Of a DNA stretch of 64,000 nt, positions 1 to 64,000 are shown in pieces (positions within the stretch are counted from its first letter, which is position 1; each line of letters starts with the position of its first letter). This stretch comes from Spironucleus salmonicida (lineage: Eukaryota). The notes below the pieces were generated by a model. That model ran no database searches. It was not told the origin of the DNA and saw only the letters and a program-made list of their open reading frames with translations. The DNA is taken from contig NC_090601.1 in NCBI RefSeq assembly GCF_000497125.1, forward strand, positions 248,001 to 312,000, in the 5' to 3' direction. A program made the translations under genes and the position numbers.

Positions 1-2722
1 TGTCCAATAATATACAGAGTAAATTATCATCTATGCATCATTTACTGACTAATTGCCTAATCTTCAGACTAAAGATGTATAAAAATTTACTTGCTCGATT
101 ATTTAAGATAAGTGTATAATAAATATTCTAAATGCATCTAACACACCTATTTTCTTTACAGTTTAGGCTAAAAATTCAATTATTTTAGTCGCTGCTCCAA
201 TTGGTGAAAATATCAAGTAAATCTTCGATAGTTAAACATTTAATGATTCTATTTTATTTGGCGATGAGGCAGTTACTGGTAAAGAGTATGTTTATAAGCC
301 TAACAGTTTATCATAAGAGGGAGAAATATTACCATAATAAGAACTATTATTCTCCTTAGAACTTAAGAATTATGATATTTTGGAATCACAAACTAACTTA
401 AATTTAGTTGCCTATATCTCTAATTCCCCATGCCCAAATAGCTCTAACTACATTATAAAATTATCAGCTTTAGATGGATCGATAGAAAAATTAGACGACG
501 AATCATTTATAATTGTTACACAAAATATCGCTCCATTATCATACCATAGGGTATTTTTTGTTACTGTTATTTGTGAAGGTATAGATTGTTCTGATTAAGC
601 ATCCTCTATGAAAATTCTTAGATATAGTATTACAACATATCCATTATTTATGATACCCCCGTTAGAAAAGAATGGAGGCGAGGCAAGTATATTTCCTGTA
701 AAGAATGGAATTACGACTTCCTATTTTACTATATCTCCAAATGGTTATTCTAATATTTAATTTATACCTTCTAATGAAAAATTATGTGCTAAATTAATTT
801 ATAATTTGCACATTTGTTATGGAATATTGTAATCTAATTATGTGATTACCTAACAAGATAACTGTTTTGTCAAAAAAATAAGCTCCACAGAAACATATGA
901 ATAACTGTTTGACCTTTTTAACTCTAGGCATTAAGCGGGACGAATTTTCATATAGTTATCGTTAGATCTTTCCGAGTTCACTGGTTCACTCAAAGTTATA
1001 CCTTATTGTTTCGCTAGAACTAATCTATATGAATTTTAACGTATTTTACCATCCAAAACATTATTAGTTACAAATATGACTAGACTATTTGGGAATATAC
1101 CATCATTAAGTAAAACATGTTCTAGTAATAACTCTCCTGGTGATCGCTTAGTTATATAGTCAAAAGGTTGTGATTTCTAAATTTGTATCACAGATGATAT
1201 TGCAAATTTATAATATGCTGAAAAATAGTGTTTGAATGATTTTAAATAAATACATTCTAATGATACATTTACAATTGATTATTAAAATTGGTAAAATATA
1301 TAGGCTGTGGGTAAACTTTAGGCACACACGAATATTATTGCCACTGTAGTGACTAGTTGCTAAGTAGAAATTACAATTAGAGGTCAAGCTGTTATTGATC
1401 CAAATGCTATAGGTAATATAAATTTCTTTACGTATGATCATTATTATGGAAATTAATATTTACATTCATATGCTATTAATACAAAATCTTTATCTAAAAT
1501 AAATTTAACATTACATTCAGGTCCATTTTGCAGTGATATATACTGTAGAAAGGATAAATTGCCTGACGAAATGTAGACAAACACTATTATTACTGCCATT
1601 TCCACTAAAAATATGCTTCCTTCATTAGATAATTCAGAGATCACCGTATATGATAAAGGTGTTTAGATGATTTAACTTTAAAATTTGTCAGGAGATTGGG
1701 TTTATATAACAGTAATATATAGATTTGGATTTTTGTTGTCTTAAAAGAACTTTAGAAGTTCAATGCCATATATAGTCAATTTATTACAAAACTATAATAT
1801 TTAAAATTTTATTGGATTTTAAGAAACTAAGTCTATTATTCATGACGGTTCAAGCAAATTCTATCCTATTGATCATTATTAGAGTAAGGTTTCCTATATA
1901 CCATCTTAATTAGTTATTTATCCATGTAAAGGTAGACCTGCAGTACTTATTGATCCATATGCACCTTAGTCATCTCCTCTAGTGAAAGATTATTAATAAT
2001 TGCTAGTTTAGACGTATGGACGGCCTATTTAATACATTTATTCATAAGAATAGTATGTTCAGATTCAATCCTTTGTTTCTGTATTTGATTATAATAGATA
2101 TGATCTACATAACAATACATTTACATCAAATGATACAAAAATGGAATATGAAGTTTATTTTGGTTCAACTGTTTAATAAATTAGGCCAGGAAATTAAGGA
2201 AAGCTTACTATAATTAAGTATGATAACTCTAATTAGGGGAGCATCACAATCCGTTTTTATCCCGCATCAACCTCTTATCAATAGGATGATTTAGCTTAAG
2301 TCAATTATTTAATGTATGCTATTCCTTATTCAGGAAGCATTGATGAGGAGAATGACTATTCCCCATATACTACTTGTGGTATTCGTAAAAAGGGATATCC
2401 AATTTATATTGAAGATGGCAAAGAATATATTTTATATGATGAAAAATAAGTAATAAAACAAGGATATATAGAAATTACTAGCAATTAAAATCTATTTCCA
2501 CTAACGTCTTAAGGTACGAATATATATGTTACAATATTAGTAGGTTAGGTAGCATATGAGGCTGTTTTAGGAAGTGGTGAAGTCATAGCACAGTCTAATT
2601 TAATTTACATTACCTTTGCAATAGTTATTGGAATTATTTTGGCTCTATTCTTGGTATTCTTTATTTTAGTCATCAGACTCAGAAAGTAATAACAGTCAGG
2701 ATATAAACATATTGCTTTGTGA
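1..2722 (+). CDS. Large type I membrane protein, 5' partial (>900 aa), unknown function
   Basis: Frame from nt 2 reads open with TAR=Gln in the segments translated and ends at TGA 2720-2722. C-terminal TM helix LIYITFAIVIGIILALFLVFFILVI is followed by tail RLRKQQQSGYKHIAL. Confidence 0.8.
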
Positions 2723-2795
2723 AAGAATTCATTTTAATTTATATACTGTTTTATGTTCAACATAATTTATATATTAAATATTAAATACTACTAAA

Positions 2796-3242
2796 ATGAA
2801 TGAATAAATTGATTATATTCTTCCAGATCTTCCTGATTTTATTCAGGTTACACCTGCAAGCAGAGTTCCATTCCACTAACCAAATTAGTCCAAATCCAAG
2901 AAAATCATAAAACCAATTAAAATCTCACATTACAGAATACAAACTTTTTTAGAACATGAAATTTCTATACATGATACTCCAGGGCCAGGTTCTTATACAA
3001 AGAGTATTTAAGGGCTAAAAAGGGTAACATAATCGGAGGCATTAAATAAAAATTCTTTTAAAATACCTGAAGAAGTTAATGATTTTCGACCATTTTATAA
3101 CACCACAAGTAGCTTTAAATATATTGCTACTAGATCATAAAGTCCATCTTTTCGTTAAACTGAGCGATTTAGTTAAGTGGTAGTTTATGGTCCTAAATCA
3201 GTATACAAAAAGTAAGAAATAAGTAAATTTTGTAATTGGTGA
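2796..3242 (+). CDS. SHIPPO/sperm-tail PG-rich repeat protein (148 aa)
   Basis: ATG 2796 to TGA 3240; contains DTPGPGSY, the PGP repeat typical of SHIPPO/ODF3/STPG proteins. Confidence 0.65.
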
Positions 3243-3407
3243 ATTATTAGTTTATTTATTTAATTTTACATATACTGATTTAGAATATTAATAGAATAAT
3301 CAAATTTTCTTAGTAAATAATTTAATTTTTTGAAACTTAATATATCAAACTTATTTTATTTTTCTTATTAATAAAATAATATACATTATCTCATCAAATC
3401 ATAATTA

Positions 3408-5462
3408 ATGGACAAAATTATTAATAGTCTACCATTGGTTCCACAGGCATTGATCGATGCAAATTTCGATCATATTTAGTATTTAAATACTGTATTACAA
3501 CCAAATAAAGTAAATTAATCTCTCATAAATAATCTCATACTTGAAACAGAGGTTTAAATGTAGCAAATCACAGAATAAATGGAAGATATTGTTCTAAAAC
3601 CGTAGATTTAATTCAATTTAGGTGAAAATTCTCATTTTATTAGCGATATACATATAATTACAAGTGAAATTTCAAACGTAGAAAATGTTATTTCATAATT
3701 TGCAAACAACACATAATAACTGAATCTCGCCAAGCAAGAGTTAGATAATATTTAATTTATTGTTGAATGCTGCAATTAATTTCTTGATATTCAAGAATCA
3801 AGTAATCAGCAAATCCTCTATAAATTTCTTCTGTATCAAAAGTTATAAAATTTTAGCGATATTCCAGAGCTTTTCGAGAAATTAAAAGATTTTGAGGTTA
3901 AGATCGATAATATGTCAATTTAGAAAATTGATTAAGTAGATATATTTGAGTTCTGGGCTGAGGCATTTTCACGGGCAATGGAATAATTTAGTATAGGTAA
4001 GGAGTGTAAATTTTACGATTCTTTAATAAAATAGCTATTGTAGGCTAATTTTATTGAATTATTCAATGCTAATAAACTGGATAAACAATTCAGCCAGAAA
4101 GTCCTATTATTTTTCAAATTACATAAATAATACATGGACCAAATGGCACCAAAAATATCACTAGAACTACTTCCCAGCAGGGTTGAGTTTCTATTATTTA
4201 TGAATAAGTTTGCACAAAATGTTAGTAATTTATTTTACTATACTGAAAAGGAATTCATCTTAAAATATGATTTTTTTATACTGTTTATTTAGTCATTTAT
4301 GAAAATACTCAGTTAAAAAATTAGCAAAGATATTTAAAATTAAGATATTTTTGAGGTAATAGTTATTCTTTAATAATGTTAAGAAATTGAAGCATATTTG
4401 CTTTAGGAAAATGTGATTTAGAATGGTGATTTGATGGGAGAATTTCATTCAAAGCATTAATAAATATTAGAGTATATATAATCATAAGTATTAGAATCGT
4501 TAAAATAAAAATTTTCATTGCCAGTTTTGAATTTAGACTTTTCTAAATTTTCAAAACAATAATTATCAGCATACTATGATTAAGATTTCTATATAATCCA
4601 AAAGGAAAACTTAAATCATGTATTTGCGTTATTGTAGCTACTTCCATCTTAAAAAAGTATTAACAAAAATTTTATATCAACTATATCAAGTATTTTTTAG
4701 TAAGTAAACAACTTCGTTATTGGTCATTTAGACTTTAGGCATATTATTCCAATATAAATTCATAGATTTGTTAAAAGAACAGATTATGCTTAATTTAAAG
4801 ATTTAGTTGATGGAAAAGTTTCGTCAATAGTAAAATTTAAATGCTTGAATTCTGGTAGTTTGATATTAGTAGATTACTCTATGCAGGAGAATATTATTAA
4901 GTTCATGGTGCAACTACTAAAATTAAGTAAATTTAGTGTAATTTTCGTATAGAAATGTTCTGAATTGCTTAAAGGAAAGAATTTCGAAGGGTTAGTTTAA
5001 GGACTAGGGTCTGAGGATCTTATTGAGTTATGTCTGTTAAGTTTAATTAGTGGATAGTTTGTATCATCAGTTTTCATCGATAAAAACATTAAAAGTGCTA
5101 GATAAGTTATGTAAACTCAATTTACGTTTATACTAGATAAATTAAGATAATTTTATGATGAATTTGCTATAGATTCATTCTTTTAACTATCTAGTACCGT
5201 ACTCATAGAAAATACTGCTGCTGGATGTTTACTTCTCCTCCAAGATAGCTAATAAATTGAGCAATTTAGCGATGAAATTCGTTAGTTTTTTGACTAGAAC
5301 AACTTCTTGGAAAATGGTGCAGATATTTCGATTATAAACAAAATAATAAGTATAATGAAAATAAGGTAGCGTGTACTTGATAACGCTACTATTACTAGAG
5401 ATGAATTTATATCTATATTAGGTTAGGAAAGCGTTAGCTGGTACAATGAAATTTGTGGTTGA
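3408..5462 (+). CDS. Vps53-like (GARP/CATCHR tether) protein, 684 aa
   Basis: N-terminal DANFDHIQYLNTVL and ENVISQFANNTQQLNLAKQEL resemble the Vps53_N DFD..YLN and ITRDIKQLDHAK segments; remainder looks helical. Confidence 0.6.
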
Positions 5463-5496
5463 TATGAATATTTTCAATTTCATTTTCACTCTATAA

Positions 5497-6291
5497 ATGA
5501 ACTTTAAGGCCGAAATCCTACAATATAAATATTATCTTTATAATCTTTTTTCTAACCTTCAAAATATTACCCCATAACCACATGCTTCCCATATACATGA
5601 TGGTATTTCACTAAAGATCATTAGTGAACTTCGCCAAATTAACGAGCTTTATCTGCTCATTGATAATACAAATTATCGTCCTAAAGTCACATAAAAATTT
5701 ATTCAAAGGTTTTAAAACTGTCTGAATTTTGATATATAGAAACCTTAGTTCTTAGATGTTTCATAGTTTGCTAATTCAGAAGAGGAACTATAAAATTTTA
5801 TCTAGTAGGCGAATTTTAATTAGTTAATCTTATTATATAATAAATATAACAAATTCCGTATAATAGAAAATCCTCTTGATTTTGAAACAGAATTTAAGTT
5901 TTCTACAGCAGAAAGTTTACGTTATTAACTGTAAACCACTTTTAAAAACTTTTTTAAACTTACGTTTGAACCATAGATTTCTGACAAAACTTCTTTATCA
6001 CAGTTTGCAAAAACTCCGACAGCCCAAATATTTCATTTACTGACTTCAAAAATATCTACAAAAAGAACTGGCTTAAAGACATTTTTAGATAGGAACACGG
6101 GATAGGTGATAAAATCTCATGAATACAAACTGGGTCAATTTTAAAAAAGTCAAAATTGTGAATTTTGTCGTAAAAAAATATATGGTATTGTGGCAATTGA
6201 GACACATTTTTACGACAAATATCATGTTGCTAATTTACAGAAAATGGGATTAAATTGGGAAGAAATGCGCGGCATTTGGAACATTAAATGA
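5497..6291 (+). CDS. Divergent SF3a60/Prp9-like U2 snRNP zinc-finger protein, 264 aa
   Basis: C-terminal YKLGQFQKSQNCEFCRKKIYGIVAIETHFYDKYHVANLQKMGL fits the Prp9/SF3A3 pattern YKL..CEIC..Y.G...HF...H....LG. Confidence 0.65.
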
Positions 6292-6299
6292 AATAAAAA

Positions 6300-6383
6300 T
6301 ACCAACTGTGGGATTTGAACCCACGCGGAGTTAGCCCCCAGGAGATCTTGAGTCACCCGCCTTAACCACTCGGCCAAATTGGT
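6300..6383 (-). tRNA. tRNA-Leu(CAA)
   Basis: Minus strand folds into a cloverleaf: acceptor ACCAATT/AGTTGGT, D-arm TGGCCGAGTGGTTAAGGC, anticodon loop CTCAAGA, long variable arm, T-arm GTGGG-TTCAAAT-CCCAC, then a T-run. Confidence 0.93.
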
Positions 6384-6533
6384 ATAATAAATATTAAGTA
6401 ATTTTAATAAGCTTAGATATTTTAAAATACCTTGTCTTTTTGTGTAGGATAAATCTTTTCTTGCCATTTTCCGTATTTAGTAAAATGTTATATTTTATAT
6501 GTACTATAATAAACTATTTATATCTTCTTTAAA

Positions 6534-7535
6534 ATGGATTTAACATAGATATAAACTGTTGTATATAAAAATATGGTGACAATGTTAAAATAAGAACCAT
6601 GTGCATTATATAGTGATAATTATGAAGTTAAGTTTACATTTCAATAACTGCTGACGTAATAAGATAAAGATAATGTAATTTCAAAATTTCTTTAAAATAA
6701 CGTTAGCCTATCTTACTATTTATTTGACCAATATGAATAAAATGGATTCATTTTCAAATTTGATTATTATTTCTATACAATAATAAACTCAATTAGGAAA
6801 AATTTGTATATAAAAGATAATTAGTCCATTAATGATATAATTGACTAAGCATAGAAATACTGTAAAGACAATGCTACTATTTATTTTTAAAATAAAGAGT
6901 AATTTGTCTTTTAAGTGATAGCAGAATTAAGTAGAATAAAAAGCTATTATATTCCTATGCATTATGAGTATAAGAAGAATATGTTTAATCGTTTTTATGG
7001 TTCAATTATTTAAATAAAAGATCAATGGTATATAGTTGATATGAGTAAGTAGTATAACTAAAATCCATCAATATTAAACAGTCTCAAATCAGAGAAATAA
7101 TTACTTTCAAAAGAGGAGGCTTCGAATTATTTATTTGAATTTGCATATGAAATTTCAAGCACTCCTTTCAATACTTGCTAAATAAGTAGAAGCTAAATTC
7201 TTTATAATTCTATATCTGGTTATTCAATTACAAATTCTGCTGATGAGTCGGAAGCTTCATTGCTGCTTAAATCATTAAAGCCAAAAATATTTACAATCAA
7301 ATAGAAATAACCCGTACTACCTGAAATTAATTACACACCAAGATAATAATGCTATGATTTATTATCTAAGAGCGAAGCATATTAAACTTTGAAAGATCAG
7401 TAATTCAATTTTAAATAGTAGGATGATGAAAATTTGTTAGAAATATTACCAGATTAATCATAAATATTATCTACAAATTTAAACACACATTACACAAATA
7501 ATCTGATAAGTTGTATTAATAACATAGAGGAGTGA
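6534..7535 (+). CDS. Hypothetical protein, 333 aa
   Basis: ATG after an A-run, in frame with a stop lying in AGTGA. Confidence 0.65.
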
Positions 7536-7675
7536 TATTAATTTAGTTACAACATTATCTATATGGAGAGAATTAAGTCATCACCCTTTTAATAAATTTT
7601 CATAAAATTACTTTATCTAGGAATTATATTATTATATACATTTTATTATTAAATTTTATTACTGTTTTCCATCAA

Positions 7676-9070
7676 ATGACGAATACAAAAATGATCCTTT
7701 ATACTTTAATTATTACTTAGTCCTTATATACTATCACAGCGTTTATATTAAAGAGTTAAGATAAGTAATTAAGCTATACGTTAACCTCAGAATTAAGCAA
7801 GAAAAAAATTTCTATGGGCTATTTTTCTTTTACTAAATTCATAGATTATCATAGGAATTTTAATTATGTTTCAAAAAGAGTTATATTATCTAATATAATT
7901 ATTATCCCCGCCCAACTTCTATTTTTTCTTATAGCGCCTATTATGATGTATACAATATATATTTAATTTTTTAGTGATAGTAAAGATAATTCCTATACTT
8001 TCTAACTACCTCAAGGTAATTTATTTGTTATTATTATCACATTTTTTTAAGTTGCTCTGATACATGAACTTGGCCATTTTACTTTTGCAAAACTAACAGG
8101 AGCCGAAGTTTTAGGGTTTGGTATAGGATTTTAGTTTGGATTCCCATTCTTTTATGTTAAAATACCAACAGGCAACTTATTGAAATAATAGAAAAAGCCT
8201 ATTATGTATGGAGGTGTAATTTTTAACATATTATTTGCTGTTTTGTTTCTTTCCCTTTTATGGATTGTATCGCTATCATTAAAAAATGGGGTATCAACTG
8301 AATTAGGAGTATTCACATAAATTAATTAAAAAAATACTTACAATTTATAATAATATAAAGAAGCTATAAATGGTATGAAAGCTGAATTCTATAAATAAAA
8401 ATTTGTTCTAGACTAAGATAATTAATTTTAAAAGCCCATATATAGAAATGTTTTACCTAGTTTTGGAGCAATATCCATTAAAATAGATAGAACTGGAACC
8501 GATTTATCGACATCTGGATCGGATGTATTGCTTTTATAAACTGAATAGCATATTTAGAACCAATTTGTCAAAGTATTAAAACCAGTTGTTCCATATTAAG
8601 AAACTTTAGCTTTAATAGAGCTTTCGCTTAAGTCACCTATATTCTGTTAGTCTTCTTCTGATAAAGAACTTTGCCTCTTGCCACCCAAAATTGGTAATGA
8701 TATATAATTTTTTGTAAAAGTCGTGTTAAATGGAGAAGAACAAGTTATTACAACTTCTTTTTAATAATTAGAGAAATAGGAAGTATTAGATGGCGGTAAT
8801 GGTATCAAAACTGTGCGTGTGATATAGATAATAGCCTCTCTATTAATATTTTAGGCATAAGCATCATTAGGGCTGGCAGCATTTTCATTACTACCAATTC
8901 CAAAACAATCAGATGGTGCAATGATATTAGATGAGATTGAATAATTCTTTACTCGAAAAATTGGGATTTTTAGCTTCGTTGTAGGAGGGTTGTATAGAAG
9001 CTTATGCATACTCCTTTTTGTGTCTATGATTATTCTATTAGTTCTAAAAGGATTTGGTATAACACTATGA
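7676..9070 (+). CDS. Site-2 protease (peptidase M50 intramembrane metalloprotease), 464 aa
   Basis: HELGH zinc motif in a TM segment, GGVIFN motif, and C-terminal SLLPIPKQSDG (the NxxPxxxxDG motif). Confidence 0.88.
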
Positions 9071-9123
9071 CATGATTATTATACTTATTATATTATACTT
9101 TTGATAATTTCTATTGTTTTAAA

Positions 9124-9879
9124 ATGCTTAAAACTATACTAAATAAGTAATCACTATTTAAAGTCCCAAATCATGTTGTTATAGTATTAGATGGAGATGG
9201 AGAACATTACAATAACTCGTAATAATCTTGCCATTTTTTAAAACTAATTCAAACAATATAATACTTTGATATACCAATAGTTTCGTTAGTCTTAGTATCT
9301 TAAACATCTCTATCCCTACCATCTGTAAATCTTACGAAATAGCTTAAGTAAATTTTATTCACATTAAGAAAATTAGAAAAAAAAATTGATGCTTAAGTAA
9401 GAATAATAGGAGATCTTTAATTGTGTCCAGATAAATAAATTGCATTAGAAATTTAAGAAACTTGCTAATAAAACACTGGAACTCAAATTGTATAGCTTTT
9501 CTTATTTTACTCATCACTTAATAGTATTTTTAAATAAAATTTTCAAAATCTGGAGCCTCCTGATTTATTTTTAAGAACTTCCGGGGAGCACAGACTTGGT
9601 GACATACTCTTATATGAAATTTCGAAACATCCTTGTTATATTTATTAAAAACCTTTTGATCTAAGTAGGATCAGTTATTTTACAATGTATAAATTACTTA
9701 CTTGCTGGTAATTGTTTTCCGAGAGAAGAAAGAATCTTATGTAAAAAGATACTACAAGATTTTTATTTAGTAAGCAATTTAAGAACCTAAGTAATAATTT
9801 TATACGAGATGATGAATTTACAAGAGAAGAAAGTGGTTTTGACAGTCAATAGGAAAATGCTGCTTATTTTAATTATTGA
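9124..9879 (+). CDS. cis-prenyltransferase family (DHDDS/UppS-like), divergent, 251 aa
   Basis: PNHVVIVLDGDG corresponds to PxHIAIIMDGNRR; PDLFLRTSGEHRLGDILLYE corresponds to [20 protein letters not shown]. Confidence 0.85.
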
Positions 9880-9914
9880 ATGATTATTTTACAATTATAA
9901 TATAGTATATAGAA

Positions 9915-10361
9915 ATGTATCCATAAAACATATAAATAGAAGACGTTATTTTACCTTTTTCAACTCACTTAATCTAATTTTATGAGAAGTAGTATCCTGA
10001 TTAAAATTTTACTGCATCTCTAAATACTCTTTTTAAAAATACTACTATAGTTCTTGATTTTGCCAAAAATAATATATTTTCATTATTTATTTCATGTCTT
10101 TAAAAACTTAATAAACATGATGTAAATGCTCTTCCACTAATTTAAAAGTAAATTGAGATGTTATCAAATATTTAAATGGCATAATTCTTTTAGATTAGTG
10201 AGACATTTATGACAAATGATATATCAGAAGTATCTGCTAAAGAAATGGCGAAGCGGATTGAAAATATGGATAAATAAGAAATGGAAACTATTTTTGGTCC
10301 AGAAGATGACTTTGAAGAAAAGGAAATGATTAGTAGTTGTCTTAATATTTGGAGTGAATGA
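9915..10361 (+). CDS. Skp1-like protein, 148 aa
   Basis: C-terminal EVSAKEMAKRIENMDKQEMETIFGPEDDFEEKE...NIWSE resembles the Skp1 dimerisation domain. Confidence 0.7.
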
Positions 10362-10366
10362 ATACT

Positions 10367-12601
10367 TCACTAAACTTGCTTTGAGCCTAGTCGTTGTTAC
10401 GTATCTAACTTTACCTGCTCTTAACGCTTATTTTCACCTATTTCTTCTTCTTTTTTTAGGTTTTACTATTTAGTATAGGCAATGAGTTTTTACTATTTTT
10501 CTTATTATCTTTATTCTGTTAATTCTTCTTTTGTCTATTTGTTTATTTGTTTTAATTATTCCTTTTGCTTTTAATCAATTTTTTTTCGCTTTAATACTTA
10601 TTCTTTAAATTTAAGTTATTATCGTTCTTCTTCAATTAAATTTTAAACAATAAGATAATTTGATGAAGACTATTAGTATGTTTATGTTAAAGAAATTCTA
10701 CGAGACGACTAGGTTTAAGGTTACGGTCTTGCTGGAGTACTAACATTTATTTTTAAATCCTGTAAAACTGATGGCTAAATTTAAGTAACTTAATCATTTT
10801 GATCATTAATTTTTACTGTACTTTACTGCAAACTTTAACTACGTTTTTATTATTAAACCGTATCTAGACGCTACTGAATCTATAGATTTTTTTATTTTTC
10901 ATTATCTTATATTGATGTTAAACGATCTTTAAACATTTTTAGTTATTTTTCTTATTTTTCTTTCTATTAAATTTAAATTTCATGGTCATGAGCCTATTTT
11001 CTTAGTATCCTTCTCTTCTCCATATCAATAAAATCTTATCTGCATGCTTCTTAATAATCTTCTTTTCTAGGATCAAAATTACTCATATTCGTTTATTTAA
11101 GTTTTTTATATAATTATTTTTTATCTCTAAGCTAATTTCTTTTATCTTCTGTCTTTTGGATATTTCTATCTAAATTCTTAACATTTTGTGTAGTATTTTC
11201 AATTTAGGTAGATAAAGATTCTATATTTTCTTGTAAATCGTGCTTAGTAATACTATCCTTTTAAAGATTAATTAATTTATCGTTCAAAAATAATAACTAT
11301 AATAATCTTTACTATTTATAGTTAACTTCAGTATAAACTGGTTCAGGTAATATATTATACTTTGCTGCCTATGCTTTAAGATGTATATTAGTATAATTTA
11401 GCTAAATTTTGCTATATGCTTTTTTAATCAAAACTGAATTTATTCTTCTACGTTTTTCATACCAATCATCCTTCACCCATAAACTCATAAATTCATTAAT
11501 AGCTTAAACAGGTTAAATTGCTTCTAAGCACGAAATTAATAATTAACTATTAACCTCAATTTTTATAACATTGTTCTTAAAAATCAAAAAGAGAAAAATT
11601 GGATCTACTAAATCTTCAACTGCTGATGCTTCTAAATCACTAAACGAGTGAACTAAAATATGTTAGTTTAAGTTATGAAAAATTTAAATAACATTAATAT
11701 TGGGTTTATTAATAATATCCTAATAACATAACAGCTCTTTGCTCAAAATTGCACACTCCCGCCCCAAATCAAATTTAAATTAAAGTAAACCAAAACTAAT
11801 ATTTTCTTGCTAACTTTTAACCAAATACTCTATACCATGAAACTAAGAAATCATATCTACTAATATACTTACTTGAAGCTCTTTTCTAATTATTATTTTC
11901 TGCTCATCATTCTCGTCCTACTTTTAAATAATATGCAAATTGAAATCTGGATCAAAGCACCCATAATCATCATAACTTTTAACACTTCTCATGTTGCTCA
12001 AATTAAGCTCAATCTTACACTCATTAAGCAGCATATAATAAAGCTAAAAATCAAAAATCTAACCAACTGTGAGTACTTTTTCGTGGATTCTTATTTTCTA
12101 TTGCTCGTTTTTTATAGTTAAAAAGTCGAATTTGTCGCTCATAAATGTCAATGCAAATCTATATTCAACAAATTTTGGCAACATAAGTAAACTATAGTTT
12201 GTGTTCATTGGAAAATGTAAGGTAGTTGTTTTAAATTCAATTGTTAAGTAATATCTGTCGAGTACTTCAAATTCACTTAGAAATTAAAATCTCAGAAATT
12301 CAGAATCATTAGATTCAAGTATGAAACTAATACCAAAATATTAGGTTTTCAAATCAAATTTCGCTTGAAATGTCTTTCTGGATAAAGTTTCTTTAATAAG
12401 GTATGTAAAATCAAAGAAAATTTGCTGAATTTAGAATTATTGAGGCAAGGTATTAGTTATGCTCTTCTTTTTACTATAAGGCTCATATCTAAGGTCAATA
12501 ATGTTATTAGTGGTAAATAATAGTATCCGTAGGTTTTTTAAATTTTAGGCTACAGATTTTTAAAGTTATGTAAAATTGACAGTTAAAGTTTGCGATTACA
12601 T
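10367..12601 (-). CDS. Hypothetical coiled-coil protein, 744 aa
   Basis: ATG 12601 in frame with TGA 10369-10367 (AGTGA end); Q/E/K-rich C-terminal half. Confidence 0.7.
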
Positions 12602-12691
12602 TTTAATTAATTAATTAAAAATAAATAATATATATTAACACTTCAACAATAAAAAATATACTAATTTACTATATATACATATCTAGTAAGA

Positions 12692-13246
12692 ATGAATATA
12701 ACTAAACATGACTTACATGTGTACTTAGCTTATGAAAATACCAATATTTTAATTAATTGTCCTAACAACATCTAGCAAATGTTATTAAAAGATAAATTTC
12801 ATTTTTAATATGTTGTTATTATGGAATTGATACCAGAACTATTATTTGGGTTACCAGCTTTAATTTGTTAATAATATTGTTCGAAAAACTTCCTTCATAT
12901 ATATGGACCTGTTGGTATGTTAAAAATTATAGATGGTTTTTCATCAGTTATTACTTAGGAAATATTGAATTCTATAATTATAACAGAAATTGACAAATTT
13001 TCGATTAAAAATTTACAGATATCAAGATCAAACTCATAATTATGCTTTTTTGTTGATGGAAAATAAACAATTGATTGCGAAAGAGTTAAAAATGAACTAC
13101 CATTCGGTTTATAAAGAGCAAAGTTATTAAAAGGGAATGATGTTGTAATTGATGGTATTAGTTATAATGCAGCAGAATATTCAAAATTAGTTGATCCATA
13201 GTAAATATTTCTTAAGTTTAATAAAACTATATAAATTATTGAATGA
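12692..13246 (+). CDS. Short RNase Z-like protein lacking the catalytic HxHxDH motif, 184 aa
   Basis: ILINCPNNIQQ (cf. FNCGEGTQR), LFGLPAL, LHIYGPVGM, and an exosite-like GKQTIDCEKVKNELPFGLQRAKLLKGNDVVIDG. Confidence 0.6.
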
Positions 13247-13290
13247 TTATGATTTTCATATTATATTTTATACTGAAAACACAGTATAAA

Positions 13291-13530
13291 ATGGGAGCCT
13301 GTGTAGATATCCTATCTAAAGAGTAAAATATAAGAGTTTGTAGGATGAATGATCGATAAAAATCATAAGGTTATGATTTTTCAGTCCCTCCTAATATGTT
13401 GTATTATAGCAAAGATAATACAACAGATAGAGCTAGGAAAAGTGCAAGTACCCTAGATTTTCATTCAAATAGATAGCTTTCAACACTTTCATAAGAATCT
13501 TTAAGGCAAACAAATTAATAGTAATAGTGA
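13291..13530 (+). CDS. Small protein, 79 aa, with N-terminal MGAC (possible myristoylation/palmitoylation)
   Basis: ATG after an A-run; open to an AGTGA stop. Confidence 0.5.
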
Positions 13531-13559
13531 AACAATATAAATACACTTAAGTCAATAAA

Positions 13560-13715
13560 TCAATGTTTTCTTCTTCCAGTTTTTACTTTTTCTAATTTCG
13601 GTAAATTACCAGTATCAGAATCCTCTTTGGTTTCTTTAAGATTGAGCTTATATTCTTTCTTCTCTTATAGTTCTTCGTATTTCTTATCGGAAATTATTCC
13701 AACAAAAGCGCCCAT
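13560..13715 (-). CDS. Possible small charged protein, 51 aa (MGAFVG...GRRKH)
   Basis: Short open frame convergent with the previous ORF; no recognisable motif. Confidence 0.3.
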
Positions 13716-14566
13716 TATTAAAATGTTAATTGTATGAAATTATATATTACCCGAATTTCTAATATTTTATACATTTTAATTTGATCTTTAATTAAATTCT
13801 ATTAGATATAGAAAAATAAAACTCAACTTATAATTATTATTCAATAATATTTTTTGAATTAAATTAAATTAAATTTTAATATTATGACTAGACGTAATAA
13901 TAAATTATGTATTAAATATGTTTATTAACTTACTAATTGTTTAATTTAACATATAGCTAGCATAAGTATACAATAAATTTTACCTACGCAGGGAAAATAT
14001 GTAACCTAATAAAATACATTCATATCTTATGAAAATAAAGAATTACTATAATAATCATCTCAAGGCCAGAATAAGTATTTGATGAATTCCTGTAGTCATT
14101 TTTATTTACATTTATTATTATTAATATATTTTCACGTATATTTAATGATTCTCATAGTGTAATAATTCAACAGTAAACCAAGATAAAACCTACTAATATG
14201 ACAAAAAAACCTGTTAAATACAAGTAAAATAAATTATCTTGTATATGTAAAGAAAAACCTCGCTTCCTAGTATCTACAGATTTTTATGTCTATGATTCAT
14301 TTAATAAAGCGATAGAGTTAGAATCATCGTGATTATAAAATTTATATTCCTTTACTATAATAGGAAAATAAAGAAATATTGGGTTGTCATCGAAAACAGT
14401 TTCTAGATTTGAATCTTCGTAAAGTAAATCGTCTAACTGCTATATTTATGACTCTTTCATATCTAAATCATCTTAAACGTCTGAAAACTCAATTGATGAG
14501 GAATATCGCATCCAAATTACTACTGGATTATCATATTGTATATATTATTATATTTGCTAAATAAAA

Positions 14567-14950
14567 ATGTTCGGTATCGCTCAAAAAACAACTATTTAAC
14601 AAGAAGTGTAACAACCACAGTCCAAAGAACATCACACACTTTACTAAATTGAGTAGTTCTACAATTCATTTTTATCCAAAAATTTACTACAACTGCAGCA
14701 GCAACAGCAAACAATCGCCGAAAGGATTTCACAAGCGCTCTACATGATCGAGCTGTGTGATCTATCGAAGGCCAAACTCAAGCCGTAACCCATGCCAGAT
14801 TTGTAATCCTTAGTAGACGCGTCGGCGCTGAACTCAATTTCAGAGTACCTAGAATTTCTGAAATCTCACGGAACCTTCTAGCGCGGCACGTTTAGCGCAC
14901 ACCTGGCGCACTTCCAGAAGAGGCTGCAGAAGTTGTTGACGGTAGAATGA
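14567..14950 (+). CDS. Hypothetical protein, 127 aa
   Basis: ATG 14567 to TGA 14948; converges on alpha-COP with a 14-nt gap. Confidence 0.65.
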
Positions 14951-14964
14951 TATTATAATTTTGC

Positions 14965-17900
14965 TCACTCAACGACCCCGCCCTCGCACACAGCGCAGAC
15001 CTGGCCCTCCTCGCCGCCGCTGCCGCAGCACTGACACTCGAACTTGCATACTACTATTTTCATCGTCTGGAAATTGACGGAAAAGTCAAAGTCCGTGACA
15101 ATCTCCTCGCCGCCCTTACAGTGCAGATACTGTTGTGCCTTCTCTTCGTACTCGGCAGATTTGAGCTGCCGCCCGACCTGCTGCAACTCGTAGCCGCACA
15201 TGCGCGCTAAATTACCAAAGTTATTCTTTTTGAGCTTCACACATGCAGATTTGAGCGCTTTTGCCCTATGTTGTGGGAGCAACGACTGCTGAGCAAAAAT
15301 AAGTAGGAGTGATGCAAGCTGTCGTGGTTCTTGCACCTGCTAGCGCATGATTTCGGCCATAAGGCCCCGAATGTAAGCGATAGAAAGGTACTGGTTTTGT
15401 TGATTCAGATTCAGGAATTTATACTAAATAAAGGCCGTTTTGAAAGATTCCAATGATACTGTGAAGTTTCCTTACGTTGTTTGGTCGATCGCCTGCTTGA
15501 ATAGAGTTTCAGTCGATTTTGCATCAAATTAGAGTTAATTATTATTGTTCTTAGCTTTTTCGATAATGTTCTTGACTACTGGCGTTGGAGACAATCCAGT
15601 TAGCCTAAATACTTAAGAATTTGGGTTTAATAAATCTGGGAGGTTACTATCCGTATGAGAAGAGCCTTCTGAAGACCAATTGTCTTATTCATTCGTTTTT
15701 TACTATTATTCTGGTAATTTATGATCTAATTATTCTGGTTCTTCCTTGTCGTCAGACCATTAGCCGTTGTTCTCAATCGGATCCATAGCAATCTCTTCAA
15801 TGGGCTAGAGTTCTTCCACTGGAAGATTTATTTTCCAGTTTTTAAGTTAGTTCTTGCGCATCGGTATTGGCAGAGCTTTTCCCTATTTTAATAGTTTTTC
15901 ATCTAGTTTATCTGCATCAAGAACTTCATACATTATATTACGAGACTCTGCAAAAACCTAGGCTGCTGCAGTTAAGCCACAATCGTGTAATGTAATTAAA
16001 AACTCTTTATTATCACCCATCATCATTGATGCGTTAAATCTTTACTAAATAGAACAATTGCTATAATTTAATGGTTCATTTGAGCTATTTAAAACATTTA
16101 TATAAGCCTGTTTTTCACAGCTTGAATATTAAAAGGCTTTACGCCACTGCTGCTACTTTTCACATTCAGTAATATATTCAGGAATGAATTATGGTAATAC
16201 TGAATCAGGAATTTCACCTAAATCGATACTTAACTTCTATTTTAATAATATATTACTTTCAGGTACTAATTATAAAGCCTCTTTATTAAAGCAACAACTC
16301 ATAAGCTTACCTACTAGAGCATTGCCTAAATTGGACTTCTTTACTCTTTTGAGTAATATCTAAACATCCCCTGTTCTATCATCTGCGATAGCAGTCATAA
16401 GGCCACAAACTCTGGAATCGAACTCCATAGCAAAAGGTTCGCAATTTTAATCTAATAATAACATTTATTAGCCTAATACCTATTGTATAAACAAAATCTT
16501 GTTGAGAGATGTAATAACACCAGATATATCTTTACTAGGACAAAGATATAAAACATGAGTAGCATTAGTAAAAACAAGTGTTTATCTTGGTGAAGATTCA
16601 AAACCTCTACCTAAATTACCAAAGCACATAGATAAAATCTAAGAAGATGATTTAAAAGACGAAATCATCTTATAATTTCTATCTAAAATGAAAGCAGACG
16701 AAAAAGATCTGATGCCAATGAAACTTTCAGTAGAAAACGCAAAGCCTCGAGGTGAGAATGGCAATGATAACTATTATTTTACAATAATAATGTCATCTTG
16801 TATTTATACAACATCTATATCACCTTTATCATAACACAATAGACACTCATTTGATTCGAAACCATTAATTAAAAATGTACTTACCTTAGTTAATTAAATC
16901 TTACTAATAACAGCGACTCCATCAGTTGAAGGAGTTCCTATGTTTAGCTATCCATTAATAACAAATGCTACTTGCGTTTTATTTATTTTGATAATATTAG
17001 ATTCTGTTTGAAAAGGTACAGAGGCTTAAGAAGCCAACGACATTAATGTGCATGCCGTTTTATTTACTCCATCATCATATGCAAGTACTATTGGATAAGG
17101 TTCGCCTATATTTAAAAGTTATTATGGTATTAACACTCTTTTTCCAGCTCCGAATGATCCAGATCTCGCTACCTATGATGTAACTTTATTGTATTTTTAA
17201 TCGTTTGAGTTAGTAATATTTACGGATTGTAAAATCCCATTTTTGATAAAATATGATTATCCTTTATTTTCAGTTGAAGCAATGAACTAATTATCTAAAA
17301 TGTTAAAAATAATAAGTCCTTAATCATGGCCTGCTGCCCATAAAGATTACTTTGGATGCTCAGATAAACACCAAAATCGTGTTGGCATTGAATTTTATGG
17401 TTTAATACCATAGTCCTGACAAGTTAAATTTCCAATATATGTCTTAGACTTTTATTCGTAAACTCTAATAGTACCATCAGATGAAGCTGATACAACCACA
17501 TTATCTTTACCTACTTCCACAGCATTAACATTACCACTGTGACCAGTCAATGTACTATGAGTATATAAAGTAGCATCTATTCCTAGAATTTCATCTTTTT
17601 CTGGCTTTCCTCTTAACAACCTCCATTCTCTTACAGAATAATCATCTGAAGATGAATATAGTGAATCATTTTCACCCCAAGATACCCAATTAACACCTCT
17701 TGTGTGAGATTCTCCATTAATTGATATCGATAATGTGCATTAAGGCAAGTTCAAAACTTATTATAACGTCTTTTCTACTATATTTTTCTTCAAACCTACA
17801 GAACGACTTATCTTTGATAAATCCCAAACCCTAACCGTTGAATCTAATCCTGCAGTAGCAAGCAAATCATCTCTTGGGTGGAACTTGGCACACATTGCAA

Positions 17901-18312
17901 ACTCTTTATGCCCAGTACAACTACCTACACAACTTCTACTCTACCAATTCCAAATTTTGACACTACAATCATCACTAGCTGAAACTATCCAAGGTCTAAT
18001 TTTATGAAACTCTATAAATCTAATATAATCCGTATGGCCTTATAAAGAAGCGATTTCTTTACGATTTTCCAAATCCCATAATTTGATTTAGCGATCATCA
18101 GATCCAGTAGCAAAAATTGGCTATGATTCATGGAATGCGCATGCTCGTACAGGAGCAGAATGGGCCATGAACCTTTCAACCAAAGCACCCACAACATAAT
18201 CATGAAGTTCTACAAAACCATCATGGCATGCTACCAAAACCCATGGTCTACGAGGATGAAAAGCAACAGATTTAACCCTGGTTGTTTAAAGGTTGAAAAC
18301 AAGCTATGGCAT
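14965..18312 (-). CDS. COPA: Coatomer (COPI) alpha subunit, about 1115 aa
   Basis: TRVKSVAFHPRRPWVL, GHTDYIR..FH...PWIVSASDD..KIWNWQSR, FHPRDDL, RFW...HP...AAGHD WD40 motifs; C-terminal CxCC...CxxC. Confidence 0.93.
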
Positions 18313-18541
18313 ATTAAAACGTAGAGGATTTAAAATATAGTACTTATTATTATAAATAATTGATTAATTGAGTAAAATTAATTATATTATTTATATATAA
18401 TAATATTATATTTAATAAAATTATCTTAAAAATAAAATTATTCAAAAATATAAACTATCATGATAAAAGACTATTAGAGTCATATAGATTAATTTCACAT
18501 TAAATAGGCAAATAATTAATTATGATATATAAAATGATCAC

Positions 18542-18733
18542 TCATTATATTCCAATAAAATCTATTTGCTGAAAACTAACCATTAATGTTTTAAATGATT
18601 ATCCTTATGATTTAGCCAATACTAATAGGATGTTATTAAATTAATCAAACTAATTTAATTATCCTTCAATATATTCACCATGTTTGGTATATATAGCCAC
18701 AAATTTATTCAAAAACTAATTTAAGTCGCTCAT
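18542..18733 (-). CDS. Sm/LSm family protein, 63 aa
   Basis: LNQFLNKFVAIYTKHGEYIEGQLNQFDQFNNILL is an Sm1 motif, followed by an Sm2-like LMVSFQQIDFIG. Confidence 0.75.
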
Positions 18734-18809
18734 ATTAAAGAAAAGTAAGAGAGTATTATAACATATAAAATTAATAATAAATATAAAATTAATAATTAAT
18801 AATTTCAAG

Positions 18810-19205
18810 TCACAGTCTGAATAATCTTCTTGTAAACTCTTCTATCTGCAAAGTTTCCTCATTTTACACATCAAGCTATTTAAATATTTTATCACAGTAA
18901 TCATTATCTTTCAAAAGCGACCTTACATGGACCATATTTACTTTTCCCTCAAATGTATTATCTAAATTAACTAATAGCTTTTTTAAAATATCCTCTTTAT
19001 CCTTAGGCCTTTAAGTTATTTTGAATTATGCGCAAAATGTTGAAAAGTCATATTATTCAACATCTTCTGGAAGTTCGGGTGTAAATCCCTATGATTAAAC
19101 TGCTAGCATAACTTAGTCTGCACTCAAATAACTTTTTTATTCTGTATCTAAAATTTTAAAAAGCTGTAACAAGACGTTTTTTTGTTATGGGTCAATATCA
19201 TCCAT
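18810..19205 (-). CDS. Degenerate calmodulin/centrin-like EF-hand protein, 131 aa
   Basis: LFKILDTEQKSYLSADQV, LDNTFEGKVN and IFKQLDVQNEETLQIEEF are EF-hand-like segments. Confidence 0.65.
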
Positions 19206-19309
19206 TAAAATTTAATAACAAATTACTGTATTTATATATTTTTGAATATATTTATTGACAATACTTAATCATATTATACTACATATAAGATTTTGTATAC
19301 TTATTTAAA

Positions 19310-20503
19310 ATGGAAAACTATGTTTGTAATATCGCATACTTAGCTGTTTAATGTGGAGTTAATGTTAAAAAAGGAGACACTGTCTTTGTTTCGGCTCCAG
19401 TAGATGCTGTATCTCTAGCAAGAGAAATTACAAAAAATGCTTATAATTCTGGTGCTGATAATGTTGTAGTTAACTTTTCAGATGATATTATCAATAAACA
19501 GAAATTACTTAATGCACCAGATAAAATTTTAGAAACATTCCCGTAATATGATGCTGATAAATTTTTATCATAGCTAGAAAACAAATCATCCTTTTGCACT
19601 ATCTCTATCATTGCTAATGACCCTAACATTATGGCAGAAGTTCCTACTGATAAATTTTAAAAGGTATCGAAGGCTCGTTTTTCTCATATGAAAAGCTATT
19701 ATGAAGCTGCACATAACGATGAATTTAGATGGACTGTAATATCGTTTCCAACTGAGTCTTGGGCGAAGGCAGCGGGAGTTACATTGAATGAACTCATAGA
19801 ATTTGTTGCGGAGGCTTCAGTTACTAAAGGTTCCTAGTAAGATTGTTTAAATCATATCAATGAGGTAGACAAAACACTCTAAAATCGTTGCTAAAAACTT
19901 AATAATTTAAATTTTAAATAATTTAAATATACTACAAAAAGAACAAATTTTATAGTTGATATGCATGAATCACATATTTTTTTAGGAGGTTCTACTAAGA
20001 CTAATGACATCTTGTAATAAAAATTCTACCCGAACATACCAACTTATGAAGTTTTTTCTGCTCCTTTAAATTGTAATGGAATTATATATGCGACCCGTCC
20101 ATTGTCGTATAATGGAAACATTATTTCTGATTTTTATTTGAAGTTTGAAAATGGAGATGTAGTTGACTTTGATGCAGTATAAGGTAGAGATATTTTATAA
20201 GAGCTTATCATGACTGATGCAGGATCCAAGAGATTAGGAGAAATCGCTCTAGTTAGCTAAGATTCACCTGTCTGTGCTACTAAATTTCTTTTCTTGGAAA
20301 CATTATTTGATGAAAATGCTAGTTGCCATTTTGCATTAGGTAGTGCATATACTGTTTGTGGTAAAGGCGAATGGTTGAATAATAGTTCAAAACATGTTGA
20401 TTTTATGATAGGTGATTCAGATTTGCAAATAATTGGAATTACTAAAGATGATAACCAAATAGTTATTATGTAAAATGGTGTTTTTACAATCTAATTCTAG
20501 TGA
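19310..20503 (+). CDS. Aminopeptidase, family M29 (AmpS/PepS/aminopeptidase T type), 397 aa
   Basis: GVNVKKGD, NIPTYEVFSAP, TRPLSYNG, LGEIALV, TLFDENASCHFALGSAY, SSKHVDFMIG. Confidence 0.93.
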
Positions 20504-20561
20504 TATATACTATAATAACAATATACAATTATATCACTTAGATCGCTTCTTTTCTTATAAT

Positions 20562-20873
20562 ATGAACAACGAGCCTAGGTTTTTAAAAAATAGTGCCTAC
20601 TTTATTGCATTCTAGGAAGCATTACTTAGTTTAGGCTATTAGGTTCAGAGTCAAAAAGAGGCAATCCGCCTATATCTAAGACTTCGAAAAAAACATAAAA
20701 TCAATCCTCGTGATCAGTTTATGATGAAAGTGGCCTAAAACTATAATATACATTATCCTATTAAGCCTATTAACAATATTTAAGCATCATAATATTTTTA
20801 AAAAACCTTTTAAAAATAAAAAAAATAATCTAGAAAATTAAATATTAGCATTTTATAGCTGATTGATCGGTGA
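20562..20873 (+). CDS. Hypothetical basic protein, 103 aa
   Basis: Open frame ATG 20562 to TGA 20871. Confidence 0.5.
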
Positions 20874-20900
20874 AATTCAACCTGGAGTGACTCAAATTTA

Positions 20901-21641
20901 TCAGTTTAGTAGGAAATGGAATACCTTGTGCTTAGAAAATATATTTCTATGTATTTCGAACTAAATTTCCAACTGTTGACTAAGTTTTATAAAACTATCA
21001 ATTTTGGTCAAATTTATACTTTTTATTTCTCCAGTAACTATATAGGATGATTATGATTATACTATAACATCCAAATTTTAACTAAATTTAGTTACTTTTT
21101 AACATTTAGTTGAGCATTGTATAATTTCTTAAAAATTACAAATAAAGTCTTTCAGTTCATGTTTATTGTTATTATTAATAACAATTTCGAATAGCAGTGT
21201 TTCATTTTAATATTATATTTGTGCAGCAACATTAATATTATTTATTGTAAACTCATAGGAATACTCTTTATTAATATTTGTAAAAATAGGAACAATTTCC
21301 AAATGTGTACTTTACGAAATGATTTTATTTTATTCATATTCACAATATAATTCTAATTTTGAACATCCATATTAATTAGAATATTACGGCAACGCATCAG
21401 ATGATATACTAATATTAAACCCATATATTATTTAGTCATCTATTTCTTGATTTAATAATAATATTTTTGAGATTTTAAAAATAGTGTTTACTTCTTATAA
21501 TTTATGATTATACTCTCTTTGCATGCAAATAATTTTTAAATACTTTAACCTAGTTATCTACTATTATGTGAGTGGGGTCAATATTACTTATCCTTCGATT
21601 TCCTTATCTGTTTAATCAGAAACTTTTATTTCAATTTTCAT
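20901..21641 (-). CDS. Arrestin-fold-like protein, 246 aa
   Basis: Fully open frame; IEGQVIL and YGFNISISSDALPQYSNQYG resemble the arrestin-N segments V.G.V and YPF.F.LP..LP.S...YG. Confidence 0.5.
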
Positions 21642-22069
21642 TTAAGTAAAATGGTTCGTATCCTAAAGTTATCTAATAATAATTTCAATAAAATATATTA
21701 TATTTACATTTTCAAATAATTATTTTATTTTTAAGTATTATTTTATCCTTATTTTTTATATATTCAAAGTATGAAGTATTGTATTATTATGCAAGGAAAT
21801 TAGTTCGAACATTAATATATAATTATATGTATTAATTTTAGCATTTGCAGATATTAAGTTAATCATTTAATTATTGCTAAAAACTTATATATTTGGTAAT
21901 TTTTGCAATTTAGATCCAAAATATATACCAGGTATTACGCAGCTTACAAATATAGCACTTGTTAGAACCCATTCAAAAATGCATATACATTTTATATATT
22001 TTTGTTCATTATTATTTATATATAAATTTTTTAATATTATCTAACATTTTCTCCCACTCCTTTGATATT

Positions 22070-25000
22070 ATGAGAATAGAGGCGGAGCTCCTTAGACCTA
22101 GAAAGTTTAGATTTTTCTTAATTCTTCTTTATCTAGTTTACATAATATATTTCTGTATTCTATACTACGTGCGTAGTCTAACAGTATCAAAGTTTTTCTA
22201 ACTTCCAGAGGATGATTAAGTTCTTCATTATTCTAGCGAAGAAATTGATATGGCCAAACAGTTTAACCAAGTTTTAGATCCCATTAAGCTCTCACCTAGT
22301 AATATACTATTTAGGTGGAGTCATACTGATTTATACGATGGTACCAAACTTTTGCTCCTCCTCCCAGTAGCTGTCCATCTCATTTACCTTCTATTCGTGC
22401 ATTGGTCGGATTCTTTCAGAGCTCGTGCCATCTTTGTGTAAACAAATAATCCAGATTTAGCTCACTTCGCGAAACTGCGTATATTTACTGATGAAACATC
22501 CTCCAGAATTGTATTAGTGAAAGTTAAACATCAGATTTATATGAAAAATCAGGTTTAGTAGATTGAATTTGAAGGAGAAAAATATTAACTAATACTTGAG
22601 GATGGGATATTGCGCCTAAGAACATTATATGAAAATTACGATATTTCTTAATTTGATTTAACCAGCAGAAGTTTAACGAGTAAACAGCATTACTAAAGTA
22701 TTGTTGATTATGGGGAAAATCGTATTATCTTGAATTATCCTAATTATTTGCATATTTTAAAAGACTAAATATTATCACCATATTTTGCTTTTCAGATATT
22801 TACGTCAGTACTTTATGCAGTGGATAACTTTGCAACTTATTCCATTTTCAGTATTGCGATGTTAATTTTTGTTGAAGGAGCAAATGTATTTTAAAAATTT
22901 AATTCATTGAAATAAACAGTTAAATTAGCACCATAGCCTGTTTTAGTTTGTGTAAGAAGAGAAGATACGGAATAATACGTTTCTAGCTCTAGTTTAGTGC
23001 CTGGAGATACTATTTTATTTTATAAAAAGGACTATTCCCATGATAATGTTGCAGCAGTTGGTAAGTAGAAGAAGACGTAACCAACATATAATCCATTACA
23101 TTAGATTGCTGGGTTTAAAGTTATGTAGAAATTTTAAGAAATACTGTTTGCAAAATATTATGATGAAGGAATCTGCAAACATTTAAATAAAACAAAATTT
23201 TCTCATGTATTTCCAGTTGACATGGTAATTACTTAGGGTTAATTGATTGCTGATGAATCTATATTAACCGGTGAGTAAACTTCTTAAATCAAAGAAGCTA
23301 TTGATAATGAATAAATATAAGATACCTCCTTAATTTCTTCATATAATAAAGTTTTTGGCGGAACTTATTTGATTTAAATACAGTCTGATTTCGTTGAAGG
23401 TATTGTTACAAAGACAGCTGGATAAACGGAATAGGGTACACTGATTAAAACTATTGCCTTTAATGAAGAAAGAATGAACGTCACCACTAAGGATAGTTTA
23501 GTATTTTTACTGATTATGTTTGTTGTGGCCACAATTTCTGCAGTTTATTGTTTTATTAGAGGTTATCAATCTAAAATCGCTACAATTTCAAAATTATCCT
23601 TAGAAACATTGATGGTATTAGTTAATGTTATACCTCCTGATCTTCCAACTGAATTATCAATGTGTATTAGTAACTCTATTAGAGAAATTCGTAAGAAAAA
23701 AATTTTCAGCACCGAACCTTATAGAATTCTAAATGCTGGTAGATTATCTTATGTTTGTTTTGATAAATCTGGAACATTAACTTAATCGGATATTAAGGTT
23801 TTAGGAGTAGATGATTAATTATCATCTACTAGTGTTAAGAATATTTTAGAAAAAGTGAAACTTTAGTAATAAAAGTTTACTACTTCTGAGTTGGCAACTG
23901 TTACAATTTCTGCATGTCAATCAATTAATATTGTTAATGGTAAATTTTTTGGTGATATTTTAGAAGTTAATGCTTTTAAAGCTATTGATTCCTAAGTACT
24001 TGATGTTAATACAGTTTAAGTTAAAAATAATAAAATAGACATTATTAAAAGATTTTATTTTAATTCAAACTTGAAAAGAATGTCAGTTGTAGCAAAATAT
24101 AAGGGTAAGTAATATATCTTTGCTAAGGGTGGTCCTGAAATTATTTAATAGCTTTTGGTTAATGTTCCATAATACTATGATAAAACAGTTGAAACATATG
24201 TTAAACGTGGATTAAGAGTATTAGCCCTTGCTTACAGAGAAATTAACTATGATAATTAACCTAGAACAGAAATAGAGCAAAATTTAATTTTCTTAGGATT
24301 ATTAATCTGTCAAACGCCTCTCAAGCTTGATACTGCTGCGGCTATTCAAACTCTTCATGCATCAAACCATAAACTTAAAGTCATATCAGGCGATCATGTG
24401 TTAAATGTCGCGATTACAGCTTAGCAATGTGGTATCATTGGCAGCTAGTAAATATATATTATCAATGATTTGATCGATGGTAAATACTTATGTAATGAAT
24501 TGGCTAGTAACGAAGAAATGTAACTTACAGTAGAAGAGTTAATTTAATCATAATTCGCTTTTTGCTTAACAAATTCTAATTAAATGTTAGAACTATGCAT
24601 TAAGAATAAAAAGATCATTGAAAAAGTAACTGTATTTGCTAGAACTACTCCAGTTTAAAAATAACTAATTATATCCAGCATGAAAGGAGATAGTGAAGGC
24701 AAAGTTGCTTTTGTTGGTGACGGGTGTAATGATTTGAATGCATTATAAGCGGCTGATGTTGGTATAGCTTTAATGGAGGAGGTATGTGAAGAAGTTAAAC
24801 AGGCTGAAGAAAAATAAGCAGTACCTTATCCTTCTATTATGGGGCCCAACAATGCTCCAGCACCATTTTAATAAATTGTAGCAGAAGCATAAATGAGAGC
24901 ATAGAGAAAGAATACTGGATATAGACAAGAGTTATAAATTTTAATAGCTGAGTAGACACACTACAAAAGATTTTTAGCATTTTAGAAACGCAAAGATAAA

Positions 25001-25786
25001 GGTGGTATCATGTCTATGTGGAGTGAAGCTTTAGAATAAGAAGAGGAAAACGAAGATATTAAGATGGGTGATGCTGCTATCGCTGCTTAGTTCACAGTTA
25101 AATCTGGTAGTCTAAACGGTGTACTAGATATAATTAGATAAGGAAGATGTGCATTAACGACTGTTTAAATGAACTTTAAGACAACCGCTTTATAATGTTT
25201 AATTGGCGCCTATTCTATGACTGCTATGACACTTTCTGGTGTTAGATAATCTGATGCTTAGTTAATCGCTTCATCTTTGCTTTCTATGATTGTTTTAATG
25301 AATATTTCGAAAGCGAAAGAATCTAAAATTATTTCTAAGGTTAAGCCACCTAAAACTATCACTGGGCCTTATTTAGTATTATCAATGTTTGGATAGGCAA
25401 TAATTCATATTTCTAGTTTGTGGTATGCATAGTCTTTAGGAGGAGCAGTTCATAAAACAGTAGGTTTTGGTGTTAAATTCGAACCATCACAAGTTAATAC
25501 TATAGTATTTTACGTTAGATTATTTTTAGATGCTTGTGTTACTTTAGTTAATTTCCCTGGAAGACCACATATGTAGGCGATTACTGAGCACAGGCCAGTA
25601 GTTTTGGGTATATGTGGCTATGTTATAGCAATGATCGCATTGATGTTTGAATAAATTCCAGATTTAAATTCATAATTAGGTCTTTTAAGCTTAGATGAAG
25701 CTGTTAGATTCAAGATATTAATATGTTGCTTTATTGATTTTGTTGGCTGTTATGTAATAGAAGAATTTTGCAAAAAGACATTCTGA
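22070..25786 (+). CDS. P5A-type ATPase (Spf1/ATP13A1-like), 1238 aa
   Basis: PPDLPTELSM, TEPYRI..AG...CFDKSGTLT (phosphorylated Asp), KGGPE, ISGD, VFAR, GDGCND, IRQGRCAL. Confidence 0.93.
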
Positions 25787-25961
25787 TTGATTATCATTTA
25801 TTATACTATATTTTTACTATTTTTATTTTCTACTAAAGAACAAAAAATTAATATATGCAAATTATATATTATTATCTTCAATCAACCTGCTAAAATAACA
25901 AATAAAAAAGCCAAATAAATTATTAATTATTATTATATATTAAATTATCAATAAAATAAAA

Positions 25962-28439
25962 ATGACACATAGAAATATATTTTTTGCAGCAAACATCCAG
26001 AAATCAGGTCTGAAGACAAGCTGTCAATTCGCACAGTTCAAGATTATTCTAATAACCGACTGCAGCGTGTAGTACGAATCGAAATCGACCGTCCTAGCGA
26101 CCTCGAGCCCCACTTTTGCTATTGAAGTGAACTACCAGATTTCACCAAACGTGCCTGTTCTGATCTTGGAGCTTCTCACGCTCACGCAACAAAATGAGGC
26201 ATTCATCCCCGGAGAAATTGCGTATTACCACACCGCTGACACGATCAACTTCGAGCGCGAGGACATCCAGCGGCTCGAATTCGTCTCAAAAACTTCCAAA
26301 ATCGTAGCGGACATCACTATAACGCAGAAGACGTACCCGTATTTCGTACGGTTTCCGCTCATAGAGCTCAACTTCGATAGCGTGAAAATGAAACTCTCAA
26401 ACCTCTCTTTCCTGCAGTTTCTGGCACTGGAAGTGCAGTCTGCAGATGTCAAAATGCTCAAATTTTTCGGCTCCAAAACGTGGAATTCGCTCGAAAACCA
26501 GATCCCATTCTCCGTTGGCGTGCTGCTCAAAATCATTTTCGTCGTGAACATCCTAGGGCGACAGCATCGCATCACGCTCGTCTCGGTGCGAATCAGCACC
26601 AACATGGTCGATGCGATGAAGGGGCAGCTGTTTAACATCCAGGACATCTCGGTGAACCTGCCGCCGGAGTTCTACTTCCTGGTCGATTTAATGGCGTTCG
26701 CGCAGCTGAATGGCGAGGATACGGTCATCATAAATGATATAGCGTTTAAGCTGAGCAGTGTGAACTCGTTCGGAGCGCTGGAACGCTACTGTGTGGCCAA
26801 GGGAGCTAAAATTTCAGATCACAATTTAAGCTATTTCAACGGCTTTAAGTAGGCTTCTGAGCCGGAAAAAGCTGTTAAAAAGGTATATGACTAAGAAGTT
26901 CAGATGATCGACGACTTTATTCAGGTTATTCACTTTTATAAGCAATTGAGCTTCAGTGGGAGCGTTTTCGTATTTTTAGATGGCATTGTACACGAAAAAA
27001 CGGTTATGCAGTCATTTAAGGACTTGTAAAATAAATAAAAAGCTATTTGTATGATTTAGCCATTTACGGGATAACGGGATCATGCTTTTATCGTTCTGAA
27101 TAGGGGAAAAATCAACCCATAGGCCATAGTACAAACTACAGATGTGGGAACTGGTAATTTGGCGATTATAAAAATAAAAGATCCAGGAAATTACATTTAA
27201 ATATTTTCATCATGCAATTAACGAAATTTTACTAAGCTTTTTGTGAATAATCAAAAATCGTTGGTATCTAACTGGAAGGATATGAAGTTAAATTGTATGG
27301 TTTATGTCAGCGGAAGTAATTTCCGTGAGAAAGCTGTGATGGTGACCACGAAGCAGTTGCAGGCGAATGTGAACACGGGGTACGTCCAGCTGAAGGTGAT
27401 GCAGCATGTATGCATGAACGTGTTTCTACAGGACCAGGTATACGGGGAGAAGCACCAGGTCGGGCCGCCGCTGGTCTCTGAGGGGCTATTGAAGCTGAAG
27501 GCACGGGAGAACGCCAACTTCGACCCCGCAATGGAATTCAGCGGGATGGACCTGTCTCACATGGACCGCTACATCGAGTCGGCACTCGCACCGTTCGACG
27601 AGGGCTATGCGCATGACTACTTTGGTACCCGGGTGCGGAACCCCATCTTCGTGCAGCCAGCGCCCTTGCTGGCATCCTACATCGATATGCTGTGCACCAT
27701 CATCGAGAATGAGCGCCTAGAACAAATTCGCGTGGCGCAAGAGCGACGCGCTATGGAGGAGGCTGAGCGCGTGCGGATCCTCGCCGAGACGAAGGCCGCA
27801 GAGGAGCTGGAGCGGCAGCGCATTGCCGCGGAGGCCGCCGCTGCCGCCAGCAAGCTGACACCCGAGCAGGAGCGGGAGCAAGCCTTGACCAGCCGGAAGC
27901 AGGAGGCCTACGAGCGCAGGAAGGCGGAGGCCGAGCGGCTGGACCACCAGGTCCAGAAGTCCCTGGAGGACAAGCAGCGCCAGCTCGAGCTGGAGAAGGA
28001 GCTGCTCCAGATGAAGCTGGCCCTCAAGAAGGAGCGTAACCTCAAGTTCCAGCAGCAGTAGATTCAGTTCTCCATCAATACCAAGGGATACATCTACCAG
28101 AGCTTCTACAATGACGTCCAGCGCTCTGATGCGCCCGCGGTGGAGGTGCGACTGCCGCGCAAAGCCCACATACAGCCGGCAAGCTTGATTGTGGAGGTTA
28201 TGGAGCCCGAGATGAAGCTAGTCCAGAAGCAGGCGCCCATCCAGCCGCCTCCCAAGGCGGGAACGTTGGCACAGATCCGGAAAGCGGGCAGGTCGCGCAT
28301 CCTGTAGCCCGCCACCTCCTTCGTGGCGATTCCGGTGGGACAATCGCCTTAGACGCGGCGGTGTGTGAGCAGCATCGAGCAGATCCGGGCGCTGAGCCCC
28401 TACGGCATGAAGTCGCGCCCCCGAGTGGGCGTAATGTGA
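25962..28439 (+). CDS. Hypothetical protein with coiled-coil, 825 aa; 3' part lies in the left palindrome arm
   Basis: One frame joins ORF-track pieces 26127-26852 and 27243-28061 when TAR=Gln; ends at TGA 28437. Confidence 0.75.
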
Positions 28440-28588
28440 TTTGGATTTTGTTTGTAAACGCTGGTATATGTATTATTAGAAATTTCGTAAAAACCAAAAA
28501 CCTCCCTAACATACTTGTGCAGTATACCACAACAGTTCTGTTGTAACATCTGGACACTTCCAGGTTCCATTTACAACCCACTCTAAAA

Positions 28589-29131
28589 ATGATTTTCCTG
28601 GCACTGCAAACCTAGCAGACCGTTGCCATCGTCGGCACTGGATACAGCCTGCAGACAACCGTGAGCCTGCAGGACTCGAGGTTCCTGCTGGACCATCCGG
28701 TGAACCTGAACCTGAGCTTCATGGTCAGGAAGACCACCTGGGTTTTCCAGGCAACCGCAGTCATCGGCCCCGACGGGGTGGTGCACCATGAGTTCCTATG
28801 CGAGCAGGATCCATCTCTCGACGAGTGCGTCCGCATGATGCACCTGATGCAGACGGCGGAGTGCGTCATCGTTGTGGGGGTCTTCCAGAAGCTCACCGCC
28901 TAGTCGCTATTGATGGCATATTAATATGACTAGTCGCTGGCCTCCGCCAACTACAGCGTGCCAAGCTACGTCTGGATCATCGTGGCTGTCGTGGTCGCGG
29001 TCTTCGCGCTGGGTGTGCTGAGCTACTTCCTGAAGAAGAAGCAGACCCAGCTCACCAAGGAGCTGGGGGAGATCCAGCACCGGGTAGCGGAGCACAGGTC
29101 CATGATGGAACCCAAGGCCGTATACTTCTGA
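28589..29131 (+). CDS. Small type I membrane protein, 180 aa (copy 1)
   Basis: Starts MIFLALQ; TM segment YVWIIVAVVVAVFALGVLSYFL followed by KKK; stop TGA 29129. Confidence 0.7.
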
Positions 29132-29172
29132 CCCTGAGTGAGCATGCGCTGTCACCAACCGCTGGAGCGAAA

Positions 29173-30048
29173 ATGCACCCGTTTGAGGTACGCTGCGAGA
29201 ACTCACCTCTGGACTCCCTCCCGTTGGAGGGCACCGCCGGCGCCGAATCAATCACCAGCATTAACCTCGTTAACGTCCGGATCGGGCCCCTCGACCTGCG
29301 GCCCTTCCGATCCCTCGCGCGGCTCCGGGCCACCGGCAGTACGCTGACGATAGCAAGCAGCTTCCTCCCGTTCTCGTTGCAGGAAGTCGAGCTGGGACCC
29401 TGCGACCTGCGGTTCGTTGACTTCCGCTTGCTCGCGCGGCTGCGGGACTTCTCGTCGGAGGGTAACCCCGTTTTCGTGAAGGACGGTGCAGTACCAGCAG
29501 GGGTGGTATGTATGAGCATCCGGAGTGCCGGTACCGTGACTCTAGATCTGAGGGCTGCCGGATCCCTCGCGCATCTGGACCTTTCGAGCAACGAGGCTGT
29601 ATCTGTGCGGGCCGTGCCCCAGTCGCTGCGGAGTCTGGCGGTCTGCAACGTCGGATTACTTGGCATCGACCTGTCACACAGTCTGATCGAGGACCTGGAC
29701 CTCTCTGACACTGGCCTAACAGCACCCCCCTTCCTGCCGCAAACGCTTGTACGGATGAGGTGCTCCGGCACGGTACCGGGGCTGGTGGTGGCTGGTCAGC
29801 GCCACCTCCAGGAGCTGGACGTCTCCTACTCGGCGGACGTGCACCTGGACCTTCGGGCTTCCCGGAGGCTGCGGACCCTAAATATCGAGGGGGCAGAGGT
29901 GGAGTTTGCCCATGGACACATCCCAGGGAACCTGACCACACTGCTCCGCTACTTGGGCCGCGAGGAGGCCTTCGCACCCTCGACGGGCTTTGGGCATCTG
30001 ATGGAAATGCCGGACCTTTACCGGAGACTGGTGGCGAGAGGGAAGTGA
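29173..30048 (+). CDS. Leucine-rich repeat protein, 291 aa (copy 1)
   Basis: Repeated LxxLDLSxN/LxxLxI units (LAHLDLSSN, IEDLDLSDT, LQELDVSYS, LRTLNIEG); AGTGA end. Confidence 0.8.
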   Translation: MHPFEVRCENSPLDSLPLEGTAGAESITSINLVNVRIGPLDLRPFRSLARLRATGSTLTIASSFLPFSLQEVELGPCDLRFVDFRLLARLRDFSSEGNPVFVKDGAVPAGVVCMSIRSAGTVTLDLRAAGSLAHLDLSSNEAVSVRAVPQSLRSLAVCNVGLLGIDLSHSLIEDLDLSDTGLTAPPFLPQTLVRMRCSGTVPGLVVAGQRHLQELDVSYSADVHLDLRASRRLRTLNIEGAEVEFAHGHIPGNLTTLLRYLGREEAFAPSTGFGHLMEMPDLYRRLVARGK

Positions 30049-30057
30049 GAGCATTCG

Positions 30058-32487
30058 TCACATCGCGCTGAGCAGGTTCAGGTACACCTCCATCTCCTGC
30101 AGCGCCTTCGCCAACTCCCGCTTGCCGCTGACGATCGCGTTCGCCATCACTGCCTCGCGCCCGTGACCCTTCTGCACTGCAACCCCGCGGCGGCCAAACC
30201 CCTGGATGGCCTCCTCTTCCCAGCGGTCGTAGCTCTCAGCCCGCTGCTCGACTGGGGAGCGCTCTCCGTACCCATACTCCGCGACGATGCAGAGAACGTC
30301 GTTTTTGCTCACGCCGCCAACCTCAGCTGCGATCTTGATGGCTGTGAGCCACCCGAGTCCCGCGGTGCGCCGGAACGCATCCGCGATGATAAACTTGTTA
30401 TGCGTGTCAATGGCACGGGGGCGCAGGTGGAGGTACTTGGCCTGTATGCTCTGTCCGGCGCACTGGTAGCACACATCGCACAGGATCTGGGGCTGGTGCT
30501 CCGCTGGTTGCTGAGTCTATGCAAAGAAGTAGCAGAACTCCTTGAGGCTGGCGGAGCAGAAGCCGCAGGTGAAACCGAAGCGCGGTGGAAGCGGGCTCTC
30601 GCGGTATGGCTGGCTTGGGATGGTCTACTTGAGCACGAGGCGGTCATCGTTGATGAGCCGGTGGGCCCCCAGAAAGTCATACAACGCCCGTGCCCCACGG
30701 TAATCGAGGCCGAGGAACTCCAGGCATGGCGAGAAGCGCAGGTGGATGTGTGGCAGAGCACGGTATGTGCAGATTAGCAGGTTGCGGTCCATCAGGAACT
30801 GGTCCCAGTCCGGCGGCGGGCCACAGGTGGCGAAGAAGTCGCGCTCGAACTGGGATACACCGGCGGGTGAGAACCAGGTAGGGTCCTGCTGCAATAGTTT
30901 GCGGCGCTCGGCCTGCACCGGAGGGCGCAGGTACACGTCATCCTGCAGCTGGCGGGCGAACTTAGACTCCCCATAGGCGTAGCGTACGCTGGATCGGCCA
31001 AGCGGCTGCTCCTCCGCCAAGAGCTGGAAGGGCATGGGCTCGTTGTGGAGGATGGCGATGCTCTCGTTCACGTTGCAGGTGATGGTGAAGTCCAGCTTGC
31101 TGAAGTAGCGGATGTAGAAGTTGACGAGGTTCTCGTCCTTCTTGCCCCGCTTCGAGCTGTCGCGGTACACCCCCTACTGCTTTCCGCAGAAAGGTTGGCC
31201 CGCAAGCATGACCCCGCTGGTGCCGAGCACTGCGAGGTGGCTGTGCAGCTCCCCATTCTGATCGATGAATTGCTGCTGCTGGATGATCTGCTGGATGGGC
31301 ACGTTGCTCTGCCGGAAGCTCTGAGCGCGCACCAACCGCTCACGGTCGCCACCCATAAGCCGGCTGTTGTTGAGAATGCCGCCGTCCTGGTTGTAGCTCT
31401 CGAACCCGCGCACGATGTTGCGGGAAATCTGATGGCGGTTGGCTGGCTTGTTCTCGGCCTGGCGCATCTTGCACTGCCAGGCGTGGACGAACTTTTGCAG
31501 CTCCGACTGCTGCTAATTGATCTGGAACTCATCTGATTTCTTAGCCTTGCAAAACTTCGCCTGGATGCGCTCGATCTCCACCTCCTGCACGGACGTAAGG
31601 TAGTCATAGGGGTCCAGTAGCTGGTTGAAGAAGTGCGAGTCCTGCACGAAGCGCGGCGGGAGAATCAGCGCCTACTGCTGGATGCCTTGCCAGTATATGT
31701 CATCCATGAAATCGTCCAGCTCGCGCGTGTTGTTCCCCACCTGGCGCTGGCGCACGGCGAGGAAGTCCTTGATGTTCATCACGAAGTCAAACTCTGGCGG
31801 CGTGCAGCGCGCGTGGACCAGCGCGTTCTTGCGGTCGTCGGGCTTCTCCACCAGCCGCAGGAAATACTTGTTGGTCCGCAGCACGTCTACGAACTGGATC
31901 TACTTGCCTTGGCGGAGCGCCGCGAAGTCCTCGGATACCGGCGGCAGGAAGGTTTCGGCTCCGCGGAGGACGTAGGTCGCATCCTCAGGGAACTCGACCA
32001 CCTCACCGCGCAACTGCAGCACCTGGGAGGTGAGCTCCTGAACGGCGTCTGGCTCCAGGCCTACGAAGCAGAAAGAGTGGAGGGGGATCAGGTTGTGCTG
32101 CTCGAGCACAGCGTACACGCTCAGATACAGCCGCCGGAACTCGTCTGACGTGAGGTCGTCGATGCTGAGGGCCTGCTTCTAGAAGTGGTGGTAGAACCCG
32201 AATACCTCGGCGAGGATGAGCTGCAGCGCCCCGTCCTTCTCGGTGTCGAAGAACATGAAGCGAGAGAGCACAGGCGCAAAGCGGGTGGGCTGCTGGGCTT
32301 TGAATGACAGCAACAGCATCATGCGGTTGTAGAAGGCGAAGACGGTGTCCAGGCACAGCTAGGGCGTGAGCAGGTGCGCGATCTAGTGCAGATCAGTCTT
32401 GAGGTACTTCAGCACCTGGTTTACAGAAGATTTCAGGTAGGCGCTCCAGTCCTCGAAGGACACGTCCGTGATGAGGCGGATCGACAT
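30058..32487 (-). CDS. SWI/SNF subunit SMARCC/Swi3-like, 809 aa (copy 1)
   Basis: Mirror of 36732-39161; SWIRM domain followed by a ZZ-like zinc finger. Confidence 0.75.
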
Positions 32488-32529
32488 TCGGAGCGGGTGT
32501 AAATGCGGTCACCGCGTGGTTGTCCAAGC

Positions 32530-32730
32530 TCACTCCAGCCGCCCCAGCAGGCACCCTGGGACCACACGCTACCCTGCCGCCACGTGTATCTCCTTCAGGA
32601 TACCGCACTGCTTCGCGCTCACGACAATCTCCAGCTTGCTGCTCACGATCCGGAACAGCCGCGCCCCCAGTTCCACTTTGTCACCTTTTATTATTGAGCA
32701 TTTTATAATTATCAATTGTTTTGGTGGCAT
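32530..32730 (-). CDS. Candidate stand-alone biotinyl-carrier-like ORF, 66 aa, formed at the inner arm edge
   Basis: MPPKQLIIIKCSII is fused in frame to [23 protein letters not shown]...GRLE*, identical to the transcarboxylase C-terminus. Expression unknown. Confidence 0.35.
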
Positions 32731-33140
32731 TCAGAGTCAATCAAATCATAACACTATTCTATTCCATATGACTCATATTATTTTACTAAGAAAATTGTAT
32801 TAAATCACCATAAATTCAGATTTTAAATTATATTACTACTATTATTATAATATATTTTATCATCCCTAATAGCAGAATGTTTAATATTACAATAGCATTA
32901 AACATATGTATTTCACTTTAAATTGACTAATTGAAATTTTTAATATCTACACCTCATCACGTTCAATATCATAATCAAATCTCAGATTTCATGTAATATC
33001 ACCTAGCATCATGTTATCATGACAGTGTTAATTAATTTTGTTATTTATTTCTAGTATTTCTTTTAAACTCTAGTTCCACTTCCTATTAATCTTGTAGACA
33101 TATTAATACGTCTACAACCTTCATCTACAATTCCCAAAAA

Positions 33141-36100
33141 ATGACTGAACTATTTTCAACCATATCTTCACTTGACTTTCTATCTTTTAAGTTCCATTCT
33201 ATATCCTACTCGAAATAACTTAAAAATGCATAGAACAACACCAAATAACTTTGTGGAATTACAACATTTAAATATATAAACCATATTCGTTCTTCATTCA
33301 ATTTTAATTTCCTTGGTGGATCATTGGGTTGTGCTGAATGCCAGAAATTGGTCCTTTCTGTCCGCGAAGCTAAAAAACTAAAAATTCCATTCGTATTAGA
33401 AACAGCATCTGGTGGTATTAGAATGCAAGAGGGAGCTGCTGCTTTATAGGCGATGCCCATTTTATGTGCAATATTAAGCGATTTACGACGATCTAATCTC
33501 GTTATTTGTATCTGTGGAGATCCCACCTTTGGCGGAGTTAGTGCCAGCATTTTAAATGAAGCCGATCTCATAATTGGTATAGAAGGAGCACGTGTAGGGT
33601 TTGCAGGGCGTGACGTGGTTAAAAATACTATTTTTGCAGGAAATTAAGTTGAAATGGATAAAACACTATAAAATGGGTTTTAAACGAGCGAGAGATGCGC
33701 ATAACTGCGCTTTTTCGATTTTTTCATCAAAAAAGATAATCTAGAAAATTTATTAGATTGTATACTATAACTGCAAAATAATAAAATACACAAATTCAGT
33801 ACCTTAGAACGGGACTCAGCAGAAATTTTCAGTAGCTTCAATTTTAAAGAATGCCGCTGCCGCACGCGTCCCTTACCAATTGACTATGCAAGAAATATTT
33901 TCACTCTTAAAAGTTAGCTTTGCTCTGACGGTCAAATTCTGATTTTTATTGCCCAGATAGACAATTAAAACTGCATTTTGATACTTACACACAAAGATGA
34001 TCTAACCGATCCCATCAGCGGTCTTGGCACTCCAATGGGATACCGTGCTGCTGGAAAAGCAGTGCTATTTGCTGGTAAAATGAATCTGCCTGTTTTTACA
34101 ATAGTAGACACATCTGGAGCTCTTCCTAGTCCATCAGCAGAGGATTAAAATTAAGCGTAAGCTATAAGTCAGTGCTTGACAGATTTTGCAAGGACTGGAA
34201 GTTTCATCGCGTCAGTTATTACTGGGGAAGGTGGTAGTGGCGGTGCAATTGCAATTGCAGCAGGAAATGCAGTTGGTGCGATCGAGAAAAGTTTTTATAA
34301 CGTTATTAGTCCTGAAGGTGGGGTTAGTATTTTGGGACGTAGTGTGTATAATAACGAGATCTAGAAGCAGAAAGATAATTTTGAAAATGATTGTTTACTG
34401 CTAGCTGAGAGCTAAAAATGTTATCCTGGTGATTTAGTTCAGCTAGGTATCCTTGATGTGATCATTAAAGGGTGGGATATTGATGAAAATAGTGATAAGT
34501 GCACTAGAACAAGCGCCAGGATAAAAGACTTCTTCTTAATGCAGTGCGATAACTATAGAATCGAAATTGAGCAAGACTGGGCTCAAATGAGACTGGAGCG
34601 TAATATTCGAATATTGTAGTATACATAACATAATTATGTTGAATTTTCTCAAAGTATAGGATAAATTCCATTAAAATTGATCAAATCAGTAGAATCAGTA
34701 GAATATGATTTAAATTTTAAGAAGGTTATGAGTTTTATTGCAAAGAAAACAATTGAAAATAAAGATAAGATAATTAAGCTTCCGTCAATGGATATCTAAG
34801 GTGAGGAATACTAATAGCAAATTAATTAATAATTAACTGCTGGTTATATTCTTAATACGAAAGGTCCAAAATAGGTCGTGGAATATCTAAATAATAGCAA
34901 TACTTTTTTTATTACTGATACTACATTTAGAGATGCACATTAATCCATTTTGGCTACTAGACTGAGGACTAAGGAATTACTTTAGGCTGCATAAATTTTA
35001 AAAAATACTGGATTATTAGACATTTAAGATTCAAAATTCTTTTCCGTAGAATGCTGGGGAGGAGCTACTTTTGATACTGCATATCGTTACTTATAAGAAG
35101 ATCCATGGGAGAGACTTCGAAAATTTAAAGAAATTTTACCAAATACTCTAACACAAATGCTTATTCGCGGAAAAAATGCGGTAGGATATACATCATATCC
35201 TGATAATGTTATAGAATAATTCATTATAAAATCTGCAGAGAATGGACTTGATGTTTTTAGAATTTTTGATGCATTTAATGATTTAAATTAAATGAAAATT
35301 TCGGTTGAGACTGTAATTAATAAGACAAATAAAATCTGTGAAATATGTGTATGCTTTACAGGATTTGACGATATTTATAATATAGCATATTATGTAGAAA
35401 AAATAATTGAAATTCGTAATAGATGGCCTGATGTGCATATAATATGCTTAAAAGATATGGCTGGTTTACTAAGGCCAGAATTAGCATTTGAATTCTTTTC
35501 AAATTTAATTAATGTGGCTGAACCATGCCCAATTCACTTTCATACTCACGATACATCAGGCTTATAATCCGCTACTATTTTAGAAGCAATTAAAGCTGGT
35601 GTAAAAATAGTTGATCTAGCATCAAATGCATTTTCAGCTTTGAGTTCTCAACCCCCACTACAATCTATAATTTTTAATAAACTTAGCGCTTAAGATTAAT
35701 AAAAATTAGAATACTATGATTAATTCTGGTCTAGACTTCGTAAGTAGTATTAATTTGAAGAAAATTCTTTAAATGCACCATAATCAAATGTTTATAATCA
35801 TTAAATGCCAGGTGGATAAATCAGTAATCTATATCAATAATGTATATAAATGGGCTTAGAAGAAAAATGGGAATAGTGTATGATTAACTATTAGGAAAGT
35901 AATGAATTTTTCGGGAGAATAATAAAAGTTACCCCTAGTAGTAAAGTTGTAGGAGATTTAGCCTTGTTTATGACGTAAAAATAGATATAAAAATAGGATT
36001 TATATAGATAGTAAGATTTACCTGTTAGTGTAATCTAATTCATTCAAGGAGACCTAGGTTTTCCTCATAAAGGATTTCCTCAGTAGGTTATGAATATAGT

Positions 36101-36689
36101 TTAATAGTAAGTTTAGGAGTAAAAAGTCAATTTAGATTTTTAGAATATATAATAAGAAGTTTAGAAATATTGTGAGAATCCAAAGATGGAAGAAATATTA
36201 TCATACATTCTTTATCCAGATGTTTTTAAGAATTACTGTCATTAAGTTAAGATAAATGGTAAAATTGAACAGTTACCCGTTGAATAATTTTTATATGGAA
36301 TGCGTATAGGATAGTAAATTTAATACGAAAATTATACTATTTAATTGGTACGAATACATCCTCCCGAATTTGACTTTACTAGAAAATGTGAATTTCTGGT
36401 TAATAATAACATTTATTATGTAAATATTAAGTAAGAAACTTAAAAACCTTAAACGCTAAAAATGGTGACTGGGCATGGCAATGAAGTTGAATGCGATGTT
36501 TTGGGCATTGTTTAGGGAGTATATGCTCAAAAAGGTGACAAAGTGGAACTGGGGGCGCGGCTGTTCCGGATCGTGAGCAGCAAGCTGGAGATTGTCGTGA
36601 GCGCGAAGCAGTGCGGTATCCTGAAGGAGATACACGTGGCGGCAGGGTAGCGTGTGGTCCCAGGGTGCCTGCTGGGGCGGCTGGAGTGA
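33141..36689 (+). CDS. Acetyl-CoA carboxyltransferase/pyruvate carboxylase fusion (single-chain transcarboxylase), about 1182 aa
   Basis: AccD motifs ([25 protein letters not shown]); AccA motifs ([19 protein letters not shown]); PC carboxyltransferase motifs ([54 protein letters not shown]); C-terminal biotinyl domain. An in-frame upstream ATG at 32877 is an alternative start. Confidence 0.95.
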
Positions 36690-36731
36690 GCTTGGACAAC
36701 CACGCGGTGACCGCATTTACACCCGCTCCGA

Positions 36732-39161
36732 ATGTCGATCCGCCTCATCACGGACGTGTCCTTCGAGGACTGGAGCGCCTACCTGAAATCTTCTGTAAAC
36801 CAGGTGCTGAAGTACCTCAAGACTGATCTGCACTAGATCGCGCACCTGCTCACGCCCTAGCTGTGCCTGGACACCGTCTTCGCCTTCTACAACCGCATGA
36901 TGCTGTTGCTGTCATTCAAAGCCCAGCAGCCCACCCGCTTTGCGCCTGTGCTCTCTCGCTTCATGTTCTTCGACACCGAGAAGGACGGGGCGCTGCAGCT
37001 CATCCTCGCCGAGGTATTCGGGTTCTACCACCACTTCTAGAAGCAGGCCCTCAGCATCGACGACCTCACGTCAGACGAGTTCCGGCGGCTGTATCTGAGC
37101 GTGTACGCTGTGCTCGAGCAGCACAACCTGATCCCCCTCCACTCTTTCTGCTTCGTAGGCCTGGAGCCAGACGCCGTTCAGGAGCTCACCTCCCAGGTGC
37201 TGCAGTTGCGCGGTGAGGTGGTCGAGTTCCCTGAGGATGCGACCTACGTCCTCCGCGGAGCCGAAACCTTCCTGCCGCCGGTATCCGAGGACTTCGCGGC
37301 GCTCCGCCAAGGCAAGTAGATCCAGTTCGTAGACGTGCTGCGGACCAACAAGTATTTCCTGCGGCTGGTGGAGAAGCCCGACGACCGCAAGAACGCGCTG
37401 GTCCACGCGCGCTGCACGCCGCCAGAGTTTGACTTCGTGATGAACATCAAGGACTTCCTCGCCGTGCGCCAGCGCCAGGTGGGGAACAACACGCGCGAGC
37501 TGGACGATTTCATGGATGACATATACTGGCAAGGCATCCAGCAGTAGGCGCTGATTCTCCCGCCGCGCTTCGTGCAGGACTCGCACTTCTTCAACCAGCT
37601 ACTGGACCCCTATGACTACCTTACGTCCGTGCAGGAGGTGGAGATCGAGCGCATCCAGGCGAAGTTTTGCAAGGCTAAGAAATCAGATGAGTTCCAGATC
37701 AATTAGCAGCAGTCGGAGCTGCAAAAGTTCGTCCACGCCTGGCAGTGCAAGATGCGCCAGGCCGAGAACAAGCCAGCCAACCGCCATCAGATTTCCCGCA
37801 ACATCGTGCGCGGGTTCGAGAGCTACAACCAGGACGGCGGCATTCTCAACAACAGCCGGCTTATGGGTGGCGACCGTGAGCGGTTGGTGCGCGCTCAGAG
37901 CTTCCGGCAGAGCAACGTGCCCATCCAGCAGATCATCCAGCAGCAGCAATTCATCGATCAGAATGGGGAGCTGCACAGCCACCTCGCAGTGCTCGGCACC
38001 AGCGGGGTCATGCTTGCGGGCCAACCTTTCTGCGGAAAGCAGTAGGGGGTGTACCGCGACAGCTCGAAGCGGGGCAAGAAGGACGAGAACCTCGTCAACT
38101 TCTACATCCGCTACTTCAGCAAGCTGGACTTCACCATCACCTGCAACGTGAACGAGAGCATCGCCATCCTCCACAACGAGCCCATGCCCTTCCAGCTCTT
38201 GGCGGAGGAGCAGCCGCTTGGCCGATCCAGCGTACGCTACGCCTATGGGGAGTCTAAGTTCGCCCGCCAGCTGCAGGATGACGTGTACCTGCGCCCTCCG
38301 GTGCAGGCCGAGCGCCGCAAACTATTGCAGCAGGACCCTACCTGGTTCTCACCCGCCGGTGTATCCCAGTTCGAGCGCGACTTCTTCGCCACCTGTGGCC
38401 CGCCGCCGGACTGGGACCAGTTCCTGATGGACCGCAACCTGCTAATCTGCACATACCGTGCTCTGCCACACATCCACCTGCGCTTCTCGCCATGCCTGGA
38501 GTTCCTCGGCCTCGATTACCGTGGGGCACGGGCGTTGTATGACTTTCTGGGGGCCCACCGGCTCATCAACGATGACCGCCTCGTGCTCAAGTAGACCATC
38601 CCAAGCCAGCCATACCGCGAGAGCCCGCTTCCACCGCGCTTCGGTTTCACCTGCGGCTTCTGCTCCGCCAGCCTCAAGGAGTTCTGCTACTTCTTTGCAT
38701 AGACTCAGCAACCAGCGGAGCACCAGCCCCAGATCCTGTGCGATGTGTGCTACCAGTGCGCCGGACAGAGCATACAGGCCAAGTACCTCCACCTGCGCCC
38801 CCGTGCCATTGACACGCATAACAAGTTTATCATCGCGGATGCGTTCCGGCGCACCGCGGGACTCGGGTGGCTCACAGCCATCAAGATCGCAGCTGAGGTT
38901 GGCGGCGTGAGCAAAAACGACGTTCTCTGCATCGTCGCGGAGTATGGGTACGGAGAGCGCTCCCCAGTCGAGCAGCGGGCTGAGAGCTACGACCGCTGGG
39001 AAGAGGAGGCCATCCAGGGGTTTGGCCGCCGCGGGGTTGCAGTGCAGAAGGGTCACGGGCGCGAGGCAGTGATGGCGAACGCGATCGTCAGCGGCAAGCG
39101 GGAGTTGGCGAAGGCGCTGCAGGAGATGGAGGTGTACCTGAACCTGCTCAGCGCGATGTGA
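36732..39161 (+). CDS. SWI/SNF subunit SMARCC/Swi3-like, 809 aa (copy 2)
   Basis: One frame with TAG=Gln. SWIRM: PTWFSPAGVSQFERDFF...RNLLICTYR...ALYDFLGAHRLIN. ZZ-like: CGFC...LCDVCY. N-terminal DGALQLILA and LVH segments resemble the BAF155/170 N-terminal module. Confidence 0.75.
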
Positions 39162-39170
39162 CGAATGCTC

Positions 39171-40046
39171 TCACTTCCCTCTCGCCACCAGTCTCCGGTA
39201 AAGGTCCGGCATTTCCATCAGATGCCCAAAGCCCGTCGAGGGTGCGAAGGCCTCCTCGCGGCCCAAGTAGCGGAGCAGTGTGGTCAGGTTCCCTGGGATG
39301 TGTCCATGGGCAAACTCCACCTCTGCCCCCTCGATATTTAGGGTCCGCAGCCTCCGGGAAGCCCGAAGGTCCAGGTGCACGTCCGCCGAGTAGGAGACGT
39401 CCAGCTCCTGGAGGTGGCGCTGACCAGCCACCACCAGCCCCGGTACCGTGCCGGAGCACCTCATCCGTACAAGCGTTTGCGGCAGGAAGGGGGGTGCTGT
39501 TAGGCCAGTGTCAGAGAGGTCCAGGTCCTCGATCAGACTGTGTGACAGGTCGATGCCAAGTAATCCGACGTTGCAGACCGCCAGACTCCGCAGCGACTGG
39601 GGCACGGCCCGCACAGATACAGCCTCGTTGCTCGAAAGGTCCAGATGCGCGAGGGATCCGGCAGCCCTCAGATCTAGAGTCACGGTACCGGCACTCCGGA
39701 TGCTCATACATACCACCCCTGCTGGTACTGCACCGTCCTTCACGAAAACGGGGTTACCCTCCGACGAGAAGTCCCGCAGCCGCGCGAGCAAGCGGAAGTC
39801 AACGAACCGCAGGTCGCAGGGTCCCAGCTCGACTTCCTGCAACGAGAACGGGAGGAAGCTGCTTGCTATCGTCAGCGTACTGCCGGTGGCCCGGAGCCGC
39901 GCGAGGGATCGGAAGGGCCGCAGGTCGAGGGGCCCGATCCGGACGTTAACGAGGTTAATGCTGGTGATTGATTCGGCGCCGGCGGTGCCCTCCAACGGGA
40001 GGGAGTCCAGAGGTGAGTTCTCGCAGCGTACCTCAAACGGGTGCAT
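39171..40046 (-). CDS. Leucine-rich repeat protein, 291 aa (copy 2)
   Basis: Translation identical to 29173-30048. Confidence 0.8.
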   Translation of the reverse strand: MHPFEVRCENSPLDSLPLEGTAGAESITSINLVNVRIGPLDLRPFRSLARLRATGSTLTIASSFLPFSLQEVELGPCDLRFVDFRLLARLRDFSSEGNPVFVKDGAVPAGVVCMSIRSAGTVTLDLRAAGSLAHLDLSSNEAVSVRAVPQSLRSLAVCNVGLLGIDLSHSLIEDLDLSDTGLTAPPFLPQTLVRMRCSGTVPGLVVAGQRHLQELDVSYSADVHLDLRASRRLRTLNIEGAEVEFAHGHIPGNLTTLLRYLGREEAFAPSTGFGHLMEMPDLYRRLVARGK

Positions 40047-40087
40047 TTTCGCTCCAGCGGTTGGTGACAGCGCATGCTCACTCAGGG

Positions 40088-40630
40088 TCAGAAGTATACG
40101 GCCTTGGGTTCCATCATGGACCTGTGCTCCGCTACCCGGTGCTGGATCTCCCCCAGCTCCTTGGTGAGCTGGGTCTGCTTCTTCTTCAGGAAGTAGCTCA
40201 GCACACCCAGCGCGAAGACCGCGACCACGACAGCCACGATGATCCAGACGTAGCTTGGCACGCTGTAGTTGGCGGAGGCCAGCGACTAGTCATATTAATA
40301 TGCCATCAATAGCGACTAGGCGGTGAGCTTCTGGAAGACCCCCACAACGATGACGCACTCCGCCGTCTGCATCAGGTGCATCATGCGGACGCACTCGTCG
40401 AGAGATGGATCCTGCTCGCATAGGAACTCATGGTGCACCACCCCGTCGGGGCCGATGACTGCGGTTGCCTGGAAAACCCAGGTGGTCTTCCTGACCATGA
40501 AGCTCAGGTTCAGGTTCACCGGATGGTCCAGCAGGAACCTCGAGTCCTGCAGGCTCACGGTTGTCTGCAGGCTGTATCCAGTGCCGACGATGGCAACGGT
40601 CTGCTAGGTTTGCAGTGCCAGGAAAATCAT
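40088..40630 (-). CDS. Small type I membrane protein, 180 aa (copy 2)
   Basis: Mirror of 28589-29131. Confidence 0.7.
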
Positions 40631-40779
40631 TTTTAGAGTGGGTTGTAAATGGAACCTGGAAGTGTCCAGATGTTACAACAGAACTGTTGTGGTATACTGC
40701 ACAAGTATGTTAGGGAGGTTTTTGGTTTTTACGAAATTTCTAATAATACATATACCAGCGTTTACAAACAAAATCCAAA

Positions 40780-41877
40780 TCACATTACGCCCACTCGGGG
40801 GCGCGACTTCATGCCGTAGGGGCTCAGCGCCCGGATCTGCTCGATGCTGCTCACACACCGCCGCGTCTAAGGCGATTGTCCCACCGGAATCGCCACGAAG
40901 GAGGTGGCGGGCTACAGGATGCGCGACCTGCCCGCTTTCCGGATCTGTGCCAACGTTCCCGCCTTGGGAAGCGGCTGGATGGGCGCCTGCTTCTGGACTA
41001 GCTTCATCTCGGGCTCCATAACCTCCACAATCAAGCTTGCCGGCTGTATGTGGGCTTTGCGCGGCAGTCGCACCTCCACCGCGGGCGCATCAGAGCGCTG
41101 GACGTCATTGTAGAAGCTCTGGTAGATGTATCCCTTGGTATTGATGGAGAACTGAATCTACTGCTGCTGGAACTTGAGGTTACGCTCCTTCTTGAGGGCC
41201 AGCTTCATCTGGAGCAGCTCCTTCTCCAGCTCGAGCTGGCGCTGCTTGTCCTCCAGGGACTTCTGGACCTGGTGGTCCAGCCGCTCGGCCTCCGCCTTCC
41301 TGCGCTCGTAGGCCTCCTGCTTCCGGCTGGTCAAGGCTTGCTCCCGCTCCTGCTCGGGTGTCAGCTTGCTGGCGGCAGCGGCGGCCTCCGCGGCAATGCG
41401 CTGCCGCTCCAGCTCCTCTGCGGCCTTCGTCTCGGCGAGGATCCGCACGCGCTCAGCCTCCTCCATAGCGCGTCGCTCTTGCGCCACGCGAATTTGTTCT
41501 AGGCGCTCATTCTCGATGATGGTGCACAGCATATCGATGTAGGATGCCAGCAAGGGCGCTGGCTGCACGAAGATGGGGTTCCGCACCCGGGTACCAAAGT
41601 AGTCATGCGCATAGCCCTCGTCGAACGGTGCGAGTGCCGACTCGATGTAGCGGTCCATGTGAGACAGGTCCATCCCGCTGAATTCCATTGCGGGGTCGAA
41701 GTTGGCGTTCTCCCGTGCCTTCAGCTTCAATAGCCCCTCAGAGACCAGCGGCGGCCCGACCTGGTGCTTCTCCCCGTATACCTGGTCCTGTAGAAACACG
41801 TTCATGCATACATGCTGCATCACCTTCAGCTGGACGTACCCCGTGTTCACATTCGCCTGCAACTGCTTCGTGATCAC
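40780..41877 (-). pseudogene. 5'-truncated copy of the 25962-28439 gene; could encode about 346 aa from ATG 41820
   Basis: Only the 3' part is duplicated, and an in-frame TGA lies just upstream of the arm edge. Confidence 0.65.
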
Positions 41878-41975
41878 TGTGTTCTCACTGTAATTATTCT
41901 AATTTCATTGGTTAATCTATATTAATATTTTAATCAAAATATAGTAAATAGGTATAAAACTTCATGAAATCAGAA

Positions 41976-43211
41976 TCATTAGATCATCGGTATTTCAATT
42001 TCTGGTTCATTAGTAGATTGATCTAAAGCGATTAATTTTCTATTATTTACATATTTAATAACTTTCAAAATAATATACCATACTATTGCTAATGGGATAC
42101 TTGATATTAGTAAAATAGAATATGTTGACAGTGTGAATCTAAATTTTTTTAAGCTGCTGATTGGTTTATATAAGTAGCTGTAATTTTAATAATATTTAGT
42201 CTAAAAATTAGGACAATATCCTGTAACATAAATCAAAAAATTATCTACATCCAAAATTACGTTATATAGGCCCTATGAATGCCCATTTTTAAATTATACT
42301 TATTTACAAAACTCACCCCTACATAATTTTAACTAATCACTACACATAAATATATGGTTTACTAAATTTATTTATTTATTATTAAACTTTAAATTGATGT
42401 CAGTGTAATTAGCTAAATCTATATTCTAAGTTTGTGTTAAATTAAGTCTCTTATTTTAAATTATTAAAATTTAATTAATTATCTTTATAATAGAATCTTT
42501 ATTATCTTCTAGTATTACTTCATTTTTATTTAAAACACCTTTGAATAGTTTACTTTTAAAAAGTAATTATTAATCTTAGGCTTAGATTTAATTATAAGTA
42601 ATTTGGTCATAGGTTTTATAAAAATAATTCTCAATATTAGTTTTCCTAAGGTAAAATTAAGGGGAAAATATATGATAAAAAGGAATTCTATTTTAACCAT
42701 AATAATTATAAGGATAATCAATAGAATCTACATCAAGTAATTTGTTTGGTCTTGTTGATGTAATATCTAGTGAAGAACTATTCTGAAAAACCAAATAATC
42801 AGTTTCGAATAAGCCAATGTTGTTTTATACTGAAAAAAAATATGTCCCAACTGTATTTTTGACTATATCAACATTAAATGTTGTCGTACAGTTGATTTCT
42901 GGAAAAATAATATGAGGTTATTTGCAGAAAATTAATTTTGAAGAAAATTAAGTTTTATCATAGGTTACTGTCAAAAGTGTAGGATTAACTGCAATCTTTA
43001 TACCTGAATTTTACAGTGACTGGTTAAGGCAGTTGTTTTAATAGCAAATTTAACTACACAAATACACAAGTTTTATTTATTTATCAGGTAAAGACGAATA
43101 CTATAACTTGTAGTCTAAATCCCAACAGGGTTATATAGTATATTCGATATACTCAGTTTATTCAGACCTAAATATCATACTTTATTCTAAAAATTCTATG
43201 AAAATTAACAT
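41976..43211 (-). CDS. Type I membrane protein, 411 aa
   Basis: Fully open frame; C-terminal TM segment YSILLISSIPLAIVWYIIL. Confidence 0.7.
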
Positions 43212-43299
43212 GTGGAATTATTCAAATACAATGGACCAAAAGTGATTTGTTAAATTCAAATATATACAGTATTATATATATATTGATAAGGAATAATAA

Positions 43300-43992
43300 A
43301 TGTTTAAATCTATTGAAATATTATAACTTTATGTTGGTCATTATATAACACCATCTGTTATATAAAATTTATCATAATTAACCAATTTAACATAGAATTA
43401 TCTACTAGATTTTTTTAAAAATGAAAATAGAAATATTTCTACACAGTATGATAGTTCTGCAGTTTATTAGTTTAAATTTACTCAATATCAACTTTTGAAA
43501 TATGCATATTTATTAGAAGGGTTATCATCATAAAAGTTCAATAATATTATGCATACATATCTTTATAAAAAATTAGGAAATAATTAGTTATAGTAAATTA
43601 GTTAGTAAATGGAATTGAACCGAATAGCTGTTAAATTCTTGCTTTATTTTGTTTAATTTTAACGTTTTCCGTAAAGTTTAGATTTTATGCTTAGAACAGC
43701 GGTTGATAATAATAAAATAGGCGAGCTATTAGTCAATTTAGAAAAATTAAAAGGAATATAAGCAATATTCACGAAATGGAGAATTGGAAGCTTATACAAT
43801 ATAAATCTATTCAATCATTTAGAGTTAATTGATATTGAAAATTAAAGTGGATTAGTTTTAGTTCCTATTAATATGTCAAAATTACTAAATATTGGTGCAG
43901 ATGTAAGATTTGCCTAGCAATTAAGTAATTTTTATTAAGGTTAACAAGAAATATTTTGGGGATTTCCTAGAACGGATACTATTGATATCTGA
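43300..43992 (+). CDS. Hypothetical protein, 230 aa
   Basis: ATG 43300 in frame with TGA 43990. Confidence 0.65.
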
Positions 43993-44009
43993 ATATTTAG
44001 AATTATAAC

Positions 44010-45035
44010 TCATTAATACTCACTGAAATTAAAACCTCTATCCAAGCCTCTCTTAACCACTTAAAATGTAGTTATTACCCTCAAAATTTCAGTTTCTTTT
44101 GCATAATATACATCTTTCTTACCATTAATAGTAGTGATTTGTACACTATAGTTTTCCTTTTTTGTTTCACCTTGCTTGATATCCGTTATCACAATACCAG
44201 TTGTCTGCCCACATCCTTTCCTTTAAGAAATAGTAATCTAATTTAGCACTTATATTACCAAAAATACAGCTTTCTTTTTACTGTTTTTGCATTACAAGCC
44301 TTTCATCAAAGCTTTGCATGAATTTTCAAATGTCAACAAATCGATTTCAGTTTAGTTATTACTATTCACTATAATTTTAAGTTTACTAGCTTCTTTCAAT
44401 GATTTAGATATTGGCTCTGGTATTTGTTCAAAAATAACCTTACATTCTGGTTATGTAGATTCTTCCGAAATCTCCAAAACACGTTATTAGTGAGTCTACT
44501 ATAAATTCTATTTCTAACTTCCTTCTAGTATTCTTCCTATTTCTTATAGCTTCCTTGAGAAATATAACATACTAAATACCTCATCACATGCTTAAATATT
44601 TTAAAAACTAAATTTAAAAACTTAAAATTAATTAACAATTTAAATTTCTTATATTTTATTACTGAATGTGAATCCACAATATTATAGCTAAAATGTAAAA
44701 TCTGGCATGGAAATGTTTAAAAAATCTTATTAGAAATTAAGATAAATATTTTTATCATTTAATTTACAATGGAAATGAATTTCTGGCATAAGATCTCGAT
44801 GTAAAAAGTGTGATAAATTTAAAACAAATTTAGAAAAGACATCAATCTATTATCTGTTTGATGATATTTAAATGACATTTTATAAGTTATCAATTTTTAA
44901 GGAATTTGAATCTGTTTTTACTTAAGCTATTAGCAAGTGTGAAATTTAAGTAAAGAGGTATAAGAAATTATTTTTCAGGAGGATTATACAGGCTTGGTTT
45001 GAGTGATTTAGTAATTGGCCAGGAAAGAAGAGCAT
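44010..45035 (-). CDS. Hypothetical protein, 341 aa
   Basis: Open frame with TAR=Gln; start inferred. Confidence 0.6.
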
Positions 45036-45156
45036 TTAAAAATTTATATTTAATTACGATAATAATATAATAATAATTAAAAATAAAAACTAAAAATAAT
45101 TATTATATATAAACATAAGTGTAATTAAAAGACTAAATATTAGATAAATACTTTTC

Positions 45157-45840
45157 TCACTTTCTAGCTAAAGAATAATTAAGGCTACAGGAACCTGGAA
45201 CAATTAGCTTATCTCCAGGACCATTCCAGCCCTCGCAACTAACTTATGTATTCGAAAACTTAAATCCTTTTGGCAAGTTTGAGTTGCATTTCCAAATTAT
45301 TCCTTGACCATCCCAACCATTATTAGCACAAACGACCTCATCTAAATACATTTAATATAATCCATTTTACTATAATTAATTGTAAACTTCCCCTCTTCGG
45401 GATTTTGTCCTTTCACTCTTTTTGAATAGCAAAGTTTGAATATCCCGTAAAATGATTGGCTGTGAGTTTTGATTCTCAAAATTGTGCTATTATTAGTTAC
45501 GAAAATTGCTATAATTGTAGTCATTTTATTCATGATGTATAGGGTCTTAGCGGCTTTCTGCAACAGTTTCATAAATATTATACTAAGGGCTTATTTGACA
45601 CGAATCTAAATAATATCTATTATTATCATCTTTTACACATTATATTTTAAAGTTGAATATTTACTGATCTTTTTAGTCAAAACATTTCCAAGATTCTCTA
45701 TGGTTCTAACAATATATAGTTTGGAAATGATATTTGTTATTATTTATCTTATCCTGCTAAAATGTGACCTCTGTAACTTAATCTAAGTACTTACTAGAGT
45801 TTTATTCACCCAGAAATAAATCAATAAGCAAGCCAAGCAT
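45157..45840 (-). CDS. SARAF (TMEM66/DUF1183) luminal-domain-like protein, 227 aa
   Basis: ILRDIQTL...SRR...VCANNGWDGQGIIWKC...FKFSNTQVSCEGW...GSCSLNYSL matches the SARAF luminal pattern CQNKGWDG..QWEC...VSCEGY...GSCGLEY. Confidence 0.8.
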
Positions 45841-45912
45841 TTTTGAAAAGCTTGGTTGACGAATAATACGAAACTAGAATACATATATTTGTATATGTAA
45901 TTATATATTTGT

Positions 45913-46674
45913 TCACTTTTCGCTTCCTTTCTAAATTAAATTCCGTGTTTATTTGATTATATCTTCTAATGAACTTAACGGTTAGTCTTTTTCTATTAGC
46001 TATTGTTTTAATGACTCATTTTCTAACTATAACATTTTAATTTAATTTTATGTTTTGAGGTTTTCTAATTAAATTTCATTTTATATTTCTACAATTAATT
46101 CTTACTGTTATAAATTAAATTATTCCTCTTCTTGCAATTTCTCTTTTATATTTAAAACTTCTTCTTATAAACCTTTGATAATATATTCATATTATTATTC
46201 TTTTTAGATATCTTTTCCTAACTTGATCATTTAGTGTTCTACTATTTGGTCAGATTGCTTCATAGGGGTTTTTACATCTTCCTTCTATTACACAGACGGT
46301 TGTTATTTACTAGTAGATGCCTAAAAACTTATAAGTTAACCTTTTAGTACATGAAACTTATTAACAATAACATCTTACTATTTTAGTAGATATTACAGTT
46401 CACTAATTGCTGATTTTGCAGTTAATGTAACATCAGCATTGGCTTAAGATAATAATGATTTTATTACAAGCTGCAAATCTTTTACTTCATTTATATTTTT
46501 ATTAACATGAATCAGGATAAGTTATACGGTTTCTTATATATCTGTTTATTCTGATTTAGCTGTAGATAAAAGAATTTGCACATGTTTGTCAGCATTTTCA
46601 ATAAACTTATTTAATGAGTCTATTCGGCACTGAATTTCAAATATAGCTGGTTTTAATGACTCGAGTAAGGACAT
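45913..46674 (-). CDS. Hypothetical coiled-coil protein, 253 aa
   Basis: ATG 46674 in frame with an AGTGA stop. Confidence 0.65.
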
Positions 46675-46726
46675 TAAATTATGAAGTGATTATATTTTAG
46701 CTGTATTATTATATAATAATTGTTAA

Positions 46727-47773
46727 TCATCTCGTCAATCTCATTTCCATAACAAATTTTTACAATTCCTATAATTCTTTGTTATTGTTAAATGCTTCTC
46801 TTACACTACTAACTAAGATATCAATACAGTCAACTAGTTCTTTTTTCATATCTTCTCTATTAAACTCAGAAGTTAAAAATCCAGTCTCTAGTGTTTCATA
46901 TGTAGGATATGATTTGGAATTAATTTTAATATCTCTATTAAAATTACCTAAAGTGACTTCCTTGGCACCATACACAATGTATTTAAAATACTCTAAGACT
47001 GGGTTATTTTCGACTTAAAGTTCACAATCAGCACCCATAACTTTTTCTGCGATATCTTCTCTAGAATCATCCATAAAAACAGCACTACCCTTTACACTTT
47101 TACTCATTTTCCCACCAATGAGGCCTAGTAGCATGTGATGACTAACTATAACTGGCTTTTATATTTTAATTTTACCGGCAAAATCTCTAGCTAACATATT
47201 AACTTTACGTTAATCCATTCCTAATTGACAGATATCTACACTGAGCTCAAATACATCAGCGGCTTACATACATGGATAAAGTATCTATGCAATAGGTTAA
47301 TTATCACTTTCCTATCTTCCTAAAGCAGTACTACATCTTTAAGACCTAGCCAAGTTAAAGTTTCTTGCAATTTATATTACACGTTTAAAATAGTTTTTAT
47401 CATTTTTAATAAAGTCAGAATTCCAAACAAATTCAACGGCATTCATATCCATTCCTACAGCTTTCCAAACTTCAATAAAATAGTTACCTAATTTATTTAT
47501 AGCCTCCAAATTACCTGCACATTTACCATTAAGTAGAGCAAACCAATCTGCCACATAAAATAATGATTTACATCCACATTAGGCCATTCTATTAACATTA
47601 ATGGCTTTCATAAGTCCTTATGCAATATGTATACGACCGGAAGGTTCAAATCCATCATAAACTAATGGTGAAGGTTTTGTTGTTAACAGTTAACTAAGAT
47701 CAGTGACATCAAGTATTTCTTCACCGACACGATTAAAAATTGCTAACTTTTCTTCTAAAGTTAATTATGACAT
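46727..47773 (-). CDS. TyrRS: Tyrosyl-tRNA synthetase, 348 aa
   Basis: YDGFEPSGRIHIAQG, ADWFA, YPCMQAAD, QLGMDQRK, HHML, KMSKS. Confidence 0.96.
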
Positions 47774-47847
47774 ATTTGCGAAAGGGAATAATAAAGAGTA
47801 AATAATATTAATTTGTGTATAAAACAAAATAAATATCAAGAAAATAA

Positions 47848-48579
47848 TCATTACGCCTTAGTACTAATGCAGTCTTAGAGTTAATCAATTGATGGCTACT
47901 TCCAATCTTCTACTAGCTACTATAATAAACTCCAATTGATTTCACAGTTAACTTATTCAAAAAACTGATCATCCTGCTAAATTTTAGCAAATAATCCAAC
48001 ATTGATAGCATTGTTTTTTAAATACAAACTATGCAAACATAGTCGTTCGCCTTCATTAATTTAACCATATGTTTTATCACCTAATATAGAACTTCCAGCA
48101 AACTTACAATGAACTCTTAATTAGTGTCTTCTACCTGTTATAGGTTTTAATAGTACTAATTATCTACCTGAATCAGGATCAAGGAATAAGCTGTAAATAA
48201 AAGTTTCCGATTACTTATCACCACCAATTGTCATTTTAAACTTTTTAAAGTCATTAATATCATCACATATTGGCTAGTCAACTTGAAATTGATTAATTTC
48301 CTCATGTAAAACAGCAAGATAGAATTTAGCTGTTTTTCTTTATTAAAATTCTTTAGCAGCAGCAGCTGCTGCCTTTTTGGTTTTCGCTAATAAAAGTATA
48401 CCTGATGTTGGTGAGTCTAGTTAATGTACCAGTTTATGAGGCTAAGGGACCAATTTCTCAACTGTAAATAGATGATTTCCATCTACTGGTACATTAGGAG
48501 GCTTATTAATTACTATATAGTCATCAGTATCTAAAATGATTTAAATTTGCGGTGAAGTTTCTTATATTTAATCAGTCAT
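47848..48579 (-). CDS. RluA-family pseudouridine synthase (HQLD, RPUSD1-like), 243 aa
   Basis: INKP, HQLDSPTSGILLLAK, TGRRHQLRVH, ILGD.TYG, LCLH. Confidence 0.9.
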
Positions 48580-48599
48580 TAAAATATCAGTTCAAATAA

Positions 48600-50297
<1,698 letters not shown>

Positions 50298-50628
50298 TTG
50301 TCTTAATTTGAGGAAGTTATTTATCATTCAGCTATAGCTTAAGTTCTCTCATTTATACATTACTGAAAATGAGTCACACTTTTCATTTAATTCAAAAATA
50401 CGTTAACATATGTCTAAAGTTTTAATGATAAGTTATTTGATTTTAAATGAGTAAGCCCATAGTAATTCCAATAAATATGATCTTTCAGAATATTTCTAAT
50501 ATTATCTATTTAAGTTCATTATCTTTCACAAGTACTAATATAGTTCAATTTTAGAATAGTTCATAAACAATTTAATGTATATATAATTTTTAAAATATAT
50601 AATATCCTAATAACTTTGCAAAATCAAA

Positions 50629-51612
50629 ATGAAATCACTGCTTACCCCGCTGCACTCTATGCTTACAAATCTAAAGCCAAAAATTGGGTCACCAATTACT
50701 ATCACAGTAAAGCCTTTATTCAGGACCCTCCAGCTTGCATTGTCACTATTTTCCACAATAGATAATTATCCTAAAACAAACCAAATTTTTGACCTAGGTC
50801 TAGCATTTGACCCAGACACGGAGCTATATACACCATAAGCTCAATTAACCCTACATTTTAACGAAAGTTTTCGGAAACTCCGTCTTTCTAGACATTTTTA
50901 AAATGAGCTTATTAACGCTGAATTTGTCGAAACTGCAGATGTAGGATTTGCATAATCAGAAGGGAAATCAGGATTACTATTTTTCTTCTCAGCTACGACG
51001 CGTTTCCTACTCAAACAGATTAAAAATTCAGAGCTTGCAATTCTCACCAAAATATCTCGAGAATACTGCGATCATGTATGTCAAAACTCATTCATAATCC
51101 CTTACTATACCGTTTTCACTCTTAAAATAAACGGCGAAAACTATCACTTTACACTTATGGATAATGCATTTTTAGGCGATATAAAGTATAAATATGACCT
51201 AAAAGGCTCAACGGCAGGTAGAACTTCCAAGCCCAACGAATCGACCATGAAAGATAACAATTTAGACCGGAAATTCTCTCTAGGCCTGTACCGCCGCGAA
51301 TTCGGCCACCAACTCGCCAGCGACATCGAAAAGCTTACCAAATGGGGCCTCCTGGACTACTCAATGCTGATTGGGGTGTTCGCCGGAGACAGAAAAAACT
51401 ACTAAATTCCAGTGATCCAGAGCATTCAAATAAGCGAAACTGAGTACATTTCATTCGCAATTATCGACATTCTGACGGTGTACACGCGCCGGAAGACCCT
51501 GGAGCGTTTTTTCAAGCAGTTTACGAGCGATCTGAAGCAAATTTCGGCTCAGAAACCGCAGGTGTACGGGCAACGGTTCGAGGAACGCATGCTGCGCGTC
51601 TTTGCAAAGTGA
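50629..51612 (+). CDS. Phosphatidylinositol phosphate kinase (PIP5K family), 327 aa
   Basis: SEGKSG.FF, YDLKGST..R, KDNN, LDYSMLIG, IIDILT.Y, ISA..P..Y..RF. Confidence 0.92.
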
Positions 51613-51625
51613 TGTTATCGCCAGT

Positions 51626-51949
51626 TCAGATTTCCTCGAGGTCGATCACGGCCCCCTGCGGCAGCGCATTCGCTGCAGTTTCGCGCTCCCAGCGAAGCTT
51701 ATCGCGCGCGACGGTTCCGTAGATCGTGGAGGTTCTGCGCGCGTGCCGGGACAAGATTTTTGGGATCTGCGATTTCGTGATCAAAAGGAGGCTGTTTTCA
51801 GGTTCGGGGGCGGCCTTTAGCGAAATCCTGTCAGTGCCGTAAACGACCTTTTGGGTGATGTTTTACGTCGTTTTCGGCCTTTTGATAAGCTGCGTTTCGG
51901 GGCTGTTCAGCTCGAATTGGACCGACTCGAATTACGTGGACTTTTTCAT
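51626..51949 (-). CDS. Hypothetical protein, 107 aa
   Basis: Open frame convergent with PIP5K, 13-nt gap. Confidence 0.55.
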
Positions 51950-52113
51950 TGCGAATCTGCGGGTTAGAAAAACTAAATTAGTGAAATATAAAGAATTGTT
52001 GTTTCTCGAAAAATAAAAATAATATATATTGTATAATAATATGAAATATGTTGAATGTTTATTTATATATATAATAATATATAATAATAGGTGACTAAAA
52101 ATCAAATTCTAAA

Positions 52114-53268
52114 ATGCTAATTCTTTTACAGGTAGCTTGCGAAATAGTTGATGGAATACTAGATGACCAAGAATGCGAATTGAGTTAAATAGATGCTAAG
52201 ACCAATTTTCTTATGATATAAAATTCTTTAGTAAGTGTTACGTCTCTTTCGCCAATTAGTGTTTAACTTTTGTAAATTTATAACTCCACTTTTTTATATA
52301 AAACATAAATTACTTAAGCTATTACTATTTTTGTGGCAACGATTGCCGCAGATATAAATTTTGTTAGGGTTGATTTCCATTTAAATCAATAATAAGCAGT
52401 GTAAACAACATTTATTAAATCGCCAATACTTGTATCTACTAATATTAGAATCATTATAAGAACAGATAATTAGATAGATTTAGTATTCTCTAATGCGGAT
52501 AAAGGCTCCATTTCAAATGTGTATTTATAGTCAAACAAAGGCAATGCTGTTATTGACTAATTAAAGTTTGTATATAAAACTGCAGATAGCATATCTGAAA
52601 ATGTGGAAGTTCCTCCTCTAAATTTTATTATAATCCACCCAATTAATTATAGTACGAGTTTAGAAAAATACTACAAATCTGAAGATGTTGTTTTGCTGTG
52701 TAATGTATCCAGATTGTCATAAGAATAAAACTTTTGTAATTTCGATGTTCTATAATATTAGGAGCTGACTAACTTGTAACAGAAATATATAATTTACTTA
52801 GAAAGTAAGTCTGGTCGCTTTATTTTTATAGCGCTTGATTTATCCATTTTAGACGAAATAATTAAATGTGAAGGTATATATATACCATAATCTAAACTTT
52901 GTTAATGTGGAAAAGCAGCAACATTATTTAAAGGTGATCAGTGTGTATGCCCTCCAAATTTTAATAACGATTGTAAAAGATGTGAAGGTGAGTTTTTACT
53001 AAGCATTAGCCAAGAATAATGCTAATTAAAATGTCAAAGTTGTTAAAGTTAGTGCTATTATGATGGTTCTGCAGGTGAGAAAATAGTTTGTTTGTGCGGC
53101 CTAAATTAAAAGTAAATTGGAACTACATGTGTAGCGAGCAATTTATAAGCTATAAGAACAGGCTCACTTATTGCTTTTGGTATCATCTTTATTATACTCA
53201 TTATAACGGTGATTCTTTTATCATAAAAAAAAGAAAAAGATCACAGAATGTGGAAAGAAAATTAGTGA
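52114..53268 (+). CDS. Cysteine-rich type I membrane protein, 384 aa
   Basis: Hydrophobic start, CxC/CxxC cluster before the TM segment GSLIAFGIIFIILIITVILL, short basic tail, AGTGA end. Confidence 0.75.
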
Positions 53269-53411
53269 TAATCTTATATAATATTATTTGTATTATAATT
53301 AGCTATTGCATTTCATAATTTATTATGTCGATGAAGTCAATTCTGCATATTTTCCCTCCCCAGCCATCACATTTAAAACAATCATCCAGTTAAGCTTATC
53401 ACAATGTTTGT

Positions 53412-54851
53412 ATGCAAATTACGGATTATTGCACAAAAACAGCGAATCTTTCACTATCGACGCCACTTTTCAAGCTACCAGCTTTCTCAACAATCCCGCA
53501 AACGAATGACCGCTTTGTATTCGACGAGATTCTCTGCGAACCCCAACTTTTTGCTGACATCCACTCCCCAAATACTCCCCAAACGCTGTAGCCTAATCCA
53601 ATCCAAAATTCGATTGACAAAATAGCCTCAAAAATCGTTTCCTAGGCCCACCACGGTACCTGTAAGCTCATTATCAACTATGGTTCGGCGTGCTCAGGGC
53701 ACGGTATACTGGCGTTCGGCACCTACCCATAAAATGACCCTCAAATCGGCCTTGTATGGTCTATTTTGGACGCACTTAGCGACTGCGAAATCCGGTGCTT
53801 CTCACTCGAGAATGGAGGCAAGATTCGCGATCTGTTGGACGACACACAGCTCGGGACAGTGCTGAAGCCCAAGACGCAGTTCAACCTCATCACGCCGGAA
53901 ACGCTAAACGTGGATCTGTGCGGTCTTCAGAACACGACTTCCGGCCGCCTTAAGCTCGCGAATTCGCTCCACCAAAAGCGCCGAATTTTGGCCAAATATT
54001 AGCGCTTCGACCGAGTGGTCGACCGCTCTTCCGACGAGCAGTTTCCGATTCTCCAAAAAATCCACTCACAGCTCGGCCCACAAAACCACAACCTGGCGCT
54101 CGATCTCACACCCACAACTTTCGTGCTGTTATCGCCCAAAAATCGTCAAAATTCACAGATTTTGCTCATCGATTTCCCTGCTTGCTGTGCGAATTCCGGG
54201 CTTTAGGGATACACACTGAGTCCTCGAATGCACGAAAACTTGAAGATTCCGGTCGAGCTGAAAAGCTGTTTTCGGAGTGGTGCTAACTCACGAAATGGTG
54301 TGATTTCACGTGTTCTCGGGGGCTGTGTTCCGGGCATTTCTGATGGTGAAGTGGTGTAGATTTGCAGCGTGTAATTGAGCGATTTCGAGCGTGTTTCAAG
54401 TGGTCAAATTTTGAGAATGGCTGGAATGTTCGACAAGAACGTTGTTGAACGATTTTTTGATGGTTTTGTGGCTGAAAAAAATCGAAAACGCGTCGAATCA
54501 AGTTTTAGTAATTAATAGATATAATAATAAGAAAAATAATTTACTTTTAATTTTGATCAGATCGAAAATTTTGACCAGGATGAAAACAGCATTATTGGGA
54601 AACACGGGTTTGATTTTAAGGATGCTACAAACCGTAGCATTGGATATAGCAACGACGAGACGGAGATAGTCGAAAAAATTGATATCTAGAGTTTAATGAC
54701 TGCTAAGGAATTATTGAAGGACGAGAGCAACGACGATGTGAGCGATGGAGATGATTGGGCTACTAACCTATTTAGAAGCAGTGAATGGCAGGTAGAAACC
54801 CAAGGAATATTAAAAAAAATGAAGATGTTCTTAGACTCGATCCAGATATGA
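53412..54851 (+). CDS. Degenerate kinesin-motor-like protein, 479 aa
   Basis: Kinesin motif order FVFDEI, NYGSACSGHG (P-loop position), KIRDLL, LIDFPA (DLAG position), VLGG; catalytic residues lost. Confidence 0.5.
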
Positions 54852-54882
54852 AATATTATATTATTTATTGTATTAGAAAAAT

Positions 54883-55890
54883 ATGATGGATGTCGATGAT
54901 TATGTTTCTCCTTATAAGCTAGATAATGAATAAAATGTACCAACATAACACAGACTCTTTTATCATTATTAATAAGGATCATTTTACTGTTATGGATGTA
55001 ATTCTGCGTATGAAACAAATGAGTATTTTGAAACGGTTTAGAAGCGTTAGATTATTTTTCCATTTCATACTTAAAACACTGATTGGTTCTTTTATCAACC
55101 AGTACATCTACATGGTTTAGTCTTAGGGGTAATCAACTAATCACTATATTTAATAAATAAACTACATATTGGAAAAATAGCAGATACCCCTGAGCACTAA
55201 GGGTAGCCTTTGTTTGTTTACGAAGATAGATTATGTTTTATGTCTAGGTAAATAACTTTTTCATTTGATTTTTAAACTATGTGCTTCAGATAAATGGACT
55301 TTCCAAAAATGAATTGTTCCCATGTTTTTGGTGTGAATAACTCACCTGCGTTTTATGACTCTGGTAGGAGAGTTATTTAAACAATGTAATTTGAACTTCC
55401 TTGTTAGTAATTATTATTTTGCTCGAATAATCTCGCATTAACAGTATAAAAGAAAGATAAGCGATAGATATGGACATTATTGAATTTATAATAAGGAATT
55501 ATTCATGAAATCGAAGATTATGAAGTATTAGATATTAATTTATCCTAATTTACTGTGTAAGGTAATAAATCCGGTGTACGATTAGAATAAGCTAGTATAT
55601 TTTCTGGGTTTGATGATTAAATATGGTATGATATTGAATTAGTGACACTTGTAGAAGGTAGAATATTTAATAACAATAATCTGGTAGATATTTGGGTAGA
55701 TAATATCGAAAATATAGACAAAATATCTGATGAAATTAACAAATAAAATTTATGGATGTAAAGACTGTATGGTCTAGAAAAAGCATAGCAATGTAGATAA
55801 GTCAGTCGAAAATGGATATAAGAAATGAAAAACGAAGTATATGCCGTTGGGAAAGTTATTGCCCAGAGAATTATTTATGGTAATGATTGA
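54883..55890 (+). CDS. Hypothetical protein, 335 aa
   Basis: Open frame with TAR=Gln. Confidence 0.65.
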
Positions 55891-55922
55891 TATCATATAG
55901 TATTATTATTGGTATCTCAATC

Positions 55923-56255
55923 ATGGAGATTAAATATATGAGATAGCCTTAGCTGTAAAAAGTTTATTCATCGCCAACTAACAAATAGAATACTTAATTG
56001 TATAATTAACATACAAAGTCAATTATATAATCGATGAAAATATCATCTGATATTTATGATGACTTTGTTCCTATTAGAAGAAATTGCTGTTAACAAAAGC
56101 TAAATATTATTACAAATTATAAAATACGTTAAAATTAGATATAGGTTCCCTCTTTAGTACGAGGCACAGTTGAAAAAGAAGCAAATATAAGTAAAAGTAA
56201 AAATTAATCATAAATAAATTCTTCACACAGTTTTATTGTTTATTCTACTAAGTGA
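55923..56255 (+). CDS. Hypothetical protein, 110 aa
   Basis: Open frame ending in AGTGA. Confidence 0.5.
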
Positions 56256-56357
56256 TATAGTTTATTAGTATAAAAGTGAACTTATTTGCCCATTTCTTAT
56301 TTATATAATAAATAGCCTAAATTTATATTCATTTATTTATTATATAAAATCGATAAC

Positions 56358-56873
56358 TCACTTTTAAGATTTCATAGCATTCAATCTGCTATTCCATGCT
56401 ACGTTAAGACCTGGTTCCTCCAAAATTGAATTAACTAAAATAAGTCTCTCATTGAGTTTTCTATCGTTAATCCATAATAGAGTTTTCTACTCCTAATTTA
56501 GTAAAACTGTACAATTTGTTGTTTTATGTGCTAATATATCTAACAGATTTCTTGGTACAACAGCTAAACCCTTCCTATTCACAAAATGAAAAGCAGAATA
56601 AATAGCAGAGTGAGAATTCATCATAGAAATGAAGTTTTCGTTAGTAATTTTTATATCTCCCTCTTTGGGCTATTTAAACCGCAGACCGCTAATCTTTGTT
56701 ACTTCTACAGATGGTTTTTGAGTAATAACCTTAGGAATAATAGCTACCTCGCCATAATGAGAGAACTCACCAGAACACATAGGTTCGAAGTCTGATATAT
56801 CAAAGTATGATTCTTCAGAATAAATAGTAGGAGCTAAAGGAGTAACTTAGGAATCAAAAGAGCAGTTCATCAT
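56358..56873 (-). CDS. Hypothetical protein, 171 aa
   Basis: Open frame ending in AGTGA. Confidence 0.65.
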
Positions 56874-57829
56874 TTTGAAGTTATACGTAAAATGGATAAT
56901 GAAATAAATATGTTATTAACTTACTTATTTTATTTGTGGTTTGAGTATTAAATGAGGTAAACCTGATAAACTATATAAATAATATCAATATATATAGCAA
57001 TCGTTTATTTTACAGATAGACTAATTGCGCGTCAAATCTTTTTCAATTTACAGTAATCAATATAACAATATATTATAACACATTATCGAAATTTTGAAAA
57101 GTACAATATACTAATACTAGAAAATAAGGGTAAATATACATATAAGATGAATAAAATATTTTTACTAATTATATATTAAGAGGCAATATAAATATTTATT
57201 TTCCACTGTAGAGAAGAATAATAGGTTAATTTATTTGTAATATAACGTAGTACTGTAAAAAAATCATTCTTCTATTTCTATTATTTGTTAGTTCTATCAT
57301 ATTGTAAAGAATTAATAAGTATTCAAAAAGACTAAATTTATTATCTATTATTACGTTGCTATTGTTTCCAAAATGTAATATAACATCTAACATACTTTGA
57401 TGAATCCAACCCTTATTAACTTAACAATAATGCACTAAAAGTTATTCTAATTATATTAAACTGATTTTTATAGTAATAATATAATTGGTTTAATAAAATT
57501 TAATTTAAGTTGAGTCCAATTTAACCGTAAATTAATAGCTTATATAATTATAATTACTAGCAATTGGTAAAGAATAATAGAGTAACTTTTTAATATTAAA
57601 ATTGTAATTTACATCTCGTATATTTCCTCATCTTTACTTGTATAAACACTTACCATATTTATGATAAGCTATTATATAAACAGGATCTTTACTATTATTT
57701 CTTTATATAATTTGTTGGCGTACCATACTATACCTTTATGTTCTTCTAATCTTTTATCCTACTTATTTTACTCAGTGAATTCTCCCATATTATCACTCTC
57801 CATATATTTAGTTTCATTATATTGAACAA

Positions 57830-59395
57830 TCATATAATCCTGCCTTTTCCTTCTACTTTATACATCCCTTCCAGGACTTTCAATATTTTTTAACTCTCTC
57901 TACGCTCCTTACAGTACATTTAACGCAACGTTACTTTTTAAAGTTCTGAATCAGCGCCATCAATTTTTTACTGTCTAATTTTTTCTCTTTCATCTTCCAT
58001 ATATTAAGCTCTGTCGTGCATTATTTTAAGCTACTAGCCCTTATAGAAACCCTCTCCGAGATCATTGAAATTTAAAAATTCTTAAAGGCTGAAGACTTCA
58101 CTTACAGTTTTTATCTCCTTTTATTGAATGTCTTTAAATGTATAGGATTGCATTAACTATTTCTTGAAATCTGGATCTTTTTTCACTTCATTTACCTGCT
58201 AAATAACCTAATTAAGATGATAGAGCTATAACTGACCATCATATTTGGTTTAAGATTCAAGCATCTTACTGCGAACCCTACCTATTTATGAGTTAAGTAA
58301 AGTAGAATAAGAAAATTATTTCTTCTGATCTAAAAAATCATTTTTCGAAGCCTTTGCTTTCTCTTACATTTCTTCAATTTAATTAATTGTACTAATTTAG
58401 AGATCTTTTTACTTCTTCAGAATTTCTGAAAACTTTTTATTTTAGTTTGCACTTTTTTCTTTAATTTTTTCTGAAACTTCCGTTTATTTTATTTTTAGCT
58501 ATTTATCATGTCGTTTTTGAGCTAATTCTATTTCTACTTCTATTTATTTTTCCATTCCTTCTAAGTCTTTCATAAATTATTCCATAATTTCTTATATTTT
58601 TTCATGCTTCTCATTATAAAATTGTTTTATCTCGTCAGTTCGTACTTTTTATTTTTGTAAAATATTTGATTTTGCTCTATTGAAAACTTACTCTTTTTAC
58701 TGAATTAGCTACAAATTACTCTCATAATGTTGATTAGTTAAATTACGTCTTATTTCATGCATTTCTAATTCTTTTTAAGCTCTTGTCAATTACGTGCACT
58801 TAAGTTAATTTTATTTTTCTTAAATTTAATTTTGTAAAATAATTTCTTGCTGTTTATCTTTTTCGATATATTTTATCTTAATTTATCTTAGTTTTTAATT
58901 TAAGAATTCATTTGTTTTATCTAACTTTTATTCAAATGCATCTTTTTTCTCTTTATTTTCTTATTGTTTTTGTTTTTATATAATTCGTTATTTCTAGCTG
59001 AACTATACAAGCTAGGTTTATTCCTATATTTTTTTCTCATTATATCTTTATATTTTAAGCTGCTGTTTTTCATAAATTATTTATTGTGGATCTATACTTT
59101 TTATAACTCTAGAACGTGGCTCAAAGTATTCTATTTTTCGGTCTAAATTTTCCGTTAATTAATATGACTAAGTTTATGGAGCATTATCTAGTATTTATCT
59201 TTAATTTATTGCTTCTTTTATACGCTTATCTAATATTTCTTGATGCTTCTTAATCAACTAAGCCTAAACTGACGGAATTTTATGATATGGGCATTTAGAT
59301 GTGAAATCTTCAGCTATAAGTCCTAATTACTTTATTGCTAAAATTGATTTAGGTGATTTTGGGGGCAAACATGGAGGGATATCTAACAGTGACAT
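57830..59395 (-). CDS. Coiled-coil protein, 521 aa (possibly flagellar/cytoskeletal)
   Basis: ATG 59395 in frame with TGA 57832; E/K/Q/R-rich. Confidence 0.7.
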
Positions 59396-59466
59396 AAAAT
59401 TGTAATTTTATAATTATATTAATATATAATATATAATAACAACTAATTCTTTTCTTTTCTTGTTTT

Positions 59467-59844
59467 ATGTAAGATCTTGATGTTTTAGTTGATTACGACA
59501 CATCAAGCCTTATTAATTGCGAACATCCGATCCCAGATTGTTATTCTGGTGCTTGTTCATTTTATTCATAAAACTCAGGACCAATAACATTGATCACAAA
59601 TTTTTATAAAAATGTAGAAGTATCCCTCATCTGTATTTATCCAGGAGAATAGAATCAACCTACTTTTATTAAAATCAATGGAACACGACATTAGCTTATA
59701 TTTAGTGATGATGAAGAAAGTTAATATAAAATTTCTAAAGTTTAGGTTAGTTTTATTACAGAAAAAGTTATATGTGAATTCATTGGAAACGAATCTGTTT
59801 CTGTTAAGGCTATCAGATTTTATGGTAATAAATTAGAGGGATGA
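59467..59844 (+). CDS. PITH-domain-like protein, 125 aa
   Basis: DLDVLVD...LINCE, LITNFYKNVEVSLICI, PTFIKING and VKAIRFYG resemble the PITH pattern. Confidence 0.5.
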
Positions 59845-59981
59845 TACGTTACTGATACAATTATAGTTATTATTATAATATTTATATATAAGTAAGCACA
59901 TGATTGTTTTTTTTGTTTATTGATAAATTATAATTAATATATAATAATTAAATATAATAATTTTTATTAATGAATAACATT

Positions 59982-60515
59982 ATGACATCTAGAACGCCTT
60001 AGTCACAAAGCCCCATTAGGTAAAAAGAATCTGGAAAATTTTTTATCAATAAAACATAATTTACGGTATCATCTGATAGAAGCACTAATAGACCTCTTCG
60101 TACACGTCCAGCATTTGATAATTCATTTGATACTCCAGGTCGACCACAACCAATACTAGATCTGGCACCAGTACCACCTAGTCCATATTATTCTCGAAAC
60201 GCTATGAGGCTTACTTTAGAATCTGTTCATTAAAAATTTAGAAAATATCGTAATAAGCACATTTTTATTGACATGGGAGAATAAACTGAGAAACCTGAAC
60301 TATCTATCAGTCAAAAGAAAAAACTAGAACAATAAAGATGTTACTCTAATTACTGGATTTAACGAAGACATGAGGCTTAATTGCCACTTAGAGAAGGATA
60401 AGCTTGGGACGATTGTTTGCCTAAGAATATACCTAAACTTAAGTCTAATATAGGACGTTGTGGATTACGTCAGTATGATTAAGGATGGGTTAAGACAGAT
60501 AAATCTGTTGAATGA
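59982..60515 (+). CDS. Hypothetical protein, 177 aa
   Basis: Open frame ATG 59982 to TGA 60513. Confidence 0.65.
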
Positions 60516-60557
60516 CATTATTGATAAATTATGTTCAATCATTTATATATTTTATAA

Positions 60558-61244
60558 TCATACGTACAAATGGGTAACATTTAAAGGGCATTTATCTACA
60601 AATTCAGGTAATGCACTAACATAACCATTTTCCATCAATATTTTCACTGTACCTCTTACAGCTCTCTCATCGAAACCTCTTTCAATTAATTATTAACATA
60701 TTGCATCAGGGTCATACTCTTGAAATAGGCAATCACATATCCACTATCTCCATTAGTTTGGTACTAAACTTCTCATAAAACAAAATAGTTCTTTAAACCC
60801 AAGAATCTTAAACTATTCGTTAAATACTAATTTTAACATTTGCGCTTTAACTGAATCAATGAAATTTTCAGAGCAATTTTCACGTTCTAGAGCAGTTTCT
60901 ATGGCATCTTCAGTTATAAAACCTCTATGAATATAGGCACAGTTAAATTTAATATACTCTGCACAAATATTTATAATTGTCTGATACAAAAATGTTCCTG
61001 GTGGTGAGAGCCTCATTTAACGAAATATTTTATAATCAATTTAATGTGACTGAGATGTCTGCAAAAGTTCAATAAATATATCATTTAATTCAGCCGGAGA
61101 AGGATTTAACTTTAACATTTTTAACGAAGCTTTTAAATTATTAGGAGTTATAATATTCCGGCCTTATGATAGAGATAGGAAAAGACGATTTGAAACTTTT
61201 TCTGGCTCCTCATAAAAATATGAAATATCAGATAGCGCTGACAT
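60558..61244 (-). CDS. Hypothetical protein with degenerate EF-hand-like N-terminus, 228 aa
   Basis: IITPNNLKASLKMLKLNPSPAELNDI resembles the calmodulin segment LGQNPTEAEL. Confidence 0.6.
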
Positions 61245-61345
61245 TACTGATTAGGAAGTATTTAAATAGTTTACTGATAAAATATTATATATTTAGAATT
61301 TATAAAATAATCATTTATTGTATCTTATACTAGTTTTATTTTTAA

Positions 61346-62167
61346 ATGAACACTTATTATGACTTTGCGTAATAGTATAATATGACTTTTAAATATGAAA
61401 TAGATTTGATACTTAATGAAGATAAACCAATGCTACTGTCACTAGAAGATTCTTTATAACCAATATATGATTATGTTGACCTTACTGATAATTAAGCAAC
61501 AATTCCATTTTTTTATTATGATTATTAACAGTAATATAATAGATGCGGCTCAGCTTAAGATTATTAATCGGGTTCATTCTATTATATATATTAGTAGCAG
61601 TATAATAATGAAATAGTTTATGACAATTTAAGATCTGAATATAATCTTATTTAGATTCTTGAATCGTAAGCAGTTGAAAATATTTAAACTCCTTTATAAT
61701 TAATAAATACTCTAGACCGGAATATCTCACAACTCAAATAATAAAATTTTAAACAAGATAAACTATCAAGTAAATAGTATTTACATCGGTTTAAAGTTCC
61801 AAAATAAAAAAGCTTTCATTCATTAATACCAGCTAACGACCCTCCCAAACCAAAACCATACACATACTATTAAGGTAAACATCCAGCCCCTAAATAAGAA
61901 CATGTAATTTAAATATAGCGTTACTAAAATCAAAATATTTCATATTCACCTTAAAAAAATAATAAATTACATTATGATAATATTTCAAAAACCCTTAGTG
62001 AAATGGACAGTATTGAGCAGGAAATTATTAATTTTTGTTAAACAAATAACAAATTATCAGTTAAATAAAACAGAAGGCCGCTAGCACCTTGTCGAGGTTC
62101 AAACCATTTATCAGGGTCTGCCAATATGCAAAGAGTGCACACTAAACTGTAAGATATTGAATATTGA
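61346..62167 (+). CDS. Hypothetical low-complexity (Y/Q/N-rich) protein, 273 aa
   Basis: Open frame with TAR=Gln. Confidence 0.6.
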
Positions 62168-62791
62168 GTAATTCTTTAAAATATCTAGATTTTTATGCAA
62201 AATATTATCATTGTACTATTAATTAATTTACATTAGAATATTACTGATTAAATATAAAATTTTAGAATGAAATTATTATTATTTGGTTTATATTCATAAC
62301 AATGAATGTAAATATAAAACGAAATAATAGTGGTTTATTCATTTTCAATACGTTTAGTACCTTTAAAAAATTACATGTTCGGCTTAATGATACCACCATA
62401 TATTGCTAAAAGACTCCTGGTAAGAATTGATCTAAAACTTTATATGCTAATAAAAAGCATAAATGAGAATAATATAATTTTTTAGTGTGATTTATTAAAA
62501 ATTTCTAAAATTAATGCAATCTTCCATACTTGCATCCGTCTAACTACAATGAGAGAATTCATTCAATCGTGGTATTAAATGAGTATATAATTATTAGTTT
62601 ATTCTTAAAGAAGAAGAATATCGATTCCGTATATTCAACATTAAGAGTTAGAGTAATGAAGTTAATGTTTAGATATCAAACAATTACAAATACAATATAG
62701 TTTATATCATAGTAAAATACTTTAATATTATTTGAATATTTTAAAACTAGATTTATAATTATATACTTTAGTTTCATATAATATCTCAAAA

Positions 62792-64000
62792 ATGAAATAA
62801 ATATAATTTATCAAACAAAACAAATTCTAGTCTTTATCATAATATCTTCATAAGATTTAAACGCATCAATTAGTTTTATAGTAAAGACTGTCTAAAAATT
62901 TGATATTACCTGATAAAATTATCTTAATTCCAATGAATTAAATATAATTATATTACAAACATAATAATATGCTTTTGTTTTCTTAGATAAGTTGTATGAA
63001 TAATTATAACCTATTTTTTAGTTTTATTAAATAAATTTTATTTACTTTAATCACACTGTAAAGATTAAGTATCAAAATACCCAATTTATCACTGGAGTAA
63101 GTGTTTATTGATTCTTTCAATCAACCATACATAAAATTATTATCTGATGATTTAAATTAATAATTTTCTTATTTTAATTTTACGAACAATTTAGAATTAA
63201 CTTTTGACGAAGTATAATGTGCCAAATTTAATGAAAATGTGATCTAATTTTTCTAACTTTTAGTAAAATAGTTTTTTGAATAAAATATTTCAAATGCAAT
63301 TCATTAGTTTGCATAGCATTCAACATCTACTGCTTAGATATTTTCAATTGTGTGTTATATTGAAATCCTTTACTAAAAATCATAAATAAATAAAATTTTT
63401 CTTGTAAGAAACGTTTAATTTTTTAATTCATTAAATATGTTTTAATCATATTTTACTAAATAAGTAAGTATGTTTGTAAAAACAGAATTTTTCATCTCAT
63501 TAATCTATCATATTTAAATTAACTCTTTGTTATCAAAATAATTGTAAATAGATATAAAATAAGAAACTTTATAAGATTGTAATAAATACTAATAACTTAT
63601 TTCAGTAGGGTAATAAAGTTTTACAAAGCCATAAGTTATTTAATATTCTGAACAAATTGAAAATAAAATTATAATAATAACAAGTACTGAATATTAAATT
63701 TAAATTTTAGAGAACTAAATACATTCTTTTTATAAAAAAATTCACACTGACTATGTAGTAATTAATGTTACATCTTGTAAAGAATTAATATAATAAATAA
63801 TATAATTTTAATGTTAGTAAGATTTTCAAACAATTTACTCCAACGAGATTGATATAGATGAATTGTTTATACAACATTTACTATAATAAGATACATAAGA
63901 ATCTCATTAATTGCAAGTATTACTAAATCTAGATGAACTCACAACTTAATAGAAATAATAATATGACGAATTTGCTCTCCTAGGATAAAACTTATTTGTG
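62792..64000 (+). CDS. Hypothetical protein, 3' partial; N-terminus weakly resembles a pseudokinase
   Basis: Frame open to the window end; IKQILFTLITLQRLSIKIPNLSLEQVFID resembles kinase subdomain VI without HRD. Confidence 0.55.

Follow-up and report, generated by a model that had tools for sequence, protein, structure and literature searches.

An inverted duplication in Spironucleus salmonicida with GC-rich arms: a candidate case of GC-biased arm-to-arm gene conversion

Introduction

Plastid inverted repeats are known for GC-biased conversion of genes that have moved into the repeat. Primate sex-chromosome palindromes are another such system, in which GC-biased gene conversion from arm to arm was reportedly found by Hallast et al. 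in 2013. For the primate X palindromes, the available passages of a more specific account state that the arms have become GC-enriched by GC-biased conversion between them (Jackson et al. 2021, PMC8981503).

Sharp shifts in G+C content are also a feature of the genome of Spironucleus salmonicida, a diplomonad parasite of fish with the TAR=Gln code. They were described, with the cause left unexplained, by Andersson et al. in 2007 (PMC1805757), and the pattern was again termed 'very difficult to explain' in 2010 (PMC2874811). Blocks of about 70% GC lie beside blocks of 30%, and there are genes with GC3s near 1 (PMC1805757, PMC2874811), while genes that have a high GC3 in S. salmonicida have orthologues of low GC3 in S. 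barkhanus (Roxstrom-Lindquist et al. 2010, PMC2874811). More recently, duplicated regions in the genome of S. salmonicida were given an average of 44.7% GC, against 30.7% (Xu et al. 2022, PMC9509377). In their available passages, these accounts are statistical, and the cause is termed unexplained or mutational (PMC9509377, PMC1805757, PMC2874811). The link between GC and duplication is already in print as a genome-wide statistic, which makes the present finding less new than first thought.

In the published passages on this genome we found no paper that names biased gene conversion as the cause of the GC shifts, and neither the palindrome described below nor any coincidence of GC steps with homology edges. 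The term 'gene conversion' occurs 0 times in the available text of the 2007, 2010 and 2014 papers, and once in that of 2022, where it concerns surface-protein regions. The finished contig Sp1 of the 2007 paper was considered as a possible earlier record of the locus, but it carries a cysteine-rich protein gene according to the available description and is not this locus (PMC1805757).

Results and Discussion

Structure of the palindrome

A repeat search of the 64-kb window (the whole stretch of DNA that was analysed, in whose numbering all positions are given) returned one inverted pair, 27342-32689 and 36530-41877, of 5348 nt each and 3840 nt apart. Apart from this, the 64 kb contain a single repeat, a 50-nt AT-rich pair. 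Compared base by base, the arms differ at 2 of 5348 positions, namely 27346/41873 and 28249/40970. The core arms, 27347-32689 and 36530-41872 (x pairs with 69219-x), are 5343 nt long and contain one internal mismatch:

27347..32689, unstranded: left arm, 5343 nt, one mismatch against the right arm, 60% GC
36530..41872, unstranded: right arm, reverse complement of the left arm
32690..36529, unstranded: spacer, unique, 3840 nt, 31% GC
28249, unstranded: single internal arm difference, C (CCT, Pro) against T at 40970 (CTT, Leu)

An earlier note on this DNA had given 5343-bp arms, a 3840-bp spacer and one internal mismatch at 28249/40970, and the base-by-base comparison reproduces each of these exactly. 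A near-perfect repeat of 5.3 kb cannot have arisen by chance. With two long inverted arms, a unique spacer and an arm identity of >99%, the structure is a palindrome, and it is very probably a real inverted duplication on an S. salmonicida chromosome.

Genes in and across the arms

The spacer contains most of a carboxylase-fusion gene together with the upstream region of that gene. The genes and gene pieces of the locus are the following:

25962..28439, + strand: 825-aa gene, running over the outer edge of the left arm near codon 461
28589..29131, + strand: 180-aa transmembrane-protein gene, GC3 0.84; second copy at 40088-40630 (- strand)
29173..30048, + strand: 291-aa leucine-rich-repeat protein gene, GC3 0.76; second copy at 39171-40046 (- strand)
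30058..32487, - strand: 809-aa SWIRM-domain protein gene, GC3 0.85; second copy at 36732-39161 (+ strand)
32530..32689, - strand: second copy, in the left arm, of the carboxylase-fusion gene's final 52 codons with their stop, placed by symmetry with 36530-36689
33141..36689, + strand: acetyl-CoA carboxylase / pyruvate carboxylase fusion of the transcarboxylase type, with 1182 aa counted from the annotated start
40780..41820, - strand: right-arm truncated copy of the 825-aa gene's 3' part, a 346-aa ORF

Two of the arm edges cut real genes, namely the ORFs of 25962-28439 (825 aa) and of 32877-36689 (the carboxylase fusion), as read under code 6. The 825-aa gene matches no Pfam family. Its truncated 346-aa copy, which has Leu where the full gene has Pro, is listed among the annotated proteins of the older assembly. 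The carboxylase-fusion gene has its last 52 codons in the right arm, and the edge lies inside the biotinyl domain, the Pfam Biotin_lipoyl match covering residues 1212-1268 and the edge falling at about residue 1218. The 52 arm-coded residues align end to end with the biotinyl domains of orthologues, 23 of 51 being identical to Hexamita inflata. The idea that GC pressure has spoiled the biotin-attachment motif was rejected, as the S-S-K-L found here fits the S-x-K-L consensus of 14 aligned fusion proteins. The left-arm counterpart at 32530-32689 is a gene fragment without an attached gene body.

The arm genes are host genes. Their frames contain 16 TAG and 1 TAA as in-frame sense stops, 9 of the TAG codons being in the SWIRM gene, which has homologues in Giardia muris and Dysnectes. 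The same sense codons and homologues uphold what the earlier note had said, that these are ordinary host genes with the same TAR=Gln code. Foreign or mobile GC-rich DNA is ruled out by the host code, by the SWIRM homologues and by the two host genes that read through the edges.

Relatives of the SWIRM gene were also sought in metagenome contigs, with none among 594 matches to a pattern taken from a 3-sequence alignment; an alignment of 10 SWIRM sequences contains no stretch of sufficient conservation for such a pattern. The closest available relative of the SWIRM gene, a fragment with 64 of 100 residues identical, has more FYMINK (31 vs 21) and fewer GARP residues (22 vs 25), a difference that is an unpolarised hint of AT-to-GC change, as is the published comparison with S. 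barkhanus across the genome (PMC2874811).

Composition steps at the edges of homology

The arms have a GC content of 0.604, compared to 0.288 for the sequence outside them; the spacer has 0.311. Maximum-likelihood change-points, located within +/-1 kb around each edge, are offset from the four edges of homology by -1, -13, +4 and +13 nt. As expected under GC-biased conversion between repeats, the arms are richer in GC than the single-copy sequence next to them, and each limit of the enrichment lies no more than 13 nt from an edge of homology. At two of the edges the step lies inside a single ORF, as had been claimed before from four hand counts (15/60, 38/60, 14/60 and 41/60, all exact). In the 825-aa gene, GC3 is 0.33 just before the left outer edge and 0.84 after it, and in the carboxylase-fusion gene it goes from 0.24 to 0.81 within the biotinyl domain, at the arm edge.

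The palindrome can in this respect be seen as a natural experiment at base-pair resolution. The composition switches partway through a single reading frame, and in one case partway through a single protein domain, where homology to the second copy starts, and this points to a homology-dependent process.

The locus resembles the primate X/Y palindromes in having large inverted arms with an identity above 99.9%, a unique spacer, genes in the arms, and arms that are GC-richer than their flanks. It differs from them in arm length (5.3 kb, compared to tens to hundreds of kb), in a GC step that is base-sharp and inside ORFs, in a spacer whose GC is not intermediate, and in its host, a protist with two nuclei for which no sexual cycle is known, where it lies on an ordinary chromosome. 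It should also be pointed out that conversion and GC bias are inferred for the Spironucleus palindrome, not measured. With the plastid inverted repeats it shares two inverted copies, kept identical by conversion in the plastid case, in which entering sequence gains GC; those repeats, however, belong to an organelle genome with high copy number, and the GC effect is small.

Composition inside the arms

The arm genes have GC3 of 0.76-0.85, compared to 0.16-0.56 for the 32 ORFs that lie wholly outside the arms. GC1 is raised as well and GC2 much less, giving the order GC3 > GC1 > GC2; in the SWIRM gene, for example, the three values are 0.62, 0.36 and 0.85 for GC1, GC2 and GC3. The gene fragments without function in the arms have a GC content equal to that of the arm genes. 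Intergenic pieces within the arms have 0.61, 0.62 and 0.35 GC, against 0.13-0.22 outside. Glutamine codons shift from TAA-dominated usage outside to CAG and TAG in the arms, and the arm-coded protein parts are rich in Gly, Ala, Arg and Pro (GARP 0.24-0.31 vs 0.09-0.18). Taken together, the arms show the composition that a regional GC drive without selection would leave. If such a drive acts on the arms, the enrichment in Gly, Ala, Arg and Pro means that proteins are altered as a cost of the process.

Homology beyond the arm edges

Past the outer edge of the core, a short stretch of degraded homology is found:

27317..27346, unstranded: degraded outer homology, left; pairs with 41873-41896 and is in frame in the 825-aa gene
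41873..41896, unstranded: degraded outer homology, right; non-coding, AT-richer

About 22 of 28 aligned bases are identical, with 5 mismatches and indels of 6 nt and 1 nt, and BLASTN independently extends the arm homology to 27317/41896. At the core rate of 1/5343, 5 mismatches in 24 bases have a P of about 1e-14. An extension anchored at 27347 with gap costs of -4/-1 gives an outer score of 16 (P 0.0005 or 0.0085), a result that is suggestive only, the scheme having been adopted after the alignment had been seen. The inner edge scores 6 with these gap costs, which is not significant (P 0.37 or 0.084), and with a harsher scheme (anchor 27342, gap costs -5/-2) the score is 1 at both edges (P 0.30 and 0.59). 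No old homology was detected in the 1-kb flanks (z -0.4 outer, 1.4 inner). We rejected the idea that a 411-aa ORF in the right flank has diverged from a copy of the 825-aa gene's N-terminal half, the best BLASTP E-value being 2.9. The degraded outer stretch is far more diverged than the core, and this argues for an old duplication whose core has been homogenised.

Biased conversion between the arms and its alternatives

The explanation that we favour, and hold to be slightly more likely than not, is an inverted duplication of old date, whose copies are kept identical by gene conversion between the arms and made GC-rich by a GC bias limited to the homology. A 5.4-kb block, whose one end is in the middle of the 825-aa gene and whose other end takes in the final 52 codons of the carboxylase-fusion gene, would have been copied inverted to the far side of the latter. 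Since then, each copy would have been repaired from the other through non-allelic gene conversion within the chromosome, which would hold the arms at 1 difference in 5343 nt. If G/C versus A/T mismatches in the heteroduplex were resolved more often to G/C, the conversion would be GC-biased. Since conversion is possible only within homology, the rise in GC would be confined to the arms; these would drift to about 60% GC and a GC3 of about 0.85, while the sequence one base past the homology would stay at the AT-rich level of the genome.

Several observations count against this explanation. One is the arm intergenic piece of only 0.35 GC, which is 149 nt long. Another is that the first 30 nt of each arm already have 0.57 GC, with no visible fall towards the edges, such as might be produced by a conversion rate that drops near the ends of homology. 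A further one is the amplitude, as the GC excess is about 32 points here (60.4 vs 28.8%) compared to about 5 in the primate palindromes (46.3 vs 41.2% in the available passages of PMC8981503). The product of conversion rate, bias and population size would have to be far larger. By simple arithmetic, the scaled bias required is near 3, if the background GC3 of 0.22 reflects mutation alone. The smaller GC islands that lack a repeat partner in the window, and the non-significant extension of homology at the inner edge, also count against it.

Long-running homogenisation with GC bias had also been proposed in the earlier note. The neutral order of GC3 > GC1 > GC2, the degraded outer homology, the published GC of duplicates and the low GC3 of the S. 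barkhanus orthologues all lend the proposal partial support, with the direction of substitution unpolarised at this locus.

An alternative that we regard as unlikely, yet the best of the competing ones, is that a GC-rich block existed beforehand, made by whatever underlies the sharp GC shifts of this genome, for example a mutational bias of the region or hot regions of allelic recombination, and was recently copied inverted, the near-identity of the arms reflecting their youth. One difference in 5343 nt fits a very young duplication. Sharp GC shifts are moreover widespread in the genome and are described without reference to repeats in the available text of the 2007 survey (PMC1805757), and the window itself has four smaller GC islands without a repeat partner in it. 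However, both breakpoints must then have landed within about 13 nt of both prior GC steps, a coincidence of about 0.014 squared by arithmetic, with breakpoints free within +/-1 kb. The far greater divergence of the outer homology compared to the core also disagrees with a recent copy, as does the higher GC of duplicated DNA genome-wide reported in the accessible part of PMC9509377.

Another option is a homology-dependent process that is mutational in nature, where arm-to-arm repair proceeds by error-prone synthesis with AT-to-GC errors and mismatches are resolved without bias. It predicts the same edge-limited pattern, and the four amino-acid variants in the copies of the older assembly are all single A/T-to-G/C steps from the codons of the window, which may be sequencing errors. 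Raised mutation by itself would, however, drive the arms apart if conversion did not homogenise them as well. We know of no GC-biased repair error spectrum of this kind, and we consider the option quite improbable.

That the second arm is an assembly artefact, with one true copy and a fold-back or chimeric long reads behind the other, is very improbable. The older 454/Illumina annotation has SWIRM twice around two other genes, plus the 346-aa copy; it lists the LRR gene SS50377_12359, SWIRM as 12360, and SWIRM again as two frameshifted pieces, 12363 and 12364. The arms differ at one base, which changes Pro to Leu, and a fold-back from a missed adapter would be expected to lack a unique 3.8-kb spacer with an intact gene. 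According to the available passages of the genome paper, the PacBio read N50 of 14.6 kb at 161x is enough to span a 5.3-kb arm, and the scaffolds were compared with optical maps (PMC9509377). The carboxylase-fusion protein, including its GC-rich tail, is identical in UniRef/EukProt and NCBI sources. Four sequencing runs of one study contain 0.99-1.00 of 609 words sampled from 31000-38500, but the runs are perhaps the window's own source and a missing junction would cost only about 2-3 words, so that this fraction carries no weight as proof.

Finally, selection on codon usage or expression can be given next to no weight as the cause of the GC-rich arm genes: non-random codon usage in high-GC3 genes is noted in the available part of the 2007 survey (PMC1805757), but the GC step lies inside ORFs and even inside one protein domain, the fragments without function and two of the three arm intergenic pieces are equally GC-rich, and the amino-acid composition is shifted too.

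The GC mosaic of the genome

If biased gene conversion is the cause, this palindrome would be among the strongest local cases known, in a lineage whose recombination is barely characterised. The puzzle of 2007 becomes a concrete genome-wide question, that is, whether GC change-points sit on the edges of duplicates. As a tentative extension, in which we have less than even confidence, non-allelic GC-biased conversion between duplicates may be the main cause of the GC mosaic and of the genes with GC3 near 1, at a strength far above that in mammals and in a binucleate protist for which sex has not been observed. If this were true, GC islands with no visible second copy today would once have been conversion partners or be cryptic ones, and diplomonad genomes in general, Giardia included, may be shaped likewise.

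The earlier note had made a similarly wide claim, that palindromes could explain the GC3 heterogeneity. It is weakened by the four islands that lack a repeat partner in the window, which have a GC content of 0.45-0.48. For three of the four, no annotated paralogue was found. One island is the 5' kilobase of the 825-aa gene, with a GC3 of 0.63, and no paralogue behind it was found among the annotated proteins of 253-805 aa. The islands imply that palindromes need not explain all of the heterogeneity, and the genome can be GC-rich with no present-day duplicate in view.

Structure and base composition of the palindrome

A repeat search of the window yields an inverted pair at 27342–32689 and 36530–41877, that is, 5348 nt per arm with 3840 nt between the arms. 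Base-by-base comparison of the 5348 nt gives two mismatches, at 27346/41873 and 28249/40970. The arms described in the earlier note, 27347–32689 and 36530–41872, were found to be exact, the second mismatch being the single internal one that it had claimed, and its four hand counts of GC were all reproduced on recount. The only other repeat that BLASTN self-comparison detects in the 64 kb is a single 50-nt AT-rich pair. The genes concerned are the following.

Genes of the palindrome
25962–28439, + strand: 825-aa gene without a Pfam family, spanning the left outer edge
Left arm: 180-aa transmembrane-protein gene, with a complete second copy in the right arm
Left arm: 291-aa leucine-rich-repeat (LRR) gene, with a complete second copy in the right arm
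30058–32487, − strand: 809-aa SWIRM-domain gene in the left arm, with a complete second copy in the right arm
33141–36689, + strand: acetyl-CoA carboxylase/pyruvate carboxylase fusion gene in the spacer, its last 52 codons lying in the right arm

All three complete genes thus recur in the right arm, which closes with a 346-aa truncated version of the 825-aa gene; the left arm, for its part, finishes with a duplicate of the final 52 fusion-gene codons.

The arms have a GC content of 60.4%, compared to 28.8% in the remainder of the window and 31.1% in the spacer. In 30-nt bins, GC steps from 0.13–0.47 to ca 0.6 at every one of the four arm edges, and the maximum-likelihood change-points, calculated over ±1 kb per edge, lie −1, −13, +4 and +13 nt from the edges of homology. 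The steps occur inside single genes: in the fusion gene, GC3 rises from 0.24 (1218 codons outside the arm) to 0.81 (52 codons inside), and in the 825-aa gene from 0.33 (127 codons ahead of the edge) to 0.84 (the 364 codons that follow).

GC3 is 0.76–0.85 in the arm genes and 0.16–0.56 in the 32 outside ORFs (at least 150 aa, wholly beyond the arms), while in the arm genes GC1 is raised to ca 0.6 and GC2 to only 0.33–0.47. Intergenic GC is 0.61, 0.62 and 0.35 within the arms, compared to 0.13–0.22 outside, and functionless gene fragments match the genes in GC richness. The Gly+Ala+Arg+Pro (GARP) share is 0.24–0.31 in arm-coded protein (0.17 for the 180-aa gene) as against 0.09–0.18 outside, and Gln is encoded mainly by TAA outside the arms but mainly by CAG, along with TAG, within them. 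Such a pattern would be expected from a GC drive that acts regionally and without selection. The lowest of the intergenic values belongs to a 149-nt piece between the 825-aa and 180-aa genes (28440–28588), where GC is only 0.35 in an arm of 60%; the GC drive may be resisted there by AT-rich promoter or polyadenylation signals.

Origin of the GC-rich arms

We hold, with moderate confidence, that the most likely mechanism is GC-biased gene conversion between the arms, as proposed in the earlier note, acting within the limits of homology on an old inverted duplication. The duplication would have been the starting event, long ago, and GC-biased arm-to-arm conversion would have been confined to the homologous stretch. 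A homology-limited process explains the coincidence of the GC steps with the arm edges without extra assumptions.

The main rival is a recent inverted copy of a block that was already GC-rich, which we consider rather improbable. In this case both breakpoints would have to fall within ca 13 nt of the two GC edges of the block, each of which lies inside a continuous functional gene. By our own arithmetic this coincidence amounts to ca 0.014 squared, if the breakpoints are free within ±1 kb.

It is important to point out that some observations speak against the conversion mechanism or limit it. GC shows no gradient towards the edges of the arms, and the GC amplitude needs an effective bias much above the mammalian one. 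Furthermore, there are four smaller islands with a GC of 0.45–0.48 outside the arms; the three that are not part of the 825-aa gene are situated within or beside ordinary genes.

GC islands outside the arms
14627–15522: 3′ end of a 1115-aa WD40-repeat gene
25958–26964: first kilobase of the 825-aa gene
51119–52012: 3′ end of a PIP5K gene and a 160-aa ORF
53345–54805: 508-aa gene without a Pfam family

None of these has a repeat partner within the window in the BLASTN self-comparison. At 90% identity, both the WD40 protein and the 508-aa protein are singletons, and for the first 460 aa of the 825-aa protein no homologue turned up among annotated proteins of 253–805 aa. In the 5′ island of the 825-aa gene (25962–26963) GC3 is 0.63, with a peak of 0.93 near 26592, and it is down to 0.17–0.2 by 27132–27177, before the arm begins. 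Partners that lack annotation may exist outside the window; within the window and the annotated proteins, islands of this kind count against conversion as the cause of high GC or limit its reach.

As to the age of the duplication, ca 28 nt outside the outer edge can be aligned once a 6-nt indel is allowed for; this alignment contains 5 mismatches plus another indel of 1 nt, and its left side is in frame. The BLASTN match reaches 27317/41896. Anchored extension at this edge gives P 0.0005 with one flank held fixed and 0.0085 with the other, under a scoring that was picked after a harsher earlier version gave nothing. At the rate of the core, 5 mismatches in 24 bases have P ~1e-14, and the extension, if real, is therefore far more diverged than the core. 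The anchored test found no significant extension of homology at the inner edge, and no residual homology was found in the 1-kb flanks. If the extension is real, the sequences would fit an old duplication in which the core has been kept identical and conversion does not reach the final few tens of bases. Alternatively, the diverged stretch could be a messy junction made during the duplication.

Host origin and reading frames of the arm genes

Long ORFs are obtained in the window only with TAA and TAG read as Gln. The arm reading frames contain 16 sense TAG codons and one TAA, and homology to relatives persists on either side of in-frame arm TAR codons. The 809-aa arm protein agrees with a Spironucleus salmonicida UniRef entry at 808 of 809 residues, and a search with the SWIRM protein gave 20 proteins at E ≤0.001, including the query's own cluster, with homologues in Dysnectes brevis and Giardia muris. 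The sense TAG/TAA codons and these homologues bear out the earlier view that the arm genes are host genes and not foreign DNA. At codon 196 the SWIRM gene has a TAG (Gln), a single base away from TAY, where the fragment from the closest relative has Tyr, and homology runs on both flanks.

In the 1270-aa fusion ORF, the Pfam Biotin_lipoyl domain covers residues 1212–1268, with the arm edge at about residue 1218. Alignment of 14 fusion proteins has the arm-coded tail spanning the orthologues' biotinyl domains end to end, and the tail shares 23 identical residues out of 51 with either of two proteins from Hexamita inflata. Judged from these alignments, the predicted edge-crossing ORFs are real. 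The gene joins two carboxyltransferases, one from acetyl-CoA carboxylase and one of the pyruvate carboxylase type, to a biotinyl domain, and has no biotin carboxylase domain. Similar proteins are found in Hexamita, Carpediemonas, Monocercomonoides (there named malonyl-CoA:pyruvate transcarboxylase) and many algae; the biotin site reads S-x-K-L in the closest homologues and the usual M-K-M in more distant ones.

Amino-acid shifts relative to relatives give weak hints of a GC drive. The closest SWIRM relative found, a fragment with 64 of 100 positions identical, has 31 FYMINK residues against 21 and 22 GARP residues against 25, an unpolarised comparison. The GARP share of the fusion protein is 0.29 in the tail and 0.18 in the remainder, whereas the tails of the two Hexamita proteins show no enrichment (0.20 and 0.18, compared to 0.22 and 0.20 in the remainder), which is likewise unpolarised.

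Relation to earlier work

According to the sections of Andersson et al. 2007 (PMC1805757) used here, the genome changes abruptly in G+C content, with stretches of about 30% adjoining others of almost 70%, for example, and has some genes with very high GC3s, and these features are not easily explained by mutational or selection scenarios. GC3s above 75% was reported for 14 S. salmonicida genes and for none of the S. barkhanus orthologues (Roxström-Lindquist et al. 2010, PMC2874811). Duplicated regions (at least 2 kb, 95% identity) account for 19.2% of the assembly, with a mean GC of 44.7% compared to 30.7% elsewhere (Xu et al. 2022, PMC9509377); that paper mentions gene conversion once, on surface-protein regions. 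The terms 'gene conversion' and 'codon usage' occur 0 times in the 2014 genome paper (PMC3916229). Among titles and abstract openings for Spironucleus and Giardia in a limited full-text collection, we found no paper that attributes the mosaic to biased conversion between duplicates.

The same mechanism has been shown for primate X palindromes, with 46.3 vs 41.2% GC (excerpts of Jackson et al. 2021, PMC8981503). On our reading, the Spironucleus palindrome is an unusually sharp new case of a known phenomenon, and it offers an explanation that can be tested for the compositional puzzle of S. salmonicida, now nearly twenty years old.

Evidence on the physical existence of the palindrome

The older 454/Illumina annotation contains the LRR gene (SS50377_12359), the 809-aa SWIRM gene (SS50377_12360), a second SWIRM gene in pieces of 516 and 318 aa (12363 and 12364), and a 346-aa protein identical to the truncated right-arm copy. 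The two pieces correspond to residues 1–470 and 485–791 of the window protein with zero differences. If the order of the locus tags reflects that of the genes, two other genes lie between the SWIRM copies, which matches the window. This annotation gives indirect support to a physical palindrome. Four sequencing runs of one study contain 0.99–1.00 of the sampled words of 31000–38500, a share that would fall by only about 2–3 of 609 words if a junction were missing. The published long reads have an N50 of 14.6 kb at 161x, with scaffolds checked against optical maps (PMC9509377, in the parts drawn on), and reads of this N50 are easily long enough to span an arm of 5.3 kb. A fold-back read artefact would be expected to lack the 3.8-kb unique spacer with its intact gene.

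In the older assembly, a separate scaffold carries a third, N-terminal SWIRM fragment (564 aa, K311R), accompanied by fragments of the LRR and transmembrane proteins (proteins P0014, P0010, P0007). The scaffold may duplicate the right arm as a redundant contig, or the genome may contain the block a third time at another place. Residue differences between the older assembly and the window, namely K311R and Q675R in the SWIRM protein, I606T in the 825-aa gene and K157R in the 180-aa gene, could be copy or allele differences, or 454 sequencing errors; each is one A/T-to-G/C step from the window codon.

Follow-up and report, generated by a model that had tools for sequence, protein, structure and literature searches.

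In the case of Drosophila duplicates, mutations and small indels have been reported to accumulate at block edges, where conversion is weak, so that less of a block can be recognised than is really there (Osada and Innan 2008, PMC2588116). Pairing has been described as ending through substitutions, insertions and large indels (Fawcett and Innan, PMC3924837). In the X-chromosome palindromes of primates, arm-to-arm conversion is GC-biased (PMC8981503), and in Drosophila inverted duplications associated with inversions have been attributed to staggered breaks (Ranz et al. 2007, PMC1885836). In Spironucleus salmonicida, duplicated regions make up 19.2% of the genome, with a mean GC of 44.7% against 30.7%, and gene conversion has been suggested for its surface-protein regions (PMC9509377). 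The main text of that study appears to make no mention of edges, shoulders, indels or mid-gene GC switches, and on repeat edges in diplomonads we found nothing in the literature, supplements aside. In this study, we describe a near-perfect inverted duplication of S. salmonicida whose margins carry short shoulders; these are probably the eroded edges of an old duplicate kept by GC-biased conversion, and the locus adds a further case of a process already known.

The window, that is, the whole 64,000-nt stretch of DNA analysed, has a GC content of 34% and shows long open reading frames under translation table 6 only, one of which clusters with a named record from S. salmonicida. Its sole large repeat is an inverted pair, an island pair of 60% GC with a spacer of 3,840 nt, the exact cores of which (27347–32689 and 41872–36530) measure 5,343 nt and contain one internal mismatch (core identity 99.98%), a C at 28249 and a T at 40970, giving a Pro and a Leu codon, respectively, in gene A. 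In the left arm lie the 3' part of gene A, two more plus-strand genes, a minus-strand gene of 809 aa and a truncated copy of the 3' end of a carboxylase gene. Both arm edges cut through intact genes (gene A and the carboxylase fusion), a point absent from the initial annotation of this DNA, whose quoted letters at the outer and inner edges are as it gave them. Searches with four flank stretches and with two of the GC bumps described below returned no third copy of the arms or flanks; one 83-nt match of 81% identity was found on another contig. The features of the locus are as follows.

25962–28439, plus strand: gene A, an intact 825-aa open reading frame (code 6), with the outer arm edge at codon 462.
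27313–27340, plus strand: left outer shoulder, gene A coding sequence, about 77% like the right shoulder.
27341–27346, plus strand: six nucleotides present on the left only, GGTGAC, the ancestral state, with a deletion in the right copy.
27347–32689, plus strand: left arm, exact core, a 5,343-nt unitig at about twice the depth.
32530–32730, minus strand: 66-aa open reading frame, 14 flank residues in frame with the last 52 of the carboxylase biotin domain.
32690–32701, plus strand: left inner shoulder, a 5-nt insertion (ATTAT) and then TGAGCAT, equal to 36529–36523; homologs are colinear with the right copy.
32782–32824, plus strand: possible deeper remnant of carboxylase coding sequence, matching 36424–36383; suggestive only.
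33141–36689, plus strand: intact fusion gene of acetyl-CoA carboxylase and pyruvate carboxylase (1182 aa) that runs into the right arm with its last 53 codons.
36530–41872, minus strand: right arm, exact core, carrying the 5'-truncated copy of gene A.
41820–40780, minus strand: truncated copy of gene A, a 346-aa open reading frame inside the right arm.
41873–41899, minus strand: right outer shoulder, a decayed remnant of gene A codons 451–459.
41976–43211, minus strand: gene E, a neighbouring single-copy gene, its stop 77 nt past the shoulder.

The inverted duplication is real and not an assembly artefact, as had been maintained from the sequence. In the short-read contigs of two runs, the arm has a depth of 20.5 against 12.2–12.8 in the flanks, and of 22 against 11.6–11.7, and all four arm junctions are present; in one run the left outer junction is a through contig and the right outer junction a loose end, and the spacer contig runs into the arm at its two ends. 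These runs possibly derive from the source sample and thus test the assembly, not a second isolate; the sequencing runs on record come from two studies of one organism. A misassembly, or pure chance at the outer and inner edges, might be argued from the single difference between arms of 5,343 bases and from the non-significant unanchored test of the outer flanks given below, but the doubled depth, the two forms of the outer junction, the entry of the spacer contig into the arm at each end and the significance of every anchored outer test make it exceedingly improbable. At the mismatched site, 28249/40970, the contigs of runs X1 and X3 carry C and those of X5 and X6 carry T, differences that merely hint at an unresolved or shifting site, because contigs drop variants.

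At the outer edge, an indel of 6 nt followed by about 28 nt of diverged but alignable sequence had been proposed, and this is what we find. Past the 6-nt gap, 27313–27340 aligns with 41899–41873 with 22 of 28 columns identical (20 of 26 ungapped), that is, 26–28 nt at about 77% identity. Anchored extension, run with three scoring schemes against shuffled and genomic nulls, gave p values of 0.001–0.019 in all six tests, and the pair-HMM score exceeded all 400 nulls in six of six; the divergence of the shoulder is estimated at 0.28 (0.10–0.65). The unanchored local alignment that had been suggested as a check fails for the outer flanks (p = 0.135 against shuffles), because its search space is large. 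Past 27313 no homology is detectable (p = 0.26–0.97, and 0.76–0.83 in a second test), and a longer outer homology, built on ATGAAGTT and like matches, was discarded as lying at chance level.

Gene A matches no Pfam family and has no homolog at E ≤ 0.001, its sequence is present in the protein collection, and to judge from these searches its family is lineage-restricted. The same contig carries four full-length paralogs, of 22–27% identity, all of which retain the spacing of gene A across the outer edge, which indicates that the left copy is ancestral and that the 6-nt gap arose by deletion from the right copy. We also considered that gene A might itself be a fusion made at the junction, as a six-frame search at first matched the paralogs over residues 1–457 only; this was ruled out, since the paralogs are of full length and stay colinear through the edge. 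The residues of the right remnant are NNYSENTV--IT, against SNFREKAVMVTT in gene A, and each altered codon of the right shoulder alters its residue, as expected of a copy that has been freed. Its GC (9/27) is higher than that of the adjacent spacer DNA (17%), not significantly so (p = 0.10). The stop of gene E, 77 nt past the shoulder, caps any larger extent of the duplication unless DNA has been deleted. Two AGTGA motifs in the right shoulder were weighed as a selected poly(A) signal of gene E, this motif having been described as such a signal (PMC3916229), and the idea was rejected; the stop context of gene E, AATGA, ranks second in frequency (35 of 248 open reading frames), and AGTGA downstream is not biased towards either strand (9 vs 11 of 63).

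At the inner edge, where ATTAT (32690–32694) precedes TGAGCAT (32695–32701), the p value varies with the test, between 0.002 and 1.0. Anchored alignment (p = 0.20–1.0, and 0.14–0.16 on repetition) and a 160-nt pair-HMM (p = 0.15–0.21) are non-significant, a 50-nt pair-HMM gives p = 0.005–0.037, and the longest exact match after one gap, a statistic picked after the data had been seen, gives p = 0.002. Of the 5-nt indel and residual matches claimed here by the initial annotation, the 7-nt match TGAGCAT is thus probably real on the tailored tests (p = 0.002–0.04), the plain ones being non-significant, whereas GCATTCA lies at chance level (p = 0.38). The unanchored alignment suggested for this edge does pass, but through another segment, 32782–32824 against 36424–36383 (p = 0.0065 by shuffles, 0.016 by genomic pairs). 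Real windows score as well in 36 of 1572 and 33 of 1244 cases (about 2.5%), and the match is scoring-dependent, since other schemes choose another match or lose it. Lying 95–135 nt out, this segment could be a deeper inner remnant, a reading that we rate as possible rather than probable. It would also be conceivable that the outer shoulder is a true remnant while the inner matches are all chance, the inner edge then being the original breakpoint. The anchored tests (p = 0.14–1.0), the long pair-HMM and the chance level of GCATTCA agree with such a mixed case, but the short pair-HMM, the exact 7-mer and the second near-diagonal match further out do not, and we hold it to be quite improbable.

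The inner edge falls 53 codons before the end of the intact carboxylase fusion gene. Hexamita and bacterial homologs align without gaps there and are colinear with the right copy, so the 5-nt insertion belongs to the derived left copy; the inserted 5-mer recurs a few bases away in the same flank. The 66-aa open reading frame scores 33.6 bits as Biotin_lipoyl and its arm part alone 32.3, and the notion of a selected mini biotin carrier was abandoned, as the flank-derived residues contribute 1.3 bits only. Both open reading frames of truncated gene copies (66 aa and 346 aa) are found in public protein collections. As a separate observation, a contig of run X6 stops at window position 32708, 19 nt outside the left arm, and is followed by eight A letters; either the end of a plus-strand transcript or an artefact could explain this.

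The base composition of the genes that cross the edges changes within their coding sequence. In the carboxylase, fourfold-site GC is 78/384 (0.20) in the single-copy part and 24/29 (0.83) in the arm part, and in gene A it is 138/172 in the arm part against 19/58 just before it. The arm parts of five genes have values of 0.74–0.83, and two neighbouring single-copy genes have 0.15–0.18; in the intact genes just outside the arms fourfold-site GC is barely raised (4/10 and 7/22). The GC excess is thus confined to the arms regardless of gene identity, with the switch inside two genes at the edges. As these two genes are unrelated and switch exactly at the edges, an effect of expression or the recent copying of a GC-rich block is hard to invoke, and the mid-gene switch fits GC-biased conversion of the kind proposed for primate palindromes. 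Other GC-rich stretches were seen that are single-copy today. Codons 31–270 of gene A (window 26052–26771) have a fourfold-site GC of 84/110, similar patches occur in the paralogs of gene A in L084 (first 240 codons) and L087 (codons 180–400), and such patches are possibly relics of duplicates since lost. GC bumps of 45–55% at window 14600–15400, 51200–51900 and 53400–54400 have no second copy that we could find in the genome.

In a simple two-copy model, which assumes ordinary mutation rates and near-complete bias, the observed rise in GC requires that at least 0.8–1.2 neutral substitutions per site have elapsed, a rough estimate only, since with a bias of 0.9 the model falls short of 0.8 GC. 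Set against this, the shoulder divergence of 0.28 suggests that the shoulder was homogenised for much of the life of the arm; provided that the model roughly holds, its departure from conversion was late, a point in favour of erosion rather than of a scar dating from birth. The claim that the duplication is old is therefore upheld, mainly by the GC jump inside two genes, to which the shoulder adds; age is better shown by the rise in fourfold-site GC at the edge than by the shoulder on which that claim had leaned.

For comparison, we surveyed the repeat edges of eighty 10-kb stretches of the same contig (800 kb, about 6% of the genome) together with the window. From 1,646 raw matches, 68 were kept (at least 400 nt, at least 98% identity and a GC of at least 0.15, a floor set to exclude AAT microsatellites), and 69 edges with room on either side gave 56 distinct edges, including the two of the present locus. 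Both anchored scores reached p ≤ 0.02 at 20 of the 56; with near-perfect ends trimmed, 14 of 56 lay above all 150 nulls and p ≤ 0.05 was reached at 25 of 56. Once the present two and one duplicate are removed, 53 other edges remain, of which 11 have shoulders; these 11 belong to 9 of 42 locus pairs and are not fully independent because of nested families. Some exceed 100 nt, and at one surveyed edge 27 exact bases carry on past a 33-nt indel. None of the 11 starts with a gap, a count that is a floor, since gap-led shoulders are harder to detect, and indel borders are thus no general rule in this genome. Shoulders are found mostly in the less identical pairs (median 98.9% vs 99.5%, p = 0.02), whereas in pairs of at least 99.7% only 1 of 20 other edges has one, which fits the idea that fast-converting arms acquire shoulders mainly from indels. 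No link was seen between shoulders and arm GC among the surveyed edges (p = 0.33). Shoulders are hence ordinary in the genome, and what is unusual in the present locus is their occurrence on a near-perfect arm; a local indel barrier fits, in a sample of two that had been picked for that very pattern.

The surveyed region (G000:C6:312001-1112000, L003-L082) is dense in near-identical local duplications, mostly inverted, with a GC of 0.28–0.76 in the matched stretches, some of them nested and in up to four copies. It also holds AT-only microsatellite arrays of about 500–600 nt (L025:7810-8420, L074:9421-10000 and L081:6559-7043), and a 70% identical paralogous stretch at L007:682-958 and window 56358–56634 is common to the arms of another inverted repeat.

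The main alternative for the shoulders, in part a microhomeology reading that the initial annotation does not raise, is that they date from the birth of the duplication, as the product of template switching at pre-existing microhomeology or of replication-error indels near the junctions, in which case the duplication was never larger or its ends were never converted. The shoulders do coincide exactly with the two junctions that the rearrangement created, microhomeology and small indels are common at such places (19 of 57 human duplication join-points, PMC6902434), the inserted 5-mer is also found a few bases off in the same flank, as in templated insertions, and the intact genes past the edge show little GC excess. 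However, the outer shoulder extends for 26–28 nt behind a 6-nt gap, when the cases given in PMC6902434 measure 7–14 bp with gaps of at most 2 nt; with gaps of 6 and 5 nt, neither edge falls under the microhomeology definition used there (at least 5 bp, at least 70% identity, gap of at most 2 nt). Moreover, a shoulder that was never converted should show about one substitution per site instead of 0.28, and the long graded shoulders at other edges exceed the size of such junctions. We consider this origin unlikely and prefer the erosion of converted edges.

From the gene anatomy, the original gene order would have been A, B, C, D, carboxylase, E. A single old event may have copied a 5.4-kb segment, from the middle of A to the carboxylase 3' end, the inverted copy being placed beside the carboxylase 5' end, between it and E, and yielding an order a-b-c'-b'-d. 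Of the four edges, the left inner and the right outer would be the novel junctions, and it is at these that both shoulders and both indels lie. GC-biased arm-to-arm conversion would since have kept the arms identical and rewritten their codons, as the composition suggests, and would be weakest at the arm ends. Near these ends, the 6-nt deletion and the 5-nt insertion arose in the derived, truncated copies, as the polarity of both shows. Copying either indel into the intact gene would be damaging, because two residues of A would be lost or the carboxylase frame shifted, and repair in the reverse direction would have just 7–27 nt of homology past the gap; harmful copying and short reverse homology may thus have led the outermost bits to leave conversion and then decay, the shoulders being the last detectable step of this retreat. 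The proposal that the duplication was once larger holds in this sense for less than 1% of the arm length, about 27 nt at the outer edge and 7 nt at the inner one, and the proposal that indels bound the conversion tract holds here, where both indels lie on derived copies, and not at the other shouldered edges.

These observations lead us to a tentative suggestion, that of a ratchet locked by selection, whereby indels of truncated copies cannot be converted into working genes and the border becomes fixed. It is also possible, though we are doubtful, that this ratchet operates in the fastest-converting arms, where conversion would remove substitutions and shoulders would be left by indels alone (two of two edges here, against the 1 in 20 of the survey). 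If so, shoulder divergence set against the GC gain of the arm would date each retreat and would serve, across the genome of a diplomonad, as a clock of very strong GC-biased conversion. In a broader sense, a near-perfect repeat that might have been suspected of being an artefact or a recent copy is recast as old and actively homogenised, and the locus reveals at which point copying ends, together with the probable reason. The process itself and the GC-rich duplicates of S. salmonicida were already known; the practical novelty is that frequent shoulders (about one edge in five, in 800 kb) could serve to gauge how far tracts have retreated and how strong the GC bias is in a parasite whose alleles vary very little. 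What deserves further attention is that both indels map to the derived copies and that selection may have locked the border.

Regarding its origin, the locus resembles the Drosophila case of PMC1885836 in that an inversion is flanked by an inverted copy of once-unique gene-bearing sequence with truncated gene copies, and staggered breaks are a candidate route for the present duplication; the copies described there have diverged to about 88%, whereas the present arms have been kept identical. It shares with the template-switch junctions of PMC6902434 an imperfect likeness with small indels at novel junctions. The blocks of PMC2588116 are alike in their high identity in the middle and diverged edges, with substitutions and small indels shrinking the block, a pattern found here at the outer edge, where a single mismatch in 5,343 nt gives way to a shoulder of about 77%; the differences are a core of 99.98% identity, a shoulder of tens of bases, edges inside intact genes and a view from one genome alone. 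With the primate X palindromes (PMC8981503), in which inverted arms more than 99% identical enclose a spacer and exceed their flanks in GC, the locus has in common real inverted arms around a spacer and a GC contrast of the same sense, 46% vs 41% in those palindromes and about 60% vs 27% here. Unlike them, it has 5-kb arms on a protist chromosome, and its fourfold-site GC climbs from 0.20 to 0.83 within one gene.
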